Shown here one piece after another: positions 1 to 64,000 of a stretch of DNA of 64,000 bases (positions are counted from its first letter, which is position 1; each line of letters opens with the position of its first letter). A program made the translations under genes and the position numbers. The stretch is from Blasia pusilla (taxonomy: Eukaryota): positions 9,176,001 through 9,240,000 of the forward strand of contig CM114271.1 of assembly GCA_050084515.1 (NCBI GenBank), in the 5' to 3' direction. The notes beneath the pieces were generated by a model. That model was given only the letters and a program-made list of their open reading frames with translations. It had not been told where the DNA came from and ran no database searches.

Positions 1-3000
1 AATATCCACCTTGGCCTTGTCGACCTCAATTCCTTGAGCCGACACTCTGTGTCCCAACAGAATTCCTTGTTTCATAGCAATATACGATTTGTCCGGATGA
101 AGGGACAACTGCACTTCGCGACAACGCGCGAGTGTTAACTCTAAATTTTTGAGATGTTCGGCCTCTGTGTTGAAGATACAAAAATCGTCCAAAAAGATTT
201 CCACAAACTTCCTCAGATACTCCTGGAAGATGGAGATCATCCTCCGTTGGAAAGTAGCTGGGGCATTGCATAACCCAAAAGGCATTACGCGATATGCGAA
301 AGTTCCCCAGTCCGTGGTGAACGTGGTGAGGGGACGATCCTTTTCTCGTATGGATACCTGGTTATAACCCGAGTATCCGTCCAAGAAAGTATAACGCTCG
401 TGCCCGGCAACTTTATCCAAAATACTGTAAGTGAAAGGTAGAGGATGGTGGTCTTTTAAGGTGGCAGCATTTAATTTCCGATAATCCTGGCACACTCGGA
501 TTTTCCCCGTTTTTTTTTTAGGTACAATTACGATGGGCGATACCCACTCGCTGCTTAACACAGGATAAATTATTCCTGCCTCAAGACGCTGGTCAATCTC
601 GTCCTTGACTAACAATGAGTACTTTGGATTTAGTCGATACTGTCGCATTCGCACCAGGACCGCCCCTTCTTTAAGATCAATTCGGTATTCACCATACCGT
701 GCGGGAATGCCTGTCATTTCATCCATGGAGTATGCAAAGACATCCAAATACTCAAACAGTAGTCTTTTATACTTCATAAGTGTGGTGGGAGACAAATCCG
801 CCGAAAGGCGTAGAGACTTTTGATCTGCAATAACGACCTAGACGTAGTCCTGCTCGTGAACCATGTTCTCTGTAAACTGGAAGGTACTATGACCTAGCTT
901 CTCTTCCTCTAGGGTCGACTTCGGCTTGGAGGGTACCGACTCCTCGTCTATTTCGTAACATTCTAAATAATACACGTGGGACGAGGACTTTGTAGCGGTT
1001 GTGTGGTCTTGATCTGACGTATAGCCGTTGTCAGTCGGTGGCGTCGCTCCTTGGGGTGGTTTTGATTTCCACGACAGCTTGATGAGCCGCTTCGAGACCT
1101 GATTTGGCGCTTGGAATGTGAAACGTCGCCTTTTCCAATCCGTAGTCACCCTCGCACCATACAGCCAGGGTCTTCCGATGAGCAAAGGATAGCCCGTGGT
1201 GGTCAGGGGCTACAAGACTAAGTAGTCCAACAGAAACAACACCCCCCCGAGCATGGTTGGAATTTGAGTGAGCTGTCCTAGGGGTCTCTTCCTAGATTGA
1301 TCCGCAAACCGCAGATACTTGTCTGTGGGCTCGTACACTATATACCCTAGTGCCCGAGCTGTTTGCTCCGTCATAATGTTAATTCCGCTCCTAGAATCAA
1401 TGGGGACCTTCTTAATGGTATGGCCCTCAATTTCCACCTCCACCTCTTGGGCTCCCAAGTCTTCTACTTCGATCCGGAACAGATCCACCATTGGCAGATG
1501 CTTTGCCGACTTCCTGGGTTTTTTCCGGCTTATTTTCCACTGCTGCAAAATTTTTCCGTACACAGGGTTATCCATTAGTAATTGTAGCAGGGTTATGTTG
1601 GCCGAGGTTGACGCCAAGTCCCTCAGTAAGTCGTAAGCTTCTAGGACCAGCGGTGATATCGCAATGGCTTGGACTGTCGGACTTGGTTTGGTCTTTGTCT
1701 TCTTTGGGTTCTGTTTCCCCTCTGGTTCCTGGTCCTCACGCACTTGAGCACGAACCTGGTCCTCTACATCTTGATGAAAGTACCTCGGATGACTTCGATC
1801 AAAGGCCAGGTCCACATCGCCTTTGAGGATGGCCTTCCCGGCACAGAAGGTGTTCACAGCTTTGGTCTTGGGCTCCCTAGCTTCACGCGAAGACGAAGTA
1901 CCCTTCCTTGCCCTTGGGATCCCCGCGGTCTGACTCTTCGACCTCGTGGTGACAGCCAGAACGGTTTCTTGGAACTCTTTGGGCCAGTCCGATGATTCCT
2001 CGTTGGCCCCTTCGGTCGAGTCTTCCTCACTGATAGTGACTCGCTTTGGTCTCGGGGACACTTCTTCTTCCACTCGGACAAGTTGTACATTTACGTCATT
2101 TTTAGGCTCTGGTTGAGCCGCTGGAGTGTTTACATATCTGACCAACAAACGCGGGACTTTGGGCTCCGGGTATTCCACGGCAGTGTACCCGCAACTACTA
2201 CACCAAATGTTGGGCCTCATCAGCCTGGGTCGTCTTCTGGGCCGCCAGATGTACCTTCAACTCAGCCATTTGTTTACTGAGCTCTTCCATGGCCGACTTG
2301 CTGGCCTTCCTTGCCGTCCCTCTCACGCGACTTTCCGACCGCTGGGGACGATGCTTGGTGATTGGTCGGGTTTTGTTCTGGTGCTTGGGGGAGTGATGAT
2401 GCATGCTTTTCCCTTTCCTTTTAGCTTTCAACTCCTGCTCCGAGTCCGAGGACTCGACGTATCCTCCGTAGAGGATTCCGTGTCGGTGGAGGACACTTCG
2501 TCTTCAGAAAAAGCACTAGTCTGCGACGCCCCTCGCCGTTGGTGACGCCGTCTTCGTGTTCTGCGGGACTTCTCTGAGGCTTCGTACGCCTCAGCGGAGG
2601 CTATGACTGCCTCCAAGGAATCAAGTTGGCCTCGCCGGCAGTACCGATCCATTTCTTTGGACAAGCCGGACACGAACCAATCTACCAATTGGGAGGTAGT
2701 CGTGTGCTCCAGCTTATTCACCAGGGTCTCCCCTTCTTTTTCCGTTTCAGGTCGCGAAGCTTCGTAAGAAGCCTGTCCTCGAACTCCAGGTCGCGCAACT
2801 CATGTAGGAAGGATTCCAAGACCATTTTCCAGGTTTCCGTGACGTCCGCTCCGAGACCTTCGTACCACTGGCTTGCTCGCTTCTTGAGCATGCCAGGAAA
2901 GACTCGTAACAAATCCTCCTCTACACCTTCCCCATTGGCTTTCGCGACATGGGTGAATTCAAGCACAAAGTTATCCACATCGTCTCGCCGTCCCCAGCAA

Positions 3001-3745
3001 AGGTGGGGTACCTTAGCAGAGTTTTTCTAGTATTGGCCATGGGAACCGCTCTCCTGCTGGCTTCCGGGCTTGATGCTCGAGAGGGAGGAGGTAACGGTTC
3101 GGCCCGAGGTGATCTGATCGGCTCCTCGCTCCCTGACTTCCCAAAGGGGTCCTAGGATGACTCTTCGTCCGACTACGAACTGGCAGGGGACGTAGTGGAG
3201 ACTTTGTCCTTGTCTTTCTTCTTGCTCCTCGGCTTCGGACGAGGACGAAGACCGGGAGACGACCCAGGCGGTCTCCAAGCCGGTTGCTCTTCCTGCTGCT
3301 TAGTGCGCCGATCGGATCGCTGCTCTCTCGAAGAGGGCCGAGAGCCTTCCATAAGTCTCTTGTGGGATTTGGCAACTTGCGTTCACCCCCACGGTTGCGA
3401 CAGGGTAAGGGTCCATGGAGGGAGGTTAACTACTTCTTCTTTCTACACCTACAAGAGTGTGCCTGGTGCTCCTAAGCTTCATGCCAGGTTTTCCTCCCAT
3501 AAACAGAAGTACCGGGTTTTCACCAAGTACAACTATCGTTCATGGGCGAAGCACCGTTTGGCGACTGGTTCTTTGACAATTCTAATTAGTTGGTCTATTT
3601 TCTCTAGCACCAATGCAGCAAATCTATTGTTGTCTTCAAGCATCCATTGTCTTAAGGGGATTGCTAGAGCTAGCAGATGGTCTTCAGTAAGAACTAGATT
3701 TTTGGGTCTTCCAGGGGCAAAGCTTCTTTCCCCGCCTCGGGGGTC
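1..3745 (-). mobile_element. Degenerate Ty3/Gypsy retrotransposon fragment (gag-PR-RT), family 1; runs off the window start and is truncated near 3745
   Basis: Minus strand shows gag-like ORFs (2198-2978), protease motif VPIDSRSGINIM (ORF 1210-2220) and frameshifted RT sequence (1-~760). It is collinear with the copy at 51.6-53.2 kb plus 57.1-60.9 kb. Confidence 0.9.
1210..2220 (-). pseudogene. Gag C-terminus and aspartic protease of Gypsy family 1, with an internal deletion between zinc knuckles
   Basis: WCSSCG runs directly into YTAVEYPEP, whereas the 59862-60900 copy has extra CCHC knuckles between them. The protease D-S-G motif reads DSRSG here. Confidence 0.8.
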
Positions 3746-3954
3746 TCACTTCCACGGAAGAGACCCATCACGTACGACAAAGTATAGGGTTTTTTAATTC
3801 GAATTTGCGGAAGACTTATAAAGTTTTGTGGAAGAACTTAAGGGTATTTTTAATATATCGAAACGCTTATAATAAAAATAGAGCATGAGTAATTCTTCGT
3901 TTGTACATGGAAGCTATTCAAGAAAGTAAGGGGCAGATAAAAAAATAGGAGACA

Positions 3955-4995
3955 AAATTTAGGATTTACGATTTTTTTTCCATGTGTGGGTGTTCATTTG
4001 AAGTTTTGGTTTTTTCCATGTGTTCGTGGGTTTGGAGTGCCTCTTTGGGAAAAGTTTCATGATTTTTGGAACCATGGTTGAGGGGGAGGGGAGAAAAACA
4101 GATATCAAGAAGGAAGAGGAGGGCTTTGAGTAGGAATGTTCCAAGTCTTTATTTCATTTTCATGTTCATATTGAGGTACGTTTTTTTGCAACCATTGGAT
4201 GGCGTTGAAGACCGTTTTTAGGGTTTAAAAATTTTATTTTCATGTGTGGGTATTTATTTGAAGTTTTGATTTTTTCCCTATGTTCCTAGGCTTGGATTTC
4301 CTCTTTGAGAAAAGTTTCATGATTTTTGGAACCCTGGTTGAGGGAGAGGGAAGTAAAAGAGGGGTCAAGAAGGAAGAGGAGGGCTTTGAGTAGGAATGTT
4401 CCAAGTCTTTGTTTCATTTTCATGTTCACATTGAGATCTTTTTTTCAACCATTGGATGGTGTTGACACTTGGCAAATACCTTGATATTACATCCCTTGCA
4501 ATCTTCAGTGGTTCAGATCTACGTTTTTGGCTTCCATGCTCAAAAACAAAATAGGATACCATTTTTAGGGTTAAAAAATTTTATTTTCATGTGTGGATGC
4601 TCATTTGAAGTTTTGATTTTTTCCGTGTGTTCCTGGGCTTGAAGTGCCTCTTTGGGATAATTTTCATGATTTTAGGAATCCTGGTTGAGGGGAAGGGGAG
4701 AAAACGAGGGGTCAAGAAGGAAGAGGAGGGCTACGAGTAGGAATGTTCAAAGTCTTTGTTTCATTTTCATGTTCATATTGAATTCTCTTTTGTTCCAACC
4801 ATTGGATTGTGTGGAAACATGGGAGATGCTTTTCAATTAAATTCCTTGCAAACTTCAACGGTTCAGATGTGCCATTATGGCTCCCATACTTAAACAAAAA
4901 GGGAGACAATTTTTAGGGTTTATGACTTTAATCTCCATGTATGGGCGGTCATTTGAAGTCTCTATGTTCCTAGGCTTGGATTGCTTCTTTGAGAA
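3955..4995. repeat. Tandem array of ~347-348-bp units (shortened first unit, two full units, partial fourth)
   Basis: TTTAGG recurs at ~3961, 4220, 4567 and 4915. The block TCAAGAAGGAAGAGGAGGGCT...GAGTAGGAATGTTC occurs three times. Confidence 0.85.
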
Positions 4996-7214
4996 ACTTT
5001 CTTGGTTTTTTTGGCTTGGATTGATTTTTTGGTTGGAAAAAATTGGATGATTTTTTAATCCCTAGCTTATGTGACACGTTGAATTTGATGTGGCAAGGTA
5101 TGTGGCTTTGGAACATTGGGATTTGTAGGTTTTTTTAGTTCAAAATTCCTGCTTTAAAATGTCAAGTACTCTGCTTTTTTTCTTCCCGACACATCCAAGC
5201 CGTAGATCAAACGGATCTATTGTCTCGTTCTAGTCGCATAGTGCGGCCGCGCTTTCGAGCCTCGTTCGAATCTAGTCTCTCATTCTAACGTGGGATGCGG
5301 CCACGCTTTGGAGCCTTGTTTGGAGCTCTCTTTGCTTAGTGTGGCTGAAATTTCTCACTCTCTTGTCCTTCAGTTTGGAGATGTGCTTTGCCTTGCGCTG
5401 TTGAAATCTCTCTCTCCAGTGTTCCGGTTGCCAATAGAGATTGAAGGTGCTCAAAGATTTTTTTTGCAAGGCAACGGTTTTGCATGAGCGCAGCTCCATA
5501 CTCTCACCTGGTAAGCTTCAACATTGCTCCCTGCATCAATCTTTTGGGGCCCGCTGATTTTGATTTGGAAATGTTGTTGGAGAGTGCTCAACTCACATTT
5601 ACGTTTCCAATGTTGTCTCAGTAGAGCTCTACGTAAGTGCCAATCACTCAAAGAAGGAGAAAAAACATTCTAGCAGAATCGTTGATGAGGAAGTAAAGCC
5701 AAGCTTTGAGATCTGCAACAAACTGTGATCAGGTGGGTGTGGATCGTATTCTTGCTCATCGGTTACACTCATGTCTCTATTTTGTTTTGATATGGTTGAT
5801 TGAGGAGACATTTCTCCGTCGCTTGTGCCATCGTCGCTCAGGACAGATTCAATGCGTCAAGTCGAATAGATCTAGGTTGGTTCAATCCAATCTAGTCCAA
5901 CACACCTTTGATGCAGATATCTTTTCCACATCTTATCCTCGACAAGAGAAGATAATTCGTCTCCTGCCGCATTCGAGAGGTGGTCTCTTCTAATCCGTTG
6001 GACGTAATCTTAGTCCACTACAACAATTCTTAGTCCACTACTGCCGATAGTAAGACGGTTGGATCATCAACCAGAAGTTTGGAACGGGTAGCTGCCCTGC
6101 TTTCCCTCGAAAGAACCCTCCCGAGAGAAATGGCCGCACAATCTGAAAGTATCTCTCCACTAGAAGCAATTTCTCCCAACAATGTGCAGTTGATTGTCGG
6201 CCACTCATGGAGAATAGGAACTGGTTCCTCTAGTAGCTGAGGTGGAAAAAATTGAGATCTCCTGCACCAGACTTTTTGCGTACGCTCCGCCTTTTGCACC
6301 ACCACCTTTACATGCCCGAAGATGTACTACCATTTTTCTGGCCGGGTCTTCTCCGTGGGGTTCACGGGGTTGTTTTTTGTTGTCACTACAACTTTCACCT
6401 TGTCGGTGTTGGCATTGAAAGTTTGCACAGCTTAGAGGATCGGTTCTCTTCAATCGGTAGGTTCTTTGTGGCTTTAGACTGCAGTACTTAGGATTGGAAA
6501 CATGAAGAAAACGAGAGGAGTGACTTCTCAGTTCTGGGTCTTGTGGCACTGCATTGCTAACTTTGTGAATATGACGCCACTTGTTTATTTTAACTTTAAG
6601 AGCACTCCACGTTATTGCAGAGTTTGCGATTGCCATGGAAGCAGGATGATGACATTAATCCACTGTTGTCCTCTGATGTACCACCTATGCTCACCAACTC
6701 TGGAACACGACATGCATCAAGCTTACCAAGTCATCTGTCCAGACAGGAACCAGATTTGATTGATCTGAATGACAGTTTGTCAACACATCGTGCTGGCTAC
6801 TAACCTGATATAGGACGTTCTGCCTTTAGTGCAGAAGATGATTCAACAAGTTTGCAAAGTCCTCTTCTTTACACGCAAAGTGCTCCTGCCCCACTGGATT
6901 ACACAAACAGTGATTTTCATGCAGCAATGAGTGCCATCAGAGATGAGCATGCACCAAATTTACCTCAACTTTGCCTTCCAGAAGAGAGTAGCTCAGACGT
7001 TGTGATGCGCTTACCACCACTCAATCTTCCAGCTGTAAATAACTCGGAAAGTGAAATTCGTTCACTAGATGCCCCACTGCTTGCTCTTCCTGCTCAAGAT
7101 CCTGATACCCGGGTGACAAGTCAGAATGGATGAGATTTTTGTTCACAAGAGACCATGACCAATGCAGAGCATCACAATGGATAGTAACCCAATAATCATG
7201 TAAGATTATAAACT

Positions 7215-10200
7215 TGTACTTGGCAGACAGCTTCGTAGACAACTCTTTCGGAAGAGTGAGATTCTTCACACTCAACCACACTTGTTCTCCAACTTGGAAT
7301 CGTACTTGGCGCCGACTCTTGTTAGCATGCTTCACGTACCTCATTTGAGCCTTTGCAAGACTTCGCCTCGCGCTCACTTCTTGTTCTCGCATCTCTACCA
7401 ACAAACTTTCTACCGTCACTTGTCGTGTTCATGCCAATGTAGTACCCTTCGTAAGGGCTAGATCAAGAGGCCCTTCTGGCTCTCGTCCATTTTCCAGGAG
7501 AAACGGAGATTCTCCTGTTGTAGAATGCTTGGTCGAGTTGTAGCAATATTCCGCCATGCTCAGCCACTTGACCCAATCGCATTGATCAGCACTGACATAA
7601 TTCCTCAAGTACTGATTCACGATAGAGTTTACCTTTCGATCTGTCCATCCGTCGTGGGTGGAAAGCGTCTTGAAACTCGGCTTGGTCTTAAACCTTCTGA
7701 ACAAGTGCTTCTAGAAAGCACTAGTAAACTTTGGATCCCGATCTGAAACAATGCTCCTCGGCAAACCATGAGCACGCCACCAACTATCGAGGAATAGTTG
7801 CGCCGTCGTATACGCCGTTGCGGAATCCACCGTCGGCACGAATCTCGCCAACTTGCTAAACCGATCAACAATCACAAGTATAGCGTTGTATCCCCCAGAT
7901 TCGGAAGACTCGTGATGAAATCCATACTCACACTTTGCAAGGGTCCTTCGGGATCGGCAAGGGATGCAAGAAGCCCTGTTTCTTATCATAAGAGACTCTA
8001 TTCGCTGGTGTGTCACACAGGTCTTCACATCTTGAGCAACATCCTCCTTCATGTTGGGCCAAAAGAACCGCAAACGGAACATCTAGCGAGATTTCTCTCC
8101 TTTATGTCTTGCCAAGGGCCCGTCGTGACATTCCGCTAACACCTTGGTTCGTGATTTCGCCTTGCCCTACATAGATCCCTCTGTTTGAACCTTAGTAAAC
8201 CGTGCCTCAAACTTATGTTGGCCACCTTCTCACCCCGCTTCAACTTCCTCAGGTATTCCCCGCTTGAGCATCCTTCATATATCCTTCACTTAATCCTTCT
8301 CTCCAGATCTGTTTCCTTAGGGAACATTGCTCTCAAGACCAAGTGTCGCCGATGGCATGTGTTCCTCTTGCGACTTAACGATCCGGAATCACATTATCTT
8401 TACCGGCTTATGGATCAACTCTACATCCATCAGCGCCAAGGTATCATGCCACCGCAATTGTTTCGGTGTCACTCGATCTTGGGTCTCAAAATACTTGAGT
8501 GATATATTATCGGTGAATACTCGAGTCCTGTGGAGCCCTAGATAATGCCGCCACTTCCTCAAGCAATGTACCACCGCGAACAACTCTTTTCGTGAGTAGG
8601 CCATCTCCTTTCAGTATCGCTAAGCTTCTTGCTCTCATATGCCACCGGTCTCCCTTCTTGCACCAACATTCCTGCAACCGCGAAATCACTAGCATCGGTA
8701 TGCACTTTGAACGGTTTGTCAAACTCCGGCAGCCTTTAACACTTTGGTTCCTGCGATAGAATCTGCTTCACTCGGTTGAATGCCTCATTAACTTCCGGGT
8801 CCAAGTCGTGTTGGCAAACTTTGCCGCCCAATCCGTGAGAGGTCTCACAATTCCCGAAAAGTTTTTACATAAGTACGGTAAAATTGCACCGCACCTATGA
8901 ACCTCCTCATCCCTTTACAAACGGTGGATGGGGTTCCCACTGAAATCGCTTTTACCTTTTCCATGTCCGGGTCGACGCCATCTCAGATCGACCATGTGAC
9001 CCAAGAATTTGATCTTACTCAAACCAAATTCGCTCTTCTCTACATTCGCATCTGGTGATTTGCCCTTAGCTTAGACAAGACCGCTCTCACATGTCGAACG
9101 TGCTCCTCTAGTGACTTGAATAGATAAGTATATCATCGATATAGATGATAACATACTCATCCATTTCCTTGTGAAAAATGGAGTTCATCAATGTGGTGAA
9201 CGCGTCGGAGGCGCGTTACATAGACCAAAAGGCATCACTACAAACTCAAAGGAACCAGTATCGCGTCTTGCACGATCTTCTCCACATCCGCCTCGGCAAT
9301 CCGAATCAGTAATATCCCGACTTCAAGTCAATCCTACTGAAATATCTACTTTGCCAGCCTATCAAAGAGATCATCTATCCTTGAAGAGGATAATTTTTCC
9401 GAATCACTTTGTTCAAAGGTGCACGGTAATCAACACACTGACCTCATCTTTCCATCCTTCTTCTTTACAAAGAGAACAGTGCTCCATAAGGTGACTTGCT
9501 AGTCCTAATGTAACCCTTTTCCAAGAGCTCACTTAACTTCTTTTTCAACTCAAGAAGTTCCTCCTGATTCAACCTATATGGTGCTTTTGAAGGCGGTTGG
9601 GAACCGGGTATGATCTCTATCTTATGATCTACGGCTCTATGTGGCGGCAATTCAGTCAGAAGCTCATTTGTCAAGACATCCCCAAACTCCTGGACCACTT
9701 CCTGGAGTGGTTATGGGATTCCCCTTGAGGCAGCGTCCTGATCTCTGCATATACTGCTTGTAGCCTCCTCCACTTGTCTCATCAAGCAGAGAAATCCATC
9801 CTCCAACTCAGTCATGCTCCTCCTTGTGATCGAGTTCACCAACTCCATCTTTGCTGGAACCTCACTGACCAACCGCACCTATAACCGTTTGCCTTTTAGC
9901 AAGACGCTCAACCTCAATGGTCGGCATCTTAACTCCACCTCATACGCATCTAGGAATGTATTCCCCAAAACTCCTTCAATGCCGTCCATTTCGCATACAA
10001 TGAAATTCTCCTTCAACTCGAATACCCCGCATCCTACTGTCAAACCCAAGACCAAATCAGAAGTCCGATGAGACTTGCCTCCTGCAAATCCCACTCGAAT
10101 GGGCTCGTCCGCCTTAGAGGTAGACAGCCCCAGTTCCTTCACGATTCTCGGGCTAAGGAAGGAGTGCGAAGCACCTATATCCACGAGCAACAACACATCG

Positions 10201-10400
10201 CGATCAGCAATCTTGGATCTTAGGTACACCAAATTGTGCGTCCTCTTGGTGACTTGAAGGGACGTCTCCATATCGCCCCCCAACAGATGCTTAGCAGCAA
10301 ACGCAATCATACTCCCATTACTAACCTTCGGTTTCGAACACCCTTTCGACAGGTGACCCGGTTCGCCACAGTTGTAGCATACGACCCTAACATACCCTAA
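7215..10400 (-). mobile_element. pol: Degenerate Ty3/Gypsy gag-pol fragment (knuckle-PR-RT-RH-INT), family 2, chromovirus-like; truncated at both ends
   Basis: CYNCGEPGHLSKGC knuckle; LLVDIGASHSF protease; LPPHRAVDHKIEIIPG...APYR RT start; ELFAVVHCLRKWRHYL and FTDNISL RNase H; IVDRFSKLARF...IVSDRDPKFTS integrase; RFQVGEQVWL. Many frameshifts. Confidence 0.9.
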
Positions 10401-10402
10401 AT

Positions 10403-12550
10403 GCAGGTACCTCGTCCAATGTAAGAATGCAGGTACGTGGGGAAAATTACCGGCAGCCTTGAAATTGTGGGCTTCACCGCCGGATGCAGAGACATTCTCC
10501 ATGTACGACATGGAGATGGGGCAGCACATGTCCGATTGGGAGGTGGAGAATTGTCCCATTTGGCTCGACTTCAACGACCTTGAAAACATCACCGATAAGG
10601 ATTTACGAGTGCTTCATGATGCAGTGGCCTCAGGACAAGACGACATCCCCAATTTCGTGCAGCCTGAAGACTTCTTCGGAGGAGATGCAGAAGAGCAGGC
10701 CCACAAGATAGCTGAGTTGGCTTCCAAGGTCCGCACAGCCAAAGACAAATCCACAACGGGTCTCAAAGGCAAGGCGAGGGGAGGAAAAAATTCCGAGGCC
10801 GAGTCTTCCCAAAGAGAGGCTGAAGATTCAAGGCCAGAGGCGGAATCGTTCGGGCGAGCGGGGAGAGAGGGTCGGACCAGGTCCTCGGCAAAAAAACCCC
10901 CACCAGAGTCTGAGGTCATAGAGACCCCGACAAGCCGTCCGCAGACTCGGGAGAAGCGGAAGCGAGAGGTGCCAGGGTTGTCCCAAGGAGAATACAGTCC
11001 ATCATCCTTGGGAAGACACAAACAAAAAACGACCGGACAAGCGTCCTCCTTGATTCACTCCTTTCTTTGGATGAGCCGAAGAGCTTCGGGATTCTCAGCG
11101 TCGACACCAGCCATCGAAAAATTGACAACGCTGGGACAGAAGCTCCAACGAAACGGGCACGCTTCCTGGACGGTGAATGGAGTGGTCGAAGAGGTTGCGG
11201 TGGATCTCTTGATCGCCGATCAGCCCTCGGGGTTGTGACTTTGGGGTGAGAATCCGTCGGACGAGATACTTGAGTGGAATGTGCCGCTCACTTATGACCA
11301 GATTGCACTTTTGTTCTCCTTTGCATACGCCTATCTGAGTGACAGGGGCTGCTTCTTGGTGTTGACTGGAGGGAGCGAGGACGAGCTCTTCAACCTCTAG
11401 TGCGTCAAGAGGTCGCTAAAGTGGAGGATGGCACAATCGTGGATCATAAAAAACGAGTACCCACTCCGATCCGCGACGAGTCAGATTCGGGTAAGGCTCA
11501 ATTTCTGTACAATAATTTAAATTATCTTATAATGATGTGTAGAATGAGAGTCAATCTAGGTTTTTTTTGTCCGTGAGCAACCCGTCGGAAGGCGACGGGT
11601 TGCTGGCTTAGAGCAGCCCATGCTTGGCTGAGAGCAACCCGTCAGTTTCCGACGGGTTGCAAACCCGCATGATGTACAGCAACCCGACGGGTTGCGGTTG
11701 CTGAGTTTTTCGGTTGATTTTGGTTTTGGATGCAACCCGTCGATAGCGACGGGTTGCTCTCAGGCGAGCATGGGCTGCTCTAGGCCAGCAACCCGTCGCC
11801 TTCCGACGGGTTGCATCCAAAAACCAAAATCAATTGGGAAAACCCAAAAGCAACTGCAACCCGTCGGACTCCGACTGGTTGATCCAAAGTCAGTTATTGA
11901 AAATGTTCTCAAGGCGACTTCTTTAGTTTCTGACATTGTTTCCAACGTGCTGATTTACAGATGGACCACTCCTACGTCTACTGCTTCGTTCGGCCCGAGC
12001 ACAATTTCCAAGTGTTCAAGATCCAGGATCCTGTGGATCCATGCTCAGATGGGTATAGCTTAGATAGTTTGTACAATTCCCCCTCGGGAATTTACATGCA
12101 AGACAGTACCCCAGTTCTGGGAGGAAGGGAAAAGTCGCCACCCTGATGCAAACGCTCATCGAGCTCTGCTCAAGGCCGGGTGACTTGGTGTTCGACTTAG
12201 TGGGACTTTCAGGGGCAAGTATCAAAGGCGCATGGCAGAGTGGCAGGAACATTCTCGCCTCGAGGGAAGGCAGGAACTGTTTGACCTTTGCAAGGAGGCA
12301 AAGGCAGAATACGAAAGGCTCGTTGGGGCGTACAACTCTCCACCGAAGCCGAGAGCTCCGGTTCCAGACCGACCATTGGTAGTGACTCCATCGTCACTTC
12401 CAACGATTCCAAAAATCGGGAGGGCAAGGCCGAAAGTAATTTTGCAAGAGGTCTCGGACGATGACGAGTCAGTTCAAAGAACTCAACGACCTAGCTTGAC
12501 TGCAGCGTTTGGAGTAGGGAGTTTTTTGATGATGAGGCAAAAGATTTCAT
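10403..12550 (+). pseudogene. 3' part of the MULE cargo gene (amino-MTase-like domain), copy A
   Basis: Exon to 11489, GT-AG intron 11490-11960 full of palindromes, last exon from 11961 (MDHSYVY...GGREKS / MQTLIELCSRPGDLVFDLVGLSG). Contains stops and frameshifts. Confidence 0.8.
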
Positions 12551-13370
12551 AGAATAGATCAAATGTACAGTTCCGAGTTTTTTTTGGATGATATAAAGGA
12601 GAAGATTTTTTCGAACGATGGTGGTGCTTGTAAAAGTTTGCTAAATATTTTTTGTCTTTTCGAATGTGATCGTCTATGTTCTCCGCGGACTTCTATTTTG
12701 CAACGCGTCGGATTTCTCCTGCTTGCAACTTTCACTTTATGACCACTGCAACCCGTCGGATTTCTCTTCCTTGCAACTTTTCGCTTTTTGACCACTGCAC
12801 CCTTTTTACCACTTCCACGCAACCTGTCTGATTCCGATAGGTTGCCTGATCGGACCCTTTCCCTGTTGGTCCAAATTAAGAGGCAGTCTGGCGGGCTTCT
12901 TCCCTTGGCACCTTCCCCTCAACTCGTAAAGGCAGGCGTAGGCTTCTTTTCTTCTCTCAGACGTGTTGGATTCCTTCTACCTTTGCGGTTTCCATAGTGG
13001 TATTACCGGGGAAGGAGCAAATATTGAAACTGGATGGGTGTCACATTGCAGAGCGTACAAGGTATATTGCCGAGGAAGGCGGTGGGACTCGAGACAGGTT
13101 ACATGGGACCGTTATGGTGTACCTAGGGGGGAGCCAAGGCTCTCAAATTCGCCAATATTTTCGATCCCCGTCTACAATCGGCCAGAGGAGCCACTTGAAT
13201 CCCAAGACATTCCTTTGGTATTGTCCGAAATGGCAATCCGACAGGTAGTAGGAATCCTGCACATCTTAGACAAGAAAAGAAGCCTACAACTGGTTGGACG
13301 AATGAAGGGGAACGAGCCAAAAGTCAAGAAGCCCGCCACAATGCGCCAGAAGTTGGTCTCACCGGGAGAG

Positions 13371-13439
13371 GGTGGTTCCAATGCGACGATAATATCCACC
13401 TTGGCCTTGTCGACCTCAATTCCTTGCGCCGACACTCGG
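13371..13439. other. 69-bp templated insertion of Gypsy RT sequence inside MULE DNA
   Basis: Identical by eye to 58304-58372 and absent from the homologous MULE site near 48310. Confidence 0.85.
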
Positions 13440-13789
13440 AGTCCCATCACTCAAGCAGTCAACCTGTCAGAATCCGACAGGTTGCCTGGAAATGGTTAAA
13501 AAGTTGCAGTGGGCAAAAAGCAAAAAGTCGGAATCATACGGGTTGCAGAATTGTACCAAAGGAATGTCCTGGGATTCAAATGGCTCCTATGGCCGATTGT
13601 AGACGGGGATCGAAAATGTTGGCGAATTCGAGAGCCTTGCCCCCGCCCTAGGTACCCCATAACGGTCCCATATAACCTGATTTGAGTCCCACCGCCTTCC
13701 TCGGCAGTATACCTTGTACGCTCTGCAATGTGACACCCATCCAGTATCAATATGTGCTCCGTCCTTGGTAATACCAATATGGCAATCGA

Positions 13790-16559
13790 ACCGGAGCTCT
13801 CGGCTTTGGTGGAGAGTTGTACGCCCCAACGAGCCTTTCGTATTCAACCTTTGCCTCCTGGCAAAAGTCAAACAGTTCCTGCCTTCCCTGGAGGCAGAGA
13901 ATGTTCTTGCCACTCTGCCAGGCGCCTTTGATACTCGCCCCTGAAAGTCCCACTAAGTCGAACACCAAGTCACCCGGCCTTGAGCAGAGCTCGATGAGCG
14001 TTTGCATAAGGGCTGGCGACTTTTCCCTTCCTCCCAAAAGTGGGGTACTGTCTTGCATGTAAATTCCCGGGGGGGAATTGTACAAACTATCTAAGCTGTA
14101 TCCATCTGAGCATGGATCCACAGGATCATGGATCTTGAACACCTGGAAATTGTGCGCGAGCCGAACGAAGTAGTACACGTAAAGAAGCACGCTGGAAACA
14201 ATGTGAGCAACTTGGCATAATGTGCAACACGTCACCAAAGAAGTCGGCTTGACCCTAGAGAACTTTTTCAAATACTAACTTTGGATCAACCTATCGGAGT
14301 CCGGCGGGTTGTTTTTTCCCTGACCAACCCGTCGGAAGGCGACGGGTTGGTCAGGGACAAAACAACCCGTCGGGCTCTCCGTTGTTTTTGTCCATGAGCA
14401 ACCCATCGGAAGACGACGGGTTGCTGGCCTAGAGTAGCCCATGCTCGGCTGAGAGCAACCCGTCGCTTTCTGACGGGTTGCAGCTTTCCGGAAACACAGG
14501 GAAAAACCAAAAGCAACTGCAACCCGTCGGGTTCCGACGGGTTGTAGGTACACCACGGTTTTCCCTGTGTTTCTGGGAAAGATGCAACCCATCGGAAACC
14601 GACGGGTTGCTCTCAGCCGAGCATGGGCTGGTCTAAGCGAGCAACCCGTCGTCTTCCGACGGGTCGCTCACGGACAAAAACAACGGAGATATACTATCTG
14701 AAATTAACACTCATTGAGGCTTACCCAAATTTGAAAATATATTTGATATTATACTACAGGAATTGAGCCTTACCCGAATCTTACTCGTCGCGGATCGGAG
14801 TGGGTACTCGTTTTTTATGATCCATGATTGCACCGTCCTCCACTTTAGCGACCTCTTGACGCACTGGAGGTTGAAGAGCTCGTCCTTGCTCCCTCCAGTC
14901 AATACCAAGAAGCAGCCCCTGTCACTCAGATAGGCGTCTGCAAAGGAGAACAATAGTGCGATTTTGTCATAAGAGAGCGGCACATTCCACTCAGGTACCC
15001 CGTCCGAAGGATTCTCGCCCCATAGTCGCAACCCCGAGGGCAGATCAACGATCAAGAGATCCACCGCAACCTCTTCGACCACTCCATTTACCGTCCAGGC
15101 AGCGTGCACGTTTCGTTGGAGCTTCCATCCCAGCGTTGTCAATTTATCAATGGCTGGTGTCGACGCTTGAGAACTGAAGCTTTTCAGCTCATCCAGTAAA
15201 GGAGTGAACTGAAGGAGGACGCTTGTCCGGGTCATTGTTTGTCTGTGTCTTCCCAAGGATGATGGACAGTATTCTCCTTGTGACAACCCTTGCACCTCTC
15301 GCTTCCGCTTCTCCTGAGTCTGCGGACGGCTTGTCGGGGTCTCTATGACCTCAGACTCTGGTGGGGTTTTCTTCGCCAAGGACCTGGTCCGACCCTCTCT
15401 CCCCGCTCGGCCGGACGATTCCGCCTCTGGCCTTGAATCTTCAGCCTCTCTTTGGGAAGACTCGGCCTCGGAATTTTTCCCTCCCCTCGCCTTGCCTTTG
15501 AGACCCGCTGTGGATTTTTCTTTGGCTGTGCGGACCTTGGAAGCCAACTCAGCTGTCTCGTGGGCTTGCTCTTCCGCATCTCCTCCGAAGAAGTCTTTAG
15601 GCTGCACAAAATTGGGGATGTTGTCTTGTCTTGAGGCCACTACATCATGAAGCACTCGTAAATCCTTATCGATGATGTCTTCAGGGTCGTTGAAGTCAAG
15701 CCAAATGGGGCAATTCTCCACCTCCCAATTGGACATGTGCTGCCCCATCTCCATGTCGTACATGGAGAATGTCTCTCCATCAGGCGGCAAAGCCCACAAT
15801 TTCAAGGCAGCCGGTAATTTTCCCCAAGTACCTGCATTCTTACATTGGACGAGGTACCTGAAGACCATCCATTTGGGCGACTTTTACTCGAATCAATCGG
15901 TCGAAATCGCTCCTGTAGATCTCGCTTCTTCTTTGCTTGATCCCGTTTGTTCCCCTCGATTTCTTCATCAAGCTCTGCCTAAGGGAGGACGCAAACCTTG
16001 AACATTGTCTTGAATCTTGGGTTTTTTATTGGCTTGTCTCGGATGTCGTCAAGCCAAACCTCGAAATCTACAGAACTTTCCAGGTTTGCTTCATCTGGAA
16101 TAGGCTCTAATCTTTTGAGCTCCGCTTGCAGACCGTCCAGCACGGACTTCTTGATAACCCGCAATGCATCCCCGAACGACCATTCGCGTAGCCAGTGGGA
16201 GATCATTGGATCGGACACACCCCGAGGATGGTGTGCCGCCCTCTTTAGGGCCTCTGTGCCCTCGAGACTGATTTTCATCAGTTAAATCCTCCTAGACTCG
16301 CTTATGCTGGACAACGCAAACCGATGCACGCAATCCAGGGACACTTTCTCCCCAATCCGACCTTGCGGATCTTCATCCCTTTTCCGCTGGCGCTTGATAA
16401 TTGCCTTCAGCTCCTTGTAAAACTCCGGACCAAGTTCGGGGTTGAGAATGCTGATATATCGCTGCATCTTGCTCGCCCTGTATTTCGTGGCTGCAGATAC
16501 TGCAGCTTAGATGAATTTTGCGCGCTCAGACCCAAATACTTTCTCCCTCCGCTCTAGCT
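13790..16559 (-). pseudogene. 3' part of the MULE cargo gene (amino-MTase-like domain), copy B, inverted relative to copy A
   Basis: ORF 14711-15868 (VDLLIVDLPSG...AYLSDRGCFLV) and ORF 13747-14271 (EKSPALMQTLIELCSRPGDLVFDLVGLSGASIKGAWQSGKNILCL), separated by a palindrome-rich intron. Confidence 0.8.
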
Positions 16560-16962
16560 GAGGAGCGGTAAGAGAAGAGGAAGAGAGGAAGAGAGGAGAG
16601 AGGAGAGAGGAAACTAGGGTCAACCGAAATTGATACTCTTTTTTGAAGAGAGTTTCCGTCGGGTTGAAGAGAGGAAAATTTTGGTTTGAAATTTTTTGCA
16701 CTTTTTTGTTCATATATTAAGCAATCCCACAGTTTTTTTTTCCTCTTCCATATTTTGGCAACCCCTCTGAGTCCGACGAGTTGCAAATTGCACAAATTTT
16801 AGAAAACTGAAAAATCAGTGGAATCATAAGTGTGGAACCAATCACTTTTTCCATCCAAGGTCTTGAAATAATCTGTCATTTTCCCGGGGCTGAATAGAGT
16901 TCAAGCTCGAAGTGAAGGTTGAGAAAAAAATAAAAGTACAATCTAAAACCTCCTTTGCATCC

Positions 16963-19785
16963 TTAAAGTGGTTTGTTTAAAATACTTCGCACTTCTTTGA
17001 GGGACAGACTTGGTTGGTGGATTCCTACTCCTACCTCCGACTCTCTTAAAACTACCAGCAACACATAGTACATGTGCTTACAAGGGAAATACCTTTTGCC
17101 ACTTGTCTCTCTTTGGACAAAGTCATCACATGAACATGTGGGAAAGCAACAGATGTGCACCACATACACCCCTGTGACACTTGAATTTCTGATGTTGTTC
17201 GACCCAATACATCCTTCCTATTCCATTGCCACTCAAGACATCTTTTGTGGCGATGATCTCCATTTTTGCCTCCCAGTGCTTTGCATTCGCTTTGCTCTCT
17301 CCACCGTTGGCCTGCACATTTTGTTTCTCTTCACCCCATTTCTAGACTCAAACAGAAATAATGGATTGAGATCATCCACCTTCTCCGGGTACATGTTGAC
17401 ATCAATCTTAGGTTGAATAAAAAATGCGAAGGTCTATGTAATGCGAACATGCTCCGAACTTCCCCCGTCTACGAGTCTGAAACCGACACTTGTAAGATTG
17501 TCCACTTCGTCTTGAGTGCAGTTCGTGCCTGCGGCGATGGGCCAAATCGTGGGGGTATTCCTGGGAGCTCCAATGGCAGCCGGATAAGACTTCCGGAAAG
17601 CGCAAGATTCATTTGGGTAGAAGAAGTACTTCAATTGATCCCCGGTCCTCGTGAAACGATCAAAGGTTTTGAGTCCCCAAAACCCACGCAGAGGTCGTCC
17701 AGTCCTTGTACAGTTCTTATTTAGGAAAGTGCCGCATGCTCTCCTAATGCCATCAGATCCTGCCCTGCAGGTGGGTCCACATCCTGGGTTGCTCCGAGAT
17801 ATATGCCACCGTTTTAGGTTGCAATCCACCTCCATAACCGAATCCCATATTGTTGAACCACCCCAGTGACAGGATGTTGCAAACTTCCAGCAACGGAGGG
17901 CTTTTGAAATAAAACATTCACTGATTTTGGAGAAGTAACTCCATCACGGATTTGGGACGAGTCCGGGGTCCCCGAATACCTGGGCGGTGTAATTTCCTCA
18001 TCCAAATCATTCACCGGATTCGTTCCTCGATGCTGCCTCTTCACCTGCCTGAAGTCAAGATACTTATCTGGTCTCCACAAGTCTCGTTCGGATTGCTCTA
18101 CCACCATCTGTATGGGACCTCTTGAAACCCGCCCACGAATATCCCCACCTATGTGTACGTCTTGCTCGAGTGGAGTTCCAGCTACGCACCGGTTGAAGGC
18201 TTCGACATATAATTTTTCATCACCAGATCTCACAGCCGCCCTGACATAGAGCTCGTAGATCGACGGCCCCTTTCCTTTTGTTATGCATTTTGTGAGAAAG
18301 ATATGGGATGTTGCAGACTCTAGCATTGCTGTTGCTTGGTCTTGTTGGCATGCCTCCACAAGTGAAATTCGTTGGCATGCTTGTGACGACCTCCAAGAGG
18401 AATGAACACTTTCTACTCCACTTGTGTTGGGGCAGAGGGCATTTTCATGAACGTTCAATCCCTGCAACCACGGCAATGTTAGAAGGGAACGAAAGTAACT
18501 CAAGAGTCAAAGAAATAAGCGACCTATCGGAACCAGACGGGTTGCAGGCCCGAGGCATCCCATGAACGACTCTCCGACCCGTTTGGTCCCGACGTGTTGT
18601 AACCTTAAACCCACCTACTGCAACCCGTCGGAACCCGACGGGTTGCAAGGCCGAGGCATCCCATGAACGACTCTGTGACCCGTCGGGTCCCAATGGGTTG
18701 CACACTCGCGTTGCACCAAACATCTGGATGCAACCCATCGGTTTCCGTCGGGTTGCACACTCGGGCAACCCGTCGCATCCGACAGCTTGCTTGGTTTCTT
18801 GGGTTTGAAATCCATATAATTCCACCGCTTCTCACCGTGAGCTACAACTTTACAAATAATTCTCAGCGTGAGCTTGACAAGACAAAATAGTGAACTCACC
18901 TGCCGCATGAAGTTTCCCCATTGTCTCATACGCATCTGATCCACGAATCAACCAAGAGCACAACTCTTTGTACTTCCCTCAATCGCATGTCGCCTCCACC
19001 ACCCATGAAGTTCTTCTGGCATTCCATGGCCTGCTTCAAGGTTTTGTTGTCCTTGCAGCGTTGGAGTAGAGTGACATGCTCTGTCCTCTTATTCTCCTTT
19101 ATGCAAGATTTGGTGTACCGGGTCACAGACTGTTGCCAATGGAAAGCATCCAACCTTTCCCTCTCCTGTTGAACCTCTCCACCCCATAACACTTCCCGGA
19201 TAGCAATCCACCCAGGTTGTGCATTGTCCGCCATGAACCCATAAATTTCCGGAGGTGGCCTTTTGTTTTCCTTCACCACCTCCAATAAGAGTAACCAGCA
19301 CATCTTCAAACTGCCAACGTCTTCTGCCTTTACTTCACAGACAAATCTAGTTTTGAGTCCCTTCTCCATATGGTCATCAAGGTGAGCACCCATCGTCAAC
19401 CATCTATTCAGCACTCTGTAGCAAATATCAAAGCTTACCCAGCTGCCGTAAAGATCTTCCCCTTCCCTTATTCGATCTATAAGATTGAGGCCACTCGACG
19501 GACCTGTGGTTGACATTTTGAAGACATAGGCCCTGGATCCCTCGCCTCCTTGGCCCATGAACTGCCATCTCTGAATGAATGGAAATCTGGAGTTGGCCTT
19601 GATTCTGGCGATGGCATCCATTTCGGCCGTCTTTCCATCCAGAACTCGTATCTGACGCAACAAATTCCGGAAGCATTCAGGATCAGCGAGAAATGCGAGA
19701 TTTTCCTAGAGTTGTTTCTCCTCAACCGCCGTGATCTCGCCCTGTCCAGGGATTCCAAGAAATTGTTCACAAATTTGTGATGCCG
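16963..19785 (-). pseudogene. MULE transposase, 5'-truncated (DDE core and SWIM finger)
   Basis: VSFDICY, FMADNA, DAFHW, PNTSGVESVH and C-terminal CSCDDF...PCKHM. One palindrome-rich intron at ~18461-18899. Confidence 0.85.
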
Positions 19786-22700
19786 GATGAGGAATCTGCA
19801 TTTCTTCATCTGGGATGGAAATCACAGGTTCATGGCGGAGACCAAGTTTGCGGAGGAGCGGCCCAACTCATTGGAGGCACATTTTTGCGTGAAGGCAGTG
19901 GTCCTTCACCCATTCCCTCATCACATGGCGACGGTGGAGATGGCAATGCATGCCATGAACATGTGAGTATCTTTAACACTTACGCAACTCGTCGGACTCC
20001 GACGAGTTGCTCGATTGATGAATGGGTTAGGTTTTTTTTTGCCGAAAGAAACTCGTCGGACTGCGACGGGTTGCTCGACTCGATGCTTTTTCGGATATTT
20101 TTTTAAGAATGCAACTCGGTCGGACTCCGACGAGTTGTTTGATTGACCACAAATTTAATTAGTTTTTGGCCCAAAGCAAACCGTCGAAGTCCGACGGGTT
20201 GCTCGACTCGCCGCCTTGTCAGGATGTTTTTTGAAGAATGCAACTCGTCGAACTCCGACGAGTTATTCGATTGACCGCAGGTTTAGTATGTTTTTTGCCC
20301 AACGCAACCCGTCGGAGTCCGACGGGTTGCTTGCCTCGAAACTGTTTTTGGCCGAAATCAACTCGTCGGAGTCCGACGGGTTGCATTCGGAAGTTGGTTC
20401 CCCAAATTTTGCATCAAATTGCAAGTTTCCATTCAATTGCGCAACCTGTCGGACTCCGACAGGTTGCTATGTTTACATAAGTATGTTCAGTTGCACAACC
20501 CATCGGAGTCCGACGGGTTGAAACCAGGCATTATCAAATCTGAATGCAATCCGTCGGACTCCGACAGGTTGCATCATTTAGCTCGTTCTTAGAATCCGAC
20601 CTTGAGTTGTGACGACCCTTCGGACTCCGATGGGTTGCAGGAACCCATGTAATTTCCTGACAGGTTGAGTTTGGATGTGCAAGATTGTATCGGAGGGGAA
20701 TGTCATCCACCACTGGATCCAGGACTGCGATCGGGTGAGGAAGGTGCTTACGACGCACCCGGGAGAGTACAGGGGGTTCTTGGGCGATACCCTTGTTAAT
20801 CAGATGCTTGCAAAGGGTGTTTAGATTAAAAAGAAAACTTGGGCAAATAAGTTTATTTCCCAAGATGCAGCCGTAACCATCCTTTGCTGGTCGAAGATAC
20901 AGGCCACGAAGAAGAGCGCTGCACTGGAGCTGCAGCGGAGGGAGAAGGTATCTGCGTCTGAGCGCGTGAAATTCATCCAAGCAGCAATATCTGTAGCAAC
21001 GAAATACACGGCGAGCAAGATGCAGCGATACATCAGCATTCTCAACCCCGAACTTGGTCCGAAGTTCTACAAGGAGCTGAAGGCGATTATCAAGCGCCAG
21101 CGGAAGAGGGATGAAGATCCGCATGGTCGGATTGGGGAGAAAGTGTCCCTGGATGGCGTGCATTGGTTTGCGTTGTCCGGCATAAGCGAGTTTAGGAGGA
21201 TCCGACTGATGAAAATCAGTCTCGAGGGCACAGAGGCCCAGAAGAGGGCGGCACACCATCCTCCGGGTGTGTCCGATCCAGTGATCTCCCACTGGCTACG
21301 CGAATGGTCGTTCTGGGACGCGTTGCGGTTATCGTGAAGTCCGTCTTTGGACGGATGCAAAGCGAGCTCGAAGATTAGAGCCCAACCCGGATGAAGCAAA
21401 CCTTGAAAGCTCTGGAGATTTCGAGGTTTGGCTCGACGACATCCGAGACAAGCCAACCAAAAACCCAGGATTCAAGACAATGTTCAAGGTTTGCGTCCTC
21501 CCTCAGGCAGAGCTTGACGAAGAAGTAGAGGGGAACAAACGGGATCAAGCAAAGAAGAAGCGAGATCTGCAGGAGCAGACGGCCGATTCTGTTCGACAAA
21601 AAGCTGCCCAACGGATGGTCTTCAGGTACCTCGTCCAGTGTAAGAATGCAGGTACGTGGGGAAAATTACCGGCAGCCTTGAAATTGTGGGCTTCATCGCT
21701 GGATGCAGAGACATTCTCCATGTATGACATGGAGATGGGGCAGCACATGTCCGATTGGGAGGTGGAGAATTGTCCCATTTGGCTCGACTTCAACGACCCT
21801 GAAAACATCACCGATAAGGATTTACGAGTGCTTCATGATGCAGTGGCCTCAGGACAAGACGACATCCCCAATTTCGTGCAGCCTGAAGACTTCTTCGGAG
21901 CAGATGCAGAAGAGCAAGCCCACGAGATAGCTGAGTTGGCTTCCAAGGTCCGCACAACCAAAGACAAATCCACAACGGGTCTCAAAGGCAAGGCGAGGGG
22001 AGGAAAAAATTCCGAGGCCGAGTCTTCCCAAAGAGAGGTCAAGATTCAAGGCCGAGGCGGAATCGTTCGAGCGGCGAAAGGGAGAGAGGGTCGGACCAGG
22101 TCCTCGGCAAAAAAAACCCCACCAGAGTCTGAGGTCATAGAGACCCCGACAAGCCGTCCGCAGACTCGGGAGAAGCGGAAGCGAGAGGTGCCAGGGTTGT
22201 CCCAAGGAGAATACAGTCCATTATCCTTGGGAAGACACAGACAAACAACGACGCGGACAAGCGTCCTCCTTCAGTTCACTCCTTTACTAGATGAGCTGAA
22301 GAGCTACAATTCTCAAGCGTCGACACCAACCATCGATAAATTGACAACGCTGGGATGGAAGCTCCAACGAAACGGGCACGCTGCCTGGACGGTGAATGGA
22401 GTGGTCGAAGAGGTTGCGGTGGATCTCTTTATCGCTGATCTGCCCTCGGGGTTGCGACTTTGGGGCGAGAATCCGTCGGACGAGGTACCTGAGTGGAATG
22501 TGCCGCTCTCTTATAACCAAATTGCGCTATTGTTCTCCTTTGCAGACGCCTATCTGAATGACAGGGGCTGCTTCTTGGTGTTGACTGGAGGGAGCAAGGA
22601 CGAGCTCTTCAACCTCCAGTGCGTGAAGAGGTCGCTAAAGTGGAGGACGGCGCAATCGTGGATCATAAAAAATGAGTACCCACTCCGATCCGCGACGAGT

Positions 22701-23752
22701 AAGATTCGGGTAAGGCTCAATTCCTGTACTATAATCTCAATTATATTTTAATGATGTATATAATGAGTGTTTATCTCCGTTGAGTGAGTATAATGAGTGT
22801 CAATCTCCGTTTTTTTTGTCCGTGAGCAACCCGTCGGAAGGCGACGGGTTGCAGGCTTAGAGCAGCCCATGCTCGGCTGAGAGCAGCCCATCGGTTTCCG
22901 ACGGGTTGCATCTTTCCCACATACACAGGGAAAACAATGGTGTACCTGCAACCCGTCGAGACCCGACGGGTTGCACTTGCTTTTGGTTTTTCCCTGTGTT
23001 TCGAAAAGTCGCAACCCGCCTCGATAGCGACGGTTGCTCTCAGCGAGCATGGGTCGCCTAAAAACAACCCGTCGCCTTCCGACGGGTTGCTCACGGACAA
23101 TAACAACGGAGCCCGACGGGTTGGTCCGGGACAAAACAACCCGTCGGACTCCGACAGGTTGATCCAAAGTTAGTAATTGAAAATTTTCTTAAGCCGACTT
23201 CTTTAGTTGCTGACATTGTTTCCAACGTGCTTATTTACAGATGGACCACTCCTACGTCTACTTCTTCGTTCGGCCTGAGCACAATTTCGAGGTGTTCAAG
23301 ATCCAGGATCCTGTGGATCCATGCTCATATGGGTACAGCTTAGATAGTTTGTACAATCCCCCCCGGGAATTTACATGCAAGACAGTACCCCACTTCTGGG
23401 AGGAAGGGAAAAGTTGCCAGCCTTGATGCAAACGCTCATCGAGCTCTGATCAAGGCCGGGTGACTTGGTGTTCGACTTAGTGGGACTTTCAGGGGCAAGT
23501 ATCAAAGGCGCATGGCAGAGTGGCAGGAACATTCTTTGCCTCGAGGGAAGGCATGAACTCTTTGACCTTTGCAAGGAGGCAAAGGCAGAATACGAAAGGC
23601 TCGTTGGGGCGTACAACCATCCACCAAAGCCGAGAGCTCCGGTTCCAGACCCACCCTTGATAGTGACTCCATCGTCACTTCCAACGATTCCAAAAATCGG
23701 GAGGGCAAGGCCGAAAGTAATTTTGCAAGAGCTCTCGGACGATGACAAGTGA
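19785..23752 (+). pseudogene. ParB-like + amino-MTase-like cargo gene, copy C (longest contiguous stretch, 5'-truncated)
   Basis: Exon fragment with WDGNHRF to 19962; intron 19963-~20682; long exon to 22709; intron 22710-23240; last exon 23241-23752. Splice phases give continuous frames apart from scattered lesions. Confidence 0.8.
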
Positions 23753-24955
23753 GTTCAAAGAACTCAATGACCCAGCTTGATTGCAACGTTTGGAGTAGGG
23801 AGTTTTTTGATGATGAGGCAAAAGATTTCATAGAATAGATCAAATGTATAGCTACAAGCTTTTTTCGGATGATATAAAGCAGAAGATTTTTTCGAACGAT
23901 GGTGGTGCTTGTAAAAGTTTGCTGAAAATTTTTTGTCTTTTCGAATGTGATCGTCTATGTACTCCGCGGACTTCTATTTTGCAACCCGTCGGATTTCTCT
24001 TGCTTGCAACTTTTCACTTTTTGACCACTGCAACCCGTCCGATTTCTCCTGCTTGCAACTTTTCACTTTTTGACCACTGCACCTTTTTACCACTTCCAGG
24101 CAACCTGTCAGATTCCGACAGGTTGCCTGATCGGACTCTTTCCCTGTTGGTCCAACTTAAGAGGCAGTCTGGCGAGCTTCTTCCCTTGGCACCCTCCCCT
24201 CAACTCGTAAAGGCAGGCGTAGGCTTCTTTTCTTCTCTCAGACGTGTTGGATTCCTACTACCTGTGCAATTGCCATAATGGTATTACCGGGGACGGAGCA
24301 CATATTGATACTGGATGGGTGTCACATTGAAGAGCGTATAAGGTATACTGCCGAGGAAGGCGGTGGGACTCAAATCAGGTTACATGGGACCGTTATGGTG
24401 TACCTAGGGGGGGCCAAGGTTCTCGTATTCGCCAACATTTTCGATCCCCGTCTACAATCGGCCAGAGGAGCCACTTGTATCCCAGGACATTCCTTTGGTA
24501 CTGTCACCGAGGAAAGTTAGGAGTAAATTTGGAGGTGCGGTAAGACGAGAGGAAGAGAGGAAGAGAGGAGAGAGGAGAGAGGAGAGAGGAAGAGAGGAGA
24601 GAGGAGAGAGGAAACTACCTTCAACCGAAATAGATAATTTTTTTTGAAGAGAGTTTCCGTTGGGTTGAAGAGAGGAAACTTTTTGTGTGAATATTTTTGC
24701 ACTGTTTTGTTCATTTATTAAACAATCCCACAGCTTTTTTTTCCTCTTCCATATTTTGGCAACCCCTGTGAGTCCGACGAGTTGCAAATTGCACAAAATT
24801 TTTGCAAATTGCACAAAAAAAAGTGTGGAACCAATCACTTTTTCCATCCAAGGTATGGAAAAAATCTATCATTTGCCCCGGGCTGAATAGAGTTCAAGCT
24901 CAAAGTGAAGGTTGAGGAAAAATAAAAGTACAATCTAAAACCTCATTTTGCATCC

Positions 24956-27900
24956 TCAAAGTGGTTTGTTTAAAATACTTCGCACTTTTTTTAGGGACAG
25001 AATTGGTTGGTGGATTCCTACTCCTACCTCCGACTCTCTTAAAACTACCAGCAACACATAGTACATGTGCTTACAAGGGAAATACCTTTTGCCACTTGTC
25101 TCTCTTTGGACAAAGTCATCACATGAACATGTGGGAAAGCAACAAATGTGCACCACATACACCCCTGTGACACTTGAATTTACAGTGTTGTTCCTGACCC
25201 AATACATCCTTCCTATTCCATTGCCACTCAAGACATCTTTTGTGGCGATGATCTCCATTTTTGCTTCCCGAGCTGATGCAATTCGCTTTGCTCTCTCCAC
25301 CGTTGGCCTGCACATTCTGTTTCTCTTCACCCCATTTCTAGACTCAAACAGAAATAGTGGATTGAGATCATCCACCTTCTCCGGGTATATGTTGACATCA
25401 ATCTTGGGTTGAATACGAAATGCGAAGGTCTCTGTAATTCGAACATGCTCCGAACTTCCCCCGTCTACGAGTCTGAAACCGACACTTGTAAGATTTTCCA
25501 CTTCGTCTTGAGTGTAGTTCGTGCCTGCGGCGATGGGCCAAATCGTGGGGATATTCCTGGGAGCTCTAATGGCAGCCGGATAAGACTTCCGGAAAGCGCA
25601 AGATTCATTTGGGCAGAAGAAGTACTTCAATTGATCCCCGGTCCTCGTGAAACGATCAAAGGTTTTGAGTCCCCAAAACCCAGGCAGAGGTCGCCCGTCC
25701 TTATGTACAGTTCTTATTTAGGAAAGTGCCGCATGCTCTCCTAATGCCATCAGATCCTGCCCTGCAGGTGGGTCCACGTCCTGGGTTGCTCCGAGATATA
25801 TGCCACTGTTTTAGGTTGCAATCCACCTCCATTACCGGAATCCCATATTGTTGAACCACCCCAGTGACAGGATGTTGCGAACTTCCAGCAACGGAGGGCT
25901 TTTGAAATAAAACATTCACTGATATTGGAGAAGTTACTCCATCACGGATTTGGAAGCAATCCGAGGTCCGCGAATACTTGGGCGGCATAATTTCTTCATC
26001 CAAATCAATCACTGGATTCATTCCTTGATGATGCCTCTTCACTTGCCTGAAGTCAAGATACTTATCTGGTCTCCACGAGTCTCGCTCGGACTGCTCTACC
26101 ACCATCTGTATGGGACGTCTTGAAATCCGCCCACGAATATCCCCACGAATGTGTACGTCTTGCTCGAGTGGAGTTCCAGCTACGCACCGGTTGAAGGCTT
26201 CGACATACAATTTTTCATCACCAGATCTCACGGCCATACGACATAGAGCTCGTAGATCGACGGCCCTTTTCCTTTTGTTATGCCTTTTGTGAGAAAGATA
26301 TGGGATGCTGCAGGCTGTAACATTGCTCTTGCCTGGTCTTGTTGGCATGCCTCCATTAGTGAAATTCGTTGGCATGCTTGTGACGACCTCCAAGAGGAAT
26401 GAACACTTTCTGCTACACTTGTGTTGGGGCAGAGGGCATTTTCATGAACGTTCAATCCCTGCAACGACGACAATGTTAGAAGGGAACAAAAATAACCCAG
26501 GAGTCAAAGAAATAAGCGACCTGTCGGAACCAGATGGGTTGCACGCCCGAGGCATCCCATGAACGACTCTGCGACCCGTCGGGTCCCGACGTGTTGTAAC
26601 CTTAAACCCACCTACTGCAACCCGTCGGAACCCGACGGGTTGCAAGGCCGAGGCATCCCATGAACGACTCTGTGACCCATCGGGTCCCGACGGGTTGCAC
26701 ACTTGGGTTGCACCAAACATCTGGATGCAACCCGTCGGTTTCCGTCGGGTTGCACCCTTGGGCAACCCGTCGGTTTCCCTCGGGTTGCACACTCGGGCAA
26801 CCCGTCGGTTTCCGCCGCGTTGCACACTCGGGAAACCCGTCGCATCCGGCAGCTTGCTTGGTTTCTTGGGTTTGAAATCCATATAGTTCCCACGCTTCTC
26901 ACCCTGAGCTACAACTTTACAAACAATTCTCAGCGTGAGCTTGACAAGACAAAATAGTGAACTCACTTGCCACATGAAGTTTCCCCATTGTCTCATACGT
27001 ACAGTCCACCACCTCAACCAAGAGCACAACTCTTTGTACTTCCCCTCAATCGCATGCTTCCTCCACCACCCATGAAGTTCTTCCTGGCATTCCATGGCTT
27101 TGCTTCAAGGTTTCTTTGTCCTTGCAGCGTTGGAGTAGAGTGACATGCTCTGTCCTCTTATTCTCCTTGATGCAAGATTTGGTGTACCGGGTCACGGACT
27201 GTTGCCAATGGAAAGCATCCAACCTTTCCCTCTTCTGTTGAACCTCTCCACCCCATAACACTTCCCGGATAGCAATCCACCCAGGTTGTGCATTGTCCGC
27301 CATGAACCCATAAATTTCCGGAGGTGGCCTTTTGTTTTCCTTCACCACCTCCAATAAGAGTAACCAAAGACATCTTCAAAGCGCCAACGTCTTCTGCCTT
27401 TACTTCACAGACAAATATAGTTTTGAGTCCCTTCTCCACATGGTCATCAAGGTGAGCACCCATCGTCAACCATCTATTCAGCACTCTGTAGCAAATATCA
27501 AAGCTTACCCAGCTGCCGTAAAGATCTTCCCCTTCCCTCATTCGATCTATAAGATTGAGGCCACTCGACGGACCTGTGGTTGACATTTTGAAGACATAGG
27601 CCCTGGATCCCTCGCCTCCTTGGCCCATGAACTGCCATCTCTGAATGAATGGAAACCTGGAGTTGGCCTTGATTCTGGCGATGGCATCCATTGCGGCCGT
27701 CTTTCCATCCAGAACTCGTATCTGACGCATCAAATTCCTGAAGCATTCAGGATCAGCGAGAAATGCGAGATTTTCCCATAGTTGTTTCTCCTCAACCGCC
27801 GTGATCTCGCCCTGTCCAGGGATTCCAAGCAATTGTTCACAAATTTGTGATGCCGTTGTGAGCTTGATCACCCCGGGCTTTGAACCGGAGAGTTTTTCAG

Positions 27901-28979
27901 AGACCTCGGCTACTTTCTTCGCCACATCCTCCTTGATGTGTCTTTGAATTGCATCGGTCACAGGATGAGTGTGGGAGCCAACATGAACTGCCAGCCTTGT
28001 ATACTCTGACGTGGAGCCCAAGTCATGGTCAATGAAAAATATGTATGCAAGACACGCTCCAACGCAGAAGGGCGATGCTTGACAATGAGGACATCGATGG
28101 CCTCCCGGCGGTATTGTGGCACCCACCTCGTATGGAGTTTCTGCATTCTTGGGGGGGAATTGCAACGTATTGACTCGCCCGTTGCGCTCTAGATACGGGC
28201 ATGCTGGACTTCTACACTCCAAGGCTCCTACGCATTGGCGGCGGGAGACAATCCAAGGACCATCTGGGATGGAAGCACTGGTCCGTTGAAGCCTGCACCA
28301 TCGATGACAATCAGACTTTCTGTCCATACCCTTCAGGCGTCCTCCATCCTTCTTTTGAGCAGGAGCAGCAAGTGGAGGCAACTCAAAAATGCAATTACCA
28401 TCGTACTTGGGCGGCAGCTCGTCGACAAGAATATGCTTGAACATTTTCAAGGGCAGAGACGAAAGCAAACTATTGCCTGATACTCGCAAGAGGAACGAGT
28501 AGGCGGACAGAGGGCCTGATTGGTGTCCGACAGATCCGCTGAGGTTGATAACATCCGGAATCTCTTCAGGAAGAACAACATTGTTACGAGTGTGCGAAGT
28601 TGGAGTCGAAGCCGGATCTGCAGAGCTTGGAGTTGCAAACGTAGAGCTCAGAGCACTAGGAAATTCTAGACCGTCTACTTGGGAAACAGATTTAATTCGT
28701 GGGCGGGCCGTAAACTCAGTATTGACCATTTGCATGTAGGAGATTCCATACTTTACGGTCTGAGGTCACTGGATGGACCGTCTCACCTATTATGTCTTCC
28801 GTACCTTCCACTCTAACATCTTTGGATACAAAGATGGTTCCAATTTGAAGAAGAAATCGAACAGACAGAAAATTTTCATCCACTGCTACGAAAGACTCAC
28901 GAGCTTGGGGTCGAATGATTTCTGGTTGAGGAAGGGCCGCCAAATGACTGCCACAAGTGAGCTTAACATAATTATCCAT
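24956..28979 (-). pseudogene. Full-length but frameshifted transposase: GCM/WRKY-like Zn domain + MULE DDE + SWIM
   Basis: Exon 1 ~28979-26967 (QCVGALECRSPACPY, CPHC, VHVGSHTHP, VSFDICY, FMADNA, DAFHW); GT-AG intron 26966-26459; exon 2 26458-24956 (PNTSVAESVH, CSCDDF...PCKHM). Confidence 0.88.
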
Positions 28980-29549
28980 TCCAAGAAGATTCCTACGGGA
29001 GGAGACTGAGAATGAGAATGAGAATATTTAATTTATAGTGAATAGGAAAAGATACTCTCGATGATTTTTCTTGACAAGATGAATTCGGTGGGGAGATTAT
29101 GCGACACAATGGATCCATTCAGAACACATTCAATTGTGTTGCAATATGTTACCGGATTTGGGAAGCAGAGGGTTGCGCATCACTTGGAACCCGTTGGAGT
29201 CCTGGTAACTCAGAAATTACCCGAAGCTTACCAAAGCCTGCAACCCGTCGGCATCGGACGGGTTGCACGCTTCTGCTAAACATTGTCGAAGCGAGCAACC
29301 CGTGGCTCTCTGGCGACTTGCTGGGATACCGCTCCTTCTTGCTCGAAGATGCGAGGCGTGCAAACCGTCTGTTCGGCGAGGCGTGCAACTGTCGCCGTCA
29401 ACGGGTTGCGCAAGGGCATCGCTTGTGGTGCGATCGGCCGGACTCGGCGACTTGCACGGGAAGCCATCGTTTCTAACCCTTGATAAGGGAAGCGCGTGCA
29501 ACAGCGATCTTGACGGATTGCCCAAAATATGTCCGTTCCGTCCCAAACA

Positions 29550-29852
29550 CGGCGGAGGCGCGCAACATGTCGGTCTCTGACGGCTTGCGCGGGTACCTCG
29601 CGTTGTTTTCCGAAGATGACGGAGGCGCTCAACCCGTCGGTCTCCGACGGGTTGCTCGCGCACGTGGCGACGTTCGGAGGATGGCGGAGGCACGCAACAT
29701 GTCGGTCTCCGACGGGTTGCGCGGGTACCTCGCGTTCTTTTCCGAAGACGACGGAGGCGCTCAACCCGTCGGGCTCCGACGGGTTGCTCGCGCACGTGGC
29801 GACGTACCCAGGATGATGGAGCCGCGCAACCTGTCAGACTCCGACGGGTTGC
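29550..29852. repeat. 132-bp tandem units, each with two palindromes, in the divergent intergenic region
   Basis: CGCAAC anchors at 29561, 29693 and 29825. The same period occurs at 44631, 44763 and 44895. Confidence 0.85.
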
Positions 29853-29912
29853 GATTTTTCACGTCCGGACTTCCGTAACATTCGGCACGTCACCGTCGAA
29901 AGGACGACGGGA

Positions 29913-29970
29913 CCCAACGGTCAACCCAACGGCTAGAAAGGTATAAATAGGGCAGAAGTCGCTCATTTCC
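29913..29970 (+). promoter_or_regulatory. Putative cargo-gene core promoter: two MSA-like elements, TATA box and Inr-like CTCATTT
   Basis: CCCAACGGTCA 29913-29923, CCCAACGGCTA 29925-29935, TATAAATA 29942-29949. Conserved in the second copy. Confidence 0.6.
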
Positions 29971-30189
29971 GGTTTCTCATTTTGCGATCCTCATTCCTCA
30001 CTCCTCACTCTCCCGTGCAGCAGCTGATCAGATACGAAGGGCATCTCACGCGGCGACACATCGCGAGTCGATAGGACGGAACGAGAGCGAGACGGTTCGA
30101 CCGAGCGATATCGGGACGATTCGAGCTAACCACCAAGGCGAGACGAGCTCCCATCTCAACATCAGCAAGGCAACTGATCAAGGGATTCG

Positions 30190-33100
30190 TCGTGGACATA
30201 GGCGGAGGCATTTCCGGCAAAAATGACGAGGAAAAAAACACAAGCCAACAAGTCCGAGAGCTTCAATCCCAAGTCCATTAGGACTCCTGCGTCAGCTTCT
30301 CCTGGGCCTCGTTCGGCGAAACTGTTTTTGGCCAAAATCAACCTGTCGGACTCCGACGGGTTGATTAGGGAAAAATAGCTTCGAGGCAAGCAACCCGTCG
30401 GACTCCGACGGGTTGCTTTGGGGCAATAACCTTCTAAACCTGCAGTCACTCGAGCAACTTGTCGGAGTCCGACGAGTTGCATTCTTAAAAAAACAACCTC
30501 ACAAGGCGGCCTATTGAGCAACCCGTCGGACTCCGACGGTTTGCTTTGGGCGAACAACTTGTTAAATCTATGTTCAATCATACAAGTCGTCAGAGTCCGA
30601 CGAGTTGCAATCTTAAAAAAACATCCGAAAAAGCGTGCGATCAAAGAACCCGCCGAGTCCGACGAGTTGCTTACCTGGCATTAGCAAATTTGAATGCAAC
30701 CTGTCGGACTCCGACGGGTTGCATCATTTAGCTTGTTGCTAGAATCCGACCCTGAGCTGTGACGACCCGTCGGAGTCTGACGGGTTGCAAGAACCCATGT
30801 AATTTCCTGACGGGTTGAGTTTGGATGTGTAGGATTGTATCGGAGGGGAATGTTACCCACCATTGGATCCAGGACTGCGATCGGGTGAGGAAGGTGCTTA
30901 CGACGCACCGAGAGAATCTGAGGGGTTCTTGGCGATGCCCTTGTCAATCAGATGCTTGCAAAGGGTGCTCGAATTAAGAAGAAAACTTGGGCAAACAAGT
31001 TTATTTCTCAAGATGCAGCCGCAACCATCATTTGCTGGTCAAAGATACAGGCCGCAAAGAAAAGCGCTGCACTGGATCTGGAGCGGAGGGAGAAGGTATC
31101 TGCGTCTGAGCGCGCCAAATTCATCAAGCTCAGATCTCTGCAACGAAATACACGGCGAGCAAGATGCAGCGATACATCTTCTCAACCCCAAACTTGGTCC
31201 GGAGTTCAACAAGGAGCTCAAGGCGATTATCAAGCGTCAACGGAAGAGGGATGAAGATCCGCATGGTCGGATTGGGGAGAAAGTGTCGCTGGATCGCGTG
31301 CATCGTTTTGCGTTATCCGGGATTAGCGAGTTCAGGAGGATACGATTGATGAAAATGCATCTCGAGGGCTCGTGAGGCCGGAAGAGGGGCACACCATCCT
31401 CCGGGTGTGTCCGATCCGATGATCTCGCATTAGCTCGCGAATGGTCATTCGGGGACGCGTTGCGGGTAATCGGGAAGTCACCGACGGTCCGATGCAAGCG
31501 GAGCTCGGAAGATTAGAGCCCATTCGCCGGAAGCAAACTTTGAAAGTTCTGGAGATTACGAGGTTTGGCTCGACGACATCCGGGACAAGCCAACCAAGAA
31601 CCCTGGATTCAAGACCATGTTCAAGGTTTGCATCCTCCCTCAGGCAAAGCTTGACGAAGAAGTAGAGGGTAACAAACGGGATCAAGCGAAGAAGAAGCGA
31701 GATCTACAGGAGCAGACGGCCGATAATGTTCGACTAAAAGCTGCCCAACGGATGGTATTCAGGTACCTTGTCCAGTGTAAGAATGCAGTGTACGTGGGGA
31801 AAATTGCCGATGAGCCTTGAAATTGTGGGCCGCCGCCGGATGCGAGAGACATTCTCCATGTACGACGTGGAGATGGGTCGACATGTCGGATTGGGAGGTG
31901 GAGAATTGCCCCATTTGGCTCGACTTCAACGACCCTGAAGACATCGTGGATAAGGACTTAGGAGTGCTTCATGATGCAGTGGCCTCAGGACAAGACGACA
32001 TCCCCAATTTCGTCGGCTGAACCAAGACTTCTTCGGAGGAGATGCGTAAGAGCAGCCCACAAGATAGCCGAGTTGGCTTCCAAGGTCCGCACATCCAAAG
32101 ACAAATCCACAGCGGGTCTCAAAGGCAAGGCGAGGGGAGGGAAAATTCAGAGGCCGAGTCTTCCCAAAGATAGGTGAAGATTCAAGGCCGAGGCGGAATC
32201 GTCGGCGGCGGGAGAGAGGGTCGGACCAGGTCCTTGGCAAAAACCCCACTAGAGTCGAGGTCATAGAGACCCGACAAGCCGTCCATGAGACTCGGGAGAA
32301 GCGGAAGCGAGAGGTGCCAGGGTTGTCCCAAGGAGAATACAGTCCATCATCCTTGGGAAGACACAGACAAACAACGACGCGGACAAGCGTCCTCCTTCAG
32401 TTCACTCCTTTACTAGATGAGCTTAAGAGCTACAATTCTCAAGCGTCGACACCAGCCATCGATAAATTGACAACGCTGGGATCTCCTTATCGCTGATCTG
32501 CCCTCGGGGTTGCGACTTTGGGGCGAGAATCCGTCGGACGAGGTACCTGAGTGGAATGTGCCGCTCTCTTATGACCAAATTGCGCTATTGTTCTCCTTTG
32601 CAGACGCCTATGTGAGTGACAGGGGCTGCTTCTTGGTGTTGACTGGAGGGAGCGAGGACGAGCTCTTCAACCTCTAGTGCGTCAAGAGGTCGCTAAAGTG
32701 GAGGACGGCGCAATCGTGGATCATAAAAAGCGAGTACCCACTCCGATCCGCGACGAGTCAGATTCGGGAAAGGCTCAATTCCTGTACTATAATTTCAATT
32801 ATATTTTAATGATGTGTATAATGAGTGTTCATCTCCGTTGAGTGAGTATAATGAGTGTCAATCTCTGTTTTTTTTGTCCGTGAGCAACCTGTCAGAAGGC
32901 GACGGGTTGCTGGCTTAGAGCAGCCCATGCTCGGCTGAGAGCAACCCGTCAGTTTCCGACAGGTTGCATCTTTCCCACATACACAGGGAAAACCTCGGTG
33001 TTCCTGCAACCCGTCGGGTTCTGACAAGTTGCTCTTAGGCGAGCATGGGCTGCTCTAGGCCAAAGCAACCCGTCGCCTTCCAACGGGTTGCTCGGGGACA

Positions 33101-33777
33101 AAAACAACGGAGCCCGACGGGTTGTTTTAGTCTCGACCAACCCGTCGGAAGGCGACGGGTTGGTCGGACAAAACAACCCGTTGGACTCGACAGTTGATCC
33201 AAAGTCGATGAATTGAAAATGTTCTCGACTTCTTTAGTTCTTGACATTGTTTCCAACGTCTTTGATTCTGAGATGGACCACTCCTACATTTCTTTGCCCG
33301 TTCGGCCCGAGCACAATTTCAGTGTTCAAGATCCAGGATCCTGTGGATCCATGCTCAAATGGGTACAAAGCTTAGATAGTTTGTACAATTCCCCCCCGAG
33401 AATTTACATGCAAGACAAATACCCCACTTACGGGAGGAAGGAAAAGTCGCGATCTGATGCAAACGCTCATCCGGCTCTGCTCAAGGCCGGGTGACTTGGT
33501 GTTCGACTTAGTGGGACTTTCGGGGCAAGTATCAAAGGCGCTGGCAGAGTGGCAGAACATTCTGCCTCGAGGAAGGCAGGAACTGTTTGACCTTTGCAAG
33601 GAGGCAAAGGCAGAATACGAAAGGCTTGTTGGGGCGTACAAATCTCCACCAAAGCCGAGAGCTCCGGTTCCAGACCCACCCTTGGTAGTGACTCCATGGT
33701 CACTTCCAACGATTCCAAAAATTGGGAGGGCAAGGCCGAAAGTAATTTTGCAAGAGCTCTCGGACGATGACGAGTGA
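30190..33777 (+). pseudogene. ParB/amino-MTase-like cargo gene, copy D; ParB exon deleted, indel-rich
   Basis: The 5' part matches 45276 onward until ~30320, then jumps into intron palindromes. Intact acceptor GTGTAG|G at 30832/30833. Last exon 33273-33777. Confidence 0.75.
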
Positions 33778-36700
33778 GTTCAAAGAACTCAATGACCCAG
33801 CTTGAGTGCAGCGTTTGGAGTAGGGAGTTTTTTGATGATGAGGCAAAAGATTTCATAGAATAGATCAAATGTACAGTTCCGAGCTTTTTTCGGATGATAT
33901 AAAGGAGATGATTTTTTTTGAACGATGGTGGTGCTTGTAAAAGTTTGCTAAACATTTTTTTTCTTTTTGAATGTGATCGTCTATGAACTCCGCGGACTTC
34001 TATTTTGCAAACCGTCGGATTTCTCCTGCTTGCAAGTTTTCACTTTTTGACGACAGCACCTTTTTACCACTTCCAGGCAACCTGTCGGATTCCGACAAGT
34101 TGCCTGATCGGACTCTTTCCCTGTTGGTCCAACTTAAGAGGTAGTCTGGCGGGCTTCTTCCCTTGGCACCTTCCCCTCAACTCGTAAAGGTAGGCGTAGG
34201 CTTCTTTTCTTCTCTCAGACGTGTTGGATTCCTACTACCTGTGCGATTGCCATAATGGTATTACCGGGGACAATGCACATATTGATACTGGATGGGTGTC
34301 ACATTGCAGAGCGTACAAGATATACTGCCGAGGAAGGCGGTGGGACTCGAATCTGGTAACATGGGACCGTTATGGTGTACCTAGGGGGGGGGCCAAGGCT
34401 CTTAAATTTGCCAACATTTTCGATCCCCGTCTACAATCGGCCAGAGGAGCGACTTGTATCCCAAGACATTCCTTTGGTACTGTCACCGAGGAGAGTTAGG
34501 AGTAAATTTGTAGATGACGAGGCTGAAGAAATCATAGACTAGGTCAAATGTACATTTCCGAGGTTCCTTCGGAGGTAATAAAGGACGAGTTTTTTCAACC
34601 CATAATGGTGTTTGTAAAAGTTTGCTCGAATATTTTTTTGGACTTGTGGATTGTGTTCTTTTAGCTACTCATAATTAAAATTCTGCAACCCGTATGATTT
34701 TGACGGGTTACAACTTTTTTCTTTTTGCCCACTGCAAATTTTTTACCATTTCCAGGCAAGTTTTCGGATTCCGACAGGTTGACTGCTTGAGTGATCGGAC
34801 TCTATCCCGGTGAGACCAACTTCTAACGCATTGTGGGGCCCTCTTAACTTTTGGCTCGTTCCCCTACATTCGCCAAACCAGTTGTAGGCTTCTTTTCTTG
34901 TCTAAGATGTGCACGATTCCTACTACCTGTCGGATTGCCATTTTGGATTCCCAACCTGTTAGATCGTCATGGGTGCAGGGTGGAAGAAAATCACTTCTAA
35001 AAATCTTTCCTTTCTTATGGTGATCTGGTGTGTTCACATTTCACAAAGTTGGTCTTGAGCAGACACCATTCATAACCAAGTTATGAATGGTTATGGGGCA
35101 ATTATGGGGCAATTTAGGAGAGGCCATGATGCAGGCAACAATCCCTGCAAAAAGAGAGGTTGGCATCCGGGTGGTCCTCCAACAAAAATACCAAGGGCAC
35201 TGCTTTTCCTTGAGCGAGACAGGGAATGTTAAGAAACTTAGGCTCACATGGAGAGTGATGGAAAAATATTTGTAGTGGTCTTATGATGTCTCCTTTTTTC
35301 TCGCCCCCAGGAAAGAGGAGGTTTTTTTAGGGCCAAATGTGGACCACTAAATACTCTCTTCTAAAGATTTCATGAATTTGAAAGCAACAAAAATTTTCAA
35401 ATATGTCAAAAAGTTTTGAAGAGAGAAGGCGGATTTGGCCCTTTTTTTTGAAGAGAGACTCTCCTCTCTTCCTCTCTTCCTCTCCTCTCTTACTCTCTCC
35501 TGCCAGAATACCAGCCCCCGTAAATTTGTAGATGACGAGGCTGAAGAAATCATAGACTAGGTCAAATGTACATTTCCGAGGTTCCTTAAGAGGTAATAAA
35601 GGAAGAGATTTTTTCAACCCATAATGGTGTTTGTAAAAGTTTGCTGGAATATTTTGTTGGACTTGTGGATTGTGTTCTTTTAGCTACTCAGAATTACAAT
35701 TCTGCAACCCGTATGATTTTGACGGGTTGCAACTTTTTTCTTTTTGCCCACTGCAACTTTTTAACCATTTCCAGGCAAGCTGTCGGATTTCGATAGGTTG
35801 ACTGCTTGAGTGATCGGACTCTTTCCCTTTGAGACCAACTTCTGACGCATTATGGCGGGCTTCTTAACTTTTGGCTCATTCCCCTACATTCGTCAAACCA
35901 GTTGTAGGCTTCTTTTCTTGTCTAAGATGTGCATGATTCCTACTACCTGTCGGATTGCCATTTCGGATTCCCAACCTGTTAGATCGTCGTGGGTGCAGGG
36001 TGGAAGAAAATCACTTCTAAAAATCTTTCCTTTCTTATGGTGAGCTTTCTTACGGGTTGGGAGGGGTGCAGCTTCTCGGTTTCTTAGCCTTAGGATCTGA
36101 TGTGTTCACATTTCACAAAGTTGGTCTTGAGCAGACACCATTCATAACCAACAGAAAGTTGGTTATGGGGCAATTTAGGGGAGGCCATGATGCAGGCAAC
36201 AATCCCTGCAAAAAGAGAGGTTGGCATCGCGGTGGTCCTCCAACAAAAATACCAAGGGCACTGCTTTTTGTTGACCGAGACAGGGAATGTTAAGAAACTT
36301 AGGCTCATATGGAGAGTGATGGAAAAATGTTTGTAGTGGTCTTATGAAATCTCCTTTTTTCTTGCCCCCAGGAAAGAGGAGGTTTTTTTAGGGCCAAATG
36401 TGGACCACTAAATACTCTCTTCTAAAGATTTCTTGAATTTGAAAGCAAATTTCAAATATGTCAAAAAGTTTTGAAGAGAGGAGGCGGATTTGGCCCTTTT
36501 TTTTTGAAGAGAGACTCTCCTCTCTTCCTCTATTCCTCTCCTCTCTTACTCTCTCCTGCCAATTACCAGCCCCCCAGCCATGGGTTACATGCGAGAGCAG
36601 TCACAATTTTTTGCACCACGAGTGCAACAACGTGGATTTCGAAAGAGTATTGTGATACCACAAGCTTAGGGAGGATACCATGACTCCGTGCCAGAGAGAC

Positions 36701-37310
36701 CTGTGCCATCATACACAGCTTAGCAACATCCACTATAGATGATTTGTTGGGCAGGTGATGGAACCCATCACCAATACGATTGCACCCGTTTGCTGAATGG
36801 TGCTCGCGATGCATCTCCCTATGCGTCCAACCCTACTATCAACTCTAACCGCCTCCTTCTACACCCTAACCCCTTCTCTCCAATCGCTATTCCTTGTCGT
36901 GGCTATGCTAACCCTGCATATGTGCTTCTTGGGCACGTTGCCCTATGGACGTGGCTCCCTAACCCTTCTCTCAGCTTCCCAGGTACACTCATACCTATCT
37001 GCCACGTACACCTATAACACTTGGTCGAGCTACTACTTCCCTTCATACTTGAGTTGAGCCCGTACGTCCCGGTTCCCGACTTCCCGACTTCCTCTATAGC
37101 CTTCCCTCGATTCAGTACCTACCAGGTACCATCGTACCTAGCCTAATATCTTGGAGTCACACGGGCCCCTACGTGATATTTTCATATAGGCTCGGCTCTC
37201 TCTCTTATGTTCACTATCTACATTCTTCTTTTGTCTTACACTTGCCCAACTTCTTCCGCCCACTCTGCCTCTTCCTTCCAACTCCGATGTTTTCTCAACA
37301 ACATGCATCG

Positions 37311-40300
37311 GAGGTGCAGTAAGAGGAGAGGAAGAGAGGAAGAGAGGAGATAGGAGAGAGGAAACTACCTTCAACCCAAAGAGATACTTTTTCTTGAAGA
37401 GAGATTCCTATGATTTGAAGAGAGTTTCCGTTGGGTTGAAGAGAGGAAACTTTTTGTGTGATTGTTTTTGCACTTTTCTTCTCAGTTCTTAAGCACTCCC
37501 ACAGATTTTTTTTCCTCTTCCAAATTTTAGCAACCCATGTGAGTCCGACGACTTGCAATTTGCACAAAATTTAGAAAACTAAAAAAATCAGTGGAATCAT
37601 AAGTGTGGAACCAATCACTTTTTCCATCCAAGGTCTTGGCACTTCTTTGAGGGGCAGAATTGGTTGGTGGATTCCTACTCCTACCTCTGACTCTCTTAAA
37701 ACTACAAGCAACACATAGAATATGTGCTTACAAGGGAAATACCTTTTGCCACTTGTCTCTCTTTGGACAAAGTCATCACATGAACATGTGGGAAAACAAC
37801 AGATGTGCACCACATACACCCCTGTGACACTTGAATTTACAGTGTTGTTCCTGACCCAATACATCCTTCCTATTCCATTGCCACTCAAGACATCTTTTGT
37901 GGCGATGATCTCCATTTTTTCCTCTCGAGCTTATGCAATTCGCTTTGCTCTCTCCACCGTTGGCCTACACATTTTGTTTCTCTTCACCCCATTTCTAGAC
38001 TCAAACAGAAATAGTGGATTGAGATCATCCACCTTCTACGGGTACATGTTGACGTCAATCTTGGGTTGAATATGAAATGCGAAGGTCTCTGTAATGCAAA
38101 CATGCTCTAAACTTCCTCCATCTACGAGTCTGAAACCGGCACTTGTAAGATTTTCCACTTCGTCTTGAGTGCAGTTTGTACCTGCGGCGATGGGCTAAAT
38201 CGTGGGGGTATTCCCCGGAGCTCCAATGGCAGCCGTATAAGACTTCCGGAAAGCCCAAGATTCATTTGGGCAAAAGAAGTACTTCAATTGATCCCCGGTC
38301 CTTGTGAAACGATCAAAGGTTTTGAGTCCCCAAAACCTAGGCAGTGGTCGTCCAGTCCTTGTACAGTTCTTATTTAGGAAAGTGCCGCATGCTCTCCTAA
38401 TGCCATCAGATCCTGCCCTGAAGGTGGGTCCACGTCCAGGGTTGCTCCGAGATATATGCTTCCGTTTCAGGTTGCAATCCACCTCCATGATCGGAATCCC
38501 ATATTGTTGAACCACCCCAGCGACCGGATATTGCGAACTTCCAGCAACGGAGGGCTTTTGAAATAAAACATTCACTGATATTGGAGAAGTTACTCCATCA
38601 CGGATTTGGAAGCAATCCGAGGTCCGCGAATACTTGGGCGGCATAATTTCTTCATCCAAATCAATCACCGGATTCATTCCTTGATGATGCCTCTTCACCT
38701 GCCTGAAGTCAAGATACTTATCTGGTCTCCACGAGTCTCGCTCGGACTGCTCTACCACCATCTGTATGGGACGTCTAGAAATGCACCCACAAATATCCCC
38801 ACCAATGTGTATGTCTTGCTCGAGGGGAGTTCTTGCTACGCATCGGTTGAAGGCTTCCAAATAGAGTTTCTCATCACCACATCTCACAGCCACCCTGACA
38901 TAGAGCTCGTAGATTGAAGGTCCCCTTCCTTTTGTTAGGCCTTTTGTGAGGAAGATATGGGATGTTGCAGACTGTAGCATTGCTTTTGCCTGGTCTTATT
39001 GGCATGCCTCCACAAGTGAAATTCTTTCGCATGCTTGTGACGACCTCCAGGAGGAATGAACACTTACTGCTCCACTTGTGTTGGGCCAGAGGGCATTTTC
39101 ATGAATGTTCAATCCCTACAACGACCCCAATGTGAGAAAGGAACGAAAATAGCTCAGAAGTCAAAGAAATAAGCTTCATGTCGGAACCATACGGGTTGCA
39201 AGGCCGAGGCATCCCATGAACAACTCTGCGACCTGTCGATTCCTGACGTGTTGCAACACCCAGGAACCACCTAGTGCAACCCGTCTGATTCTGATGGGTT
39301 GCAAGTAAATTTGGCCATGCGACTTGCAATCCGTCCTTTTCGGACAGGTTGCACACTCAGGCAACCCGTCGGTTATGTTGGATTCTCAACATCCACTCCT
39401 GTGAGCACAATTAATCTGATCGGCCCCCTTGTATGAGGAGAAGCCTAGATTGATGGTTCCGACTTAGACGTCGAAGGAGTCATAGTAATATGACGTAGGT
39501 GGTTTACGGAGCAGCGTTACTAAGTTTATCTAACCCTATATTGCATCAAGGTGCGGGGCAACCTGATTCAATATAGGTAAAATAGGTAAAAACCCTAGTT
39601 TTCCCGAGTAGTCAAATAGTCGAGGAGCGCGTAGCGCATTCTCGTATGTCGAGTTATCTCCCAGTTCAGGTTCCATCAAAGCTCTTCTGTGAGCGCACGG
39701 ACGGACTAGACTACTTTGTATCTCTAAGTTTTGTAAAGATTTCAGTGATTTCGTCACTTTCTGTTTTTTCATAGGTTAGCGACGGATTGAACACTCAGGC
39801 AACTTATAGCATCCGACAAGTTGGTTGGTTTTTCGGTTTAAAATACCTATAGTGCCCACGCTTCTCAACTTTAGTTGCAACTCTTCAAAACAATTTCAGC
39901 GTGAGCTGGACGAGACAAATTAGTGAACTCACCTCCCGCATGAAGTTTCCCCATTATCTCATTCGCATAGTCCACCAACTCAGCCAATAGCATAACTCTT
40001 TGTACTTCCCCTCAATCGCATGTTTCCTCCACCACCCATGAAGTTCTTCTTGGCATTCCATGGCCTGTTTCAAGGTTTTGTTGTCCTTGTAGCGTTGGAG
40101 TAGACTGACATGCTCTGTCAACTTATTCTCCTTGATGCAAGATTTGGTGTACCGGGTCACAGACTGTTGCCAATGAAAAGCATCCGAACTTTCCCTCTCC
40201 GGTTGAATCTCTCCACCCCAGAACACTTCCCTCATAGCAATCCACCCAGGTTGTGCATTATCCGCCATGAACCCATAAATTTCCAGAGGTGGCCTTTTGT

Positions 40301-40520
40301 TTTCCTTCACCACCTCCAATAAGAGTAACCAACACATCTTCAAACTGCCAACGTCTTCTGCTTTTACTTCACAGAAAAATATAGTTTTGAGTCCCTTCTC
40401 CACATGGTCATAAACGTTAGCATCCATTGTCAACCATCTGTTCAGCACTCTGTAGCAAATATCAAAGCTTACCCAACTGCCGTAAAGATCTTCCCCTTCC
40501 CTCATTCAATCTATAAGATC
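37311..40520 (-). mobile_element. More diverged Mutator-like copy (left terminus and 3' transposase), interrupted at 40521
   Basis: Terminus GAGGTGCAGTAAG at 37311; SWIM ORF 37571-37915; DDE ORF 39954-40505. Confidence 0.85.
39376..39773. mobile_element. 398-bp insertion with 5-bp TSD GGTTA, probable solo LTR
   Basis: GGTTA at 39371-39375 and 39774-39778. Starts TGTTGG but ends ...TTCATA rather than CA. Absent from other copies of this intron. Confidence 0.7.
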
Positions 40521-40939
40521 GAGGAGCGGTAAGAGGAGAGGAAGACAGGAAGACAGGTGAGAGGAGAGAGGAAGAGAGGAGAGAGAGGAAACTAGGGTCA
40601 ACCGAAATAGATACTCTTTTTTGAAGAGAGTTTCCGTTGGGTTGAAGAGAGGAAAATTTTTGTTTGAAATTTTTTGCACTTTTTTGTTCATATATTAAGC
40701 AATCCCACAGTTTGTTTTCCTCTTCCATATTTTGGCAACCCCTCTGAGTCCGACAAGTTGCAAATTGCACAAAATTTAGAAAACTGAAAAATCAGTGGAA
40801 TCATAAGTGTGGAACCAATCACTTTTTCCATCCAAGGTCTTGAAATAATCTTTCATTTGCCCGGGGCTGAATACAGTTCAAGCTCGAAGTGAAGGTTGAG
40901 AAAAAACTAAAAGGACAATCTAAAACCTCCTTTGCATCC

Positions 40940-43900
40940 TCAAAGTGGTTTGTTTAAAATACTTTGGGACGGGTCCGGGGTCCTCGAATACCTGGGCGGT
41001 GTAATTTCCTCATCTAAATCAATCATCGGATTCGTTCCTCGATGCTGCCTCTTCACCTGCCTGAAGTCAAGATACTTATCTGGTCTCCTCGAGTCTCGTT
41101 CGGACTGCTCTACCACCATCTGTATGGGACGTCTTGAAACCCGCCCACGAATATCCCCACCTATGTGTACGTCTTGCTCGAGTGGAGTTCGAGCTACGAC
41201 CGGTTGAAGGCCCGACATACAATTTTTCATCACGAGATCTCACGGCCCATACGACATAGAGCTCGTAGATCGACGGCCCCTTTCCTTTTGTTATGCCTTT
41301 TGTGAGAAAGATATGGGATGCTGCAGACTGTAGCATTGCTCTTGCTTGGTCTTGTTGGCATGCCTCCACAAGTGAAATTCGTTGGCATGCTTGTGACGAC
41401 CTCCAAGAGGAATGAACACTTTCTGCTCCACTTGTGTTGGGGTAGAGGGCATTTTCATGAACGTTCAATCCCTGCAACAGCGGAAATGTTAGAAGGGAAC
41501 GAAAATAACTCATGAGTCAAAGAAATAAGCGACCTGTCGGAACCAGACGGGTTGCAGGCCCGAGGCATCCCATGAACGACTCTACGACCCGTCGGGTCCC
41601 GACGTGTTGTAACCTTAAACCCACCTATTGCAACCTGTCGGAACCCGACGGGTTGCAAGGCTGAGGCATCCCATGAACGACTCTGTGACCCGTCGGGTCC
41701 CGACAGGTTGCACACTTGGGTTGCACCAAACATCTAGATGCAACCCGTGGGTTTCCGTCGGGTTGCATCCTTGGGAAACCCGTCGGTTTCCCTCGGGTTG
41801 CACACTCGGGCAACCCGTCGGTTTCCGTCGCGTTGCACACTCGGGCAACCCGTCGCATCCGACAGCTTGCTTGGTTTTTTGGGTTTGAAATCCATATAGT
41901 TCCCACGCTTCTCACCCTGAGCTACAACTTTACAAACAATTCTCAGCGTGAGCTTGACAAGACAAAATAGTGAACTCACTTGCCACATGAAGTTTCCCCA
42001 TTGTCTCATACGTACAGTCCACCACCTCAACCAAGAGCACAACTCTTTGTACTTCCCCTCAATCGCATGCTTCCTCCACCACCCATGAAGTTCTTCCTGG
42101 CATTCCATGGCCTGCTTCAAGGTTTTGCTGTCCTTGCAGCGTTGGAGTAGAGTGACATGCTCTGTCCTCTTATTCTCCTTGATGCAAGATTTGGTGTAGA
42201 GGGTCACAGACTGTTGCCAATGGAAAGCATCCAACCTTTCCCTCTCCGATTGAACCTCTCCACCCCAGAACACTTCCCGGATAGCAATCCACCCAGGTTG
42301 TGCATTGTCCGCCATGAACCCATAAATTTCCGGAGGTGGCCTTTTGTTTTCCTTCACCACCTCCAATAAGAGTAACCAGCACATCTTCAAACTGCCAACG
42401 TCTTCTACCTTTACTTCACAGACAAATATAGTTTTGAGTCCCTTCTCCACATGGTCATAAACGTGAGCACCCATTGACAACCATCCATTCAGCACTCTGT
42501 AGCAAATATCAAAGCTTACCCAACTCCCGCAAAGATCTTCCCCTTCCCTTATTCGATCTATAAGATCGAGGCCACTCGACGGACCTGTGGTTGACATTTT
42601 GAAGACATAGGCCCTGGATCCCTCGCCTCCTTGGCCCATGAACTGCCATCTCTGAATGAATGGAAATCTGGAGTTGGCCTTGATTCTGGCGATGGCATCC
42701 ATTTCGGCCGTCTTTCCATCCGAACTCGATCGACGCAAACAAATTCGGAAGCATTTAGGATCAACGAGAAATGCGAGATTTTCCCAGAGTTGTTTCTCCT
42801 CAACCGCCGTGATCTCGCCCTCTCCAGGGATTCCAAGAAATTGTTTACAAATTTGTGATGCCGTTGTGAGCTTGATCACTCCGGGCTTTGAACCCGGAGA
42901 GTTTCTGTAGACCTCGGCTACTTTCTTCGCCACATCCTCCTTGATGTGTCTTTGAATTGCATCCATCACAGGATGAGTGCGGGAGCCAACATGGACAACC
43001 AGCCTTGTATACTCTGACGTGGAGCCCAAGTCGTGGACAATGAAAAATATGTATGCAGGACACGCTCCAACGCAGAAGGGCGATGCCTGACAATGAGGAC
43101 ATCGATGGCCTCCCGGCGGTATGGTGGCACCGACCTCGTATGGAGTTTCTGCATTCTTGGGAGGGAATTGCGACGTATTGACTCGCCCGTTGCGCTCTAG
43201 ATACGGGCATGCTGGACTTCTACACTCCAAGGCTCCCATGCATTGGCAGCGAGAGACAATCCAAGGACCATCTGGAATTGAAGCACTGGTCAGTTGAAGC
43301 CTGCACCATCGATGACAATCAGATTTTCTGTCCATACCCTCTAGGCGTCCTCCATCCTTCTTTTGAGCAGGAGCAGCAAGTGGAGGCAACTCAAAAATGC
43401 AATTACCATCGTACGTGGGCGGCAGCTCATCGACAAGAATGTGGTTGAACATTTTCAAGGGCAGAGACGAAAGCAAACTATTGCTTGATACTCGCAAGAG
43501 GAACGAGTAGGCGGACAGAGGGCCCAATTGGTGTCCGACAGATCCACTGAGGTTGATAACATCCAAAATCTCTTCAGGAAAAAAAAAATTGTTACGAGCG
43601 TGCGAAGTTGGAGTCGAAGCCGGATCTGCAGAGCTTGGAGTTGCAAACGTAGAGCTCGGAGCACTAGGAAATTCTAGACCGTCTACTTGGGAAAACAGAT
43701 TTAATTCAGGGGGCCATAAACTCTGTATTGACCATTTGCTAGAGGTAGGAGATTCCATACTTTACGGTCTGAGGTCACTGGCTGGACCGTCTCACCTACT
43801 ATGTCTTCCGTACCGTCCACCCTAACATCTTTGGATACAAAGATGGTTCCAATTTGAAGAAGAAATCGAATAGACAGAAAATTTTCATCCACTGCTATGA

Positions 43901-43988
43901 AAGACTCACGAGCTTGGGGTCGAATGATTTCTGATTGAGGAAGGGTTGCCAGATGACTACCACAAGTGAGCTTAACATAATTATCCAT
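40940..43988 (-). pseudogene. Transposase (GCM-like + MULE DDE), SWIM region deleted
   Basis: 674-aa ORF 41734-43758; donor at 41979, acceptor before 41471; PNTSGAESVH. The 3' exon jumps directly to ILNKPL. Confidence 0.88.
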
Positions 43989-44981
43989 TCCAAGAAGATT
44001 CCAACGGGAGGAGACTGAGAATGAGAATGAGAATGAGAATATTTAATTTATAGTGAATAGGAAATGACATCTGGCGATGATTTTCTCGACAAGATGAATT
44101 CGGTGGGTGACATTGTCTAACACAATGGATCCAATTCTGTAACACATTCTATTCTGTTGCAATATGTTATCGGATTTGGGAAGCAGAGGGTTGCGCATCA
44201 CACTTGGAACCCGTCGGAGTCCTGGTAACTCAAAATTACCCGGCTAACTGGAAAGGTCGCAACCCGTCGGCATCGGACGGGTTGCACGCTTCTGCTAAAC
44301 ATTGTCGAAGCGAACAACCCGTAGCTCTCCGACGAGTTGCTCGGATACCGCTCCTTCTTGCCCAAAGATGCCGGAGGCGTGCAAACCCTCTGTTCCCGAT
44401 GAGTTCCACGGGTGCCTCGCCTTTTAGCCCAAAGACGACAAGGCGTGCAACCCGTCGCCCTCCAATGGGTTGCGCAAGGGCCTCGCCTTGTGGTGCAGCC
44501 AGCAAGACTCAGACGACTTGCACGGGAAGGCCTCGTTCTTAACCCTTGATGAGGGAAGCGTGCAACCCAACGGTCTCCGACGGATTACCCAAGATACGTC
44601 CCGTTCCCGTCCCAAACATGGCGGAGGCGCGCAACATGTCGGTCTCCGATGGGTTGCGCGGGTACCTCGCGTTCTTTTCCGAAGACGACGGAGGCGCTCA
44701 ACCCGTCGGTCTCCGACGGGTTGCTTGCGCATGTGGCGACGTACCTAGGATGGCGGAGGCGTGCAACATGTCGGTCTCCGACGGGATGCGCGGGTACCTC
44801 GCGTTCTTTTCCGAAGACAATGGAGGCGCTCAACCCGTCGGTCTCCGACGGGTTGCTCGCGCACGTGGCAACGTACCCTGGATGGCGGAGCCGCGTAACC
44901 TGTCAGACTCCGACGGGTTGCCATTTTTCACGTCCGGACTTCCTTAACATCCGGCACGTCACCGTCGAAAGGACGACGGGA

Positions 44982-45040
44982 CCCAACGGTCAGCCCAACG
45001 GCTAGAAAAGTATAAATAGGGCATAAATCGCTCATTTCCC
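44982..45040 (+). promoter_or_regulatory. Second copy of the MSA-MSA-TATA promoter
   Basis: CCCAACGGTCA 44982-44992, CCCAACGGCTA 44994-45004, TATAAATA 45011-45018. Confidence 0.6.
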
Positions 45041-45275
45041 GTTTCTCATTTCGCGATCTTTATTCCTCACTCTCCCGCGCAGCCGCTGATCAGATACGAA
45101 GGGGCATTTCACACGGCGACACATCGCGAGTCGATAGGAGGGAACGAGAGCGAGACCGTTCGACGCAACGACAGCGAGACGGTTTGACCGAGCGATCGCG
45201 GGACGATTCGAGCTATCCATCAAGGCGATTCGAGCTCCCATCTCGACATCAGCAAGGCGACTGATCAAGGGATTT

Positions 45276-46498
45276 GTGGTGGACATAGGTGGAGGCATTT
45301 CCGGAAAAAATGACGAGGAAAAAATCACAAGCCAACAAGTGGGAGCTTCACTGAAGTCCATTAGGACTCCTGCGTCAGCTTCTCCTGGGCCTCGTTCAGC
45401 GAATGAAATTAGGCAGCAGGAAATCGAGGAGCGGGAAAGGGAAGCAGAGATGCACAAGCAAGTGCTTCTTGCGAGACGTGTTCAAGAGGCGCTAGATAAA
45501 CAGAACGCACAGGCTGGGACGTCGCAGGCCTCGAAGAAAAGGATCGCCGACGAAAAGAGAGAAAAGAAGCGTCTGGACGCGTCGGTGAGGAGGGCAGAAT
45601 TGGCTAAAGCGAGGAGGGAAAAAGTGATAGCCATTGATGATAGCCCAGCCCGTCTAACCAAAAGTGCTGAGATGCGGGAAATGTCCCCCACGAAGTCCGG
45701 GGACACAATCAACATAGTGGAAACGCCAGAAGTTGAAATCGATGACGACGAGGTCATGAGGACTGCCAGCGTGGAGATGGTGGACATGGCCGAAGAAGCC
45801 GGAGAGCGGTCATTCTCGACTCCAAGCCCGGCGGAGGACATCGACCTCTATCAGATCGACGAGTTCCCAGTCGATTTTCCAGCCTCTGTCTCAGACAAGT
45901 TAGCTGGTCAAGAAACCGACCCCATTTTCGAGCGGATAAGAGAGGTTCTGGGTTTTTTGAATTATGTGAATTGCAATTCATTGGGATTTCAGTGTAGCTT
46001 ATTCCTCTTGTCCCGGTTCTGACAAGTGGTAAAGCAGATGGCACTCATGGAGGGCCACAACGCCCCGAGGATTCCACTCTGCCGATTGCGGACAATGGAA
46101 TACGTCCGCGAAATTCAGTCCAACGAGGACATCGCGAAGCTTAAACAATCGGCGGCGACACCATCCTACGTCGACAGCTTTCCTCCCTTCTATGTTCAGC
46201 CTTACGACGAGCATGGAACCCAAGCTCTCGTTACCAAGGAGGACTTGGAAAAGCTCGACACATTCTGGAGGATGCGAGACCAGGACTTGAGAAGGCAAGT
46301 TGAGGGCACGGAATTCAGCTGGATGAGGAATCTGCATTTCTTCATTTGGGATGGAAATCACAGGTTCATGGCGTGGACCAAGTTTGCGGAGGAGCGGCCC
46401 AACTCATTGGAGGCACATTTCTACGTGAAGGCAGTGGTCCTTCACCCATACCCTCATCACATGGCGACGGTGGAGATGGCAATGCATGCCATGAACAC
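45276..46498 (+). pseudogene. 5' exons of the cargo gene: charged/coiled-coil N-terminus and ParB/Srx-like domain
   Basis: RIPLCRLRTMEYVREIQSNEDIAKLKQS...PPFYVQPYD...FFIWDGNHRFMAW; donor GTGAGT at 46499. The start codon and first-intron bounds are uncertain. Confidence 0.75.
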
Positions 46499-47022
46499 GT
46501 GAGTATCTTTAACACTTTCGCAACTCGTCGGACTCCGACGAGTTGCTCGATTGATGAATGGGTTAGGTTTGTTTTTGCCGAAAGCAACTCGTCGGACTCC
46601 GACGGGTTGCTCGACTGCACGCTTTTTCGGATGTTTTTTTTAAGATTGCAACTCGTCGGACTCCGACGACTTGTTTGATTGAACATAGATTTAACTAGTT
46701 TTTGGCCCAAAGCAAACCGTCGGAGTCCGACGGGTTGCTCGACAGCCGCTTTGTGAGGATGTTTTTGAAGAATGCAATTCGTCGGACTCGACGAGTTGTT
46801 CGAAAGTGATTTCGCAGTTTAGAAGGTTTTTTCCCCAAAGCAACCCGTCGGAATCTGACGGGTTGATTTGGGGAAAAACAGCTTCGAGGCAAGCAACCCG
46901 TCGGAGTCCGACGGGTTGCTTTGGGGAAAAAACCTTCTAAACCTTCAATCACTCGAACAACTCGTCGGAGTCCGACGAGTTGCATTCTTCAAAAAACATC
47001 CTCACAAGGCGGCCTATCGAGC

Positions 47023-47560
47023 AGAAACTCCATAGATCGGTGCCACCATACCGCCGGGAGGCCATCGATGTCATCATTGTCAGGCATCCCCTTTTTGCAT
47101 TGGGTTCCACGTCAGAGTACACAAGGCTGGCTCCCACACTCATCTTGTGACTGATGCAATTCAAAAACACGTCAAGGAGGATGTGGCAAAGAAAGTGGCC
47201 GAGGTCTACAGAAACTCTCCGAGTTCAAAGCCCTGAGTGATCAAGTTAACAATAGCATCAAAAATTTGAGAACAACTCCTTGGAATCCTTGGATAGGGCG
47301 AGATCATGGCTGCCAAGGAGAAACAACTCTGGGAAAATCTCGCATTTCTTGCTGATCCTGAATGCTTCAGGAATTTGTTGTGTCAAATGCGGGTACTGGA
47401 TAAAAAGACGCCCGAAATGGATGCCATTGCTAGAATCAAGTCCAACTCCAGATTTCCATTCATTCAGAGATGGCAGTTCATGGGCCAGCGAGGCAAAGGA
47501 TCCAAGGCCTATGTCTTCAAAATGTCAACGACAAGTCTGTCGAGTGGCCTCGATCTTATA
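47023..47560 (+). pseudogene. Inverted continuation of the transposase interrupted at 40520
   Basis: EKQLWENLAFLADPECF...YVFKMSTTSLSSGLDLI ends at the TSD GATCTTATA (47552-47560). Confidence 0.8.
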
Positions 47561-50425
47561 GGGGTCTGGTATTCTGACAGGAGAGAGTAAGAGAGGAGAG
47601 GAAGAGAGGAAGAGAGGAGAGTCTCTCTTAAAAAAAAAGCCCAAATCCGCCTCCTCTCTTCAAAATTTTTTGACATATTTGAAAATTTTGTTTGCTTTAA
47701 AATTCAGGAAATCTTTAGAAGAGAGTATTTAGTGGTCCACATTTGGCCCTAAAAAAACCTCCTCTTTCCTGGGGGCTAGAAAAAAGGAGACATCATAAGA
47801 CCACCCTAAACATTTTTCCATCACTCTCCATGTGAGCCTAAGTTTCTTAACATTCCCTGTCTCGGTCAACAAAAAGCAGTGCCCTTGGTATTTTTGTTGG
47901 AGGACCACCGGATGGGTAGCTCTCTTTTGCAAGGATTTTTGCCTGCATCATGGCCTCCCCTAAATTGCCCCATAACCAACTTTCTGTCGGTTATGAATGG
48001 TGTCTGCTCAAGACCAACTTTCTGAAATGTGAACAAATCAGATCCTTAGGCTAAGAAACCGAGAAGCTGCACCCCTCCCAACCCGTAAGAAAGCTCACCA
48101 TAAGAAAGGAAAGATTTTTATAAGTGATTTTCTTCCACCCTGCACCCACGATGATCTAACGGGTTGGGAATCCGAAATGGAAATCCGACAGGTAGTAGGA
48201 ATCCTGCACATCTTAGACAAGAAAAGAAGCCTACAACTGGTTGGACGAATGAAGGGGAACGAGCCAAAAGTCAAGAAGCCCGCCACAATGCGCCAGAAGT
48301 TGGTCTCACCGGGATAGAGTCCAATCACTCAAGTAGTCAACATGTCGGAATCCGACAGGTTGCCTGGAAATGGTTAAAAAGTTGCAGTGGGCAAAAAGCA
48401 AAAAGTCGGAATCATACGGGTTGCAGAATTGTAATTTTGAGTAGCTAAAAGAACACAATCCACAAGTCCAAAAACATATTCCAGCAAACTTTTACAAACA
48501 CCATTATGGGTTGAAAAAATCTCGTCCTTTATTACCTCCGAAGGAACCTCGGAAATGGACATTTGACCTAGTCTATGATTTCTTCAGCCTCGTCATCTAC
48601 AAATTTACTCCTAACTCTCCTCAGTGACAGTACCAAAGGAATGTCCTGGGATTCAAGTGGCTCCTCTGGCCGATTGTAGACGGGGATCGAAAATGTTGGC
48701 AAATTCGAGAGCCTTGGCCCCCCCCTAGGTACACCAAAACGGTCCCATGTAACCTGTCTCGAGTCCCACCGCCTTCCTGGGCAGTATACCTTGTACGCTC
48801 TGCAATGTGACACCCATCCAGTATCAATATCTGCTCCGTCCCTGGTAATACCATTATGGCAACCGCACAGGTAGAAGGAATCCAACATGTCTGAGAGAAG
48901 AAAAGAAGCCTACGCCTGCCTTTACGAGTTGAGGGGAAGGTGCCAAGGGAAGAAGCTTGCCAGACTGCCTCTTAAGTTGGACCAACAGGGAAAGGGTCCG
49001 ATCAGGCAACGTGTCGGAATCAGACAGGTTTCCTGGAGGTGGTAAAAAGGGTGCAGTGGTGAAAAAGCGAAAAGTTGCAAGGAGGAGAAATCCGACGGGT
49101 TGCAGTGGTCATAAAGTGAAAGTTGCAAGCAGGAGAAATCCGACGGGTTGCAAAATAGAAGTCCGTGGAGTTCATAGACGATCACATTCGAAAAGACAAA
49201 AAATGATCAGCAAACATTTACAAGCACCACCATCGATCGAAAAAATCTTCTGCTTTATATCATCCAAAAAAGCTCGGAAGTGTACATTTGATCTATTCTA
49301 TGAAATCTTTTGCCTCATTATCAAAAAACTCCCTACTCCAAACGCTGCAGTCAAGTTGTGTCGTTGAGTTCTTTTAACTCACTCGTCATCGTCCGAGAGC
49401 TCTTGCAAAATCACTTTCGGCCTTGCCCTCCCGATTTTGGGAAATTGTTGGAAGTGACGATGGAGTCACTACCAAGGATGGCTCTGGAACCGGAGCTCTC
49501 GGCTTCGGTGGAGAGTTATACGCCCCAACGAGCCTTTCGTATTCTGCCTTTGCCTCCTTGCAAAGGTCAAACAGTTCCTGCCTTCCCTCAAGGCAGAGAA
49601 TGTTCTTGCCACTCTTCCAGGCGCCTTTGATACTTGCCCCTGAAAGTCCCACTAAGTCGAACACCAAGTCACCCGGCCTTGAGCAGAGCTCAATGAGCGT
49701 TTGCATCAGGGCTGGCGACTTTTCCCTTCCTCCCAGAAGTGGGGTACTGTCTTGCATGTAAATTCCCGGGGGAAATTGTACAAACTATCTAAGCTGTACC
49801 CATCTGAGCATGGATCCACAGGATCCTGGATCTTGAACACCTGGAAATTGTGCTTGGGCGAACGGGCGAAGAGCGTAGGAGTGGTCCATCAGTAAATCAA
49901 AGACGTTAGAAACAATGTCGAAACTAAAGAAGTCGCCTTGAGAACATTTTCAATAATCGACTTTGGATCAATTGCCGAGTCCGACGGGTTGTTTTGTCCC
50001 GGACCAACCCGTCGCCTTCCGACGGGTTGGTCAGGGACAAAACAACCCTTCGGGCTCCGTTGTTTTTGTCGTGAGCAACCCGTCGGAAGCGACGGGTTTT
50101 CGCCTAGAGTAGCCCATGCTCGCCGAGAGCAACCCGTCGCTATCAGACGAGTTGCATCCAAAAACCAAAATCAACTGGGAAAAACCAAAAGCAACTGCAA
50201 CCCGTCGGGTTCCGACGGGTTGCAAGTACACCGCGGTTTTCCCTGTATGTGGGAAAGATGCAACCCGTCGGAAACCGACGGGTTGCTCTCAGCCGAGCAT
50301 GGGCTGCTCTAAGCCAGAACCCGTCGCCTTCCGACGGGTTGCTCACGGACAAAAAAAACCCAGATTGACTCTCATTATACACATCATTAAAATATAATTG
50401 AAATTAGAGTACAGGAATTGAGCCT
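47561..50425 (-). mobile_element. Inverted right portion of the 40521 MULE copy (right terminus, last MTase-like exon, palindrome intron)
   Basis: GGGGTCTGGTATTCTGACAGG is the reverse complement of the right end. ORF 49386-49757 carries EKSPALMQTLIELCSRPGDLVFD. Confidence 0.85.
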
Positions 50426-53198
50426 TGTGATACCCACAATTTTGTACTTTGGAAGAAATGTATCTTTTTATTGAACAAAGACTCTTGTACATTATGGTTT
50501 GGATTATTATATGCAATTATGGAGAAGAACGAATAAGATTCAAGTGAATCACGAAGCTCCTAAGACAAGGCAGAGAGATGGAAGATCAAGGATTTGCCTT
50601 AGAGGAGAATCAAAAGCCGTAACGAAGTATAAAGGATCAACGCGAAGCTTAACGAAGCTTAACGAAGCTCTGTATACGAAGTACTTCGCTCTTAACCGAA
50701 GCACGAAGAGCGAAGCAAGAAGAGAATGAAGAATGAAGAACTTCGTCCTCCGGAAATTTAGCAATAAGTGGCTTCAAAGATGATTGTGATTCGAACCGGC
50801 ACATAGTTAAAACAATTAGACTAGGAAGGGGAGCGACCCTTTGTATCAAATTGGTAGTTAGAACAGTTTTGTACCACGGATTCACAGGGATCATAGGAAA
50901 AGGAACGCACACCATAGATCTAGGTAGTTACAGATATTGAAGAGACACCAACTTCATCAAGAACGATTCGGATCATAGAAACGCTCCTACTCTCGAGAAT
51001 ATTTAAGAAACAGGACAGAAGCTATCATTATCATTCGCTCATGAAGTCCTTTTGTCAGAGGAATGGTCCGAGCAAGAGAGTTGTACCCTCTCGAGCTTGT
51101 ATATACTTTGAAGTCTTCCAATTCTTGATGGAGTAGTAAAGCACTCATTCATTCATTCTGATGTGCGATGCTTATGTCTGAATATTCTTTTTGGGTCTGC
51201 TGAGTTAAGACGAATGAATCAGGCAAACCTTTCTCATCAATGGAATAATCAACATAGAGTTGTATGAAATCTTTTTGATAGAGAGTAACCTGCCCAGACG
51301 GATTAAGTTCCGAAAGTAGGAGAAGCCAACTTTATTCTTGAGGTCTCTGTGAGGTTTCGAGATGTCGAGAGAACAAATTTCCTGAGCGTACTTTAAATTC
51401 CACTCGAGAGAATTGAAGAAGAAAACATAGGTACTAAAAAGGATTGGAAGATGTTACTGGAATACTACATTTGAATTACATAATCAACCACACTACTTTT
51501 ACAACATAATAATCACTTTATACTCTCTTTTCATCCAACAATGATCCTCTTGGGGATCGAACTCTACAATTGTCTGTAAATAAGAAACACTTAGACATTA
51601 CATATAGTCGAAGACTTTTTTTTTGCCGCTGGGGATCATATCCTTGGCTGAGAAGGGAGAGAAAGACCCATGGGGAAGCCGGGAGCGGAGAAAGAAGCTT
51701 CGCCCCTAGACGACCCCACAATCTAGTTCTTACTAAAGACCATCGGCTAGCTCTAGCGACCCCCGTAAGACAATGTATGCTTGAAGATAACAATATATTT
51801 GCTGCATTGGTGCTAGAGAAGATAGACCAACTAATTAGAATGGTCAAAGAACCAGTCGCCGAACGGTGCTTCGCCCATGGACGATACTTGTACTTGGTGA
51901 AAACTCGGTACTTCTGTTTATGGGAGGAAAACCTGGCAGGAAGCATAGGAGCACCAAGCACCCTCCTGTAGATGTAAAAAGAATCAGTAGTTAACCTCCC
52001 TCCATGGACCCTTACCCTATCGCCACCGTGGGGGTGAACGCAAGTTGCCAAATCCCACAAGAGACTTATGGAAGGCTCTCGGCCCTCTTCGCAGGAGCAG
52101 CGAGCCGATCGGCGCAGTAAGCAAGAGGAACAGCAACCGGCTTGGAGACCGCCTGGTTCGTCTCCAAGTCTTCGTCCTCGTCCGAAGGCGAAGAGCAAGA
52201 AGAAAGAAAGGGACAAATTCTCCACTACGTCCCCTGCCAGTTCGCAATCGGACGAAGAGTCGTCCTGGGACCCCTTTGGGGAGTCAGGGAGCGAGGAGCC
52301 GATCAGAGCACCTCGGGCGGCACCTTTACCTCCTCCCTCTCGAGCATCAAGCCCGAGAGCCAGCAAAGAGTAGTTCCCATGGCCAACACTAGAAAAACTC
52401 TGCTAAGGTACCCCACCTTTGCTGGGGGATGACGAGACGATGTGGATAACTTTGTTCTTGAATTCACCCATGTCGCAAAAGCCAACGGGGAAGGGGCAGA
52501 GGAGGATTTGTTACGAGTCTTTTCAGGCCTGCTCAAGAAGCGAGCAAGCCAGTGGTACAAAGGTCTCGGAGCAGAAGTCACGGAAACCTGGAAAAGGGTC
52601 TTGGAATCCTTCCTACATGAGTTCCTCGACTTGGAGTTCGAGGACAGGCTTCTTACAAAGCTTCGCGACTTGAAGCGAAGAAAGAAGGAGACCCTCCGGG
52701 AATATACCCAAAGGTTTCGGAGCCTTGTGAATAAGCTGGAGCACACGACTACCTCCCAATTGGTAGATTGGTTCGTGTCCGGCTTGTCCAAAGAAATGGA
52801 TTGGTATTGCCGGAGAGGCCAACGGGATTCCCTGGAGGCGGTCATAGCCTCCGCTGAGGCGTACGAAGCCTCAGAAAAGTCCCGCCAAACACGAACACGG
52901 CGTCACCAATGGAGAGGGGCGTCGCAGACTAGTGCTTCGTCTGAAGACAAAGCGTCCTCCACAGACACGGAATCCTCTAGGGAGGATTCGTCTAAGTCCT
53001 CGGACTCGGAGCAGGAGGTAAAAGCTAAAAGGAAAGGGAAGAGCAGGCATCATCGCTCCCCCAAGCACTAGAACAAAACCCGACCAAGCACTAAGCGTCG
53101 TCCTCAGCGGTCGAAAAGTCCAGTGAGAGGGACGGCAAGGAAGGCCGGCAAGTCGGCCATGAAGGAACTCAGTAAACAAATGGCTGAGTTGAAGGTAC
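50426..53198 (+). mobile_element. gag: Gypsy family 1, 5' half (probable LTR from TGTGATACC, leader, gag from ~52068), inserted at a cargo-gene intron donor
   Basis: MULE homology stops abruptly at 50425. Gag ORF 52442-53071 is homologous to 2428-2978. The LTR 3' end (~51.5-51.6 kb) and PBS are not resolved. Confidence 0.8.
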
Positions 53199-53712
53199 TG
53201 TCACGTCTTTTAGGATAGATCGGTGGGATCTAATAGAGCGCCTTCATGAGTAGTGGAGGACACGCCCAGTAGGTCGAGGGTGACCTGCTGAGGCCCTTGG
53301 AAACCTGTGATAGCAGGTTTCCCCTTCGTTTCGGCTCATTTGGAGCCATATTGAGGAACTTACTATTTTAGGTAAGTACCATTTTGAGTATATGATCGAC
53401 TTACTATTTTTGGTAAGTGGCCCTTGACCTCCTACATCAGGTCAAGAGCCAAGGAGGTGACTTGGGAGAATAGGTTACCATGGAGAGAGCTTGGGAGAGG
53501 AGAGGGGTATACCTCAAGGAGAGAGAGCTTGAGAGTTCATTCTCTTTTTGTTGAACCTCTTGGCATGAGGCGGCGGAGCTATGGTACCTTGCCTTGTGAG
53601 TGTAACCCAAGCCTCTCATTAGGAGAGTGGGTTTGGTTTGACATGAGAGAGAGTGCACACCTTTGAGAGCTATGGTGTGAGATGGTGGAGAGAGAGATTA
53701 GATCTTACTTTA
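53199..53712 (+). repeat. Terminal repeat A1 (514 bp) of the PHD-Gypsy element
   Basis: Starts TGTCACG after GTAC. Near-identical reverse complement at 61083-61596. Confidence 0.9.
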
Positions 53713-55414
53713 CAATGAGAGAGTGAGAGAGCTTCATGGGGGAGCTCGCTGGTCACTCGCTGTTTTTGCAGGTTGGCGACCGTGTTCCCCGTTCAGCGGC
53801 TCATGGGAGTGCTCACCGGAGCAAGGGCTGCTTTCATTACTCTTTGCATTTGCCGATTTTTCGTGTGGAAGAGTGGCGCGCGGAAGCGCTGCCCAATTTC
53901 TGATAGGGATTGAGTATAGGGGCGGGTTGCCCCATGCTGGTGCTCTCGGGAGCACCATGTAGCTTGCTGATATGTACTTTTACAGATGTTACATTTTCGT
54001 TGGGAGAAATCAGCGCGGGAGCGCTGGCAAATTTTGTGTAGGAGAAAGAGACATTGGGCTTTACGACAGTCCCCGTCAGTTTTTACTAAAATGTTCGATT
54101 CTAAATATTTTTTGATGGTAGCGTAGATCGTGAAGCTGTGCACGCTGTGCAACAAATAGTGCACAATTTGGAGTTGCGAGCAAAAAGTTATGGGCAATCT
54201 TGTAAAGCTGCCATTGCTAGGCAATTTTTAGGGTTAAATCGTGCAAACCCTAAATCAACCGCCACACCGGCGGCGGCCGTCGCCATCATAGTCACCGTCA
54301 ACGGTCGATGGTCAACCGTCACCATCATCGGTCGGCCGTCACCATCAGCGGTCAACCGTCACTGTCAAGGGTCCACCGTCCATTGTCCACCCTGTGGGTG
54401 CTATTGCCGCCATTACGGAGTGGAGGGTCTTCCATGACGTTCGTTGATTCCTTGACTTGCGTCGCCACCACGTACTTTGTTTTGGCTGCCACCGTCATTG
54501 CTGTTTCTTCATCAACCAGTGAAGGTAGATGACCTCCGGTTATGGTGTTTGAGTTTTGATTTCATGCTGCTATGTTGTGATTGGTAGCCGCTCGACGACG
54601 ATCGAGTATCGTGCCGTGACGCCCGTAGCCGCAACTCGCCGCCGATTGCCGCGCCGTGCCGCTCATGGCCGCACCGCACCATCTCGATCACGGAGATGCA
54701 CCGTCATTGTGGAGCAGAGTGTGGGATTATTATTGATTGAGGAGGGTATGCCGCTGAGTGCCGCATCCCACCATCGAGGGCCGTGCCGTTCGTAGCCGTT
54801 CCGTGCCGCCTGCAACGCCGCACCGTTCCGCTGGGACCGCACTGTCTATCGAGGAGTTTTGAGCAGCATCAGTATGGGAGGAGTATGACTTGCTGATTGG
54901 AGGAGTTGTCTCCACGATCGAGTTGGGGTCGAGATTTGCAGTTGCTGAGGAGCGACATCGACATGTGTTCAGGTTACCCATTCTGGTCCTTTACCCTGCA
55001 CGTGTGAGGGATTCTGGGATTTATTTGGGGATATTGGGTGTGTGGATGCTGAGAGCATCATTTATGTATGTGGTTTAGGGGACATAGACCTGTGTGGGAT
55101 GTCCGGAGTTGAGGGTAGGTTGTCGATGAGATGATAGCCTCGTCGATTTGCCGCACCACGCCACGTGTTGCCGCACGTTACACGTCTCGGGGAGAGAGAG
55201 TGTAGATCGAGTGCCGCATGTTTGGGATGAGTGATTGAGGGATTCCTCACGAGGTTCAGAGTGATCGGGTGAGAGGGGCACGAGGGTCATCACGGAGTCT
55301 GTTCGGGACTTTGAGAGGCGAGGTGGTGAACCCGAGAGTAGCTCTAGAGGTTTTACGCGGAGTGGCGCGAGGTTTCGAGGGTCTCCACGTGAGGGACCAC
55401 CTCGACCTCCTTCT

Positions 55415-56990
55415 GTGTCATCGTCAGACGAGGGGGAGGGTGTAGAGGAGTTTGTGAGCACATCGCCACACATTGTGAGTGGTCCTACCAGTTGGGCGTA
55501 CGAGATGGACGACCGGGGTAGAGGACCGCGTAGGTTTTCAGGTGCAGTAGGCACGATTGAGTTGCACGATTTTATAGCAGAGTTTAGGAGTTGGTGCGAC
55601 TCCCAGCGGGCCAGGAACTCTAGAGAGTTCAACCCGTTTACAGCATGGAACGGTATGTTCCAGCATTTAGAGGGGGCGCCCATGGACGATTACCATGAGT
55701 TCTCTCAGAGATATGCATGTGAGATCGAGGCGTGGAGGCTCTACTATGACCCACATTATGTGTCATGGACGGAGCCGTTCCCAGATGAGGAGGAGGAGTC
55801 GAGAGAGGCTCGCCTCTTCCACTAGTGACGTTTTAGGAGGGGTCACTCGCACGGGAGCAGTTGCACCGTCTAGTCGGGTTCGTCCCAGGTTCAACCTTGT
55901 GGTTGAGTTCTTTGCTGAGTTGAGGGCGAGCTACCAAGGGGTACGGACGGAGAAGTTGCGGAGCATCCACAACTTCCAGAGGCGCTCGGGTGAGAGTTTG
56001 CGTGAGGCTTACACTCGCTTGCGCCGGTTGATCAACGTCACTCAGGGGGTGACAGAGGCTCAGGCTATCCAGTCATGGTATGCGATGCTGGACCGGACCC
56101 TGCGGATACGGGTGCGGGAGGGGGTGCTTCTTATGAACACCTCCCCTATGTTGAGAGATGTTTTTAGGACCGTCGAGAACATTGAGCGCAACATGGCGGA
56201 GGAGAGCGTAGCCACCATGGGTTCTGGCGAGATCGATCCACGATTGTCCGCACCACCTGCGGCAAAGAACGTGACTCGAGATAGGTTGACTGTGGCACCA
56301 CGAGCTCAGGGAGGATACCGAGAGGCCGTGCCACAGAGACTTGCGCCTTCATATGCGGCTCAGCAGCAGCCGCCTACTATTACTTGTTGGTCATGTGGTG
56401 GAGCCCATCATCAGCGCGATTGCACTCGTCGGGACATGGACGTGTGCCTCAGCATGGAGGAGGAGATGGTGTTGCACCAAGAGGTTATCAATGTGACTAT
56501 TGTCAGAGGTATGGTCATACACGCGCCAGGTGTTTTAGTTTACATCATGAGTTACGTCTGGACCGAGGGCCAGAGAGGGCACCAGAGCGAGTAGCCGGTC
56601 CGGGTGGGCCTAGAGATCGTGCTCCAGGTGGTCCCGTTGGGGGACGAGGAGCTGGAGTTGCCCGACACGGTGGTGGAGCTGCCCGTGGAGGAGGTAGAGT
56701 ACCACCACCTAGACGCGCCGAGGGAGATGCCGGACGTGAGGCTGGGATGGCTACTCAGATACAACAGCTACAGGAGCAGATTGCCGCTATGGCATTGAGG
56801 TTACCCGATGCCGGATCCGTGGCATCGACATCATATGGAGGAGCCAGAGATCTGGAGGATCCTGGATGGATGTGCGGGGTTGCCCAGATGGAGGACGCCG
56901 CAGTTGTGACGTGTGGAGCAGCCGCAGAGTTGGATCCACAGCGAGGGGAAGCCAGTAGACAGACTAGGCTTCCTCAATCTTTCACGTTGT
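55415..56990 (+). pseudogene. gag: gag of the PHD-Gypsy element (frameshifted)
   Basis: PRRFSG; FQRRSGESLREAYTRL (gag QxxxES motif); knuckles CWSCGGAHHQRDC and CDYCQRYGHTRARC. Confidence 0.8.
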
Positions 56991-56991
56991 C

Positions 56992-57114
56992 CGAAGCGGT
57001 AGCCACGCAGAAAGATGACAGTGAAGCAGTGGCTAAGTTTTTATATGAGATGATTATCACGCGTATGGCTGTCCGTTGGAACTAGTAAGTGACCGGGGTA
57101 CGCACTTCCTGAAC
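56992..57114 (+). pseudogene. Locally flipped integrase-core fragment of Gypsy family 1
   Basis: EAVATQKDDSEAVAKFLYEMIITR-(frameshift)-GCPLELVSDRGTHFLN continues the minus-strand ...ATDYCTKMVE that ends at ~57138. Confidence 0.75.
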
Positions 57115-57137
57115 CTAAACGCACTTCCCGAATCTGA

Positions 57138-60100
57138 CTTCGACCATCTTAGTACAATAGTCAGTGGCGATAAGAATATACTTCCACCGGGTTTGGCGAG
57201 TGGCCGGGGAGATAGGGCCCACGAAGTCAATGCCCCATTTTTCAAAAGGAGCTAGGGGCATGATGGGGACCAAAGGCCACCGCGTAGTCGCCGTGGGTCG
57301 ACCTGCCCTTTGACAGGCATCACAACTCCGAATAAAATTACCTACGTCTTTGTACATAGTCGGCCATCAATAACGTGCGGCCAAAATTTTCTTAACGGTA
57401 TTTTTTACCGCATAGTGTCCACCGGAATCAGCCATATGCAGGGCTCTGATGACCTGGGGAACCTCTTCAACTTCCAAGCATCTTTGATGCTCTTCATCAG
57501 CACCTAATTTGAATAAGACCCCTTGACAGATGTCATATGGGCCTATCCGATGTAAAAAAACTGCGCGTTTTTCCGCTGTCATCGGGGCAGGAAGTCGCAA
57601 AGTCATTAGAAACCGCAGAATATCCTCATAAAAAGACTGGCTCAACCGTTCTTCTGTTATCTGGAACAGATCTTCATTGGGAAAGGTATCATCGACAGAT
57701 TGGGTGAGGTCCGCACTTGTCATCCTCAACCGGGAAAGAAAATCGGCATTGGTATGCACCTTGCCGGCACGGGTCACAACATCAAATGTGAATTCTTGTA
57801 GCAACAAGATCCACCGTGCAATGCGTCCTGACAGGTCGGCTTTCACCATTAAGGGTCTGAGTGCAAAATGATCCACATGAAAGACAAATTCGTACCCTAA
57901 TAAATAGTGTCGGAACTTTTTACACGAGAAGACCATGCCTAACGCCTCTCATTCGGTAGTTGTATATTTCTGCTCTGCCGCCGATAGTTGTCGGCCGGCG
58001 TAGTAAATCAGAAAATCATGTTTGTGCTCATCCAATTGGCTGAGCACTACTCCAATGGCAAATGAGGATGTGTCCACATATACGTGGAAGGGTTTGGTCC
58101 AATCGGGGGACCGAAGTACAGGAGCTTTTTGCAATGCGTCTTTTAAGGTGTCGAATGCCACTTGGCACGCTGGTGTCCACTCCCATTCAGTGGTCTTCTT
58201 AAGTAATGCAGTAAGAGCGCTCGCTTTTACCGCGTAATCTTTAATAAACCGTCGATAGTACCCGACATGTCCCAAGAATCCTCTCAATTCCCGGAGATTA
58301 GTAGGTGGTTCCAATGCGACGATAATATCCACCTTGGCCTTGTCGACCTCAATTCCTTGCGCCGACACTCGGTGTCCCAGCAGAATTCCTTGTTTCATAG
58401 CGATATACGATTTGTCCGGATGAAGGGACAAATGCACTTCGCAACAGCGTGCGAGTGTTAACTCTAACTTTTCCAGATGTTCGGCCTCTGTGTTGAAGAT
58501 ACAAAAATCGTCCAAAAAGATTTCCACTAACTTCCGCAGATACTCCTGGAAGATGGAGATCATCATCCGTTGGAAAGTAGCTGGGGCATTGCACAACCCA
58601 AAAGGCATTACGCGATATGAGAAAGTTCCCCAATCCGTAGTGAATGTTGTGAAGGGACGATCCTTTTCTCGTATGGATACCTGGTTGTACCCCGAATATC
58701 CGTCCAAGAAAGTATAACGCTTGTGCCCGGCCACTTTATCCAAAATACTGTCAGTGAAAGGTAGAGGATGGTGGTCTTTTAAGGTGGCAGCATTTAATTT
58801 CCGATAGTCCTGGCACACTCGGATTTTGCCCGTTTGTTTTTTAGGTCCAATTACGATGGGCGACACCCACTCGCTGCTTAACACCGGATAGATTATTCCT
58901 GCCTCGAGACGCTGATCGATCTCGTCCTTGACTAACAATGAGTACTTTGGATTCAGTCGATATTGTCGCATTCGCACCGGGACCGCCCCTTCTTTAAGAT
59001 CAATTCGGTGTTCACCATATTGTGCGGGAATGCCTGTCATTACATCCATGGAGTATGCAAAGACATCCAACTACTCAAACAGTAGTCTTTTATACTTTAT
59101 AAGTGTGGTGGGAGACAAATCCGCCCGACAGCAAAGAGAGACTTTGATCTGCAATAACGACACGGGCGTAGTCCCGCTCCCGAACCATGTTCTTCAGAAC
59201 TGGAAGTCGCTATGACCTAGCTTCTCTTCCTCTCGAGTCAACCTTGGCTTGGAGGGTACCGACTCCTCGTCTATTTCATAACATTCTAAATAATACACCT
59301 GGGACGAGGACTCCGTAGCCGTGGTGTTGTCTTGATCTGACGTATAGCCGTCGTCAGTCGGTGGCGTCCCTCCTTGGGGTGGTCGAGATTTCCACGACAG
59401 CTTGATGAGCCGCTTCGAGACCTGATTCGGCGCCTAGAATGTGAAACGTCGCCTTTTCCTATCTGTAGTCACCCTCGCGCCATATAGCCAGGGTCTTCCG
59501 ATGAGCAAAGGATAGCCCGTCGCAGTCAGGGGCTGCAAGACTAAGTAGTCCAACAGAAACAACACCCCCCGAGCATGGTCGGAATTTGCGTGAGCTGTCC
59601 GAGGGGTCTCTTCCGGGATTGATCCGCAAACCGCAAATACTTGTCTGTGGGCTCGTACACCGTGTACCCTAGGGCCCGAGCTGTTTGCTCCGTCATAATA
59701 TTGATTCCGTTTCCGGAATCAATGGGGACCTTCTTAATAGTATGGCCCTCAATTTCCACCTCCATTTCTGGGGCTCCCAAGTCTTCTACTTCGATACGGA
59801 ACAAATCCACCATTGGCAGATGCTTCGCCGACTTCCTAGGTCTTTTGCGGCTGATTTTCCACTACTGCAAGATTTTTCCGTATACTGGGTTATCCATTAG
59901 CAACTGTAGCAGGGTTATGTTGGCCGGGGTTGACGCCAAGTCCCTCAGTAAATCGTAAGCTTCTAGGACCAGCGGTGATGTCGCCATGGCTTGGACTGTC
60001 GTACTTGGTTTGGCCTTTGTCTTCTCTGGGGTCTGTTTCCCCTCTGGTTCCTGGTCCTCACGAACTTGACCACGAACCTGGTCCTCTACATCCTGATGGA

Positions 60101-60937
60101 AGTATTTTGGATGACTTCGGTCAAAGGCCGGGTCCACATCGCCTTTGAGGATGGCCTTCCCGGCACGTAAGGTGTTCACAGCTTTGTTCTTGGGCTCCCT
60201 AGCTTCGCGCGAAGACGAAGCACCCTTCTTTACCTTTGGGATCCCCGCGGTCTGGCTCTTCGACCTCGTGGTGACCGCCAACACAGTTTCTTGGAACTCT
60301 TTGGGCCAGTCCGATGATTCCTCGTTGGCCCCTTCGGTCGAGTCTTCCTCGATGGTGACTCGCTTTGGTCTCGGGGACACTACTTCTTCCACCCAGACCA
60401 GTTGTACATTTACATCGTTTTTGGGCTCTGGTTGAGCCGCTGGAGTGTTTACATATCTGACCAACAAATGCGGGACCTTGGGCTCCGGGCATTCCACGGC
60501 AGTGTGCCCGCCCTTCTTGCAGTTCCCGCATAAGGGATTGAGTCCCACTGGTCGCTTTGGGTTTGGGCAATTATTGGCCCAAAGGTCTGCTGCGCCGCAG
60601 TTATAACAACAATTTTGTTTGATGGGTGGCGTGAAGGCCGCCACACCCATAATCTGTCTCAGGGGTCTCTGTTCTCCGTATTCCGGAGGTACATACCGCG
60701 TGATCCAGCTTCTCCCCGGGTTTGGGGGGGCACCGCTTGGACGGCATAGCACCCTTCCCACTGTTCCGGTTCATACCATCCTTCTTCAGTAGGGGCCTCT
60801 TCATGGATCCACCGTAGATCCCTATGAGTAGGGCATTCTTGTACAGTATGCCCCTGGGTTCCACAACTACAACACCAAATGTTGGGCCTCATCAGCCCGG
60901 GTCGTCTTCTGGGGTCCTTCTGGGCCGCCAGATGTAC
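57138..60937 (-). mobile_element. pol: Gypsy family 1, 3' half (gag knuckles-PR-RT-RH-INT N-terminus), inverted
   Basis: ORF 57949-59070 with FLDGYSGYNQ, MPFGLCNAPATFQR, IFLDDFCI and YVDTS; RNase H FHVDHFAL; integrase GGHY...CDACQR, WGIDFVGP. Confidence 0.93.
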
Positions 60938-61733
60938 TGTCGTGCGCATACACATCGTTACACAACATACATCGCTGTCACCGAACACACACACAAACAC
61001 GCATGATCCCATGCTAACTCATGGCATCCAAACAAAGAGACAAGAAGAACCAAAATATCTCCAATCGCCCCCATCGTAACCCTAAAGTAAGATCTAATCT
61101 CTCTCTCCACCATCTCACACCATAGCTCTCAAAAGTGTGCACTCTCTCTCATGTCAAACCAAACCCACTCTCCTAATGAGAGGCTTGGGTTACACTCACA
61201 AGGCAAGGTACCATAGCTCCGCCGCCTCATGCCAAGAGGTTCAACAAAAAGAGAATGAACTCTCAAGCTCTCTCTCCTTGAGGTATACCCCTCTCCTCTC
61301 CCAAGCTCTCTCCATGGTAACCTATTCTCCCAAGTCACCTCCTTGGCTCTTGACCTGATGTAGGAGGTCAAGGGCCACTTACCAAAAATAGTAAGTCGAT
61401 CGTATACTCAAAATGGTACTTACCTAAAATAGTAAGTTCCTCAATATGGCTCCAAATGAGCCGAAACGAAGGGAAAACCTGCTATCTCAGGTTTCCAAGG
61501 GCCTCAGCAGGTCACCCTCGACCTACTAGGCGTTTCCTCCACTACTCATGAAGGCGCTCTATTAGATCCCACCGATCTATCCTAAAAGACGTGACAGTTG
61601 TCGTGCGCATACACATCGCTACACAACATACATCGTTGTCACCGAACACACACACAAACACGCATGATCCCATGCTAACTCATGGCATCCAAAAAATGAG
61701 ACAAGAAGAACCAAAATATCTCCAATCGCCCCC
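60938..61733 (-). repeat. 3' terminal repeats of the PHD-Gypsy element: B1 (61599-61733), A2 (61083-61596), B2 (60938-61072)
   Basis: The 135-bp B occurs twice around A2. On the minus strand the junction reads GCACGACA-AC-TGTCACG, and B2 ends GCACGACA followed by GTAC. Confidence 0.88.
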
Positions 61734-61906
61734 CTAGCTGGTGGTTAGGTCCCTCTAACTCCAGATAGCCATCTATCCCTACCTACCATGACATACATCT
61801 CTCGGACGCTAAGAGCAAGAAGGCCGGGTGCTCATGTGGCCCCATCGTTAGTCGCCTCCTTGTCATCCATGTCATAGACACAAGTCGGAATGTAGAGCTA
61901 CCTTCT

Positions 61907-63330
61907 CTATGTACATCTGGGACACATCCATCGTCCCTGAGGAACCCTAGTGAGAGATGGCGTCAAACATGCCATATGCCATCCTCTCGAACACCCATCA
62001 CAGACTAGCATCGTGGCCGCACCACGGGCAGAACCACACAACATACAACGCAAACCTGCATGAACTACTACTAAGCTCGGATCTACTGTACCATCAATGT
62101 TAGGAAGGTGACATGGCGCACAATTACGCACATGGTCCTTCCATACCATACCATCGCGTCCCTCCAGCAAGAGAACACCCGATGGAAAAATGTCACGTAC
62201 TCTCAGGATAGTGCGCCCTGCAGTCACATCCAACATCGTCGGTGCCGTCTGCTGCAAATAGACATAATCTCCCTGATGAAACCTCTGGATAGTTGGTCGA
62301 TAACCACCACCTCGAATAGTCGCATACCTCAACGTATCCCGATGCTGTGCAATCGCCAAGTTTTCGAACGCCATGGGCATCACTCTCAGAAATAACTCAG
62401 CCCTCAGAATATATCTTCGCAATCGAACTGAATCCCTTGACGTATCGCCGATAGAAGTTCGCCAATCCCATGAATGCGCAAACACGGCTCACATCTGTAG
62501 GGCGTGGAATGCGTGAGATAGCCTCTACCTTCGTCTGCTGAACACCAAGGCCCCCTGGGTATATCGTATGACCCAAGTACTCAATCTGGTCGTAGAAGAA
62601 CTTGCACTTGCCTGGATGTAGCTTCAACCCATGTAATTGCAATCGTCGAAACACCTCCTCTAGATGTTGCTCATGCTCCTCAACCGTGGCGCTAAAGACT
62701 ACGATGTCATCAATATAACACCTAGCAAAATCCAGACCAGCCAAGATCCTATCCATGACCCCTCGAAACTCAGACGGGCGTTCTTTAACCCAAATGGTAA
62801 GAACCGCCACTTTGGTACAAACAATCCTTCCGTGAGGATCGATGCCCCAAAATGCCGTCTTTCGCCTTTTGTCTTCCAATCGATAGGCAGGCGGTTGATG
62901 GTATCCTCGCAAATCAATGAATTGAAGACCTTTGCATGACCAATCGCATCAAAGATCTCCTCAGGGGTGGGCATGGCATACCTATCGGACTTCGTGCGCG
63001 ATTGATAGGTCGGTAATCCCCACACATCCGCCTATCCGTCCAGTTGCCATGCACATCCTTCTTGGCGGGCATGACAGTGGCAGATGCATACTCCCCATGC
63101 GACATCTCTACTAGTCCTGCTCCGACCAAGTCTTGGCTCCTACTCTGAATCAAAGCCCTCTCCATATCACTGTACCTGTAGGGTCGTCGGAAGATCGGCA
63201 TATCACTCGACAACTCAATGCGGATCCCCGGTCCCTTCAGCGTACCCAAATCCTCCATGCTAAACGCGCAGCGGCTCCTATAACTCGAGGAATCGATGTA
63301 TTCGGCGCCGCTCTCCTCCTGTCAACTTAG
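61907..63330 (-). pseudogene. pol: pol of the PHD-Gypsy element: RT joined by deletion to the integrase C-terminus and a PHD finger
   Basis: RMCGDYRPIN, LPFGLKNA, CYIDDIVVFS; jump near 62415 removes RNase H and the integrase core; RFHQGDYVYL; CMLC...LVCDGCSRGWHMACL...WMCPRC (C4HC3). Confidence 0.88.
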
Positions 63331-64000
63331 GGCCCATATCTGGCTCCCAAGTCTCCATCGTGACTACGGTAGGACTCTCCGGCGTGGGTATCGGTGGTTG
63401 CTATGGTGCAACCCCGTCTGGAACAACAACACTCGACCACTCTCCTACAGCCAACTGCAAACTCTGATCTCCTCCACGTGCAGTGCCCGAAACCACGCTC
63501 GATGTTGTGGCTATCATCTCCTTGCGTACCTTCAAAACATCCCAAGAAGTCCAAGGGTGTCTCTCCCGATCTCCCTTGGTGCGTAGATCTCCTCGGGTCT
63601 CGCCCCCAGCCACTGCCTCCACCGTCTCGGTAGGCATGGGGCTCACCAACGCAACCGTTGTGATCTGTCGCGATCTCATACGACGCCGCTCACCACTCCC
63701 AGGCGAGGATCCATGTCAAGCAGTTCAGGTCCATCGCCTAACCCAAGACATGGCGTCGTGATGCCTCTGACACTGATGGTACTGCCGTCACTCCTGTGGG
63801 AAATCCCATCGCTTGCTCTCTCTTGTCGGCGTTGGGCTCCACCAACCGCTGAACCTGGTCATCCCAAAACCAAGCCAGGACCGGCCTCCTTGTATGCATA
63901 GGAAGCGGAAAACTCACAACGTGGGCAAGGCGCCCGCGCCTGGCTTACCTCACTGTTGACTACGGTCGGTGGTGGTCGATCATCGTGCCTCACCGTCTGT

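Follow-up and report, generated by a model that had tools for sequence, protein, structure and literature searches.

We analysed a 64-kb window of Blasia pusilla DNA (the whole stretch of 64,000 nucleotides, contig CM114271.1) and consider it fairly probable that the segment at 19781-23752 is a defunct copy, with an internal deletion, of the accessory gene of a multi-copy, probably Mutator-like transposon, and that the product of this gene was a non-catalytic binder. The ancestral protein would have started with a charged stretch, followed by a ParB/Srx-like domain, an extended middle part of helical and low-complexity sequence, and a beta-class methylase-like C-terminus, and its gene would have been transcribed divergently from a transposase-like gene. 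Such a protein would bind the element's own DNA through its ParB-like head and its methylase-derived module, with arrays of palindromes as candidate sites, and binding would aid transposition or protect the element against silencing. We read the gene as a land-plant variant of the ParB-like plus methylase accessory proteins of algae. Among transposons, accessory proteins acting on their own element's DNA, by binding or modification, are rare, and this locus extends the ParB-like plus methylase kind from algae to a plant-like genome with moss relatives. An earlier account made without database searches (the sequence-only reading) had described an intron-containing ParB/Srx and methylase fusion; its introns and its methylase homology held up, while the transposon setting and the pseudogene status of this copy were absent from it.

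Copies, exons and transcripts

The window holds six decayed copies of the gene, A to F, which are 84-89% identical, lie in both orientations, and are interspersed with retrotransposon ORFs. None of the six is intact.

10404..12519, + strand: copy A, 3' part of exon 2, intron 2 and exon 3; 89% identical to 21623-23800
13788..16559, − strand: copy B; 88% identical to 20928-23645
19781-23752, + strand: copy C, remnant of exon 1 through exon 3
30655..33825, + strand: copy D, many frameshifts; intron 1 acceptor still canonical AG
45138..46925, + strand: copy E, charged ORF upstream, full exon 1 and start of intron 1
49331..50426, − strand: copy F, intron 2 and exon 3; 84% identical to 22712-23800

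The longest open pieces in the ORF list belong to copy B (an ORF of 390 aa in exon 2 and one of 175 aa across exon 3). Copy E supplies the 5' end, with the charged ORF at 45138-46022 and the full ParB/Srx-like exon 1 at 46023-46502; a GT..AG intron of 90-93 nt may occupy 45945-46034/46037. Ancestrally, a product of about 1,150 residues was specified by three or more exons, probably four. Copy C, truncated at its 5' end, is a pseudogene and a deletion derivative with the following parts.

19781..19962, + strand: exon 1 remnant, last 60 codons; 93% identical to exon 1 of copy E
19963..20682, + strand: intron 1, GT..AA in copy C and GT..AG in copy D
20683..22709, + strand: exon 2, helical/low-complexity middle region, then N-terminal half of the methylase-like domain
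22710..23240, + strand: intron 2, GT..AG, phase 0, palindromes inside; donor and acceptor compared among copies
23241..23752, + strand: exon 3, motif VIII-like YVYFFVR, motif X-I-II-III region and C-terminal tail; stop codon at 23750-23752

Comparison of the copies revealed six lesions private to copy C: a TAG at 20822 and 1-nt deletions at 21326 and 21369 in exon 2, a 1-nt deletion at 23356 and a TGA at 23447 in exon 3, and a change of the intron 1 acceptor from AG to AA at 20681-20682. Once these are discounted, the reading frame of exon 2 runs unbroken from the junction as far as motif IV. The peptides quoted in the sequence-only reading were all found on the + strand of copy C, which encodes WDGNHR (19811-19828), YLNDRGCFLV, WIIKN and YVYFFVR and reads EKLPALMQTLIEL, a stop, and then SRPGDLVFDLVGLSGASIKGAWQSGRNILCLE at 23450-23545. 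VDLLIADLPSG, YLSDRGCFLV and EKSPALMQTLIELCSRPGD are cross-copy composites, as that reading stated, and the residues of copy C itself differ.

The family is transcribed. At 86% likeness, three RNA-seq runs yielded 199, 277 and 249 placed reads; only 0, 4 and 3 of these were at least 99% alike to copy C, and most came from further copies at 86-95% identity. The proposed junction 19962/20683 was crossed by five spliced reads (two in run X3, three in X4, none in X5), the joint being recorded as 19961->20683 with C standing for T19962; bins within intron 1 had RNA depth like that of exons. For the second proposed junction, 22709/23241, the joints listed for the three runs included no spliced reads. 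It is marked by its GT..AG ends, by an RNA depth of zero across 22871-23224, inside intron 2, in all three runs, and by the colinearity with Ceratodon proteins that it restores.

Exons 2 and 3 match a single protein of the moss Ceratodon in order: by BLASTP, 21285-22709 matched residues 480-569 of P0006 (E 3e-9), and the exon 3 equivalent of copy B (13750-14181) matched the same protein with E 1e-13. The Ceratodon proteins cross the intron 2 junction uninterrupted. With exons 1 and 2 joined by RNA and exons 2 and 3 colinear with single Ceratodon proteins, both domains lie in one polypeptide, the ParB identity of the head itself being weak. The RNA evidence for the fusion is new here. Ceratodon gene models begin after the ParB-equivalent region, so that support for the fusion comes from the Blasia genome only.

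The N-terminal exon

The ParB/Srx signature consists of a strand followed by a G-x-x-R or DGxHR-type start of a phosphate-binding helix. WDGNHR, on which the sequence-only reading had based its ParB/Srx call, is present, within HFFIWDGNHRF, in both copies of exon 1; profile support for the call is weak. No Pfam match to ParB_N (PF02195) was obtained for exon 1 at E≤1, none was found in NCBIfam or PHROGs, and tblastn against phages and plasmids returned only noise. The hhalign probability was 5.4% against whole ParB_N plus N6_N4_Mtase fusions and 21% against their ParB part. In the best local alignment EHGT, not DGNHR, stands opposite GHGR; the pairing of HFFIWDGNHRF with iI-GH-R appears only in a second, weak hhalign alternative. 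The AlphaFold2 model of exon 1 was unusable (mean pLDDT 39.9). These results, together with Ceratodon models that lack the N-terminal part, count towards an explanation in which exon 1 is unrelated to ParB/Srx and a transposon protein of methylase descent carries some other N-terminal module.

We regard that explanation as unlikely, and several observations speak against it. (i) The hhalign score of exon 1 is an outlier: its value of 25.5, from an alignment on the first strand-helix at the start of ParB_N, was reached by none of 300 shuffles (maximum 21.6) and none of 83 natural segments (maximum 19.6). (ii) DUF1015, which we take to be a member of the ParB clan (our literature search gave no paper stating so), matched two copies below threshold: copy E with E 0.013 and 14.9 bits (cut-off 25.8) over residues 70-128, including WDGNHR, and the copy C remnant with E 0.09. 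(iii) Among the Atlas neighbours, 17 of 30 carry ParB_N or DUF6551. (iv) The domain order is that of prokaryotic fusions. We infer a ParB fold for exon 1 and retain the ParB-like head in the accessory protein proposed above.

Bacterial and archaeal fusions of ParB_N with N6_N4_Mtase in this same order were present in 16 of the 20 proteins scanned. Since such fusions exist, the prokaryotic or phage origin put forward earlier is plausible, and the gene may descend from a prokaryotic ParB-methylase fusion. All 16 prokaryotic or phage proteins resemble the Blasia gene in having a ParB-like domain followed by a beta-class methylase. They differ in lacking introns, in their length of 409-518 aa, in a linker that spans about 100 aa and in canonical DPPY and GSG, whereas the Blasia gene has introns, a linker of about 500 aa, DLPSG at motif IV and LVGLSG at motif I.

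The methylase-like domain and its altered motifs

By profile comparison, the C-terminal domain, which is split by intron 2, is homologous to beta-class amino-methylases, as had been proposed. The profile search suggested earlier gave N6_N4_Mtase (PF01555) as the top Pfam match for three family members (E 0.0084, 0.015 and 1.8e-4), in each case below the cut-off of 26.7 bits (window exon 3, 16.5; P0003, 15.7; P0002, 22.0) and over profile positions 165-217 of 221. Profile-profile comparison with hhalign went further. Against ten phage PF01555 proteins, which were chosen from exon 3's own tblastn matches, the probability was 96.5% (E 8e-10) over 61 columns covering the region of motifs X, I, II and III. 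Against the 16 prokaryotic fusions, which were selected independently of likeness to the Blasia/Ceratodon family, it was 82% over 196 colinear columns, running from motif IV (ADAPEG/TDPPY) to the end of motif III. The IV-VIII block thus lies N-terminal to X-I-III, which is the beta permutation. The N-terminal half of the domain alone scored low, at 41.7% and 1.7%, and a search of the PDB with it found no methylase.

Other searches agree. The exon 3 equivalent of copy B (− strand), which is intact, had M.RsrI as its best solved chain (E 0.024) and matched a PHROGs DNA methyltransferase with E 5.8e-5; the PHROGs methyltransferase families recorded for the gene family have E 5.8e-5 and 4.9e-5. 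The family profile matched DpnA (E 0.001) and CcrM (E 0.005, profile positions 46-236) in the PDB, where M.RsrI and DpnA are the best true matches. A tblastn search returned 268 phage records, and of 60 rows sampled down the ranking 50 were named methylases and none had another function. PF01555 is carried by 25 of 30 Atlas neighbours. An AlphaFold2 model of P0003 from a 9-row alignment was unusable (mean pLDDT 32.8); its strand-helix order fits, which is no evidence.

Two motifs depart from their expected form.

22419..22451, + strand: VDLFIADLPSG at the motif IV position, where DPPY/F is expected
23471..23500, + strand: FDLVGLSGAS at the motif I position, where DPFxGSGTT is expected

At motif IV, hhalign pairs IDMIFADAPEG with VDCIITDPPFG and with kAdLVITDPPYn. 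All three readable copies have D[L/Q]PSG (DLPSG in B and C, DQPSG in A), the motif being unreadable in D through a frameshift and partial deletion and in F because the region is absent. Four Ceratodon proteins have DAPEG, which gives D-[L/Q/A]-P-[S/E]-G overall, in place of (D/N/S)-P-P-(Y/F/W); all 16 prokaryotic fusions have DPPY. At motif I, FDLVGLSG (DLVGLSGAS with the two residues that follow) occurs in five of five copies, and its counterparts are DWSA[N/S]TGAS in Ceratodon and DLSASTSAS in P0002, none of which is DPFxGSGTT. The motif changes are conserved and family-wide. Because they are common to the window copies and the Ceratodon homologues, they predate decay, which bears out the earlier claim.

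Replacement of the motif IV aromatic residue and the first motif I glycine throughout the family makes a non-catalytic mechanism the most likely one. Conservation of the alteration argues for a binding over an enzymatic role, and we think that the protein was probably a DNA binder in which catalysis would have been lost. We weighed this against an active enzyme, encoded by the same gene of the same transposon, that would mark the element (at its palindromes, for instance) with 6mA or 4mC and counter silencing by means of a non-canonical motif IV. For activity, motif IV retains its Asp and second Pro, and the motif I region retains the Asp that precedes the loop and the second Gly, with the Arg and Glu further downstream. 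Blasia and Ceratodon have the deviant motifs in common and dN/dS is below 1 (exon 2 in six of six pairs, exon 3 in eight of ten), which together indicate that the methylase-like domain is under constraint. Self-modification by the algal proteins is proposed by the Ectocarpus authors in the portion of their article used here (PMC12477816), and beta-class 4mC methylases are described as active in the liverwort Marchantia (10.1101/2021.02.12.428880). Against activity, every readable member has S or E for the motif IV aromatic, L, N or S stands for the first Gly of GxG (with P0002 lacking the second as well), and HPTxKP is replaced by SREKxP. Inactive methylase domains borne by transposons are also known: in DIRS1, as described in the available part of the source, catalytic and substrate-binding residues of a mobile-element methylase domain are substituted and the domain is thought to bind (PMC4738411). 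The DIRS1 domain differs in belonging to a retrotransposon polyprotein and in its PCIF1-derived lineage, unrelated to that of the Blasia domain. On balance we judge an active methylase improbable and prefer the non-catalytic binder.

Partner gene, palindromes and related systems

Three further features bear on the proposed element.

18926..19705, − strand: partner-gene fragment, adjoining the truncated exon 1 of copy C
41734..43761, − strand: longest ORF of the partner gene, 675 aa, divergent from copy E
44264..44916, no strand assigned: palindromes GCAACCCGTCGG-loop-CCGACGGGTTGC, intergenic, between the two divergent genes

The segment 18519-19785 matches 26617-27855 and 41630-42863 at about 90%. 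At copy E, positions 42863 and 46318 are separated by 3,455 bp, and in copy C the partner fragment abuts exon 1 because about 3.5 kb has been deleted. Head-to-head pairing with the same transposase-like partner gene is kept in three places, and stranded RNA agrees, with + reads over the ParB-like/methylase-like gene and − reads over the partner (over the partner fragment the − strand is assigned from the first mate, which maps to the +).

The hallmarks of Mutator-like elements (MULEs) are a DDE transposase domain, long terminal inverted repeats and a 9-bp target-site duplication. By eye, the 675-aa ORF shows a WRKY/FAR1-like Cys/His region and a MULE-like D..D..E pattern; it matched no Pfam family at E≤1, including PF10551 and FAR1. 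A downstream ORF of the partner gene in another copy (24956-25717, − strand) gave a SWIM zinc finger match (E 0.017) with a CxC..CxH motif, the sole Pfam match of the partner gene. Neither terminal inverted repeats nor target-site duplications were found around 24450-24950 or 16450-16900. From the partner gene we infer the class of the transposon, which is probably Mutator-like. A domesticated or duplicated host gene family would fit the lack of element ends in those intervals and of a Pfam transposase in the partner gene, and is very improbable given six decayed copies in both orientations amid retrotransposon ORFs within 64 kb, the partner linkage kept in three places, the presence of deletion derivatives, and RNA reads that come chiefly from further copies.

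The palindromes recur at 29245-29847, and intron 1 contains a 64/128-bp tandem array of them. Their 17-mer core occurs 51 times in the window, where 0.03 occurrences would be expected, and always within copies of the element. Element-specific palindrome arrays occupy its non-coding parts (introns and intergenic region). The protein and the 26-bp palindrome array offer a testable pair. A more ambitious proposal, which we hold to be quite doubtful, is that the bacterial-type ParB-methylase of this land-plant transposon recognises the element's palindrome arrays and either marks them, writing 6mA or 4mC through a non-canonical active site, or coats them in a ParB-like nucleoprotein complex, as an anti-silencing device or a transposition scaffold. 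If true, such elements could be the source type for bryophyte beta-class methylases such as MpDN4MT1.

The protein had been framed earlier as either an unusual enzyme or a catalytically dead DNA binder; its architecture is not unique, since the same is described from algal transposons (PMC12477816). In 2025, ParB-like plus methylase accessory proteins lying opposite the transposase were described from transposons of brown, green and red algae, and that of the Ectocarpus DNA transposon Sola1-1_Ec32, in the sections of the article on which we draw, has 1,104 aa with a ParB-like domain and an N4C/N6A-type DNA methylase. Compared by description, the Ectocarpus protein is like ours in size (1,104 vs about 1,150 aa), in both domains and in lying on the strand opposite the transposase. 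It differs in coming from a brown alga and the Sola1 superfamily, whereas the Blasia gene lies in a plant-like genome, has its nearest relatives in a moss and is paired with a Mutator-like-looking partner; altered catalytic motifs, noted in the Blasia gene, go unmentioned for it in those sections.

In red-algal Plavaka elements, according to the excerpted text, PAG2 joins a PF01555 methylase to SET, PAG3 joins a ParB-like domain to a 2OG oxygenase, and PAG3 adjoins tandem inverted-repeat arrays proposed as its binding sites (10.1101/2025.02.11.637652). Plavaka and the Blasia element thus share a PF01555-type methylase and a ParB-like domain on DNA transposons, inverted-repeat arrays, mostly degenerate copies and weak expression; in Plavaka each domain belongs to its own protein, beside other partner domains, in Blasia both are in one polypeptide, and the transposon superfamily differs. 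Two eukaryotic adenine-methylase lineages likewise go back to prokaryotic ParB-linked methylases: the chlorophyte-type Dam family, whose N-terminus bears a ParB-type HTH, and the clade 6 methylases of haptophytes, which stem from phage ParB-Tls loci. In the part of the survey consulted both types are unreported from land plants (Iyer, Zhang, Aravind; PMC4738411). The former is M.EcoKI/TaqI-like (group 2) and the latter unpermuted (clade 6), in contrast to the PF01555 beta class of Blasia.

In the openly accessible literature, main texts only, we found no report of a ParB-like plus methylase transposon gene in mosses or other land plants; within the cited literature, as far as the excerpts go, VANDAL is the only well-studied plant case of a transposon accessory system that binds or modifies its own DNA. 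MpDN4MT1a/b of Marchantia are, like the Blasia domain, prokaryotic-type beta-class amino-methylases in a bryophyte (10.1101/2021.02.12.428880). Compared by description, they differ as active 4mC enzymes encoded by sperm-expressed host genes, for which the portion of the source used mentions no ParB domain or transposon link. For the origin of prokaryote-type amino-methylases in bryophytes, so far unexplained, the Blasia element is a candidate link.

Copies of the putative accessory gene and its partner

The interval 19781-23752 on the + strand (copy C) comprises three coding blocks with two palindrome-filled stretches between them. Translation of this strand recovered every peptide named in the sequence-only reading and confirmed that the strings given there are composites of several copies. 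Copy C likewise encodes YLNDRGCFLV, WIIKN and YVYFFVR, and its motif X-I-II stretch reads EKLPALMQTLIEL, next a stop, then SRPGDLVFDLVGLSGASIKGAWQSGRNILCLE. It carries six lesions in total, every one of which is missing in at least one other copy.

Peptides and lesions of copy C
19811-19828, + strand: WDGNHR
22419-22451, + strand: VDLFIADLPSG
20822: nonsense lesion, TAG
21326, 21369 and 23356: 1-nt deletions
23447: nonsense lesion, TGA
intron 1 acceptor: AG changed to AA

A self-comparison of the window revealed six copies of the accessory gene at 84-89% identity. A second conserved gene, the partner gene, lies upstream of the accessory gene on the opposite strand.

Other element genes in the window
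10404-12519, + strand: copy A
13788-16559, - strand: copy B
30655-33825, + strand: copy D
45138-46925, + strand: copy E, 5' part only
49331-50426, - strand: copy F
41734-43761: partner gene, longest ORF, 675 aa
24560-30320 and 16560-19785: further partner-gene copies

Exon 1 of copy E has 159 open codons (46023-46502) and is preceded by a 294-codon ORF in the same frame; a putative GT..AG intron of 90-93 nt would span the single stop between the two. In copy C, a piece of the partner gene (19701-19785) is fused directly to the final 60 codons of exon 1. Relative to copy E, copy C lacks 3,455 bp that span the intergenic region together with the 5' end of each gene, and we therefore regard it as a dead copy derived by deletion.

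No Pfam family matched the partner gene beyond a SWIM zinc finger that stayed below threshold (E 0.017), and a PDB search with the 675-aa ORF returned only noise. Inspection by eye suggests a Cys/His region resembling that of WRKY/FAR1 proteins and a D..D..E pattern resembling that of MULEs. The partner gene looks Mutator-like, and the transposon probably belongs to that class. We found no terminal inverted repeats, and a search for element ends gave only a simple GAGAGGA repeat. Stretches of (GAGAGGA)n at 24547-24600, 35459-35490 and 36515-36544 sit at homology breaks between adjacent element copies, and may mark either an element end or a favoured insertion site. Separately, long ORFs at 1-2256 and 57367-60770 (- strand), 92% identical to each other, resemble reverse transcriptase and gag-protease of the Ty3/gypsy type.

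A methylase-like domain with altered motifs

We searched for protein relatives with exons 2 and 3 of copy B. Exon 2 had no match in two word-based homologue searches, whether among longer or similar-length proteins. A full HMMER search of 1.84 billion proteins, with exon 3 as query, returned three at E<=0.001. The top-ranked of these, P0001, was a junk repeat protein and was discarded; the other two were P0002 (147 aa, no name) and P0003. P0003 and its three paralogues P0004-P0006 (758-810 aa) are Ceratodon purpureus 'hypothetical proteins' without a precomputed Pfam domain. They have the entire methylase-like domain and portions of the middle region in common with the accessory gene, and their gene models start downstream of the part equivalent to exon 1.

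Each sensitive test of this domain pointed to DNA methylases of the beta N6/N4 class, and none indicated another family. The Pfam profile N6_N4_Mtase, which had been proposed as a check, was the top match in three family members (E 0.0084, 0.015 and 1.8e-4, all on profile positions 165-217 of 221), but stayed under the 26.7-bit cut-off. Among solved chains, exon 3 matched M.RsrI best (E 0.024), and the family profile matched DpnA (E 0.001), a cytosine-N4 methylase, M.RsrI and CcrM (E 0.005, profile positions 46-236 on chain residues 26-253). Designed 'Cake' repeat proteins, which topped this profile search with scores that were sums of many ~1-bit stretches, were set aside. DNA methyltransferase families of PHROGs matched exon 3 (E 5.8e-5) and P0003 (E 4.9e-5), and an NCBIfam search gave nothing useful. 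Tblastn with exon 3 matched 284 and 268 phage records; named methylases made up 13 of the best 15 rows and 50 of 60 rows spread through the ranking, the other 10 being unannotated or bearing a gene number only. All ten phage proteins picked from these matches are PF01555 members, and the family aligned with them by hhalign over 61 columns from motif X to motif III (96.5%, E 8e-10). In an Atlas feature search with P0003 residues 400-670, 25 of 30 neighbours had PF01555.

Because the ten phage proteins had been chosen via exon 3, we built a second reference set by scanning prokaryotic genomes with the phage alignment. This yielded 80 loci and 21 ORFs with at least 190 residues preceding DPP[YFW], of which 20 were scanned with Pfam; L070 was excluded because its ORF runs past its locus. 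All 20 had PF01555, and 16 also had ParB_N at E<=0.001 (13 of the 16 exceed the cut-off). The family aligned colinearly with these 16 fusions from ADAPEG/TDPPY to the end of motif III (hhalign 82%, E 1e-5, 196 columns), upholding the earlier assignment of the beta order, motif IV before motif I. Taken alone, the N-terminal half matched no PDB methylase and no phage sequence by tblastn. It aligned at 41.7% with the phage set, motifs paired as expected, and weakly, at 1.7%, with the fusions. An AlphaFold2 model from a 9-row alignment had a pLDDT of 32.8, too low for use.

The motifs themselves deviate consistently. DPPY is invariant across the 16 fusions; at motif IV, copies B and C read DLPSG, copy A reads DQPSG and the four Ceratodon proteins read DAPEG. 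The loop DPFGGSGST becomes DLVGLSGAS in 5 of 5 copies; Ceratodon has DWSA[N/S]TGAS in its place and P0002 has DLSASTSAS. HPTxKP becomes SREKxP. These changes are old, since they are common to the family, and the earlier claim that they predate decay therefore stands. By a crude Nei-Gojobori count, dN/dS was 0.29-0.71 for the exon 2 ORF in all six copy pairs, and below 1 for exon 3 in eight of ten (1.02 and 1.05 in the other two); such values indicate constraint while the family spread. The family retains the motif IV Asp and second Pro, the pre-loop Asp, the second Gly, and the downstream Arg and Glu. The main rival explanation, an active methylase with non-canonical motifs, would sit with these retained residues, and we consider it unlikely. 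Judging from the motif changes, we favour loss of catalysis.

P0002, from a 13-kb ENA contig, is the nearest family member to true methylases (Pfam 22.0 bits); it has lost both loop glycines despite having the best Pfam score.

Exon 1 and known ParB-methylase proteins

Of the two halves of the finding, the weak one is the ParB/Srx reading of exon 1, which we hold to be probable. The hhalign score exceeded all controls, and Pfam gave no match to PF02195. Exon 1 residues 16-51 (RIPLCRLRT...IAKLKQSA) aligned with the first strand-helix of ParB_N in the 16 fusions (5.4%). With only the ParB part as reference, the probability was 21% and the score 25.5; no shuffle out of 300 attained that score (maximum 21.6; mean 11.6, sd 2.1), and neither did any of 83 segments from natural ORFs (maximum 19.6). 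A second, weak alternative alignment pairs FFIWDGNHRF with iI-GH-R. The domain order is identical to that of the prokaryotic fusions.

Other searches with exon 1 gave little. In Pfam, DUF1015 alone matched, in copy E at E 0.013 (residues 70-128, including WDGNHR) and copy C at E 0.09, and we found nothing in NCBIfam, PHROGs or PDB. None of the 10 phage genomes that supplied the ten phage loci carries PF02195. Among 30 Atlas neighbours, which serve as leads only, 5 were in the ParB_N set, 12 were DUF6551 and 8 were DUF3723; the last is a Starship cargo family that the Starship paper does not term ParB-like. The exon 1 AlphaFold2 model had a pLDDT of 39.9, and both models fell below 40. The single plasmid tblastn match (E 2, in a PKS gene) was noise. 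One tblastn match in phages fell on the C-terminal end of a protein annotated as 'DNA methyltransferase' in a Lactococcus phage; it was rejected as noise because the record lacks a PF01555 match. The Lactococcus phage locus L001 (KX456208.1, 17716-18768) carries a 'DNA methyltransferase' amid capsid genes, with no PF01555 match; the position is named head maturation protease in sister records, and the methyltransferase annotation is probably wrong.

The locus probably belongs to a kind of transposon accessory protein, noted in recent work, that combines ParB-like and methylase parts. Iyer, Zhang and Aravind (PMC4738411) tie several eukaryotic adenine-methylase lineages to ParB: a Dam family of chlorophytes and chytrids bears an HTH of ParB type, and phage ParB-Tls loci gave rise to a haptophyte clade; the same authors describe the methylase domain of DIRS1 elements as inactive. 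For the 21.5-kb Sola1-1_Ec32 family of Ectocarpus, PMC12477816 reports a 1,104-aa protein with ParB-like and DNA methylase parts, encoded opposite the transposase. For Bostrychia, 10.1101/2025.02.11.637652 reports the Plavaka accessory genes PAG2 (PF01555 + SET) and PAG3 (ParB-like + 2OG oxygenase), inverted-repeat tandem arrays adjoining PAG3, and homologues in Chondrus Mutator elements. Active beta-class 4mC methylases in Marchantia are described in 10.1101/2021.02.12.428880. In the literature on mosses and other bryophytes we found no report of a ParB-like + methylase transposon gene. In contrast to the prokaryotic fusions, the accessory gene has introns, and its protein has a middle region of ~500 residues and conserved changes in motifs IV and I. 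A prokaryotic origin of the ParB-methylase protein seems plausible; the detectable relatives of the accessory gene are from a single moss, and the host genome is plant-like.

Palindromes, transcripts and splice junctions

The palindrome core CCGTCGGANTCCGACGG (at most 2 mismatches) occurs 51 times in the window, versus 0.03 expected, and all 51 occurrences are inside element copies. The element-specific 26-bp unit is approximately GCAACCCGTCGG-loop-CCGACGGGTTGC.

Palindrome stretches, among others
19984-20633: intron 1, tandem array with a 64/128 bp period
22826-23157: intron 2
29245-29847: intergenic
44264-44916: intergenic
46520-47023: copy E

Palindromes also occur within the partner gene. 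The protein would most likely bind the element's own palindrome arrays non-catalytically, and such binding could aid transposition or counter silencing. Within the intron 1 array the centre of the palindrome is GGA[C/G]TCC and so includes GANTC, a target of CcrM type; since the loop varies elsewhere, this may be chance.

We aligned three raw RNA-seq runs with a matching species label at 86% likeness, placing 199, 277 and 249 reads on 18800-24100. Merely 0, 4 and 3 reads were at least 99% alike to copy C, and transcripts therefore come mostly from other copies. First mates fell chiefly on the - strand across 19685-23932 and on the + strand across 18800-19684, which, assuming the usual stranded library, gives + RNA for the accessory gene and - RNA for the partner gene.

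The predicted junction 19962/20683 matched an RNA joint exactly: 2, 3 and 0 reads join 19961 to 20683 with one intervening C standing for T19962, and copy D keeps the canonical AG at this acceptor. Depth in the intron 1 bins equals that in exon bins, so many reads are unspliced or from other repeat-bearing loci. For intron 2 the three runs listed no RNA joint; depth was zero in bins 22871-23047 and 23048-23224 in all three, which fits the intron. The predicted junction 22709/23241 (phase 0, GT..AG) is borne out independently of RNA by the uninterrupted Ceratodon proteins, which read ...HQKL THNFNIKVYARK where the accessory gene has ...SKIR|MDHSYVYFFVR. Exons 2 and 3 match one Ceratodon protein in order (E 3e-9, residues 480-569; E 1e-13, residues 630-691).

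Within intron 1, reads (1 in X3, 10 in X4) join 20011 and 20229 on opposite strands, so expressed copies elsewhere have an inverted array arrangement, as at 46834-47023 in copy E. Across 18800-24100, C>T was the commonest difference between RNA and copy C in all three runs, at 59-60 places, followed by G>A at 37-44; this fits the deamination of methylated cytosines expected in old transposon copies.

Follow-up and report, generated by a model that had tools for sequence, protein, structure and literature searches.

A 27-bp palindrome that recurs in the window, the whole stretch of 64,000 nucleotides of Blasia pusilla DNA analysed here, is the characteristic cis-element of a highly abundant Mutator-like DNA transposon of about 10 kb, and its arrays on balance probably serve as dense duplex-DNA binding sites for a protein encoded by the transposon itself. 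The analysis itself establishes the anatomy and placement of the arrays, the absence of selection for pairing, the folds of the encoded proteins and the skipping of one array in RNA; that the arrays are bound, by which protein and with what consequence, is inferred.

The palindrome and its host element

The exact sequence GCAACCCGTCG-N5-CGACGGGTTGC was found 11 times in the window, compared with 0.00 matches in 100 shuffles, with starts at positions 11577, 11788, 18620, 20304, 22826, 22948, 26617, 30390, 46893, 50197 and 50260. Three of these (20304, 30390 and 46893) had been reported as perfect copies in the first-pass annotation of the sequence. A relaxed census of non-overlapping copies, in which at most three mismatches per arm (sum of five or less) were allowed and loops of 3 to 7 nt were tried, gave 107 palindromes in the window, with 0 expected by chance. 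All were located between positions 11577 and 50342, and none at 1-11.5 kb or 50.4-64 kb. The 13 clusters named in the annotation were all recovered, and the census added a partial array (39228-39352) together with about 15 sites that occur singly or in pairs.

The gap between the 11-nt arms was constrained within the window, being 5 nt in 100 of the 107 copies, 4 nt in the other seven and never 3, 6 or 7 nt. The core had earlier been described as nearly constant in length and free in sequence; the constancy of length holds, whereas the sequence follows the consensus G-A-N-T-C (G in 85, A in 58, T in 79 and C in 90 of 100 copies). Since this core is palindromic in consensus, the whole consensus of the aligned copies, GCAACCCGTCGGAnTCCGACGGGTTGC, is a 27-bp palindrome about one central base, and the unit is a dyad of two inverted 13-nt half-sites (GCAACCCGTCGGA) meeting at that base. 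Information was approximately 1-1.9 bits per position inside the motif, the centre excepted, values which in the arm columns are inflated because the copies were selected on their arms (columns 12, 15 and 16 being outside the selection), and did not exceed 0.23 bit at 48 of the 50 flanking positions, with 0.39 bit at the base directly after the right arm. The motif is sharply bounded and, within the window, specific to the transposon family.

The palindrome copies in the window are decaying. The richness in CG and CCG that had been noted earlier was borne out, and decay was mainly by C>T and G>A at those sites, these two changes accounting for 134 of the 248 arm mismatches. GANTC is the target of the methyltransferases CcrM and M.HinfI, and gene 2 of the element is methyltransferase-like. 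It occurs at an ordinary frequency within the element (178 observed, 145 expected) and at only 38 of the 107 palindrome centres, where its G, A, T and C simply extend the palindrome, so that methylation of this centre is to be regarded as a lead only.

The region from 11.5 to 50.4 kb is a mosaic of 80-93 % identical copies of a two-gene DNA transposon of about 10 kb, each element carrying about 30 palindromes, and is flanked by LTR-retrotransposon sequence without palindromes. As an indication of abundance, a 10-kb part of the element had matches in 118,501 contigs from a single DNA run. The main copies are:

16560..24537, + strand, element copy 2, with an internal deletion from the equivalent of 42863 to that of 46318
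24532..34516, + strand, element copy 1, with all four array types present
40521..47000, + strand, element copy 3, with an intact transposase ORF, truncated after array IV

No terminal inverted repeat (TIR) was found, the left-end 15-mer having no inverted counterpart at a right end which is not cleanly defined, because the copies are tandem or rearranged; target-site duplications, 8-11 bp in MULEs, were not readable. MULEs without TIRs do exist. In 80 metagenome loci (429 kb) coding for distant relatives of the transposase (23-42 % identity), the palindrome was absent, no recurrent family of perfect 9-bp-stem hairpins was found, and 11-mers resembling the half-site at two mismatches or fewer numbered 45, below the chance estimate of about 108. 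A literature search on either arm sequence returned unrelated primer-like strings only, and the motif appeared nowhere in print there.

Arrays in introns and between genes

Four array types were distinguished, with tandem periods of 35, 55, 64/128 and 67/132 bp. The numbers of palindromes per array differed among paralogs, with 5, 8 and 8 in type II, 6 and 9 in type III and 10, 7 and 8 in type IV. The arrays and remaining sites are:

11577..11882, array type I, partial copy, five palindromes
14286..14667, array type I, inverted partial copy, seven palindromes
22826..23162, array type I, copy 2, five palindromes inside the gene 2 intron 22710-23240; itself a 307-bp higher-order palindrome with 47-nt arms that are 96 % complementary
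32884..33163, array type I, copy 1, five palindromes; RNA depth 0-1, compared with 2-6 on either side
50004..50342, array type I, inverted partial copy, six palindromes
18519..18790, array type II, copy 2, five palindromes, with fewer 35-bp units
26516..26857, array type II, copy 1, eight palindromes with periods of 55 and 35 bp
26966-26459, - strand, candidate transposase-gene intron holding array II of copy 1
39228..39352, partial degenerate type II array, three palindromes
41529..41870, array type II, copy 3, eight palindromes within 41979-41472 (- strand), a candidate intron
29240..29852, array type III, copy 1, six palindromes (period 67/132 bp) in the stretch that separates the 5' ends of two divergent genes; RNA depth about 0-1
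44259..44921, array type III, copy 3, nine palindromes, between the transposase ORF (ending at 43761) and the first gene 2 ORF (45138)
19984..20638, array type IV, copy 2, ten palindromes with a period of 64/128 bp and GACTC or GAGTC at the centres
19963-20663, gene 2 intron filled by array IV of copy 2; its donor is GTGAGT (19963), its acceptor AG (20662-20663)
30338..30788, array type IV, copy 1, seven palindromes; compared with copies 2 and 3, the part 30324-30672 has the inverted orientation, and the palindromes coincide with 'opposite strands' joints in RNA reads
46520..46983, array type IV, copy 3, eight palindromes; the donor hexamer GTGAGT (46499-46504) lies 16 bp upstream of the array
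16758..16784, single palindrome roughly 200 bp in from the element's left end, with paralogs at 24759, 37530 and 40735
24100..24126, single palindrome in the element tail, with paralogs at 12819, 34077 and 49006
13459-13546, 48337-48424, 34685-34711 and 35704-35801, other single or paired palindromes

One 27-mer recurs in four array types, whose spacers are unrelated and whose periods differ, and also as singles, so that it is the palindrome that has been kept and not the repeat unit. By inspection, the spacings of the palindromes showed no consistent helical phase.

None of the 107 palindromes overlapped a coding-like mask, made from tblastn matches of 11 relatives and seven hand-chosen window ORFs, which covered 51 % of 10380-50430, in agreement with the concentration in non-coding DNA described earlier. 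The arrays lie in three introns and in the region between the two divergent genes, with singles near the element ends, and occupy all the sizeable non-coding DNA that can be defined in the element. Since any insertion or expansion in an element that has to preserve its genes would be excluded in this way, the exclusion alone is no proof of function.

Arrays I, II and IV are bordered by canonical GT..AG signals, which are found again in the paralogs. RNA runs with the same species label contained only 202-293 reads of at least 90 % likeness, a number that does not suffice to delimit every intron, and none of the listed sequence records matching the stretch was recorded as RNA. Depth over array II (bin 26464-26807) was 0, 0.08 and 0, compared with 3-9 in the adjoining bins. 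A joint found only in RNA, 25635>26857 (11 reads in two runs, 0 DNA contigs), skips array II; it is the sole such joint among those listed and its ends are non-canonical on this copy (CC..TG). Array IV was present in RNA at 1-3x on both strands, so that not every array is cleanly removed from transcripts.

Proposed recognition of the dyad and alternative explanations

In addition to the complete palindromes, 18 orphan half-sites were found, all within the element mosaic and none in 24 kb of flanks. The lone half-sites are tandemly repeated and recur in paralogs, for example:

23980..24081, + strand, tandem unit of 48-49 bp in 2.1 copies, with a lone half-site GCAACCCGTCGGA
12699-12799 and 49052-49152, paralogs of this unit

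The arms were paired in 87.2 % of cells, compared with 86.5 ± 0.4 % when the 3' arms were shuffled (equal or higher in 26 of 500 shuffles), and pairs with two-sided change numbered four, compared with 5.0 (448/500). Counted by cell, two-sided changes were in small excess, 18 compared with 10.2 ± 2.8, a value reached in six of the 500 shuffles. Compensated transversion pairs were CCAAC..GTTGG (at 14324, 33137 and 50004) and GTCC..GGAC (at 39326). A perfect palindrome folded at -15.2 kcal/mol (z about -7, 12-bp stem). Four of the six sites in the type I consensus of five paralogs were perfect, from which it follows that the source element kept its sites perfect. Only one of the eight type II paralog-consensus sites was perfect, the shared deviations being asymmetric, and the asymmetric sites shared by paralogs folded no better than shuffles (-3.4 kcal/mol, z -0.77) and kept one good half-site. 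The A3>G change, present in 11 copies overall and common in type II, gives a G-T pair on the + strand and A-C in the transcribed - strand.

A protein site had been preferred to an RNA hairpin in the first-pass annotation, and the present analysis supports that preference: the half-sites lie at a fixed distance, the arms pair as independent half-sites would, without convincing selection for pairing, 18 half-sites stand alone, and some of the sites that all paralogs share are incapable of forming a hairpin. Recognition of duplex DNA by a protein is therefore favoured. The palindromic centre G-A-N-T-C, which a hairpin loop would not need, also counts for protein binding.

That the arrays are functionless, i.e. 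a palindromic minisatellite grown by slippage or unequal exchange and tolerated outside genes, is possible although unlikely. Slippage of a single minisatellite would copy the spacers too, whereas here the spacers are unrelated, and four arrays, about ten singles and the lone half-sites share one bounded 27-mer or 13-mer, which in the type I consensus is recovered perfect at four of the six sites. Such an origin would nonetheless fit the tandem organisation, the unit numbers that vary among paralogs, the inversion of one array in copy 1 and the enrichment of homology breakpoints at the arrays (25 of 89, compared with 13.5 expected); many sites are also degenerate, and absence from coding DNA would be expected under purifying selection on the source element.

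It is unlikely that the palindromes act through structure, as DNA cruciforms or hairpins or as intronic RNA hairpins, with possible roles in splice-site bridging, small-RNA production or the pausing of replication or transcription. The stability of the perfect copies, the 307-bp palindrome of palindromes formed by array I, the intronic location of three arrays, and the slight two-sided excess with its two compensated transversion pairs would agree with such roles, but arm pairing hardly differs from that in shuffles and the arm sequence itself, beyond complementarity, is constant at all sites. The single perfect site among the eight of type II, the A-C mismatch produced by A3>G in the transcribed strand, the conservation of orphan half-sites, the position of array III in poorly transcribed intergenic DNA and the outcome of an Rfam scan (0 matches) likewise argue against a structural role. 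A tRNA scan also gave 0 matches.

Insertion of an independent MITE or foldback element into the transposon, an origin raised in the first-pass annotation, is very improbable: the long inverted arms of array I are foldback-like and the motif is bounded, but the arrays are at the same places in all paralogous copies and hence predate amplification, no target-site duplication was seen by eye at the array edges, none of the 107 palindromes in the window lies outside the transposon family, and DNA word depth in run X1 was 153-8,253 for the arrays and 20,000-142,000 for the element body, which is weak evidence because contigs break in repeats.

Binding to a protein of the transposon remains the preferred explanation of the arrays, although the decay of the copies in the window counts against it. 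Tandem duplication has multiplied the half-site dyad into arrays, and two protein subunits would occupy each palindrome on double-stranded DNA. The likely use would be self-recognition, in that dense clusters would enable the protein to pick out its own family from all the repeats present; the bound protein may then recruit the transposase and activate or de-silence the element. To our knowledge, few transposons are known to tell their own copies from other repeats and to resist silencing, namely those of VANC, TnpA and AtMu1c, all in Arabidopsis or maize, and the role in self-recognition is suggested by analogy with the clustered motifs used by these proteins.

Candidate binding proteins and known systems

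The first candidate binder would be the transposase, through its WRKY/GCM-type domain, and the second the accessory protein encoded by gene 2. Both had been proposed earlier; the GCM-like domain is supported by middling structural matches, whereas the ParB fusion is the weaker proposal. The relevant coding regions are:

41980..43758, - strand, transposase core exon, 593 amino acids modelled
24959..25717, - strand, downstream coding region homologous to the C-terminus of the relative P0005 and to 20 metagenome loci
21285..22709, + strand, gene 2 middle exon, ORF P0002
46023..46498, + strand, gene 2 exon with a ParB/sulfiredoxin-like motif, DGNHR (lead only)
49389..49784, - strand, gene 2 exon downstream of array I in the best-preserved copy, a degenerate SAM-motif half of an amino-methyltransferase

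The transposase model (pLDDT 81.7) has a WRKY/GCM-like domain at about residues 85-335 and a DDE RNase-H-like domain at about 348-593. The top Foldseek matches were to the ISCth4 transposase (probability 0.99-1.00, E 1.3e-3); VIA gave middling Z-scores of 7.7, 7.4 and 7.1 for this transposase over model residues 348-593, and a Z of about 6 for retroviral integrase cores. Atlas features placed the transposase at 0.94 to MULE / ZSWIM RNaseH-like clusters. ISCth4 is a member of IS256, which is kin of Mutator. The model, at these middling Z-scores, thus shows a DDE transposase whose catalytic fold is RNase-H-like and of the IS256/Mutator kind. None of 12 family members matched Pfam MULE (PF10551) or Transposase_mut at E up to 1, the window ORFs matched neither, and a PDB sequence search with the transposase family gave no match; the lack of a Pfam MULE match indicates a divergent lineage, the MULE membership of which rests on fold and domain order. 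SWIM (PF04434) was matched weakly and below the gathering score by 24959-25717 (- strand, E 0.017) and 37574-37930 (- strand, E 0.031).

The N-terminus of the transposase aligned with GCM 1odh_A (Z 6.4, rmsd 4.4, 137 of 157 residues) and WRKY 5w3x_D (Z 6.2, rmsd 2.9, 73 of 73 residues), both Z-scores being middling (below 8), and the family alignment has invariant Cys and His columns. WRKY-GCM1 domains are described as DNA-binding domains of MULE transposases (available part of PMC1702500). The GCM target given in the available part of PMC2172107, ATGCGGGT, has CGGGT alone in common with the half-site, which is a lead only.

The motif FFIWDGNHRFMAW in P0168 resembles the DGxHR box of ParB. The ParB-like exon matched DUF1015 weakly (E 0.013) and had no PHROG, NCBIfam or PDB match and no homologue among longer proteins, and no ParBc Pfam match was found among 81 + 53 + 54 window ORFs. 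In Pfam scans of the same 188 ORFs, no SET or 2OG-dependent oxygenase domain was found. The last approximately 170 amino acids of P0002 resemble the N-half of an amino-methyltransferase, where VDLFIADLPSG ('DLPS') stands at the place where DPPY would be expected; P0002 had no homologues at similar lengths, and a single-sequence AlphaFold model of residues 300-475 had a pLDDT of 35.5. P0164 matched PHROG DNA methyltransferase families (E 8.8e-6, 1.4e-5 and 7.5e-4), PF01555 (N6_N4_Mtase / MT-A70-like, the beta class of DNA amino-methyltransferases) below the cut-off of 26.7 (20.6 bits, E 4.8e-4) and M.RsrI (E 0.087, DFFAGSG of M.RsrI aligning with DLVGLSG), and had no match in NCBIfam. The methyltransferase-like half is better supported by sequence than the ParB-like half. 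Intact (D/N/S)PP(Y/F/W) and FxGxG catalytic motifs are absent from the methyltransferase-like halves of gene 2, and their decay suggests a non-catalytic, DNA-binding remnant.

A stronger reading, which must be considered quite improbable, is that a phage-type fusion of ParB and amino-methyltransferase with decayed catalysis reads the GANTC-centred palindromes and keeps host cytosine methylation off. After loading on the palindromes, the protein would perhaps spread along the arrays, in the way ParB spreads from parS, and by covering the CG- and CHG-rich introns and promoter it would ward off methylation. Components of bacterial partition and modification systems would have given rise to an anti-silencing device independently of VANC. 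In a bolder variant, the gene 2 enzyme would still be active and write N6-methyladenine at the GANTC centres.

The Blasia element offers an unusually clean and long target, a 27-bp dyad, with two testable candidate readers, and its introns are built almost wholly of putative binding-site arrays. It would add a second case, this time not from red algae, of a ParB- or methyltransferase-type accessory gene accompanied by arrays of inverted repeats. If binding is confirmed, the protein and its long site would make a transferable pair, and the element would help to explain how a giant transposon family escapes or loses control; if binding fails, the arrays would be palindromic minisatellites that shape the rearrangement of transposon clusters.

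Bacterial ParB-parS also uses a palindromic site, often in multiple copies, bound by a dimeric protein. The Blasia site is likewise palindromic and multi-copy, whereas its context is eukaryotic and intronic, and 'parS-like' can be used as an analogy only; no site shared with prokaryotic or phage parS was found, the exact palindrome occurring at 0 loci in 2.9 million viral contigs and at one locus in a prokaryote genome-contig collection.

In the red alga Bostrychia, the EnSpm/CACTA transposon Plavaka carries PAG2, an N6-adenine methylase with SET, and PAG3, a ParB-like protein with a 2OG oxygenase, and 'tandem arrays of inverted repeats' lie beside the ParB-type gene, the protein of which is proposed by the authors to bind its own element (available part of bioRxiv 10.1101/2025.02.11.637652). 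Like the Blasia element, Plavaka is a DNA transposon, and its accessory functions of ParB and DNA-adenine-methylase type have putative counterparts in gene 2 of Blasia. The transposase superfamily differs, the fold in Blasia being IS256/Mutator-like; in Blasia a degenerate methyltransferase and a possible ParB motif are joined in a single gene, and the Blasia arrays, unlike those of Plavaka as described in that part, are inside introns. The likeness is one of description.

How the Muta1 transposase binds is governed by a palindromic terminal motif and by how many subterminal repeats there are, and restoring the palindrome restores binding (available part of PMC5499845). Muta1 and foldback-type MULEs share with the Blasia element a WRKY-GCM1-type transposase (in Blasia putative) and a palindromic motif with tandem short repeats. 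The Muta1 repeats are terminal, forming 145-bp TIRs of a 10-bp terminal palindrome and nine 12-bp repeats (PMC5499845), whereas the arrays of Blasia lie inside the element, within its introns and promoter region. Clustered motifs are also bound by TnpA of En/Spm and by the AtMu1c transposase, which leads to local hypomethylation and activation (bioRxiv 10.64898/2026.08.24.746577). As in the proposal for Blasia, an element-encoded protein is combined with dense family-specific motif clusters, but these clusters are at the termini and their motifs, about 10 bp, are not described as palindromes in the available part of that source.

VANC21, the anti-silencing protein of the Arabidopsis element VANDAL21, binds arrays of a motif located in the introns and in the intergenic and terminal non-coding parts of a MULE, and these arrays evolve as dynamic tandem repeats (available part of PMC5735166). 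In that part of the source the VANC motif is 9 bp, non-palindromic and in one orientation, whereas that of Blasia is a 27-bp dyad, and the accessory gene of Blasia is methyltransferase-like, without detectable homologues. Both systems have a Mutator-type host and a short family-specific motif in non-coding parts, in tandem repeats of which the unit number varies among copies and the high density is key. The hallmark of the VANC type, a dense family-specific motif in non-coding DNA in the form of dynamic tandem repeats, is found in the Blasia element.

Occurrence and shape of the palindrome

The exact sequence GCAACCCGTCG-N5-CGACGGGTTGC is found 11 times in the window, compared with 0.00 in 100 dinucleotide-preserving shuffles, and the three copies listed as perfect in the first-pass annotation are all among these matches. 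A relaxed census, which tolerated 3 mismatches in each arm and 5 in sum, tried loops of 3-7 nt and counted non-overlapping copies, gave 107 palindromes between positions 11577 and 50342, including all 13 of the clusters annotated earlier, and none in the other 24 kb of the window. The core between the arms was 5 nt long in 100 of the 107 and 4 nt long in the other 7; lengths of 3, 6 and 7 nt did not occur, so that the near-constant length noted in the first pass holds for the window. The core sequence, which had been called variable, is not free; its consensus is G-A-N-T-C, so that the entire consensus forms a palindrome of 27 bp with a single base at its centre. Within the 27 bp, each position other than the centre holds about 1-1.9 bits of information, and 48 of the 50 flanking positions hold 0.23 bit or less; the selection of copies inflates the values for the arm columns, yet columns 12, 15 and 16, which were unused in selection, are also conserved.

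The exact palindrome had no match in the viral collection and a sole match among the 185,579 species of the prokaryote collection, an isolated site on a contig of an uncultured Coriobacteriales MAG (L081:1501-1527) which is most likely due to chance. No Rfam family matched the palindrome, and no printed occurrence was found in the literature.

The element and its two genes

Between 10.4 and 50.4 kb the sequence is a mosaic in which one element, about 10 kb long, is present in several copies, 80-93 % identical to each other in a self-comparison of the window:

16560-24537, element copy 2
about 24532-34516, element copy 1
40521 to about 47000, element copy 3
13788-15860 and 47561-50426, inverted partial copies

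No terminal inverted repeat of the element was found. Every element copy has a purine-rich microsatellite, (GAGAGGA)n, right at its left end (16575-16620, 24547-24612, 37326-37370 and 40536-40590; period 7 with 9 copies according to TRF for 24547-24612). On the right side of copy 1, a segment of about 1 kb is duplicated in tandem (34502-35519 and 35520-36574, 88.8 % identity) and is found again, inverted, at 48608-47561 (92.8 %).

The family is present in very high numbers in the organism: a 10.3-kb stretch of the element matched 118,501 contigs from a single DNA run, and the family must account for much of that genome. In one DNA run with 473 million letters, the element body (24400-34700) had summed word depths of 20,000-142,000. 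Parts of the stretch are also present in air-metagenome runs.

The flanks of the window (1-10400 and 50430-64000) are LTR-retrotransposon sequence with reverse transcriptase, RNase H, integrase, gag, protease and zinc knuckle. They contain repeats at 1-2192 and 58324-60511 (92 % identity), inverted repeats at 2251-3735 and 53198-51685 (90 %), and a 516-bp inverted pair at 53197-53712 and 61598-61083 (98.8 %). An ORF at 61910-62488 (minus strand) has a clear PHD finger (PF00628, E 2e-11) and adjoins a reverse-transcriptase fragment (62400-62948); together they may represent a retrotransposon with a chromatin-reader domain. The interval 3939-5009 has a GC content of 0.38, a strong skew of G over C and, within it, direct repeats about 250-470 bp long with 79-87 % identity.

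The two genes of the element are divergently oriented, gene 1 on the minus strand and gene 2 on the plus strand. The first mates of RNA read pairs were mostly on the plus strand over 24.7-29.2 kb and mostly on the minus strand over 33.3-34.7 kb, which with the usual stranded chemistry corresponds to RNA from the minus and plus strands, respectively, in agreement with divergent genes. The coding parts referred to below are:

41734-43761, minus strand, longest ORF of gene 1, transposase
21285-22709, plus strand, and 49389-49784, minus strand, methyltransferase-like parts of gene 2

The longest ORF of gene 1 has 11 unnamed relatives, and 2,855 representatives at E ≤ 0.001, and no Pfam match. A structure model made from a 50-sequence alignment (mean pLDDT 81.7) resembled the ISCth4 transposase in its C-terminal half (Foldseek probability 0.99-1.00, VIA Z 7.1-7.7), which also matched retroviral integrase cores and Hermes. 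Residues 85-335 could be superimposed on a DNA-bound GCM domain (Z 6.4, rmsd 4.4, 137 of 157 residues) and residues 120-266 on a WRKY domain (Z 6.2, rmsd 2.9, 73 of 73 residues). Protein-language features placed the protein with MULE/ZSWIM clusters (0.94), and a downstream region, which gives weak SWIM matches, shares homology with the C-terminal end of a longer relative. The predicted domain order is that of a Mutator-like transposase, of a divergent lineage. WRKY-GCM1 domains are described as DNA-binding domains of MULE transposases (PMC1702500).

Gene 2 is an orphan, no homologues having been detected. The first-pass annotation had described its product as a ParB fusion, which is plausible with unequal halves. 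The methyltransferase-like half is the better supported one: the exon that follows array I has matches to phage DNA-methyltransferase families (E 8.8e-6) and PF01555 (E 4.8e-4, under the threshold of that family), and the nearest clusters of the exon preceding it are MT-A70 (0.85-0.87), a lead. This half looks catalytically degenerate: DLVGLSG aligns with the SAM motif DFFAGSG (DxFxGSG) of M.RsrI, DLPS occupies what we take to be the position of the DPPY motif, and both signature motifs are altered in every copy of gene 2 examined, which points to a domain that is non-catalytic and has been retained for some other role. The ParB half is weak. The exon before array IV contains DGNHR, presumably a ParB/sulfiredoxin box, and a DUF1015 match (E 0.013) is the one tool result pointing to this exon as ParB-like.

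Position and decay of the arrays

The palindromes form four types of array, with periods of 35, 55, 64/128 and 67/132 bp, each at one fixed place in every element copy that holds that part; single palindromes lie about 200 bp inside the left end of the element and in its tail. An independent small mobile element, as which the motif might also be read, is very improbable. The two genes are separated by array III, and the other arrays lie in putative introns:

19984-20638, array IV of copy 2, the feature under study, in a 701-nt interval from GTGAGT at 19963 to CCTGACAG at 20663
22710-23240, array I interval, GTAAGG donor and TTTACAG acceptor
26966-26459, minus strand, array II interval, CAA/GTGAGT donor and TTGCAG/G acceptor

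The array IV donor is found again at 46499 (copy 3), and the reading frame is open across the array IV interval. The array I donor recurs at 11491 and, on the minus strand, at 14773; the array II splice signals recur at 41979-41472, and its acceptor also at 18463. In the decayed copy 1, the array II acceptor sets a frame that fails to enter the downstream 246-aa ORF, and the exon structure is approximate there.

RNA depth over array II (26464-26807) was 0, 0.08 and 0 in three runs, compared with 3-9 on either side, which supports an intronic position. A joint from 25635 to 26857 that skips array II was present in 11 RNA reads of two runs and absent among the DNA contigs listed; its ends are non-canonical on copy 1, and it may instead reflect a deletion in a transcribed copy. 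Depth was 0-1 over array I, compared with 2-6 alongside, and about 0-1 over array III. Array IV was covered by RNA from both strands at 1-3x, and reads switched strand at palindromes (e.g. joint 30479/30722, 30 reads in one run); it is therefore not cleanly kept out of transcripts. The non-coding placement described in the first pass was borne out, as none of the 107 palindromes lies in coding-like sequence, which occupies 51 % of the region; as the 107 represent about nine ancestral sites, the chance of no overlap is about 0.49^9 = 0.002 and not the binomial 7e-34.

Mismatches in the arms were C>T or G>A in 134 of 248 cases, and transitions per site were highest at CG (79 over 8 sites) and CHG (26 over 2 sites), indicating that the copies in the window are decaying as methylated repeats do; the perfect palindrome is that of the source element. 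Unit numbers of the arrays vary among element copies, and array IV of copy 1 (30324-30672) is inverted relative to 20046-20383 (copy 2) and 46582-46933 (copy 3), the adjacent gene keeping its orientation. Homology breakpoints fell at arrays in 25 of 89 cases, compared with 13.5 expected, an enrichment partly due to alignments breaking in variable repeats; the arrays look like rearrangement hot spots. That they are a palindromic minisatellite without function is unlikely.

Proposed recognition of the motif and comparison with known systems

Action through structure, as a hairpin or cruciform, is quite unlikely. Perfect copies would fold very well as single strands (-15.2 kcal/mol, 12-bp stem), and array I forms a 307-bp palindrome that is itself made up of palindromes. 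However, paired cells amounted to 87.2 %, compared with 86.5 ± 0.4 % when the 3' arms were shuffled (26 of 500 shuffles as high), because each arm by itself resembles the consensus, and pairs changed on both sides numbered 4, compared with 5.0 in shuffles (448 of 500 reached this number). Single cells changed on both sides were in excess (18 compared with 10.2, reached by 6 of 500 shuffles), mostly CG or CHG transitions and within what relatedness of the copies alone can give. Among consensus sites rebuilt from paralogs, four of six of type I were perfect and one more compensated, but only one of eight of type II was perfect, the deviations being asymmetric and common to all three copies; such sites folded no better than shuffles (-3.4 kcal/mol, z -0.77). 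There are also 18 orphan half-sites within the element, where about 1 would be expected over the entire window; among them is a lone GCAACCCGTCGGA carried by a 48-49-bp tandem unit that is present again in paralogs. The arms keep a fixed gap, and the palindrome of the consensus continues through its centre. Taken together, the pairing tests, asymmetric sites, orphan half-sites and fixed gap favour a 13-nt half-site that would be recognised on duplex DNA, probably most often as a head-to-head pair. The best-supported interpretation of the sequence is that of the first-pass annotation, a putative dimeric protein site with element-encoded binders, over an RNA hairpin. An element-encoded reader protein would bind the transposon-internal arrays of the family-specific motif, and that the arrays serve such a reader is, in our view, somewhat probable.

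Transposon-internal arrays of a family-specific motif are of a known kind. For the MULE VANDAL21, specificity is reported to come from a high density of motifs in tandem repeats, whose units are gained and lost among copies (PMC5735166), and TnpA and AtMu1c proteins are described as binding clustered motifs and causing hypomethylation (bioRxiv 10.64898/2026.08.24.746577). The Muta1 transposase is reported to need a palindromic terminal motif, second-site changes that restore the palindrome also restoring binding (PMC5499845). For Plavaka elements of a red alga, the authors propose, from observation and as a hypothesis without experiments, that inverted-repeat arrays are bound by a ParB-type protein (bioRxiv 10.1101/2025.02.11.637652); the likeness drawn here is with the arrays as described there. 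The present element adds a variant of this kind, differing from the known systems in the transposase superfamily, in a motif that is a 27-bp dyad, in one fused accessory protein, apparently non-catalytic, and in introns that consist almost wholly of arrays.

Follow-up and report, generated by a model that had tools for sequence, protein, structure and literature searches.

A decayed Mutator-like transposon of Blasia pusilla with a divergent ParB/methylase-like accessory gene and arrays of a 27-bp palindrome

Organization and boundaries of the element

The window analyzed here is a 64,000-nucleotide stretch of contig CM114271.1 of Blasia pusilla. Within it, the reported element spans positions 24532–35519 (10,988 bp) and carries two genes arranged head to head—a transposase gene on the minus strand and an accessory gene on the plus strand—separated by a divergent intergenic region of 1.25 kb. 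Its boundaries, gene layout and palindrome distribution can be read directly from the DNA. An identical 9-bp target-site duplication, GTAAATTTG, flanks it on both sides (24523–24531 and 35520–35528), and the unfilled target (...ggagtaaatttgtagatgacgagg...) is present at about 34497–34520, in a paralogous copy of the flanking sequence within the element's own 3′ region (33778–35458). The duplication and the empty site together identify the element as a true insertion, and its host is an older copy of the same family (16560–24531 plus 35520–36574), within which it is nested. The second insertion, with its left end at 40521 and its right end at 47561, has the 9-bp duplication TATAAGATC and was later inverted; the duplication is thus 9 bp in both of the window insertions with readable flanks on each side. 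The flanks of the third copy, 16560–36574, do not match, and it adjoins a rearranged copy.

The left terminus (24532–24612) begins GAGGTGCGGTAAG, continues into GA-rich subterminal repeats of 7, 22 and 29 bp, and recurs at 16560, 37311 and 40521. The right terminus (35459–35519) ends in CTCTTACTCTCTCCTGCCAGAATACCAGCCCCC and recurs at 36574 and, as its reverse complement, at 47561. The tips form only a short, imperfect inverted repeat (GAGGAGCGGTA versus GGGGGCTGGTA), and the GA-rich inverted arms of the termini are 30 nt long and 97% complementary. The initial annotation had proposed a Mutator-like element bounded by a target-site duplication, with a divergent accessory gene and a recurring layout, and all of this holds: the layout is repeated in at least five partial copies in the window, at 84–93% identity.

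Each copy of the family in the window is broken, and none is intact. The accessory gene of the reported copy is a pseudogene with frameshifts that other copies lack, one deletion of 68 bp and an internal one of 1.42 kb whose junction is at 30320–30324. In the alignment with the neighboring copy, 25960–30320 corresponds to 40974–45403 and 30324–30520 to 46826–47023, such that positions 45404–46825 of the neighbor have no counterpart in the reported copy. The copy number of the family is very high, as 132,647 contig pieces from one DNA run fall on the element. The reported unit is therefore a decayed copy, with an internal deletion, from a very abundant family of Mutator-superfamily (MULE) DNA transposons, whose full-length members would be about 12.4 kb long.

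The transposase gene

The transposase gene, on the minus strand, starts at an ATG near 28979. Exon 1 (26966–28979) encodes a Cys/His-rich region followed by the DDE core (FD..., FMADNAQ..., DAFHW); it is frameshifted in the reported copy, and an intact 675-amino-acid open reading frame covers the same stretch in the copy at 41737–43761. Intron 1 (26459–26965; GTGAGT...CAG) is also entered at the same point by the metagenomic homologues P0001-3. Exon 2 (25790–26458, the 3′ limit being approximate) follows an acceptor reading ...ttgcag before its first G, starts with GLNVHENALCPNTSVAESVHSSW, a putative catalytic-E signature, and is continuous as a 230-amino-acid frame in the copy at 17814–18506. 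The frame of the last exon (24956–25717) contains a SWIM-type CxC...CxH finger at about 25046–25138. The transposase of full-length members would be a three-exon protein of roughly 1,100–1,200 amino acids.

Several lines of evidence place this protein among the MULE transposases. It reads D...D-x(n)-[C/D]xxH and then, where exon 2 begins, TS-x3-ES-x-[N/H]-SW, a pattern that we take to be a MULE signature. In a language-model atlas the 675-residue exon 1 product adjoins clusters with PF10551 MULE, PF21056 and SWIM (score 0.94), and nine of its ten best family-bearing matches share a family or clan. The Pfam SWIM model matches the last exon below threshold in all three copies compared (E 0.017 in the reported copy, 0.0028 and 0.031 in two others), and PF00872 weakly matches the homologue P0003 at the expected location (E 0.18). 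Pfam models for MULE gave no significant match on any open reading frame of the window, and one top atlas cluster, mostly basidiomycete, has no family; both would suit an element outside Mutator, such as KDZ/Plavaka (EnSpm-related) or hAT. Target-site duplications are 2–4 bp in EnSpm/Plavaka and 8 bp in hAT, however, and the 9-bp duplications of both insertions, the SWIM-type finger, atlas neighbors that are mainly MULE, ZSWIM RNaseH-like and SWIM clusters, and termini that are not CACTA-like make such a placement very improbable, even though homology of accessory genes did mislead the classification of Plavaka elements in a study of red algae (10.1101/2025.02.11.637652).

The accessory gene

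The promoter and start of the accessory gene occupy 29943–30320 on the plus strand, with a TATA box (TATAAATAG) at 29943 and an ATG at 30225, from which 96 nt of exon 1 remain before the deletion junction. This frame (MTRKKTQANK...SIRTPASASPGPRSA) is common to the copy at 45337, which lies outside the reported unit and in which exon 1 (45337–45960, the 3′ limit set by eye) is charged and of low complexity, with a frameshift just after the ATG. The exon that follows there, 46023–46499 (IPLCRL...FFIWDGNHRFMAW), encodes the ParB/Srx-like domain, and a GTGAGT donor comes immediately after it; in the reported copy this exon is taken out by the 1.42-kb deletion. The large exon (30831–32790) is decayed and encodes the helical middle and the N-terminal half of the methylase-like domain, including motif IV, DLPSG, at 32495–32509; it is best preserved at 20825–21334 plus 21285–22748, which are colinear with residues 303–943 of Riccia P0019. 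The last exon (33376–33777) encodes the C-terminal half, with a SAM-motif region (PGDLVFDLVGLSG) at 33487–33525, and gene calls of homologues end at the same place as the intron that splits the domain.

Introns are predicted on the basis of GT..AG sites and of colinear homologues, the accessory gene being colinear with annotated Riccia proteins (P0019 residues 153–300, 303–606, 731–943 and 1035–1125). RNA at the element is low (228, 340 and 234 reads in three runs) and reverses in strand pattern between the two gene halves, as expected from divergent sense transcription. The reads are mostly 90–95% alike to the element and so come from other copies; in these three runs they gave no support for the introns of either gene, and the sole deletion-type joint listed, 25635>26857, is non-canonical.

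The predicted accessory product of full-length members would have roughly 1,150–1,200 amino acids in three parts: a ParB/KorB-like N-terminal module, a conserved helical middle and a beta-class (N6A/N4C-type) amino-methyltransferase-like domain. Its only named relatives are in Riccia liverworts, with more than 30 paralogues; 32 proteins of R. sorocarpa match the ParB-like profile (E 1.7e-93 to 4e-5) and R. fluitans has one relative. Judged from these sequences, the accessory-gene family is conserved in liverworts. Because MULEs are known for capturing fragments of host genes, the gene might be a passenger taken up in the manner of a Pack-MULE and without a role for the element. We regard this as highly unlikely, since the gene is complete with its own TATA box and promoter and is found in every window copy that covers its region, its protein motifs are kept at about 35% identity between lineages, and its relatives in the databases are all 'hypothetical proteins' present in many copies, 32 of them in one Riccia genome—the pattern of a transposon gene rather than a host gene. 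Analogous genes also ride unrelated transposon superfamilies in algae (PMC12477816; 10.1101/2025.02.11.637652).

The ParB-like module

The structural comparisons used an AF2 model of the Riccia homologue P0035, residues 108–259 of which match the ParB/Srx-like exon 46023–46499 at 38% identity (E 6e-31), are modeled at block-mean pLDDT 60–96, and match ParB/Srx structures. The best comparisons in VIA are with KorB-CTP (Z 7.4; model residues 110–455, 183 aligned), PadC (6.8), pNOB8 ParB-N (6.3) and sulfiredoxin (6.0), all below 8, a range that, the tool warns, can stem from a common arrangement. Viral proteins named 'ParB/Sulfiredoxin' and 'Chromosome partitioning protein' were matched at 1.3e-5 and 3.6e-3, and 28 of 31 family rows carry the motif WDGNH unchanged. 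No ParB profile in Pfam, PHROGs or NCBIfam was matched, the exon giving only a weak DUF1015 match in Pfam (E 0.013), and the family profile had no match among PDB sequences. The window's own ParB exon modeled poorly (pLDDT 47), with no match in the structural search (best Z 3.0).

By way of the homologue, then, the model argues modestly for a ParB fold; the assignment rests on a protein 38% identical to the exon. The module would comprise a ParB/Srx-type domain (WDGNHR) followed by a helical region, the latter a candidate DNA binder. The initial annotation had given the gene a ParB-like part, which stands for the family as a ParB/KorB-like N-terminal module but not for the reported copy, from which the canonical ParB/Srx domain is deleted.

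The methylase-like domain

The fold of the C-terminal domain is more readily recognized. With the P0035 model, Foldseek returned M1.HpyAVI (1.6e-7), CcrM (2.1e-6) and the rotifer N4CMT (4.1e-4), and VIA returned M.MboIIA (Z 12.2; 200 aligned, rmsd 4.7), M1.HpyAVI (11.6), M.PvuII (11.0) and M.RsrI (10.7). Methylases of the N4/N6 type from phages and giant viruses match the accessory homologue at 5e-6 and weaker. Pfam N6_N4_Mtase (PF01555) matches the last exon at E 0.0081, and the version of the C-terminal half at 13750–14274 (minus strand) matches M.RsrI (E 0.024) and PHROG DNA methyltransferase families (E 8.5e-5, 1.2e-3 and 2.6e-3). The liverwort model thus shows a beta-class N6A/N4C DNA-methyltransferase fold, in agreement with the amino-methyltransferase-like domain first proposed for this family.

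Whether such a domain would methylate is another matter. That the accessory protein is an active N6-adenine or N4-cytosine methyltransferase marking the palindromes or their surroundings, as was proposed at first by analogy with Marchantia and rotifer enzymes, which have TSPPY, fits the predicted fold, the motif order (IV before I) and the partly preserved SAM-motif region (DLVGLSG, DFAGGWG, DVTAHSG). In DNA amino-methyltransferases the aromatic residue of motif IV stacks on the flipped base. Here every one of the 20 family sequences that cover motif IV reads D-[LMIVW]-P-x there (D-hydrophobic-P-x-G), and (D/N/S)PP(Y/F/W), with its PP and aromatic residue, is found in none of the 20; moreover, PF01555 reaches at most 19.9 bits anywhere, below its gathering cutoff of 26.7. 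Enzymes proven active in Marchantia keep TSPPY (10.1101/2021.02.12.428880), and inactive proteins of the METTL14 type have disrupted motifs (PMC4738411), although an Ectocarpus protein of similar composition is described as a predicted maker of 4mC or 6mA (PMC12477816). Methylation is therefore doubtful, and we consider the proposal of 4mC/6mA marking weak and its truth quite unlikely; with this catalytic loop throughout the family, binding of SAM or DNA is a more probable activity of the domain than methylation of adenine N6 or cytosine N4.

The palindrome arrays

A 27-bp palindrome, GCAACCCGTCGGA-N-TCCGACGGGTTGC, is present at 31 sites in the reported copy and 113 in the window, compared with 0–1 in 20 shuffles, a site being defined by no more than 6 mismatches over 24 specified positions. 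The exact core has 14 matches in the window against none expected (100 shuffles), and a search of 185,579 prokaryotic species genomes found no exact copy of the palindrome. All 113 sites fall within copies of the family (10401–50426). As first noted, the palindrome keeps to non-coding DNA: predicted coding DNA makes up 54% of the reported element and overlaps none of its 31 sites. Twenty-six of these are in four internal arrays—seven in transposase intron 1 (26516–26823; 35- and 55-bp spacing), seven in the divergent intergenic region (29240–29852; 67/132-bp tandem units), seven in the accessory-gene intron after the ParB/Srx exon (30338–30788; 64/128-bp units) and five in the intron splitting the methylase-like domain (32884–33163). 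Four degenerate sites are in the 3′ region (34007, 34077, 34685 and 34756), and near the left end are a CCGTCGGGTTG-like half-site about 120 bp in and a degenerate palindrome at 24759. Excess decay was looked for at CpG sites within the palindromes and none was seen, so nothing here favors the idea of protection from 5mC.

The arms of the palindrome are kept across arrays with differing spacers and unit lengths (35, 55, 64 and 67 bp), which suggests selection on the palindrome itself. The Cys/His DNA-binding region of the transposase is an equally available candidate for binding it. Transposase sites are usually subterminal, and ParB/KorB-type proteins are classical binders of palindromes. The sites might serve the transposase as binding sites or enhancers, or be hairpin-prone tandem repeats that expand outside coding selection, the accessory protein acting elsewhere or on something else. 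The half-sites and degenerate palindromes near both ends (including those at 24759, 34685 and 34756), the Cys/His-rich N-terminal region and the tandem unit structure speak for this; set against it are the concentration of sites in internal arrays away from the termini, arm conservation despite differing units, the classical role of ParB/KorB-type proteins, and algal precedents in which repeat arrays are paired with a ParB-domain gene (10.1101/2025.02.11.637652), and on balance we find it possible but unlikely.

We infer which protein binds the palindromes, and what binding leads to, as follows. The reading we consider most likely, and hold with moderate confidence, is that of a decayed MULE copy from a family with a divergent transposase and a ParB/methylase-like accessory gene, dimers of whose product would recognize the palindromes much as ParB does parS and KorB its operators. 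The palindromes would then give the element a private address setting its own copies apart, by which it could regulate or shield them.

Comparison with known systems

The initial annotation knew of no description of this combination and left its novelty unverified, but accessory proteins of ParB-like and DNA-methylase type, inverted-repeat arrays and self-recognition were published in 2025 for brown and red algal transposons, in work that cites a 2011 review for green algae (PMC12477816; 10.1101/2025.02.11.637652). The layout is thus known from algal transposons, and in this plant-like lineage it has apparently not yet been reported.

A close counterpart is the protein of Sola1-1_Ec32 of the brown alga Ectocarpus, which is encoded by a DNA transposon on the strand opposite to the transposase, has a similar size (1104 amino acids) and combines ParB-like DNA-binding and prokaryote-type DNA methyltransferase domains; under a self-modification hypothesis, it is proposed to bind the element that encodes it and to modify it (Genome Biol 2025; PMC12477816). 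Unlike the MULE described here, its host element is a 21.5-kb Sola1 in a stramenopile; palindrome arrays are not part of its description as compared here (PMC12477816).

The PAG2/PAG3 genes of red-algal Plavaka, Zisupton and Chondrus Mutator elements (Petroll et al. 2025) are likewise carried by large DNA transposons, with a ParB-domain protein gene beside tandem inverted-repeat arrays and an N6-adenine-methylase-domain protein; they move between superfamilies, Mutator included, and self-binding is hypothesized with VANDAL as the analogy (10.1101/2025.02.11.637652). In red algae these parts belong to separate genes, PAG3 joining ParB to a 2OG oxygenase and PAG2 joining the methylase to a SET domain (10.1101/2025.02.11.637652), whereas in the present family a single protein combines the ParB-like and methylase-like parts, neither a SET nor a 2OG domain was detected, and arrays occupy the promoter and also introns of each gene. 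The likeness to VANC is one of arrangement only, with no homology claimed, and we take VANC to be neither ParB- nor methylase-like. VANC of Arabidopsis VANDAL MULEs is an accessory protein thought to recognize short motifs that have accumulated in the non-coding DNA of its own element (10.1101/2025.02.11.637652).

With the ParB/KorB proteins of bacteria, plasmids and phages, and with phage ParB-methyltransferase fusions, the accessory protein shares a predicted ParB/Srx-type N-terminal domain with a G-x-x-R-like loop (DGNHR), and the DNA it would recognize is a palindrome, as parS and KorB operators are. Unlike them it has no match to the ParBc sequence profile and is eukaryotic, spliced and much larger, and its palindrome is 27 bp long with dozens of copies per element. 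The rotifer N4CMT (PDB 8s9m/8s9n; VIA Z 9.8) and Marchantia MpDN4MT1 have the same beta-class fold as that predicted here; they are host genes that keep (T)SPPY (10.1101/2021.02.12.428880), whereas the present family is transposon-borne and has D-hydrophobic-P-x-G.

Boundaries and copies of the element

The reported unit (24532–35519; 10,988 bp), which starts with GAGGTGCGGTAAGACGAGAGG... and ends with ...CCAGAATACCAGCCCCC, carries the 9-bp target site duplication (TSD) GTAAATTTG on both sides (24523–31 and 35520–28). Self-comparison of the window shows that 16560–24537, which resumes at 35520–36574, is another and older member of this family, and the uninterrupted target, ...ggagtaaatttgtagatgacgagg..., is visible at about 34497–34520, within the reported element itself. 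The reported unit has therefore truly inserted into a related copy, and its initial annotation as a TSD-bounded unit is borne out by both the duplication and the uninterrupted target copy. A second nested insertion has the 9-bp TSD TATAAGATC on both sides, with its left end at 40521 and its right end at 47561, the latter within a segment that was inverted afterwards. TSDs of 9 bp are thus present in both of the insertions for which both flanks are readable; those of Mutator-like elements (MULEs) are about 9 bp (8–11 bp).

Self-comparison also identifies at least five partial family copies piled up between 10.4 and 50.4 kb at 84–93% identity, which confirms the recurrence of the layout in several copies noted initially. 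The reported copy is broken, and the window contains no intact copy. A total of 132,647 contig pieces from a single DNA run map to the element, and the family is therefore very abundant. The terminal tips agree at only 8 of 11 positions, and GA-rich inverted arms of 30 nt lie 11–30 bp inward from the ends; MULEs without terminal inverted repeats exist.

The inverted segment (47021–50426 compared with 40521–47023) consists of the right portion of the nested insertion that starts at 40521, plus 540 bp of the copy that hosts it; its breakpoint lies in or beside a palindrome array at 46840–47023, and the two ends of the TATAAGATC insertion now face the same way. Outside the family pile are the remains of Gypsy-type LTR retrotransposons at 55671–60770 and 1–2192, with reverse transcriptase and RNase H (57952–59070, minus strand; E-value 1.8e-25), a weak gag match (55671–56591) and a zinc knuckle (59865–60770); positions 1–2192 repeat 58324–60511 with 92% identity. 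An inverted pair of 516 bp (53197–53712 and 61083–61598; 98.8% identity, 7.4 kb apart) brackets the retroelement remains and is far younger than all else in the window. The segment 3939–5009 has a low GC content (41%) and contains direct repeats of about 250–460 bp with 79–87% identity.

Transposase and superfamily assignment

The transposase is represented in the reported copy by a 535-aa open reading frame (ORF) on the minus strand (27158–28765), and by a longer ORF of 675 aa for the same exon in the copy at 41737–43761. The only near-length relatives found in the databases are three unannotated proteins, P0001–P0003 (about 30% identity; E-values 2e-47 to 6e-44). Exon 1 ends with ...RMRQWGNFMWQ followed by GTGAGT, and P0001–P0003 all break off at this residue, their gene calls stopping after 'R-Y-R-Q-W-G-G' at the same point as the window exon. 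Intron 1 is 507 nt long (26459–26965), and exon 2, which opens with GLNVHENALCPNTSVAESVHSSW, forms an uninterrupted ORF of 230 aa at 17814–18506, in another copy.

A DDE core can be recognized by eye as FD..., FMAD(N/S)AQ-x(n)-[C/D]xFHW and then TS-x3-ES-x-H-SW. The second-D motif reads DAFHW in the window, CLFHW in P0001 and P0003, and CQFHW in P0002, and the start of exon 2 reads NTS(V/G)(A/V)ESVHSSW. We take this pattern, D...D-x(n)-[C/D]xxH with a TSN-x-x-ES-x-N-type surround of the E, to be the MULE DDE signature. The last exon encodes a SWIM-type CSC-x16-CKH finger, a C-terminal feature that is common although not universal in MULE transposases; Pfam SWIM matches it in all three copies (E-values 0.017, 0.0028 and 0.031), each under the 19.6-bit cutoff. 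The Pfam MULE and Transposase_mut models (PF10551 and PF00872) have no significant match among the window ORFs, PF00872 matches the homologue P0003 weakly (E-value 0.18), and phmmer with the transposase ORF against PDB sequences returned chance-level rows only. A language-model atlas places the 675-aa ORF beside clusters with PF10551 MULE, PF21056 ZSWIM RNaseH-like and SWIM (score 0.94, 171 shared features), a placement that serves as a lead only; nine of the ten best atlas matches having a family belong to the same family or clan. Support from the tools for the MULE/SWIM identity first proposed for the transposase is modest. Taking the transposase features together with the 9-bp duplications, we assign the element to the Mutator/MULE superfamily with good but not complete confidence.

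The accessory gene and its relatives

The accessory gene lies on the plus strand. Its ATG is at 30225 and is preceded by a TATAAATAG box at 29943, and the gene is oriented away from the transposase ATG (about 28979). Alignment of five cargo-gene copies shows many private indels in the reported one, including a 68-bp deletion at 32479, and self-comparison shows that it lacks 1,422 bp corresponding to 45404–46825 of the neighbouring copy. Better ORFs are available elsewhere in the window: 20825–21334 (170 aa), 21285–22748 (488 aa), 13750–14274 (175 aa, minus strand) and, for the ParB-like part, 46023–46499 (159 aa, ...PRIPLCRL...FFIWDGNHRFMAW..., with GTGAGT immediately after it). The initial annotation of a spliced gene with ParB-like and amino-methyltransferase-like parts fits the predicted architecture of the family, but not the reported copy, which is broken and has lost the ParB exon retained at 46023–46499.

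With the 488-aa ORF as query, an exhaustive search in HMMER recovered 13 proteins at an E-value of 0.001 or below (best 1.4e-23), and a profile of the 159-aa ORF recovered 32 (E-values 1.7e-93 to 4e-5), all of them Riccia sorocarpa entries annotated as 'hypothetical protein'. Further relatives come from R. sorocarpa or R. fluitans, or carry no source name, and the named ones among the 13 and 32 matches are all Riccia. In a tblastn comparison of the homologues with the window, residues 153–300 of P0009 match 46065–46496 (35% identity; E-value 1e-20), inside the segment deleted from the reported copy, and the accessory proteins of this genome and those of Riccia are about 35% identical. The window pieces are colinear with the Riccia protein P0019 (1,244 aa), whose residues 153–300, 303–521, 527–606, 731–943 and 1035–1125 correspond to 46065–46496, 20690–21331, 21588–21842, 21960–22595 and 23399–23677, respectively; from this colinearity we estimate that a full-length gene would have about four exons and encode roughly 1,150–1,200 aa.

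The gene calls of the homologues P0005, P0006 and P0012 stop after the methylase-like 'W-x-I-x-N-x-x-P' stretch, at the same point as the window exon. Since the gene calls of distant relatives end where the window exons end, for accessory gene and transposase alike, intron positions appear to be conserved across the family. In the annotated Riccia protein P0018 (1,048 aa) the ParB-like segment occurs twice in tandem, with GKKRRDQQERGKKPK to FSTWDGNHRLITWMQ repeated, which would reflect either a tandem duplication or an artefact of assembly or annotation.

General domain searches are largely silent. Pfam gave two weak matches only on eight ORFs of the reported copy, and no relevant family on nine database homologues, the single row being a chance-level Ribosomal_L5 (E-value 0.025). 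Among eight long Riccia proteins, two have a weak match to PF01555, five have no rows and one has a chance-level Lyx_isomer row (E-value 0.089). Nothing was found in a word-indexed search with the 488-aa ORF, the atlas has no usable match to the 170-aa ORF, and phmmer of the 170-aa and 159-aa ORFs against PDB sequences gave chance-level rows only. No relatives of P0005 were found across the metagenome contig collection, and none of the family (alignment A2) in the viral contig collection.

A ParB/Srx-like N-terminal module

Fold comparisons were made with a model of the Riccia homologue P0035 (1,104 aa), built on the 47-row family alignment and having a mean pLDDT of 62; block means are 60–96 for residues 100–260, about 74–97 for 270–450 and about 65–86 for 800–970. 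Using VIA, residues 110–455 of the model match CTP-bound KorB (Z 7.4, 183 residues aligned), and the N-terminal module also matches PadC (6.8), the N-terminal domain of pNOB8 ParB (6.3) and sulfiredoxin (6.0), all of the ParB-superfamily values being below 8, a range that VIA calls ambiguous. Against the viral library, P0035 matches ParB/Sulfiredoxin (E-value 1.3e-5), a chromosome partitioning protein (3.6e-3) and Spo0J (1.8e-2).

The window exon at 46023–46499 is 38% identical to residues 108–259 of P0035 (E-value 6e-31), and of the 31 aligned rows, 28 carry the motif WDGNH unchanged, among them that of the window (FFIWDGNHRF). This identity and motif are our grounds for a putative ParB fold in the window exon. 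By eye, WDGNH resembles the ParB nucleotide-binding or catalytic loop of the D-G-x-H-R or G-x-x-R type. The only Pfam row for the ParB-like exon is DUF1015 (E-value 0.013), presumably a member of the ParB clan; the ParB profile itself (ParBc) has no match in Pfam, PHROGs or NCBIfam, and the family profile (alignment A3) matches none of the PDB sequences. An AlphaFold2 model of the window's own exon (mean pLDDT 47.3; best VIA Z 3.0) is too poor to count against the fold. The segment 31168–31371 of the reported copy (VSLDRVHRFALSG) was considered as the ParB/Srx core and rejected, the equivalent stretch in the homologue model being helical and downstream of the Srx-like domain.

A methylase-like C-terminal domain with a non-canonical loop

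Foldseek matches the C-terminal domain of P0035 to M1.HpyAVI (1.6e-7), CcrM (2.1e-6) and the rotifer N4CMT (4.1e-4), with Mbo45V Mod, M.BceJIV and M.MboIIA also in the list. With VIA, residues of about 790–1070 match M.MboIIA (Z 12.2; 200 aligned, rmsd 4.7), M1.HpyAVI (11.6), CcrM (11.5), M.PvuII (11.0) and M.RsrI (10.7), and the viral library returns N4/N6 methylases of phages and giant viruses. As modelled in this homologue, the domain has the fold of beta-class N6A/N4C DNA amino-methyltransferases. The window has the permuted motif order IV...I, the DLPSG loop (32495–32509) lying upstream of the SAM-motif region (33487–33525). Its last accessory exon matches PHROG DNA methyltransferase families (E-values 8.5e-5, 1.2e-3 and 2.6e-3), as does P0019 (5.5e-6), and M.RsrI over EKSPALMQTLIELCSRPGDLVFDLVGLSG... 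(0.024). Its match to PF01555 (N6_N4_Mtase; E-value 0.008) is below threshold—the best scores anywhere, 16.5–19.9 bits, never reach the curated cutoff of 26.7—and NCBIfam gives a single weak DNA methyltransferase row.

The catalytic loop departs from that of beta-class enzymes. Motif IV reads D-[LMIVW]-P-[TSKIFEN] in all 20 of the family rows that fully cover the site (five more of the 47 rows in A3 have only fragments there), and none of the 20 has the second proline and aromatic residue of (D/N/S)PP(Y/F/W). Eighteen of the 20 have G as the fifth loop residue, as does the window's DLPSG. Because the loop is conserved it is under selection; because it has no second proline and aromatic residue, established enzymology makes DNA N6A/N4C methylation by this domain unlikely, and we hence term it 'methylase-like'. 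The earlier proposal that the element is marked with 4mC or 6mA is weakened by this motif, which is non-canonical in 20 of 20 rows. With a loop of this kind family-wide, the name of the domain, taken on its own, may be a misleading guide to 4mC or 6mA activity in such accessory proteins.

A palindrome confined to non-coding DNA

The palindrome has the consensus GCAACCCGTCGGA-N-TCCGACGGGTTGC, derived from 113 sites in the window, compared with 0 or 1 in each of 20 shuffles; the exact core occurs 14 times where none is expected. Every one of the 113 falls within a family copy. The reported copy contributes 31: one near the left end, seven in transposase intron 1, seven in the divergent promoter region, seven in the intron after the ParB exon, five in the intron splitting the methylase domain and four in the 3' region. 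None of them overlaps coding DNA, in agreement with the initial annotation of one palindrome essentially absent from exons. The tandem units containing the sites are 35, about 55, 64/128 and 67/132 bp long, and conservation of the arms across units and spacers that are not alike favours selection acting on the palindrome as such. Neither the metagenome contig collection nor the prokaryote-genome collection contains the exact palindrome.

Decay of CpG by 5mC at the palindromes was considered and rejected: of the 331 mismatches, 85 are CpG transitions, which concern 8 of the 24 positions, and this is no excess. Coding DNA has an observed/expected CpG ratio of 0.79, compared with 1.0 for non-coding DNA.

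The element is of MULE type, with two divergent genes and a private non-coding palindrome, and the modelled accessory protein family is ParB/KorB-like and methylase-like. The accessory protein probably binds the palindromes as a dimer and so would address the element's own copies, with the methylase-like part serving in SAM or DNA binding rather than canonical methyl transfer. The main rival explanation is that the palindromes are bound by the transposase.

Transcripts

Three RNA runs place 228, 340 and 234 reads on the element, and because these are mostly 90–95% alike to it, they stem from other copies. Over the transposase half most first mates are plus-strand, and over the accessory half most are minus-strand, as divergent sense transcription would give in a usual stranded library. 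No canonical splice joints are listed among the RNA reads, which are too few to show them. A 1,221-bp skip with non-canonical ends (CC..TG) joins 25635 to 26857 in two RNA runs (five and six reads) and is not seen in the DNA run; it removes transposase exon 2 and most of intron 1, and could represent a deletion-derivative copy or aberrant processing. Fold-back joints (between opposite strands) connect palindrome-array positions at 29826–30722 in all three RNA runs, for example 30479/30722 with 30+3 reads in run X20; either chimeras derived from hairpins or transcription of rearranged copies could account for them.

Relationship to known systems

To our knowledge, transposon-encoded proteins that recognize the DNA of their own element are rare, the classic one being VANC of the Arabidopsis VANDAL elements, and we know of no algal ParB/methylase accessory gene that has been biochemically tested. 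A full-text search of openly accessible articles turned up no bryophyte element of this kind, and none of the algal accessory proteins is among the 13 and 32 database matches of our accessory queries.

Accessory genes with ParB or methylase domains, together with repeat arrays, have been known since 2025 in transposons of brown and red algae (PMC12477816; 10.1101/2025.02.11.637652). The first of these, which refers to a 2011 work and to Petroll et al. 2025, describes Sola1-1_Ec32 of Ectocarpus, whose transposase and 1,104-aa ParB-like plus DNA methyltransferase protein are encoded on opposite strands (PMC12477816). In the second, PAG3 combines ParB with a 2OG oxygenase and lies beside tandem arrays of inverted repeats, PAG2 combines an N6A methylase with SET, homologues are noted in Mutator elements of Chondrus crispus, and the analogy with VANDAL is drawn (Petroll et al., 10.1101/2025.02.11.637652). 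ParB-HTH-fused Dam-type methylases are described in chlorophytes and chytrids by Iyer et al. 2016 (PMC4738411). The self-recognition interpretation of the initial annotation is reasonable, but the algal reports already contain it in essence (PMC12477816; 10.1101/2025.02.11.637652).

The present family and the algal systems (Sola1-1_Ec32, PAG2 and PAG3) have in common transposon-borne ParB-like and DNA-methylase-like domains, and the present family, compared by description, likewise has inverted-repeat arrays beside the accessory gene. It contributes a clearly delimited candidate site, the 27-bp palindrome, which has arms of 13 bp and about 30 occurrences in each element, and a fused ParB-like and methylase-like protein within a Mutator element, with named relatives in Riccia liverworts that bring the module into or near the land plants, where genetic tools exist. 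A more specific reading, which we think improbable, is that the accessory protein is a transposon-private, nucleotide-switched ParB-like clamp that would load at the 27-bp palindromes and spread from the promoter and intron arrays, its re-purposed methylase domain (D-hydrophobic-P-x-G) acting as a SAM sensor or a new DNA modifier. If so, it would constitute a self-recognition or anti-silencing system in a land-plant lineage that evolved independently of VANC and is related to the algal ParB accessory genes.

Follow-up and report, generated by a model that had tools for sequence, protein, structure and literature searches.

Blasia pusilla carries a Ty3/Gypsy-type retrotransposon family, of about a thousand or more copies, with split direct repeats in place of two terminal LTRs. 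Its copies read A-internal-B-j-A|B, where j is a palindrome at the B/A boundary and A|B is a second, variable junction. We consider it likely that these are self-priming elements that undergo ordinary reverse transcription but integrate at an internal site. The element studied here lies in a stretch of 64,000 nucleotides (the window, meaning the whole of the DNA analysed) and is a broken copy of this abundant family.

Structure of the locus

The features of the locus, in window numbering, are as follows.

47021..56998, plus strand: inverted duplicate of window-numbered 65790-75700, with 215 substitutions in two blocks and the same flank; it contains the start of the host gag and the A1, leader and gag of the Blasia element
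53195..53198, plus strand: GTAC target-site duplication (TSD), on the duplicated segment
53199..53711, plus strand: repeat A, a duplicated copy of the true A1 that spans the downstream portion of U3 together with R and U5, starting at the right half of the palindrome
53504..53513, plus strand: TATA-like motif, putative promoter, about 30 nt upstream of the self-primer; relatives have a similar motif at equal spacing
53536..53551, plus strand: self-primer and predicted RNA 5' end (A positions 338-353), complementary to the PBS (primer-binding site) of intact copies
53712..53721, plus strand: remnant of the self-priming PBS, partly deleted here
55265..56998, plus strand: gag-like region with broken frames, truncated by the duplication breakpoint
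56999..60933, minus strand: remaining gag and pol of the host element, a different Gypsy-type family, in whose gag the studied copy is inserted
60934..60937, minus strand: GTAC TSD at the 3' end
60938..61065, minus strand: B2, upstream part of the U3 of the 5' LTR, displaced to the 3' end of the element and finishing at the left half of the palindrome
61066..61083, minus strand: A2/B2 junction (A2|B2), putative joined cDNA ends, with 7 nt of the polypurine tract retained and a 10-nt insertion
61084..61596, minus strand: A2, latter part of the full 3' LTR, with a self-primer copy at 61244-61259
61593..61602, no strand: internal palindrome j, GACA-NN-TGTC, with its 2-nt spacer at 61597-61598; putative integrase attachment and cleavage site
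61599..61726, minus strand: B1, initial part of the full 3' LTR
61727..61735, minus strand: polypurine tract (PPT), immediately upstream of B1
61907..62420, minus strand: C-terminal region of integrase and PHD finger
62421..64000, minus strand: RT (frameshifted), with either the linker or the methyltransferase region's end, positioned by aligning the DNA with other copies; the element goes on to G000:C1:9245595

The plus-strand A and the minus-strand A2 were 99% alike and B1 and B2 97% alike, and the B1/A2 junction read GCACGACA-AC-TGTCACG on the minus strand. A preliminary description of this DNA had assembled one element by undoing an inversion between the two strands. This model did not hold, since the minus-strand copy was found to possess an A1 of its own and the plus-strand half to be a duplicate. 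To the right of the window, the minus-strand copy was contiguous up to that true A1, which carries the same GTAC flank 5.6 kb outside the window, and window positions 47021-56998 (plus strand) matched the sequence 1.8-11.7 kb to the right of the window as an inverted duplicate of 96.8-97.0% identity. Transitions made up 66% of its substitutions, compared with 68% in controls, 1-bp gaps were many, and its divergence (2.3%) exceeded that between A1 and A2 (approximately 1.5%). The 10-kb inverted duplication may be either a real event or an assembly error.

Other parts of the preliminary description were upheld. GTAC flanks both ends as a true 4-bp TSD, since the host site in uninterrupted form had 119 exact matches (including one at window 2244-2263), which contained a single GTAC; and no B copy lies next to A1, either after or before it. 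Regarding the gag-pol-PHD content, the minus-strand PHD finger was found behind RT motifs as described, but the pol at 57115-60770 is that of the host element. Because a deletion of approximately 1.6 kb at 62420/62421 has removed most of the RNase H and the integrase core from the window copy, the type of integrase was unreadable from the window alone.

Family-wide layout and target-site duplications

The B-j-A-B arrangement was present in all 29 other loci fetched, which were picked by similarity to that cassette (B2 was shortened in one), and in 26 of the 29 an A lacking B lay upstream. A sample of 60 A starts, 59 of them drawn sequentially along C1 and one picked, was also classified: 25 were flank|A followed by the leader, 17 were internal B-j-A, nine were solo A|B and none was flank|B-j-A followed by the leader. 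B did not precede A in any of 30 loci selected by their 5' end, two of which are the window locus and some of which overlap with the 26 above. One locus (L097) had B-j-A followed by the leader, but internal sequence precedes it. By-eye comparison on C1 up to 26.3 Mb found an exact PBS approximately 505 nt downstream in none of 23 exact j sites. Compared with ordinary Ty3/Gypsy elements, the family had the expected Pol order, TSD, PBS and PPT, whereas a full terminal LTR (B-j-A) was not found in either set of sampled 5' ends (0/26 and 0/30).

Of 25 copies, 18 had an exact 4-bp TSD, six had one with a single mismatch and one had none; the 18 exact TSDs comprised 17 different words. The split layout and the 4-bp TSDs of the preliminary description are therefore general in the family, and the ordinary A+B LTRs at both ends that it had named as a possible refutation did not turn up in the sampled copies. 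That an ordinary two-LTR element gave rise to the layout by a one-off deletion, as a tandem product or through an assembly artefact has virtually no probability and is refuted at the level of the family: the locus does combine an odd 10-kb inverted duplication with a 1.6-kb deletion, but the genome has 313 exact j sites, an ordinary two-LTR copy was absent from every sample, and independently assembled relatives share the layout. Exact matches to other parts of the element numbered 2283 for A starts, 894 for PPT+B and 1257 for A+PBS.

Two further forms were seen. Solo A|B had an exact TSD in 4/8 cases and one mismatch in 3/8; A-internal-B was found at 4/30 PPT sites, three of them independent, and its TSD matched by position for two. 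Both were left out as evidence because they are compatible with double cutting and with ordinary recombination.

Encoded proteins

The family had domain matches to rve, H2C2, RT, RNase H, PHD and DNA_methylase, although reading frames were broken in all family copies examined. A single natural frame of 746 aa holds RVT_1, RT_RNaseH, H2C2 and rve in the order RT-RNase H-integrase with a DDE core; integrase fills the space between RNase H and the PHD finger. All three residues (D, D and E) were readable in 12 of 29 copies and the middle Asp in 15 of 29. No tyrosine recombinase match was obtained with 54 frames of at least 95 aa, drawn from one complete copy and the greater part of another. The rve domain, its D, D and E residues and the TSDs bear out the DDE integration proposed in the preliminary description, and the RT, described there as Gypsy-like, groups with Gypsy-type proteins.

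A C5 methyltransferase lies upstream of the RT: PF00145 scored above the cut-off in two of four upstream frames and in a third copy, and tblastn matches were found in 22 of 29 copies. Its motifs may be Dnmt3-like. There was no chromo match, the family having a PHD finger instead. The broken frames of family copies gave no Pfam match to an aspartic protease; some relatives carry PF13650/PF13975. A Retrotrans_gag match in another copy was weak (E 0.007, below the cut-off).

Priming and the putative junction of the cDNA ends

The preliminary description reported no PBS after A1. Other copies carry one, which is self-priming rather than of tRNA type and is partly deleted in the window copy. Its 16-nt complement lies at A positions 338-353, and the match reached 15 nt or more without a mismatch in 11 of 23 copies but stayed below 15 nt in the other 12, the maximum in a control of 500 shuffles being 9. 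A related family (L181) has a different sequence yet a 17-nt complement; in three of four relatives tested the match was 10 nt or less. No TGG-type PBS for a tRNA primer was found behind A1 in 24 copies. RNA support was weak: pile-ups of just five molecules each were located 16-25 nt before the end of A2, in a single study whose reads were mostly 90-95% alike and may come from another species.

Among 63 A|B junctions, 35 were precise and blunt, 14 had one extra nucleotide, four retained PPT sequence and three retained 3, 4 or all 16 nt of the PBS. The commonest junction has a 1-nt overlap, a single A shared by the U5 end and the left end. It has no spacer, and the 10-bp spacer given as a feature of the element is peculiar to the window copy. 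The A2|B2 junction joins the end set by the self-priming PBS to that set by the PPT; therefore, the reverse-transcribed LTR is predicted to be B-j-A and the genomic copies to be circular permutations. Private variants were common to B1 and B2 in four copies, and B1-B2 divergence was 2.08% within elements versus 2.50% between elements, a small advantage.

A Ngaro/PAT-like cycle, in which the RNA would run from A1 to B2, the internal B1-A2 would be the template restoring both ends of a circle and a DDE integrase would replace the tyrosine recombinase, appears quite improbable. The repeat order does equal that of split-direct-repeat elements (PMC5890265), and a fixed j would act as template; however, such a cycle would pass A|B on through the RNA, yet A|B varied independently of subfamily and coincided precisely with the ends that the PBS and the PPT define, keeping remnants of each, and the RT groups with Gypsy-type proteins. 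This alternative is close to the view taken in the preliminary description.

Palindrome j and the proposed route of integration

Across 64 sites the spacer of j was AC in 25, symmetric GC in 16, GT in 10 and AT in six. The preliminary description likened B1/A2 to a joined-ends circle junction, a reading that was ruled out because the palindrome is fixed between copies, whereas A2|B2 varies; j is also kept in distant relatives. Genomic copies start and stop at j, most likely because integrase cuts there. HIV-1 integrase is reported to cut a palindromic junction internally (PMC1905944).

Under our preferred reading of a self-priming element, the RNA would begin within A1 and finish close to the end of A2. 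Its first 16 nt would anneal to the PBS that follows A1, and plus-strand synthesis would be primed by the PPT upstream of B1, so that, from the complementarity and the PPT observed, the predicted linear cDNA is B-j-A-internal-B-j-A, with B-j-A as the true LTR. Both RT-defined ends would be joined into A|B, mostly blunt and sometimes with primer remnants, as in the junction spectrum observed; joining could take place as a 2-LTR circle or as repair after insertion. The DDE integrase would then cut the j of the 5' LTR in a staggered manner, after CA on each strand. The cut would leave 2-nt overhangs, as on processed retroviral ends, and the new ends would be inserted with a 4-bp duplication, in agreement with the ends and TSDs observed. 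The product, A-internal-B-j-A|B, would remain able to go through another round, as both new LTRs are templated by the one intact j of the 3' LTR.

Symmetric circle cutting at either j was rejected, since the second form that it predicts, A|B-j-A-internal-B with the cut at the 3' j, was absent from the sampled 5' ends (0/26 and 0/30).

A finished 2-LTR circle has two identical j, and cuts at the 3' j would be expected to be equally common; in the sampled ends only the 5' j is used, which speaks against the internal-cut model. Further points against it are the weak RNA support, the small B1-B2 advantage, the minority of j sites with the symmetric GC spacer, the copies in which the middle Asp was unreadable, the short self-primer matches and the broken frames.

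An end-to-end jump, in which RT would pass from the U5 end to the left end, copy B and stop at j to yield a linear DNA with its ends already there, would leave integrase merely to trim 2 nt as usual. This alternative, free of internal cleavage, would account for the one-sided use of j and for the precise commonest junction with its 1-nt overlap. We nevertheless regard it as unlikely. It requires an unknown stop signal exactly at j on both strands as well as removal of B from the left end, and those junctions that retain PPT sequence, the whole PBS or an insertion of untemplated appearance resemble ligated ends such as those of HIV circles (PMC11042837).

Relatives and comparison with known systems

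Metagenome relatives with approximately 65-80% amino-acid identity kept j, the PPT and the layout: B-j-A|B was present in 16 of 37 scorable loci, and all three loci with both ends had 4-bp TSDs. Their RT-defined ends had no common TG...CA, whereas j was conserved. In an RT-RNase H tree whose rows were picked by similarity to the query, the Klebsormidium nitens protein P0020 (DNMT-RT-RH-IN), 47% identical, fell in the same 27-row clade as the Blasia family (support 100/98), and Chara P0104, the sole Tf2-type row, fell outside that clade. P0020 is long-branched and not labelled KnitGypsy; we infer that it is KnitGypsy-Dnmt3. Relatives also occur in Closterium, Chlamydomonas and Haematococcus. 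We rate as slightly more probable than not the existence of a Gypsy clade, reaching from algae to the Blasia host and called green-lineage on the strength of the relatives that bear a species name, in which the integrase attachment site has moved from the cDNA ends into the LTR, making end joining and an internal palindrome cut obligatory.

The A...B-A-B layout in a Gypsy element is already published, without a mechanism. The Fig. 4c legend of de Mendoza et al. 2018 (PMC5890265) places the repeats of KnitGypsy-Dnmt3 of K. nitens as in DIRS elements, for which the Fig. 1 legend gives A-coding-B-A-B. That element is like the Blasia family in its Gypsy domains, its C5 methyltransferase in Pol and its repeats; the Blasia family differs in its PHD finger and in its far greater abundance. 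The available text of PMC5890265 gives no TSD, PBS, PPT, palindrome or mechanism for KnitGypsy-Dnmt3 ('target site' had 0 matches and 'PHD' was absent). In the literature searched, the term 'KnitGypsy' occurred in one paper, and titles and abstract openings offered no mechanism for the layout, most subscription journals being outside the scope of the search; a preprint (10.64898/2026.05.21.726589), in the part available, merely mentions 'Gypsy-DNMT3'.

Tf1/sushi elements and plant Tcn1 chromoviruses (Neumann et al. 2019, PMC6317226) are likewise self-primed rather than tRNA-primed and have a DDE integrase, and Tf1 cDNA ends can retain PBS or PPT sequence like the A|B junctions (PMC11042837). 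However, their termini are two full LTRs and they carry a chromodomain, in contrast to the PHD finger, methyltransferase and permuted ends of the Blasia family. The DDE integrases of HIV-1 and foamy virus cut 2-LTR circles at an internal palindrome of two CA ends, which gives integrable ends (PMC1905944, PMC4372172, PMC1180852). There the palindrome arises by ligation of cDNA ends, on a side route that restores the normal map, whereas in the Blasia family it is encoded inside the LTR, the route is apparently the sole one and the genome is permuted. PAT, Ngaro and SymbioDIRS-Dnmt3 (the last in PMC5890265) share the A...B-A-B order and an internal junction that mirrors the joined ends.

All three are split-direct-repeat retroelements with a tyrosine recombinase, and we know of no DDE-type target duplication in PAT, Ngaro or DIRS elements. 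The Blasia family differs from PAT, Ngaro and SymbioDIRS-Dnmt3 in its DDE integrase, sequence-random 4-bp TSDs, PPT and PBS, and no recombinase was found; the likeness looks convergent.

Biological meaning

To our knowledge, the accepted view is that LTR elements and retroviruses without exception insert a linear cDNA by way of the ends that its two primers determine, and 2-LTR circles are mostly regarded as dead ends. In the Blasia family, setting the cDNA ends and providing the ends for integration appear to be separate jobs, as primers would fix one pair of ends and integrase would use another. The unusual replication mode suspected in the preliminary description is thus supported. The coordinates given here for the proposed internal cleavage by a DDE integrase are exact and testable. 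An exception to the dead-end view has been argued for HIV (PMC4372172). LTR finders that require TG...CA twin repeats with a TSD (as in PMC6317226) would mis-delimit or miss elements with permuted ends, about a thousand or more copies in Blasia. The findings also suggest a route by which split direct repeats could arise out of ordinary LTRs. If the reading of an obligatory route is true, the family would be a natural, successful DDE retroelement that integrates via a circle-type intermediate, a mere side path in retroviruses.

Split layout and target-site duplications throughout the family

The element studied here belongs to an abundant Gypsy-type family with the layout A1-internal-B1-j-A2|B2, in which j is an internal palindrome, GACA-NN-TGTC, and A|B is the junction of A2 with B2. 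As the preliminary description had proposed for checking, this split layout was general: B-j-A-B was present in 29/29 other loci, which were picked by similarity to the cassette, and an upstream A without B lay about 10.3 kb away at 26 of these. The 4-bp target-site duplication (TSD) was also general, being exact in 18, with one mismatch in 6 and absent in 1 of the 25 copies covered (c10, c19, c22 and c29 were left out). Samples selected without reference to the 3' end gave the same layout. Of the 60 A starts, flank|A+leader accounted for 25, internal B-j-A for 17 and solo A|B for 9; a further 7 were truncated or interrupted, one had a partial B ahead of A|B, and one (locus L097) had B-j-A+leader with internal sequence ahead; B preceded A in none of the 30 loci picked by their 5' end, and among 30 PPT sites, 26 ran on into A and 4 stopped after B. 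Exact motif matches in the 390-Mb genome numbered 2283 for the A start, 1257 for the A end with PBS, 894 for the PPT+B start and 313 for the internal junction; these counts are lower bounds and vary with motif length. Copies inside or adjoining older copies of the same family were seen at L017, L021, L025, L030 and L048 (copy c18).

The window copy

Features of the window copy and its surroundings
1-3735, minus strand: first copy of the host Gypsy-type family
47021-56998: arm of an inverted duplicate (10 kb as assembled; 97% identity), whose end is the plus-strand part of the element
52433-53198 and 56999-60933: second copy of the host family, interrupted in gag
53199-53712, plus strand: A
61084-61596, minus strand: A

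The repeats lay at the positions originally claimed, and B1 and B2 were 97% alike. GTAC at both ends is a true TSD, since it occurs a single time at each of 119 uninterrupted host sites. The host family, with at least 119 copies genome-wide, was about 35% identical to the studied family in RT-RH. The inversion geometry, however, had been misread: the minus-strand element extends beyond the window edge as far as an A1 of its own at G000:C1:9245595 (same contig), with the same flank, and the plus-strand part is not an inverted half of one copy. The second duplicate arm lies at G000:C1:9241790-9251700, beyond an 8.8-kb spacer; the arms differed from each other slightly more than A1 differs from A2, and 1-bp gaps between the arms were numerous. 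The window copy measures 8.66 kb, with about 1.6 kb missing from RNase H and the integrase core.

Short palindromic repeats at window 50002-50360 were clustered as nested inverted repeats, with similar sequence elsewhere in the window, and may mark where a DNA transposon or foldback element ends. The leader contained three or four tandem repeats of 20 nt (54310-54380), and the U3 part of A contained two imperfect 20-nt palindromes 41 nt apart (53358-53377 and 53399-53418, mirrored in A2), which may be protein-binding sites.

Primer sites and the regenerated repeat

A purine tract was found immediately ahead of B1, and the 16-nt sequence directly behind A1 had its exact complement at A 338-353, about 30 nt downstream of a TATA-like motif. 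In 11/23 copies this complement was perfect for 15 nt or more, and the best of 500 shuffles gave 9. A related family had different letters yet a 17-nt complement in locus L181; of three further relatives, two had matches of 10 and one had none. The PBS escaped the preliminary description because part of it is gone from the window copy; other copies carry a self-priming PBS behind A1. In standard LTR biochemistry, the repeat regenerated by RT spans PPT to PBS, and therefore the regenerated repeat of this family is B-j-A. Passages of PMC6317226 describe a self-priming arrangement of this type for Tf1/sushi and Tcn1 elements. In reverse transcription the studied family works like a self-priming Gypsy element.

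The junction probably made anew in each cycle

The palindrome j was invariably GACA-NN-TGTC at 64 sites, and its spacer (AC 25, GC 16, GT 10, AT 6, other 7) had the composition to be expected if a symmetric GC had decayed through C-to-T changes. By contrast, the 63 A|B junctions varied: in 35 the U5 end and the B start were joined precisely, 14 had one extra base, four held PPT bases, three held PBS remnants (3, 4 or all 16 bases) and seven were of other types. Passages of PMC11042837 describe, for Tf1 and HIV-1, how PBS and PPT can be retained at the ends of cDNA and in circle junctions. Because A|B varied, with its types mixed inside one subfamily defined by shared variants, and four copies had private changes common to B1 and B2, A|B, and not the B1/A2 junction originally proposed, is the join of the two RT-defined ends.

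The insertion at A|B of the window copy (61073-61086, minus strand) resembled a short repeat of the kind TTTAGGG/TTAGGG, which we take to be a telomere-type motif, appended to the A end, as if, in this one case, the free A end had been extended before joining.

Proposed integration mechanism

The integrated ends were the two halves of j, less the 2-nt spacer. A staggered cut of j after CA on both strands would give exactly retroviral 3'-processed ends, and internal cuts of this kind can be made by HIV-1 integrase, as reported in PMC1905944. From the observed ends, TSDs, primer sites and junction spectrum, we infer a linear cDNA, a joining step and cleavage of j: cutting of the 5'-LTR j, with the outer ends joined before or after insertion, would yield A-internal-B-j-A|B. 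The mirror product of 3' j cutting was never seen in the sampled copies, and therefore a finished symmetric circle is not a sufficient explanation. Possibly the 5' j is the earlier of the two to turn double-stranded and the earlier to be bound.

RNA reads (three runs of one study, mostly 90-95% alike) covered 28/30 bins, mainly on one strand, which would be the sense strand in a stranded library of the usual design, and small pile-ups of reads lay 16-25 nt upstream of the A2 end; these reads fit the mechanism weakly. At loose ends at L062:437, reads left the B end and entered an A start of another kind, resembling that of the metagenome family; this points to organism A having a further expressed subfamily whose junction is the same.

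Metagenome relatives

Among 79 metagenome loci, 59 were examined and 37 of these had PPT and enough downstream sequence. B-j-A|B occurred in 16/37 and most others showed a B start without a second B, in a set where some records duplicate one locus and short-read collapse is possible. Loci L158, L181 and L231 had both ends and 4-bp TSDs. The relatives' A did not align with that of the studied family and B aligned only near j; j was conserved, and the RT-defined ends had no common TG...CA. In the metagenome relatives (L157-L234), about half of the 37 lacked a second B beyond the PPT versus 4/30 in the genome holding the window, an apparent excess that could reflect biology or short-read collapse.

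Coding capacity and relation to known elements

RT, RNase H, H2C2 and rve were all encoded in one natural 746-aa frame, with a C5 methyltransferase upstream of RT and a PHD finger downstream of integrase. The D, D and E residues were all readable in 12/29 copies (individually, first D 26, middle D 15, E 27), and no intact copy was found among those examined. A tyrosine recombinase was looked for in 54 frames and none was found, in keeping with the preliminary description; the family does not belong with tyrosine-recombinase elements. Homologues with the same domains included proteins named from Klebsormidium, Closterium, Haematococcus and Chlamydomonas. In an RT-RH tree of 33 rows picked by similarity, REXdb references not included, named algal homologues grouped with the studied family at 100/98; five further Gypsy-type rows, and likewise the host element, fell outside this group. 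The chlorophyte relatives P0015, P0048, P0081 and P0088 had the PHD finger and no methyltransferase match.

Unlike LTR elements, the family does not carry two terminal LTRs. One figure legend, on KnitGypsy-Dnmt3 (PMC5890265), describes an A...B-A-B layout in an element that has Gypsy domains. In the literature searched, subscription journals apart, we found no second paper using this name and, the supplements of PMC5890265 also apart, nothing that describes its ends or explains its mechanism. The LTR life cycle has a genuine variant here, one that holds across the whole family. It was glimpsed a single time in print, with its mechanism unexplained in the portions of that source consulted (PMC5890265), and it lends itself to precise tests.
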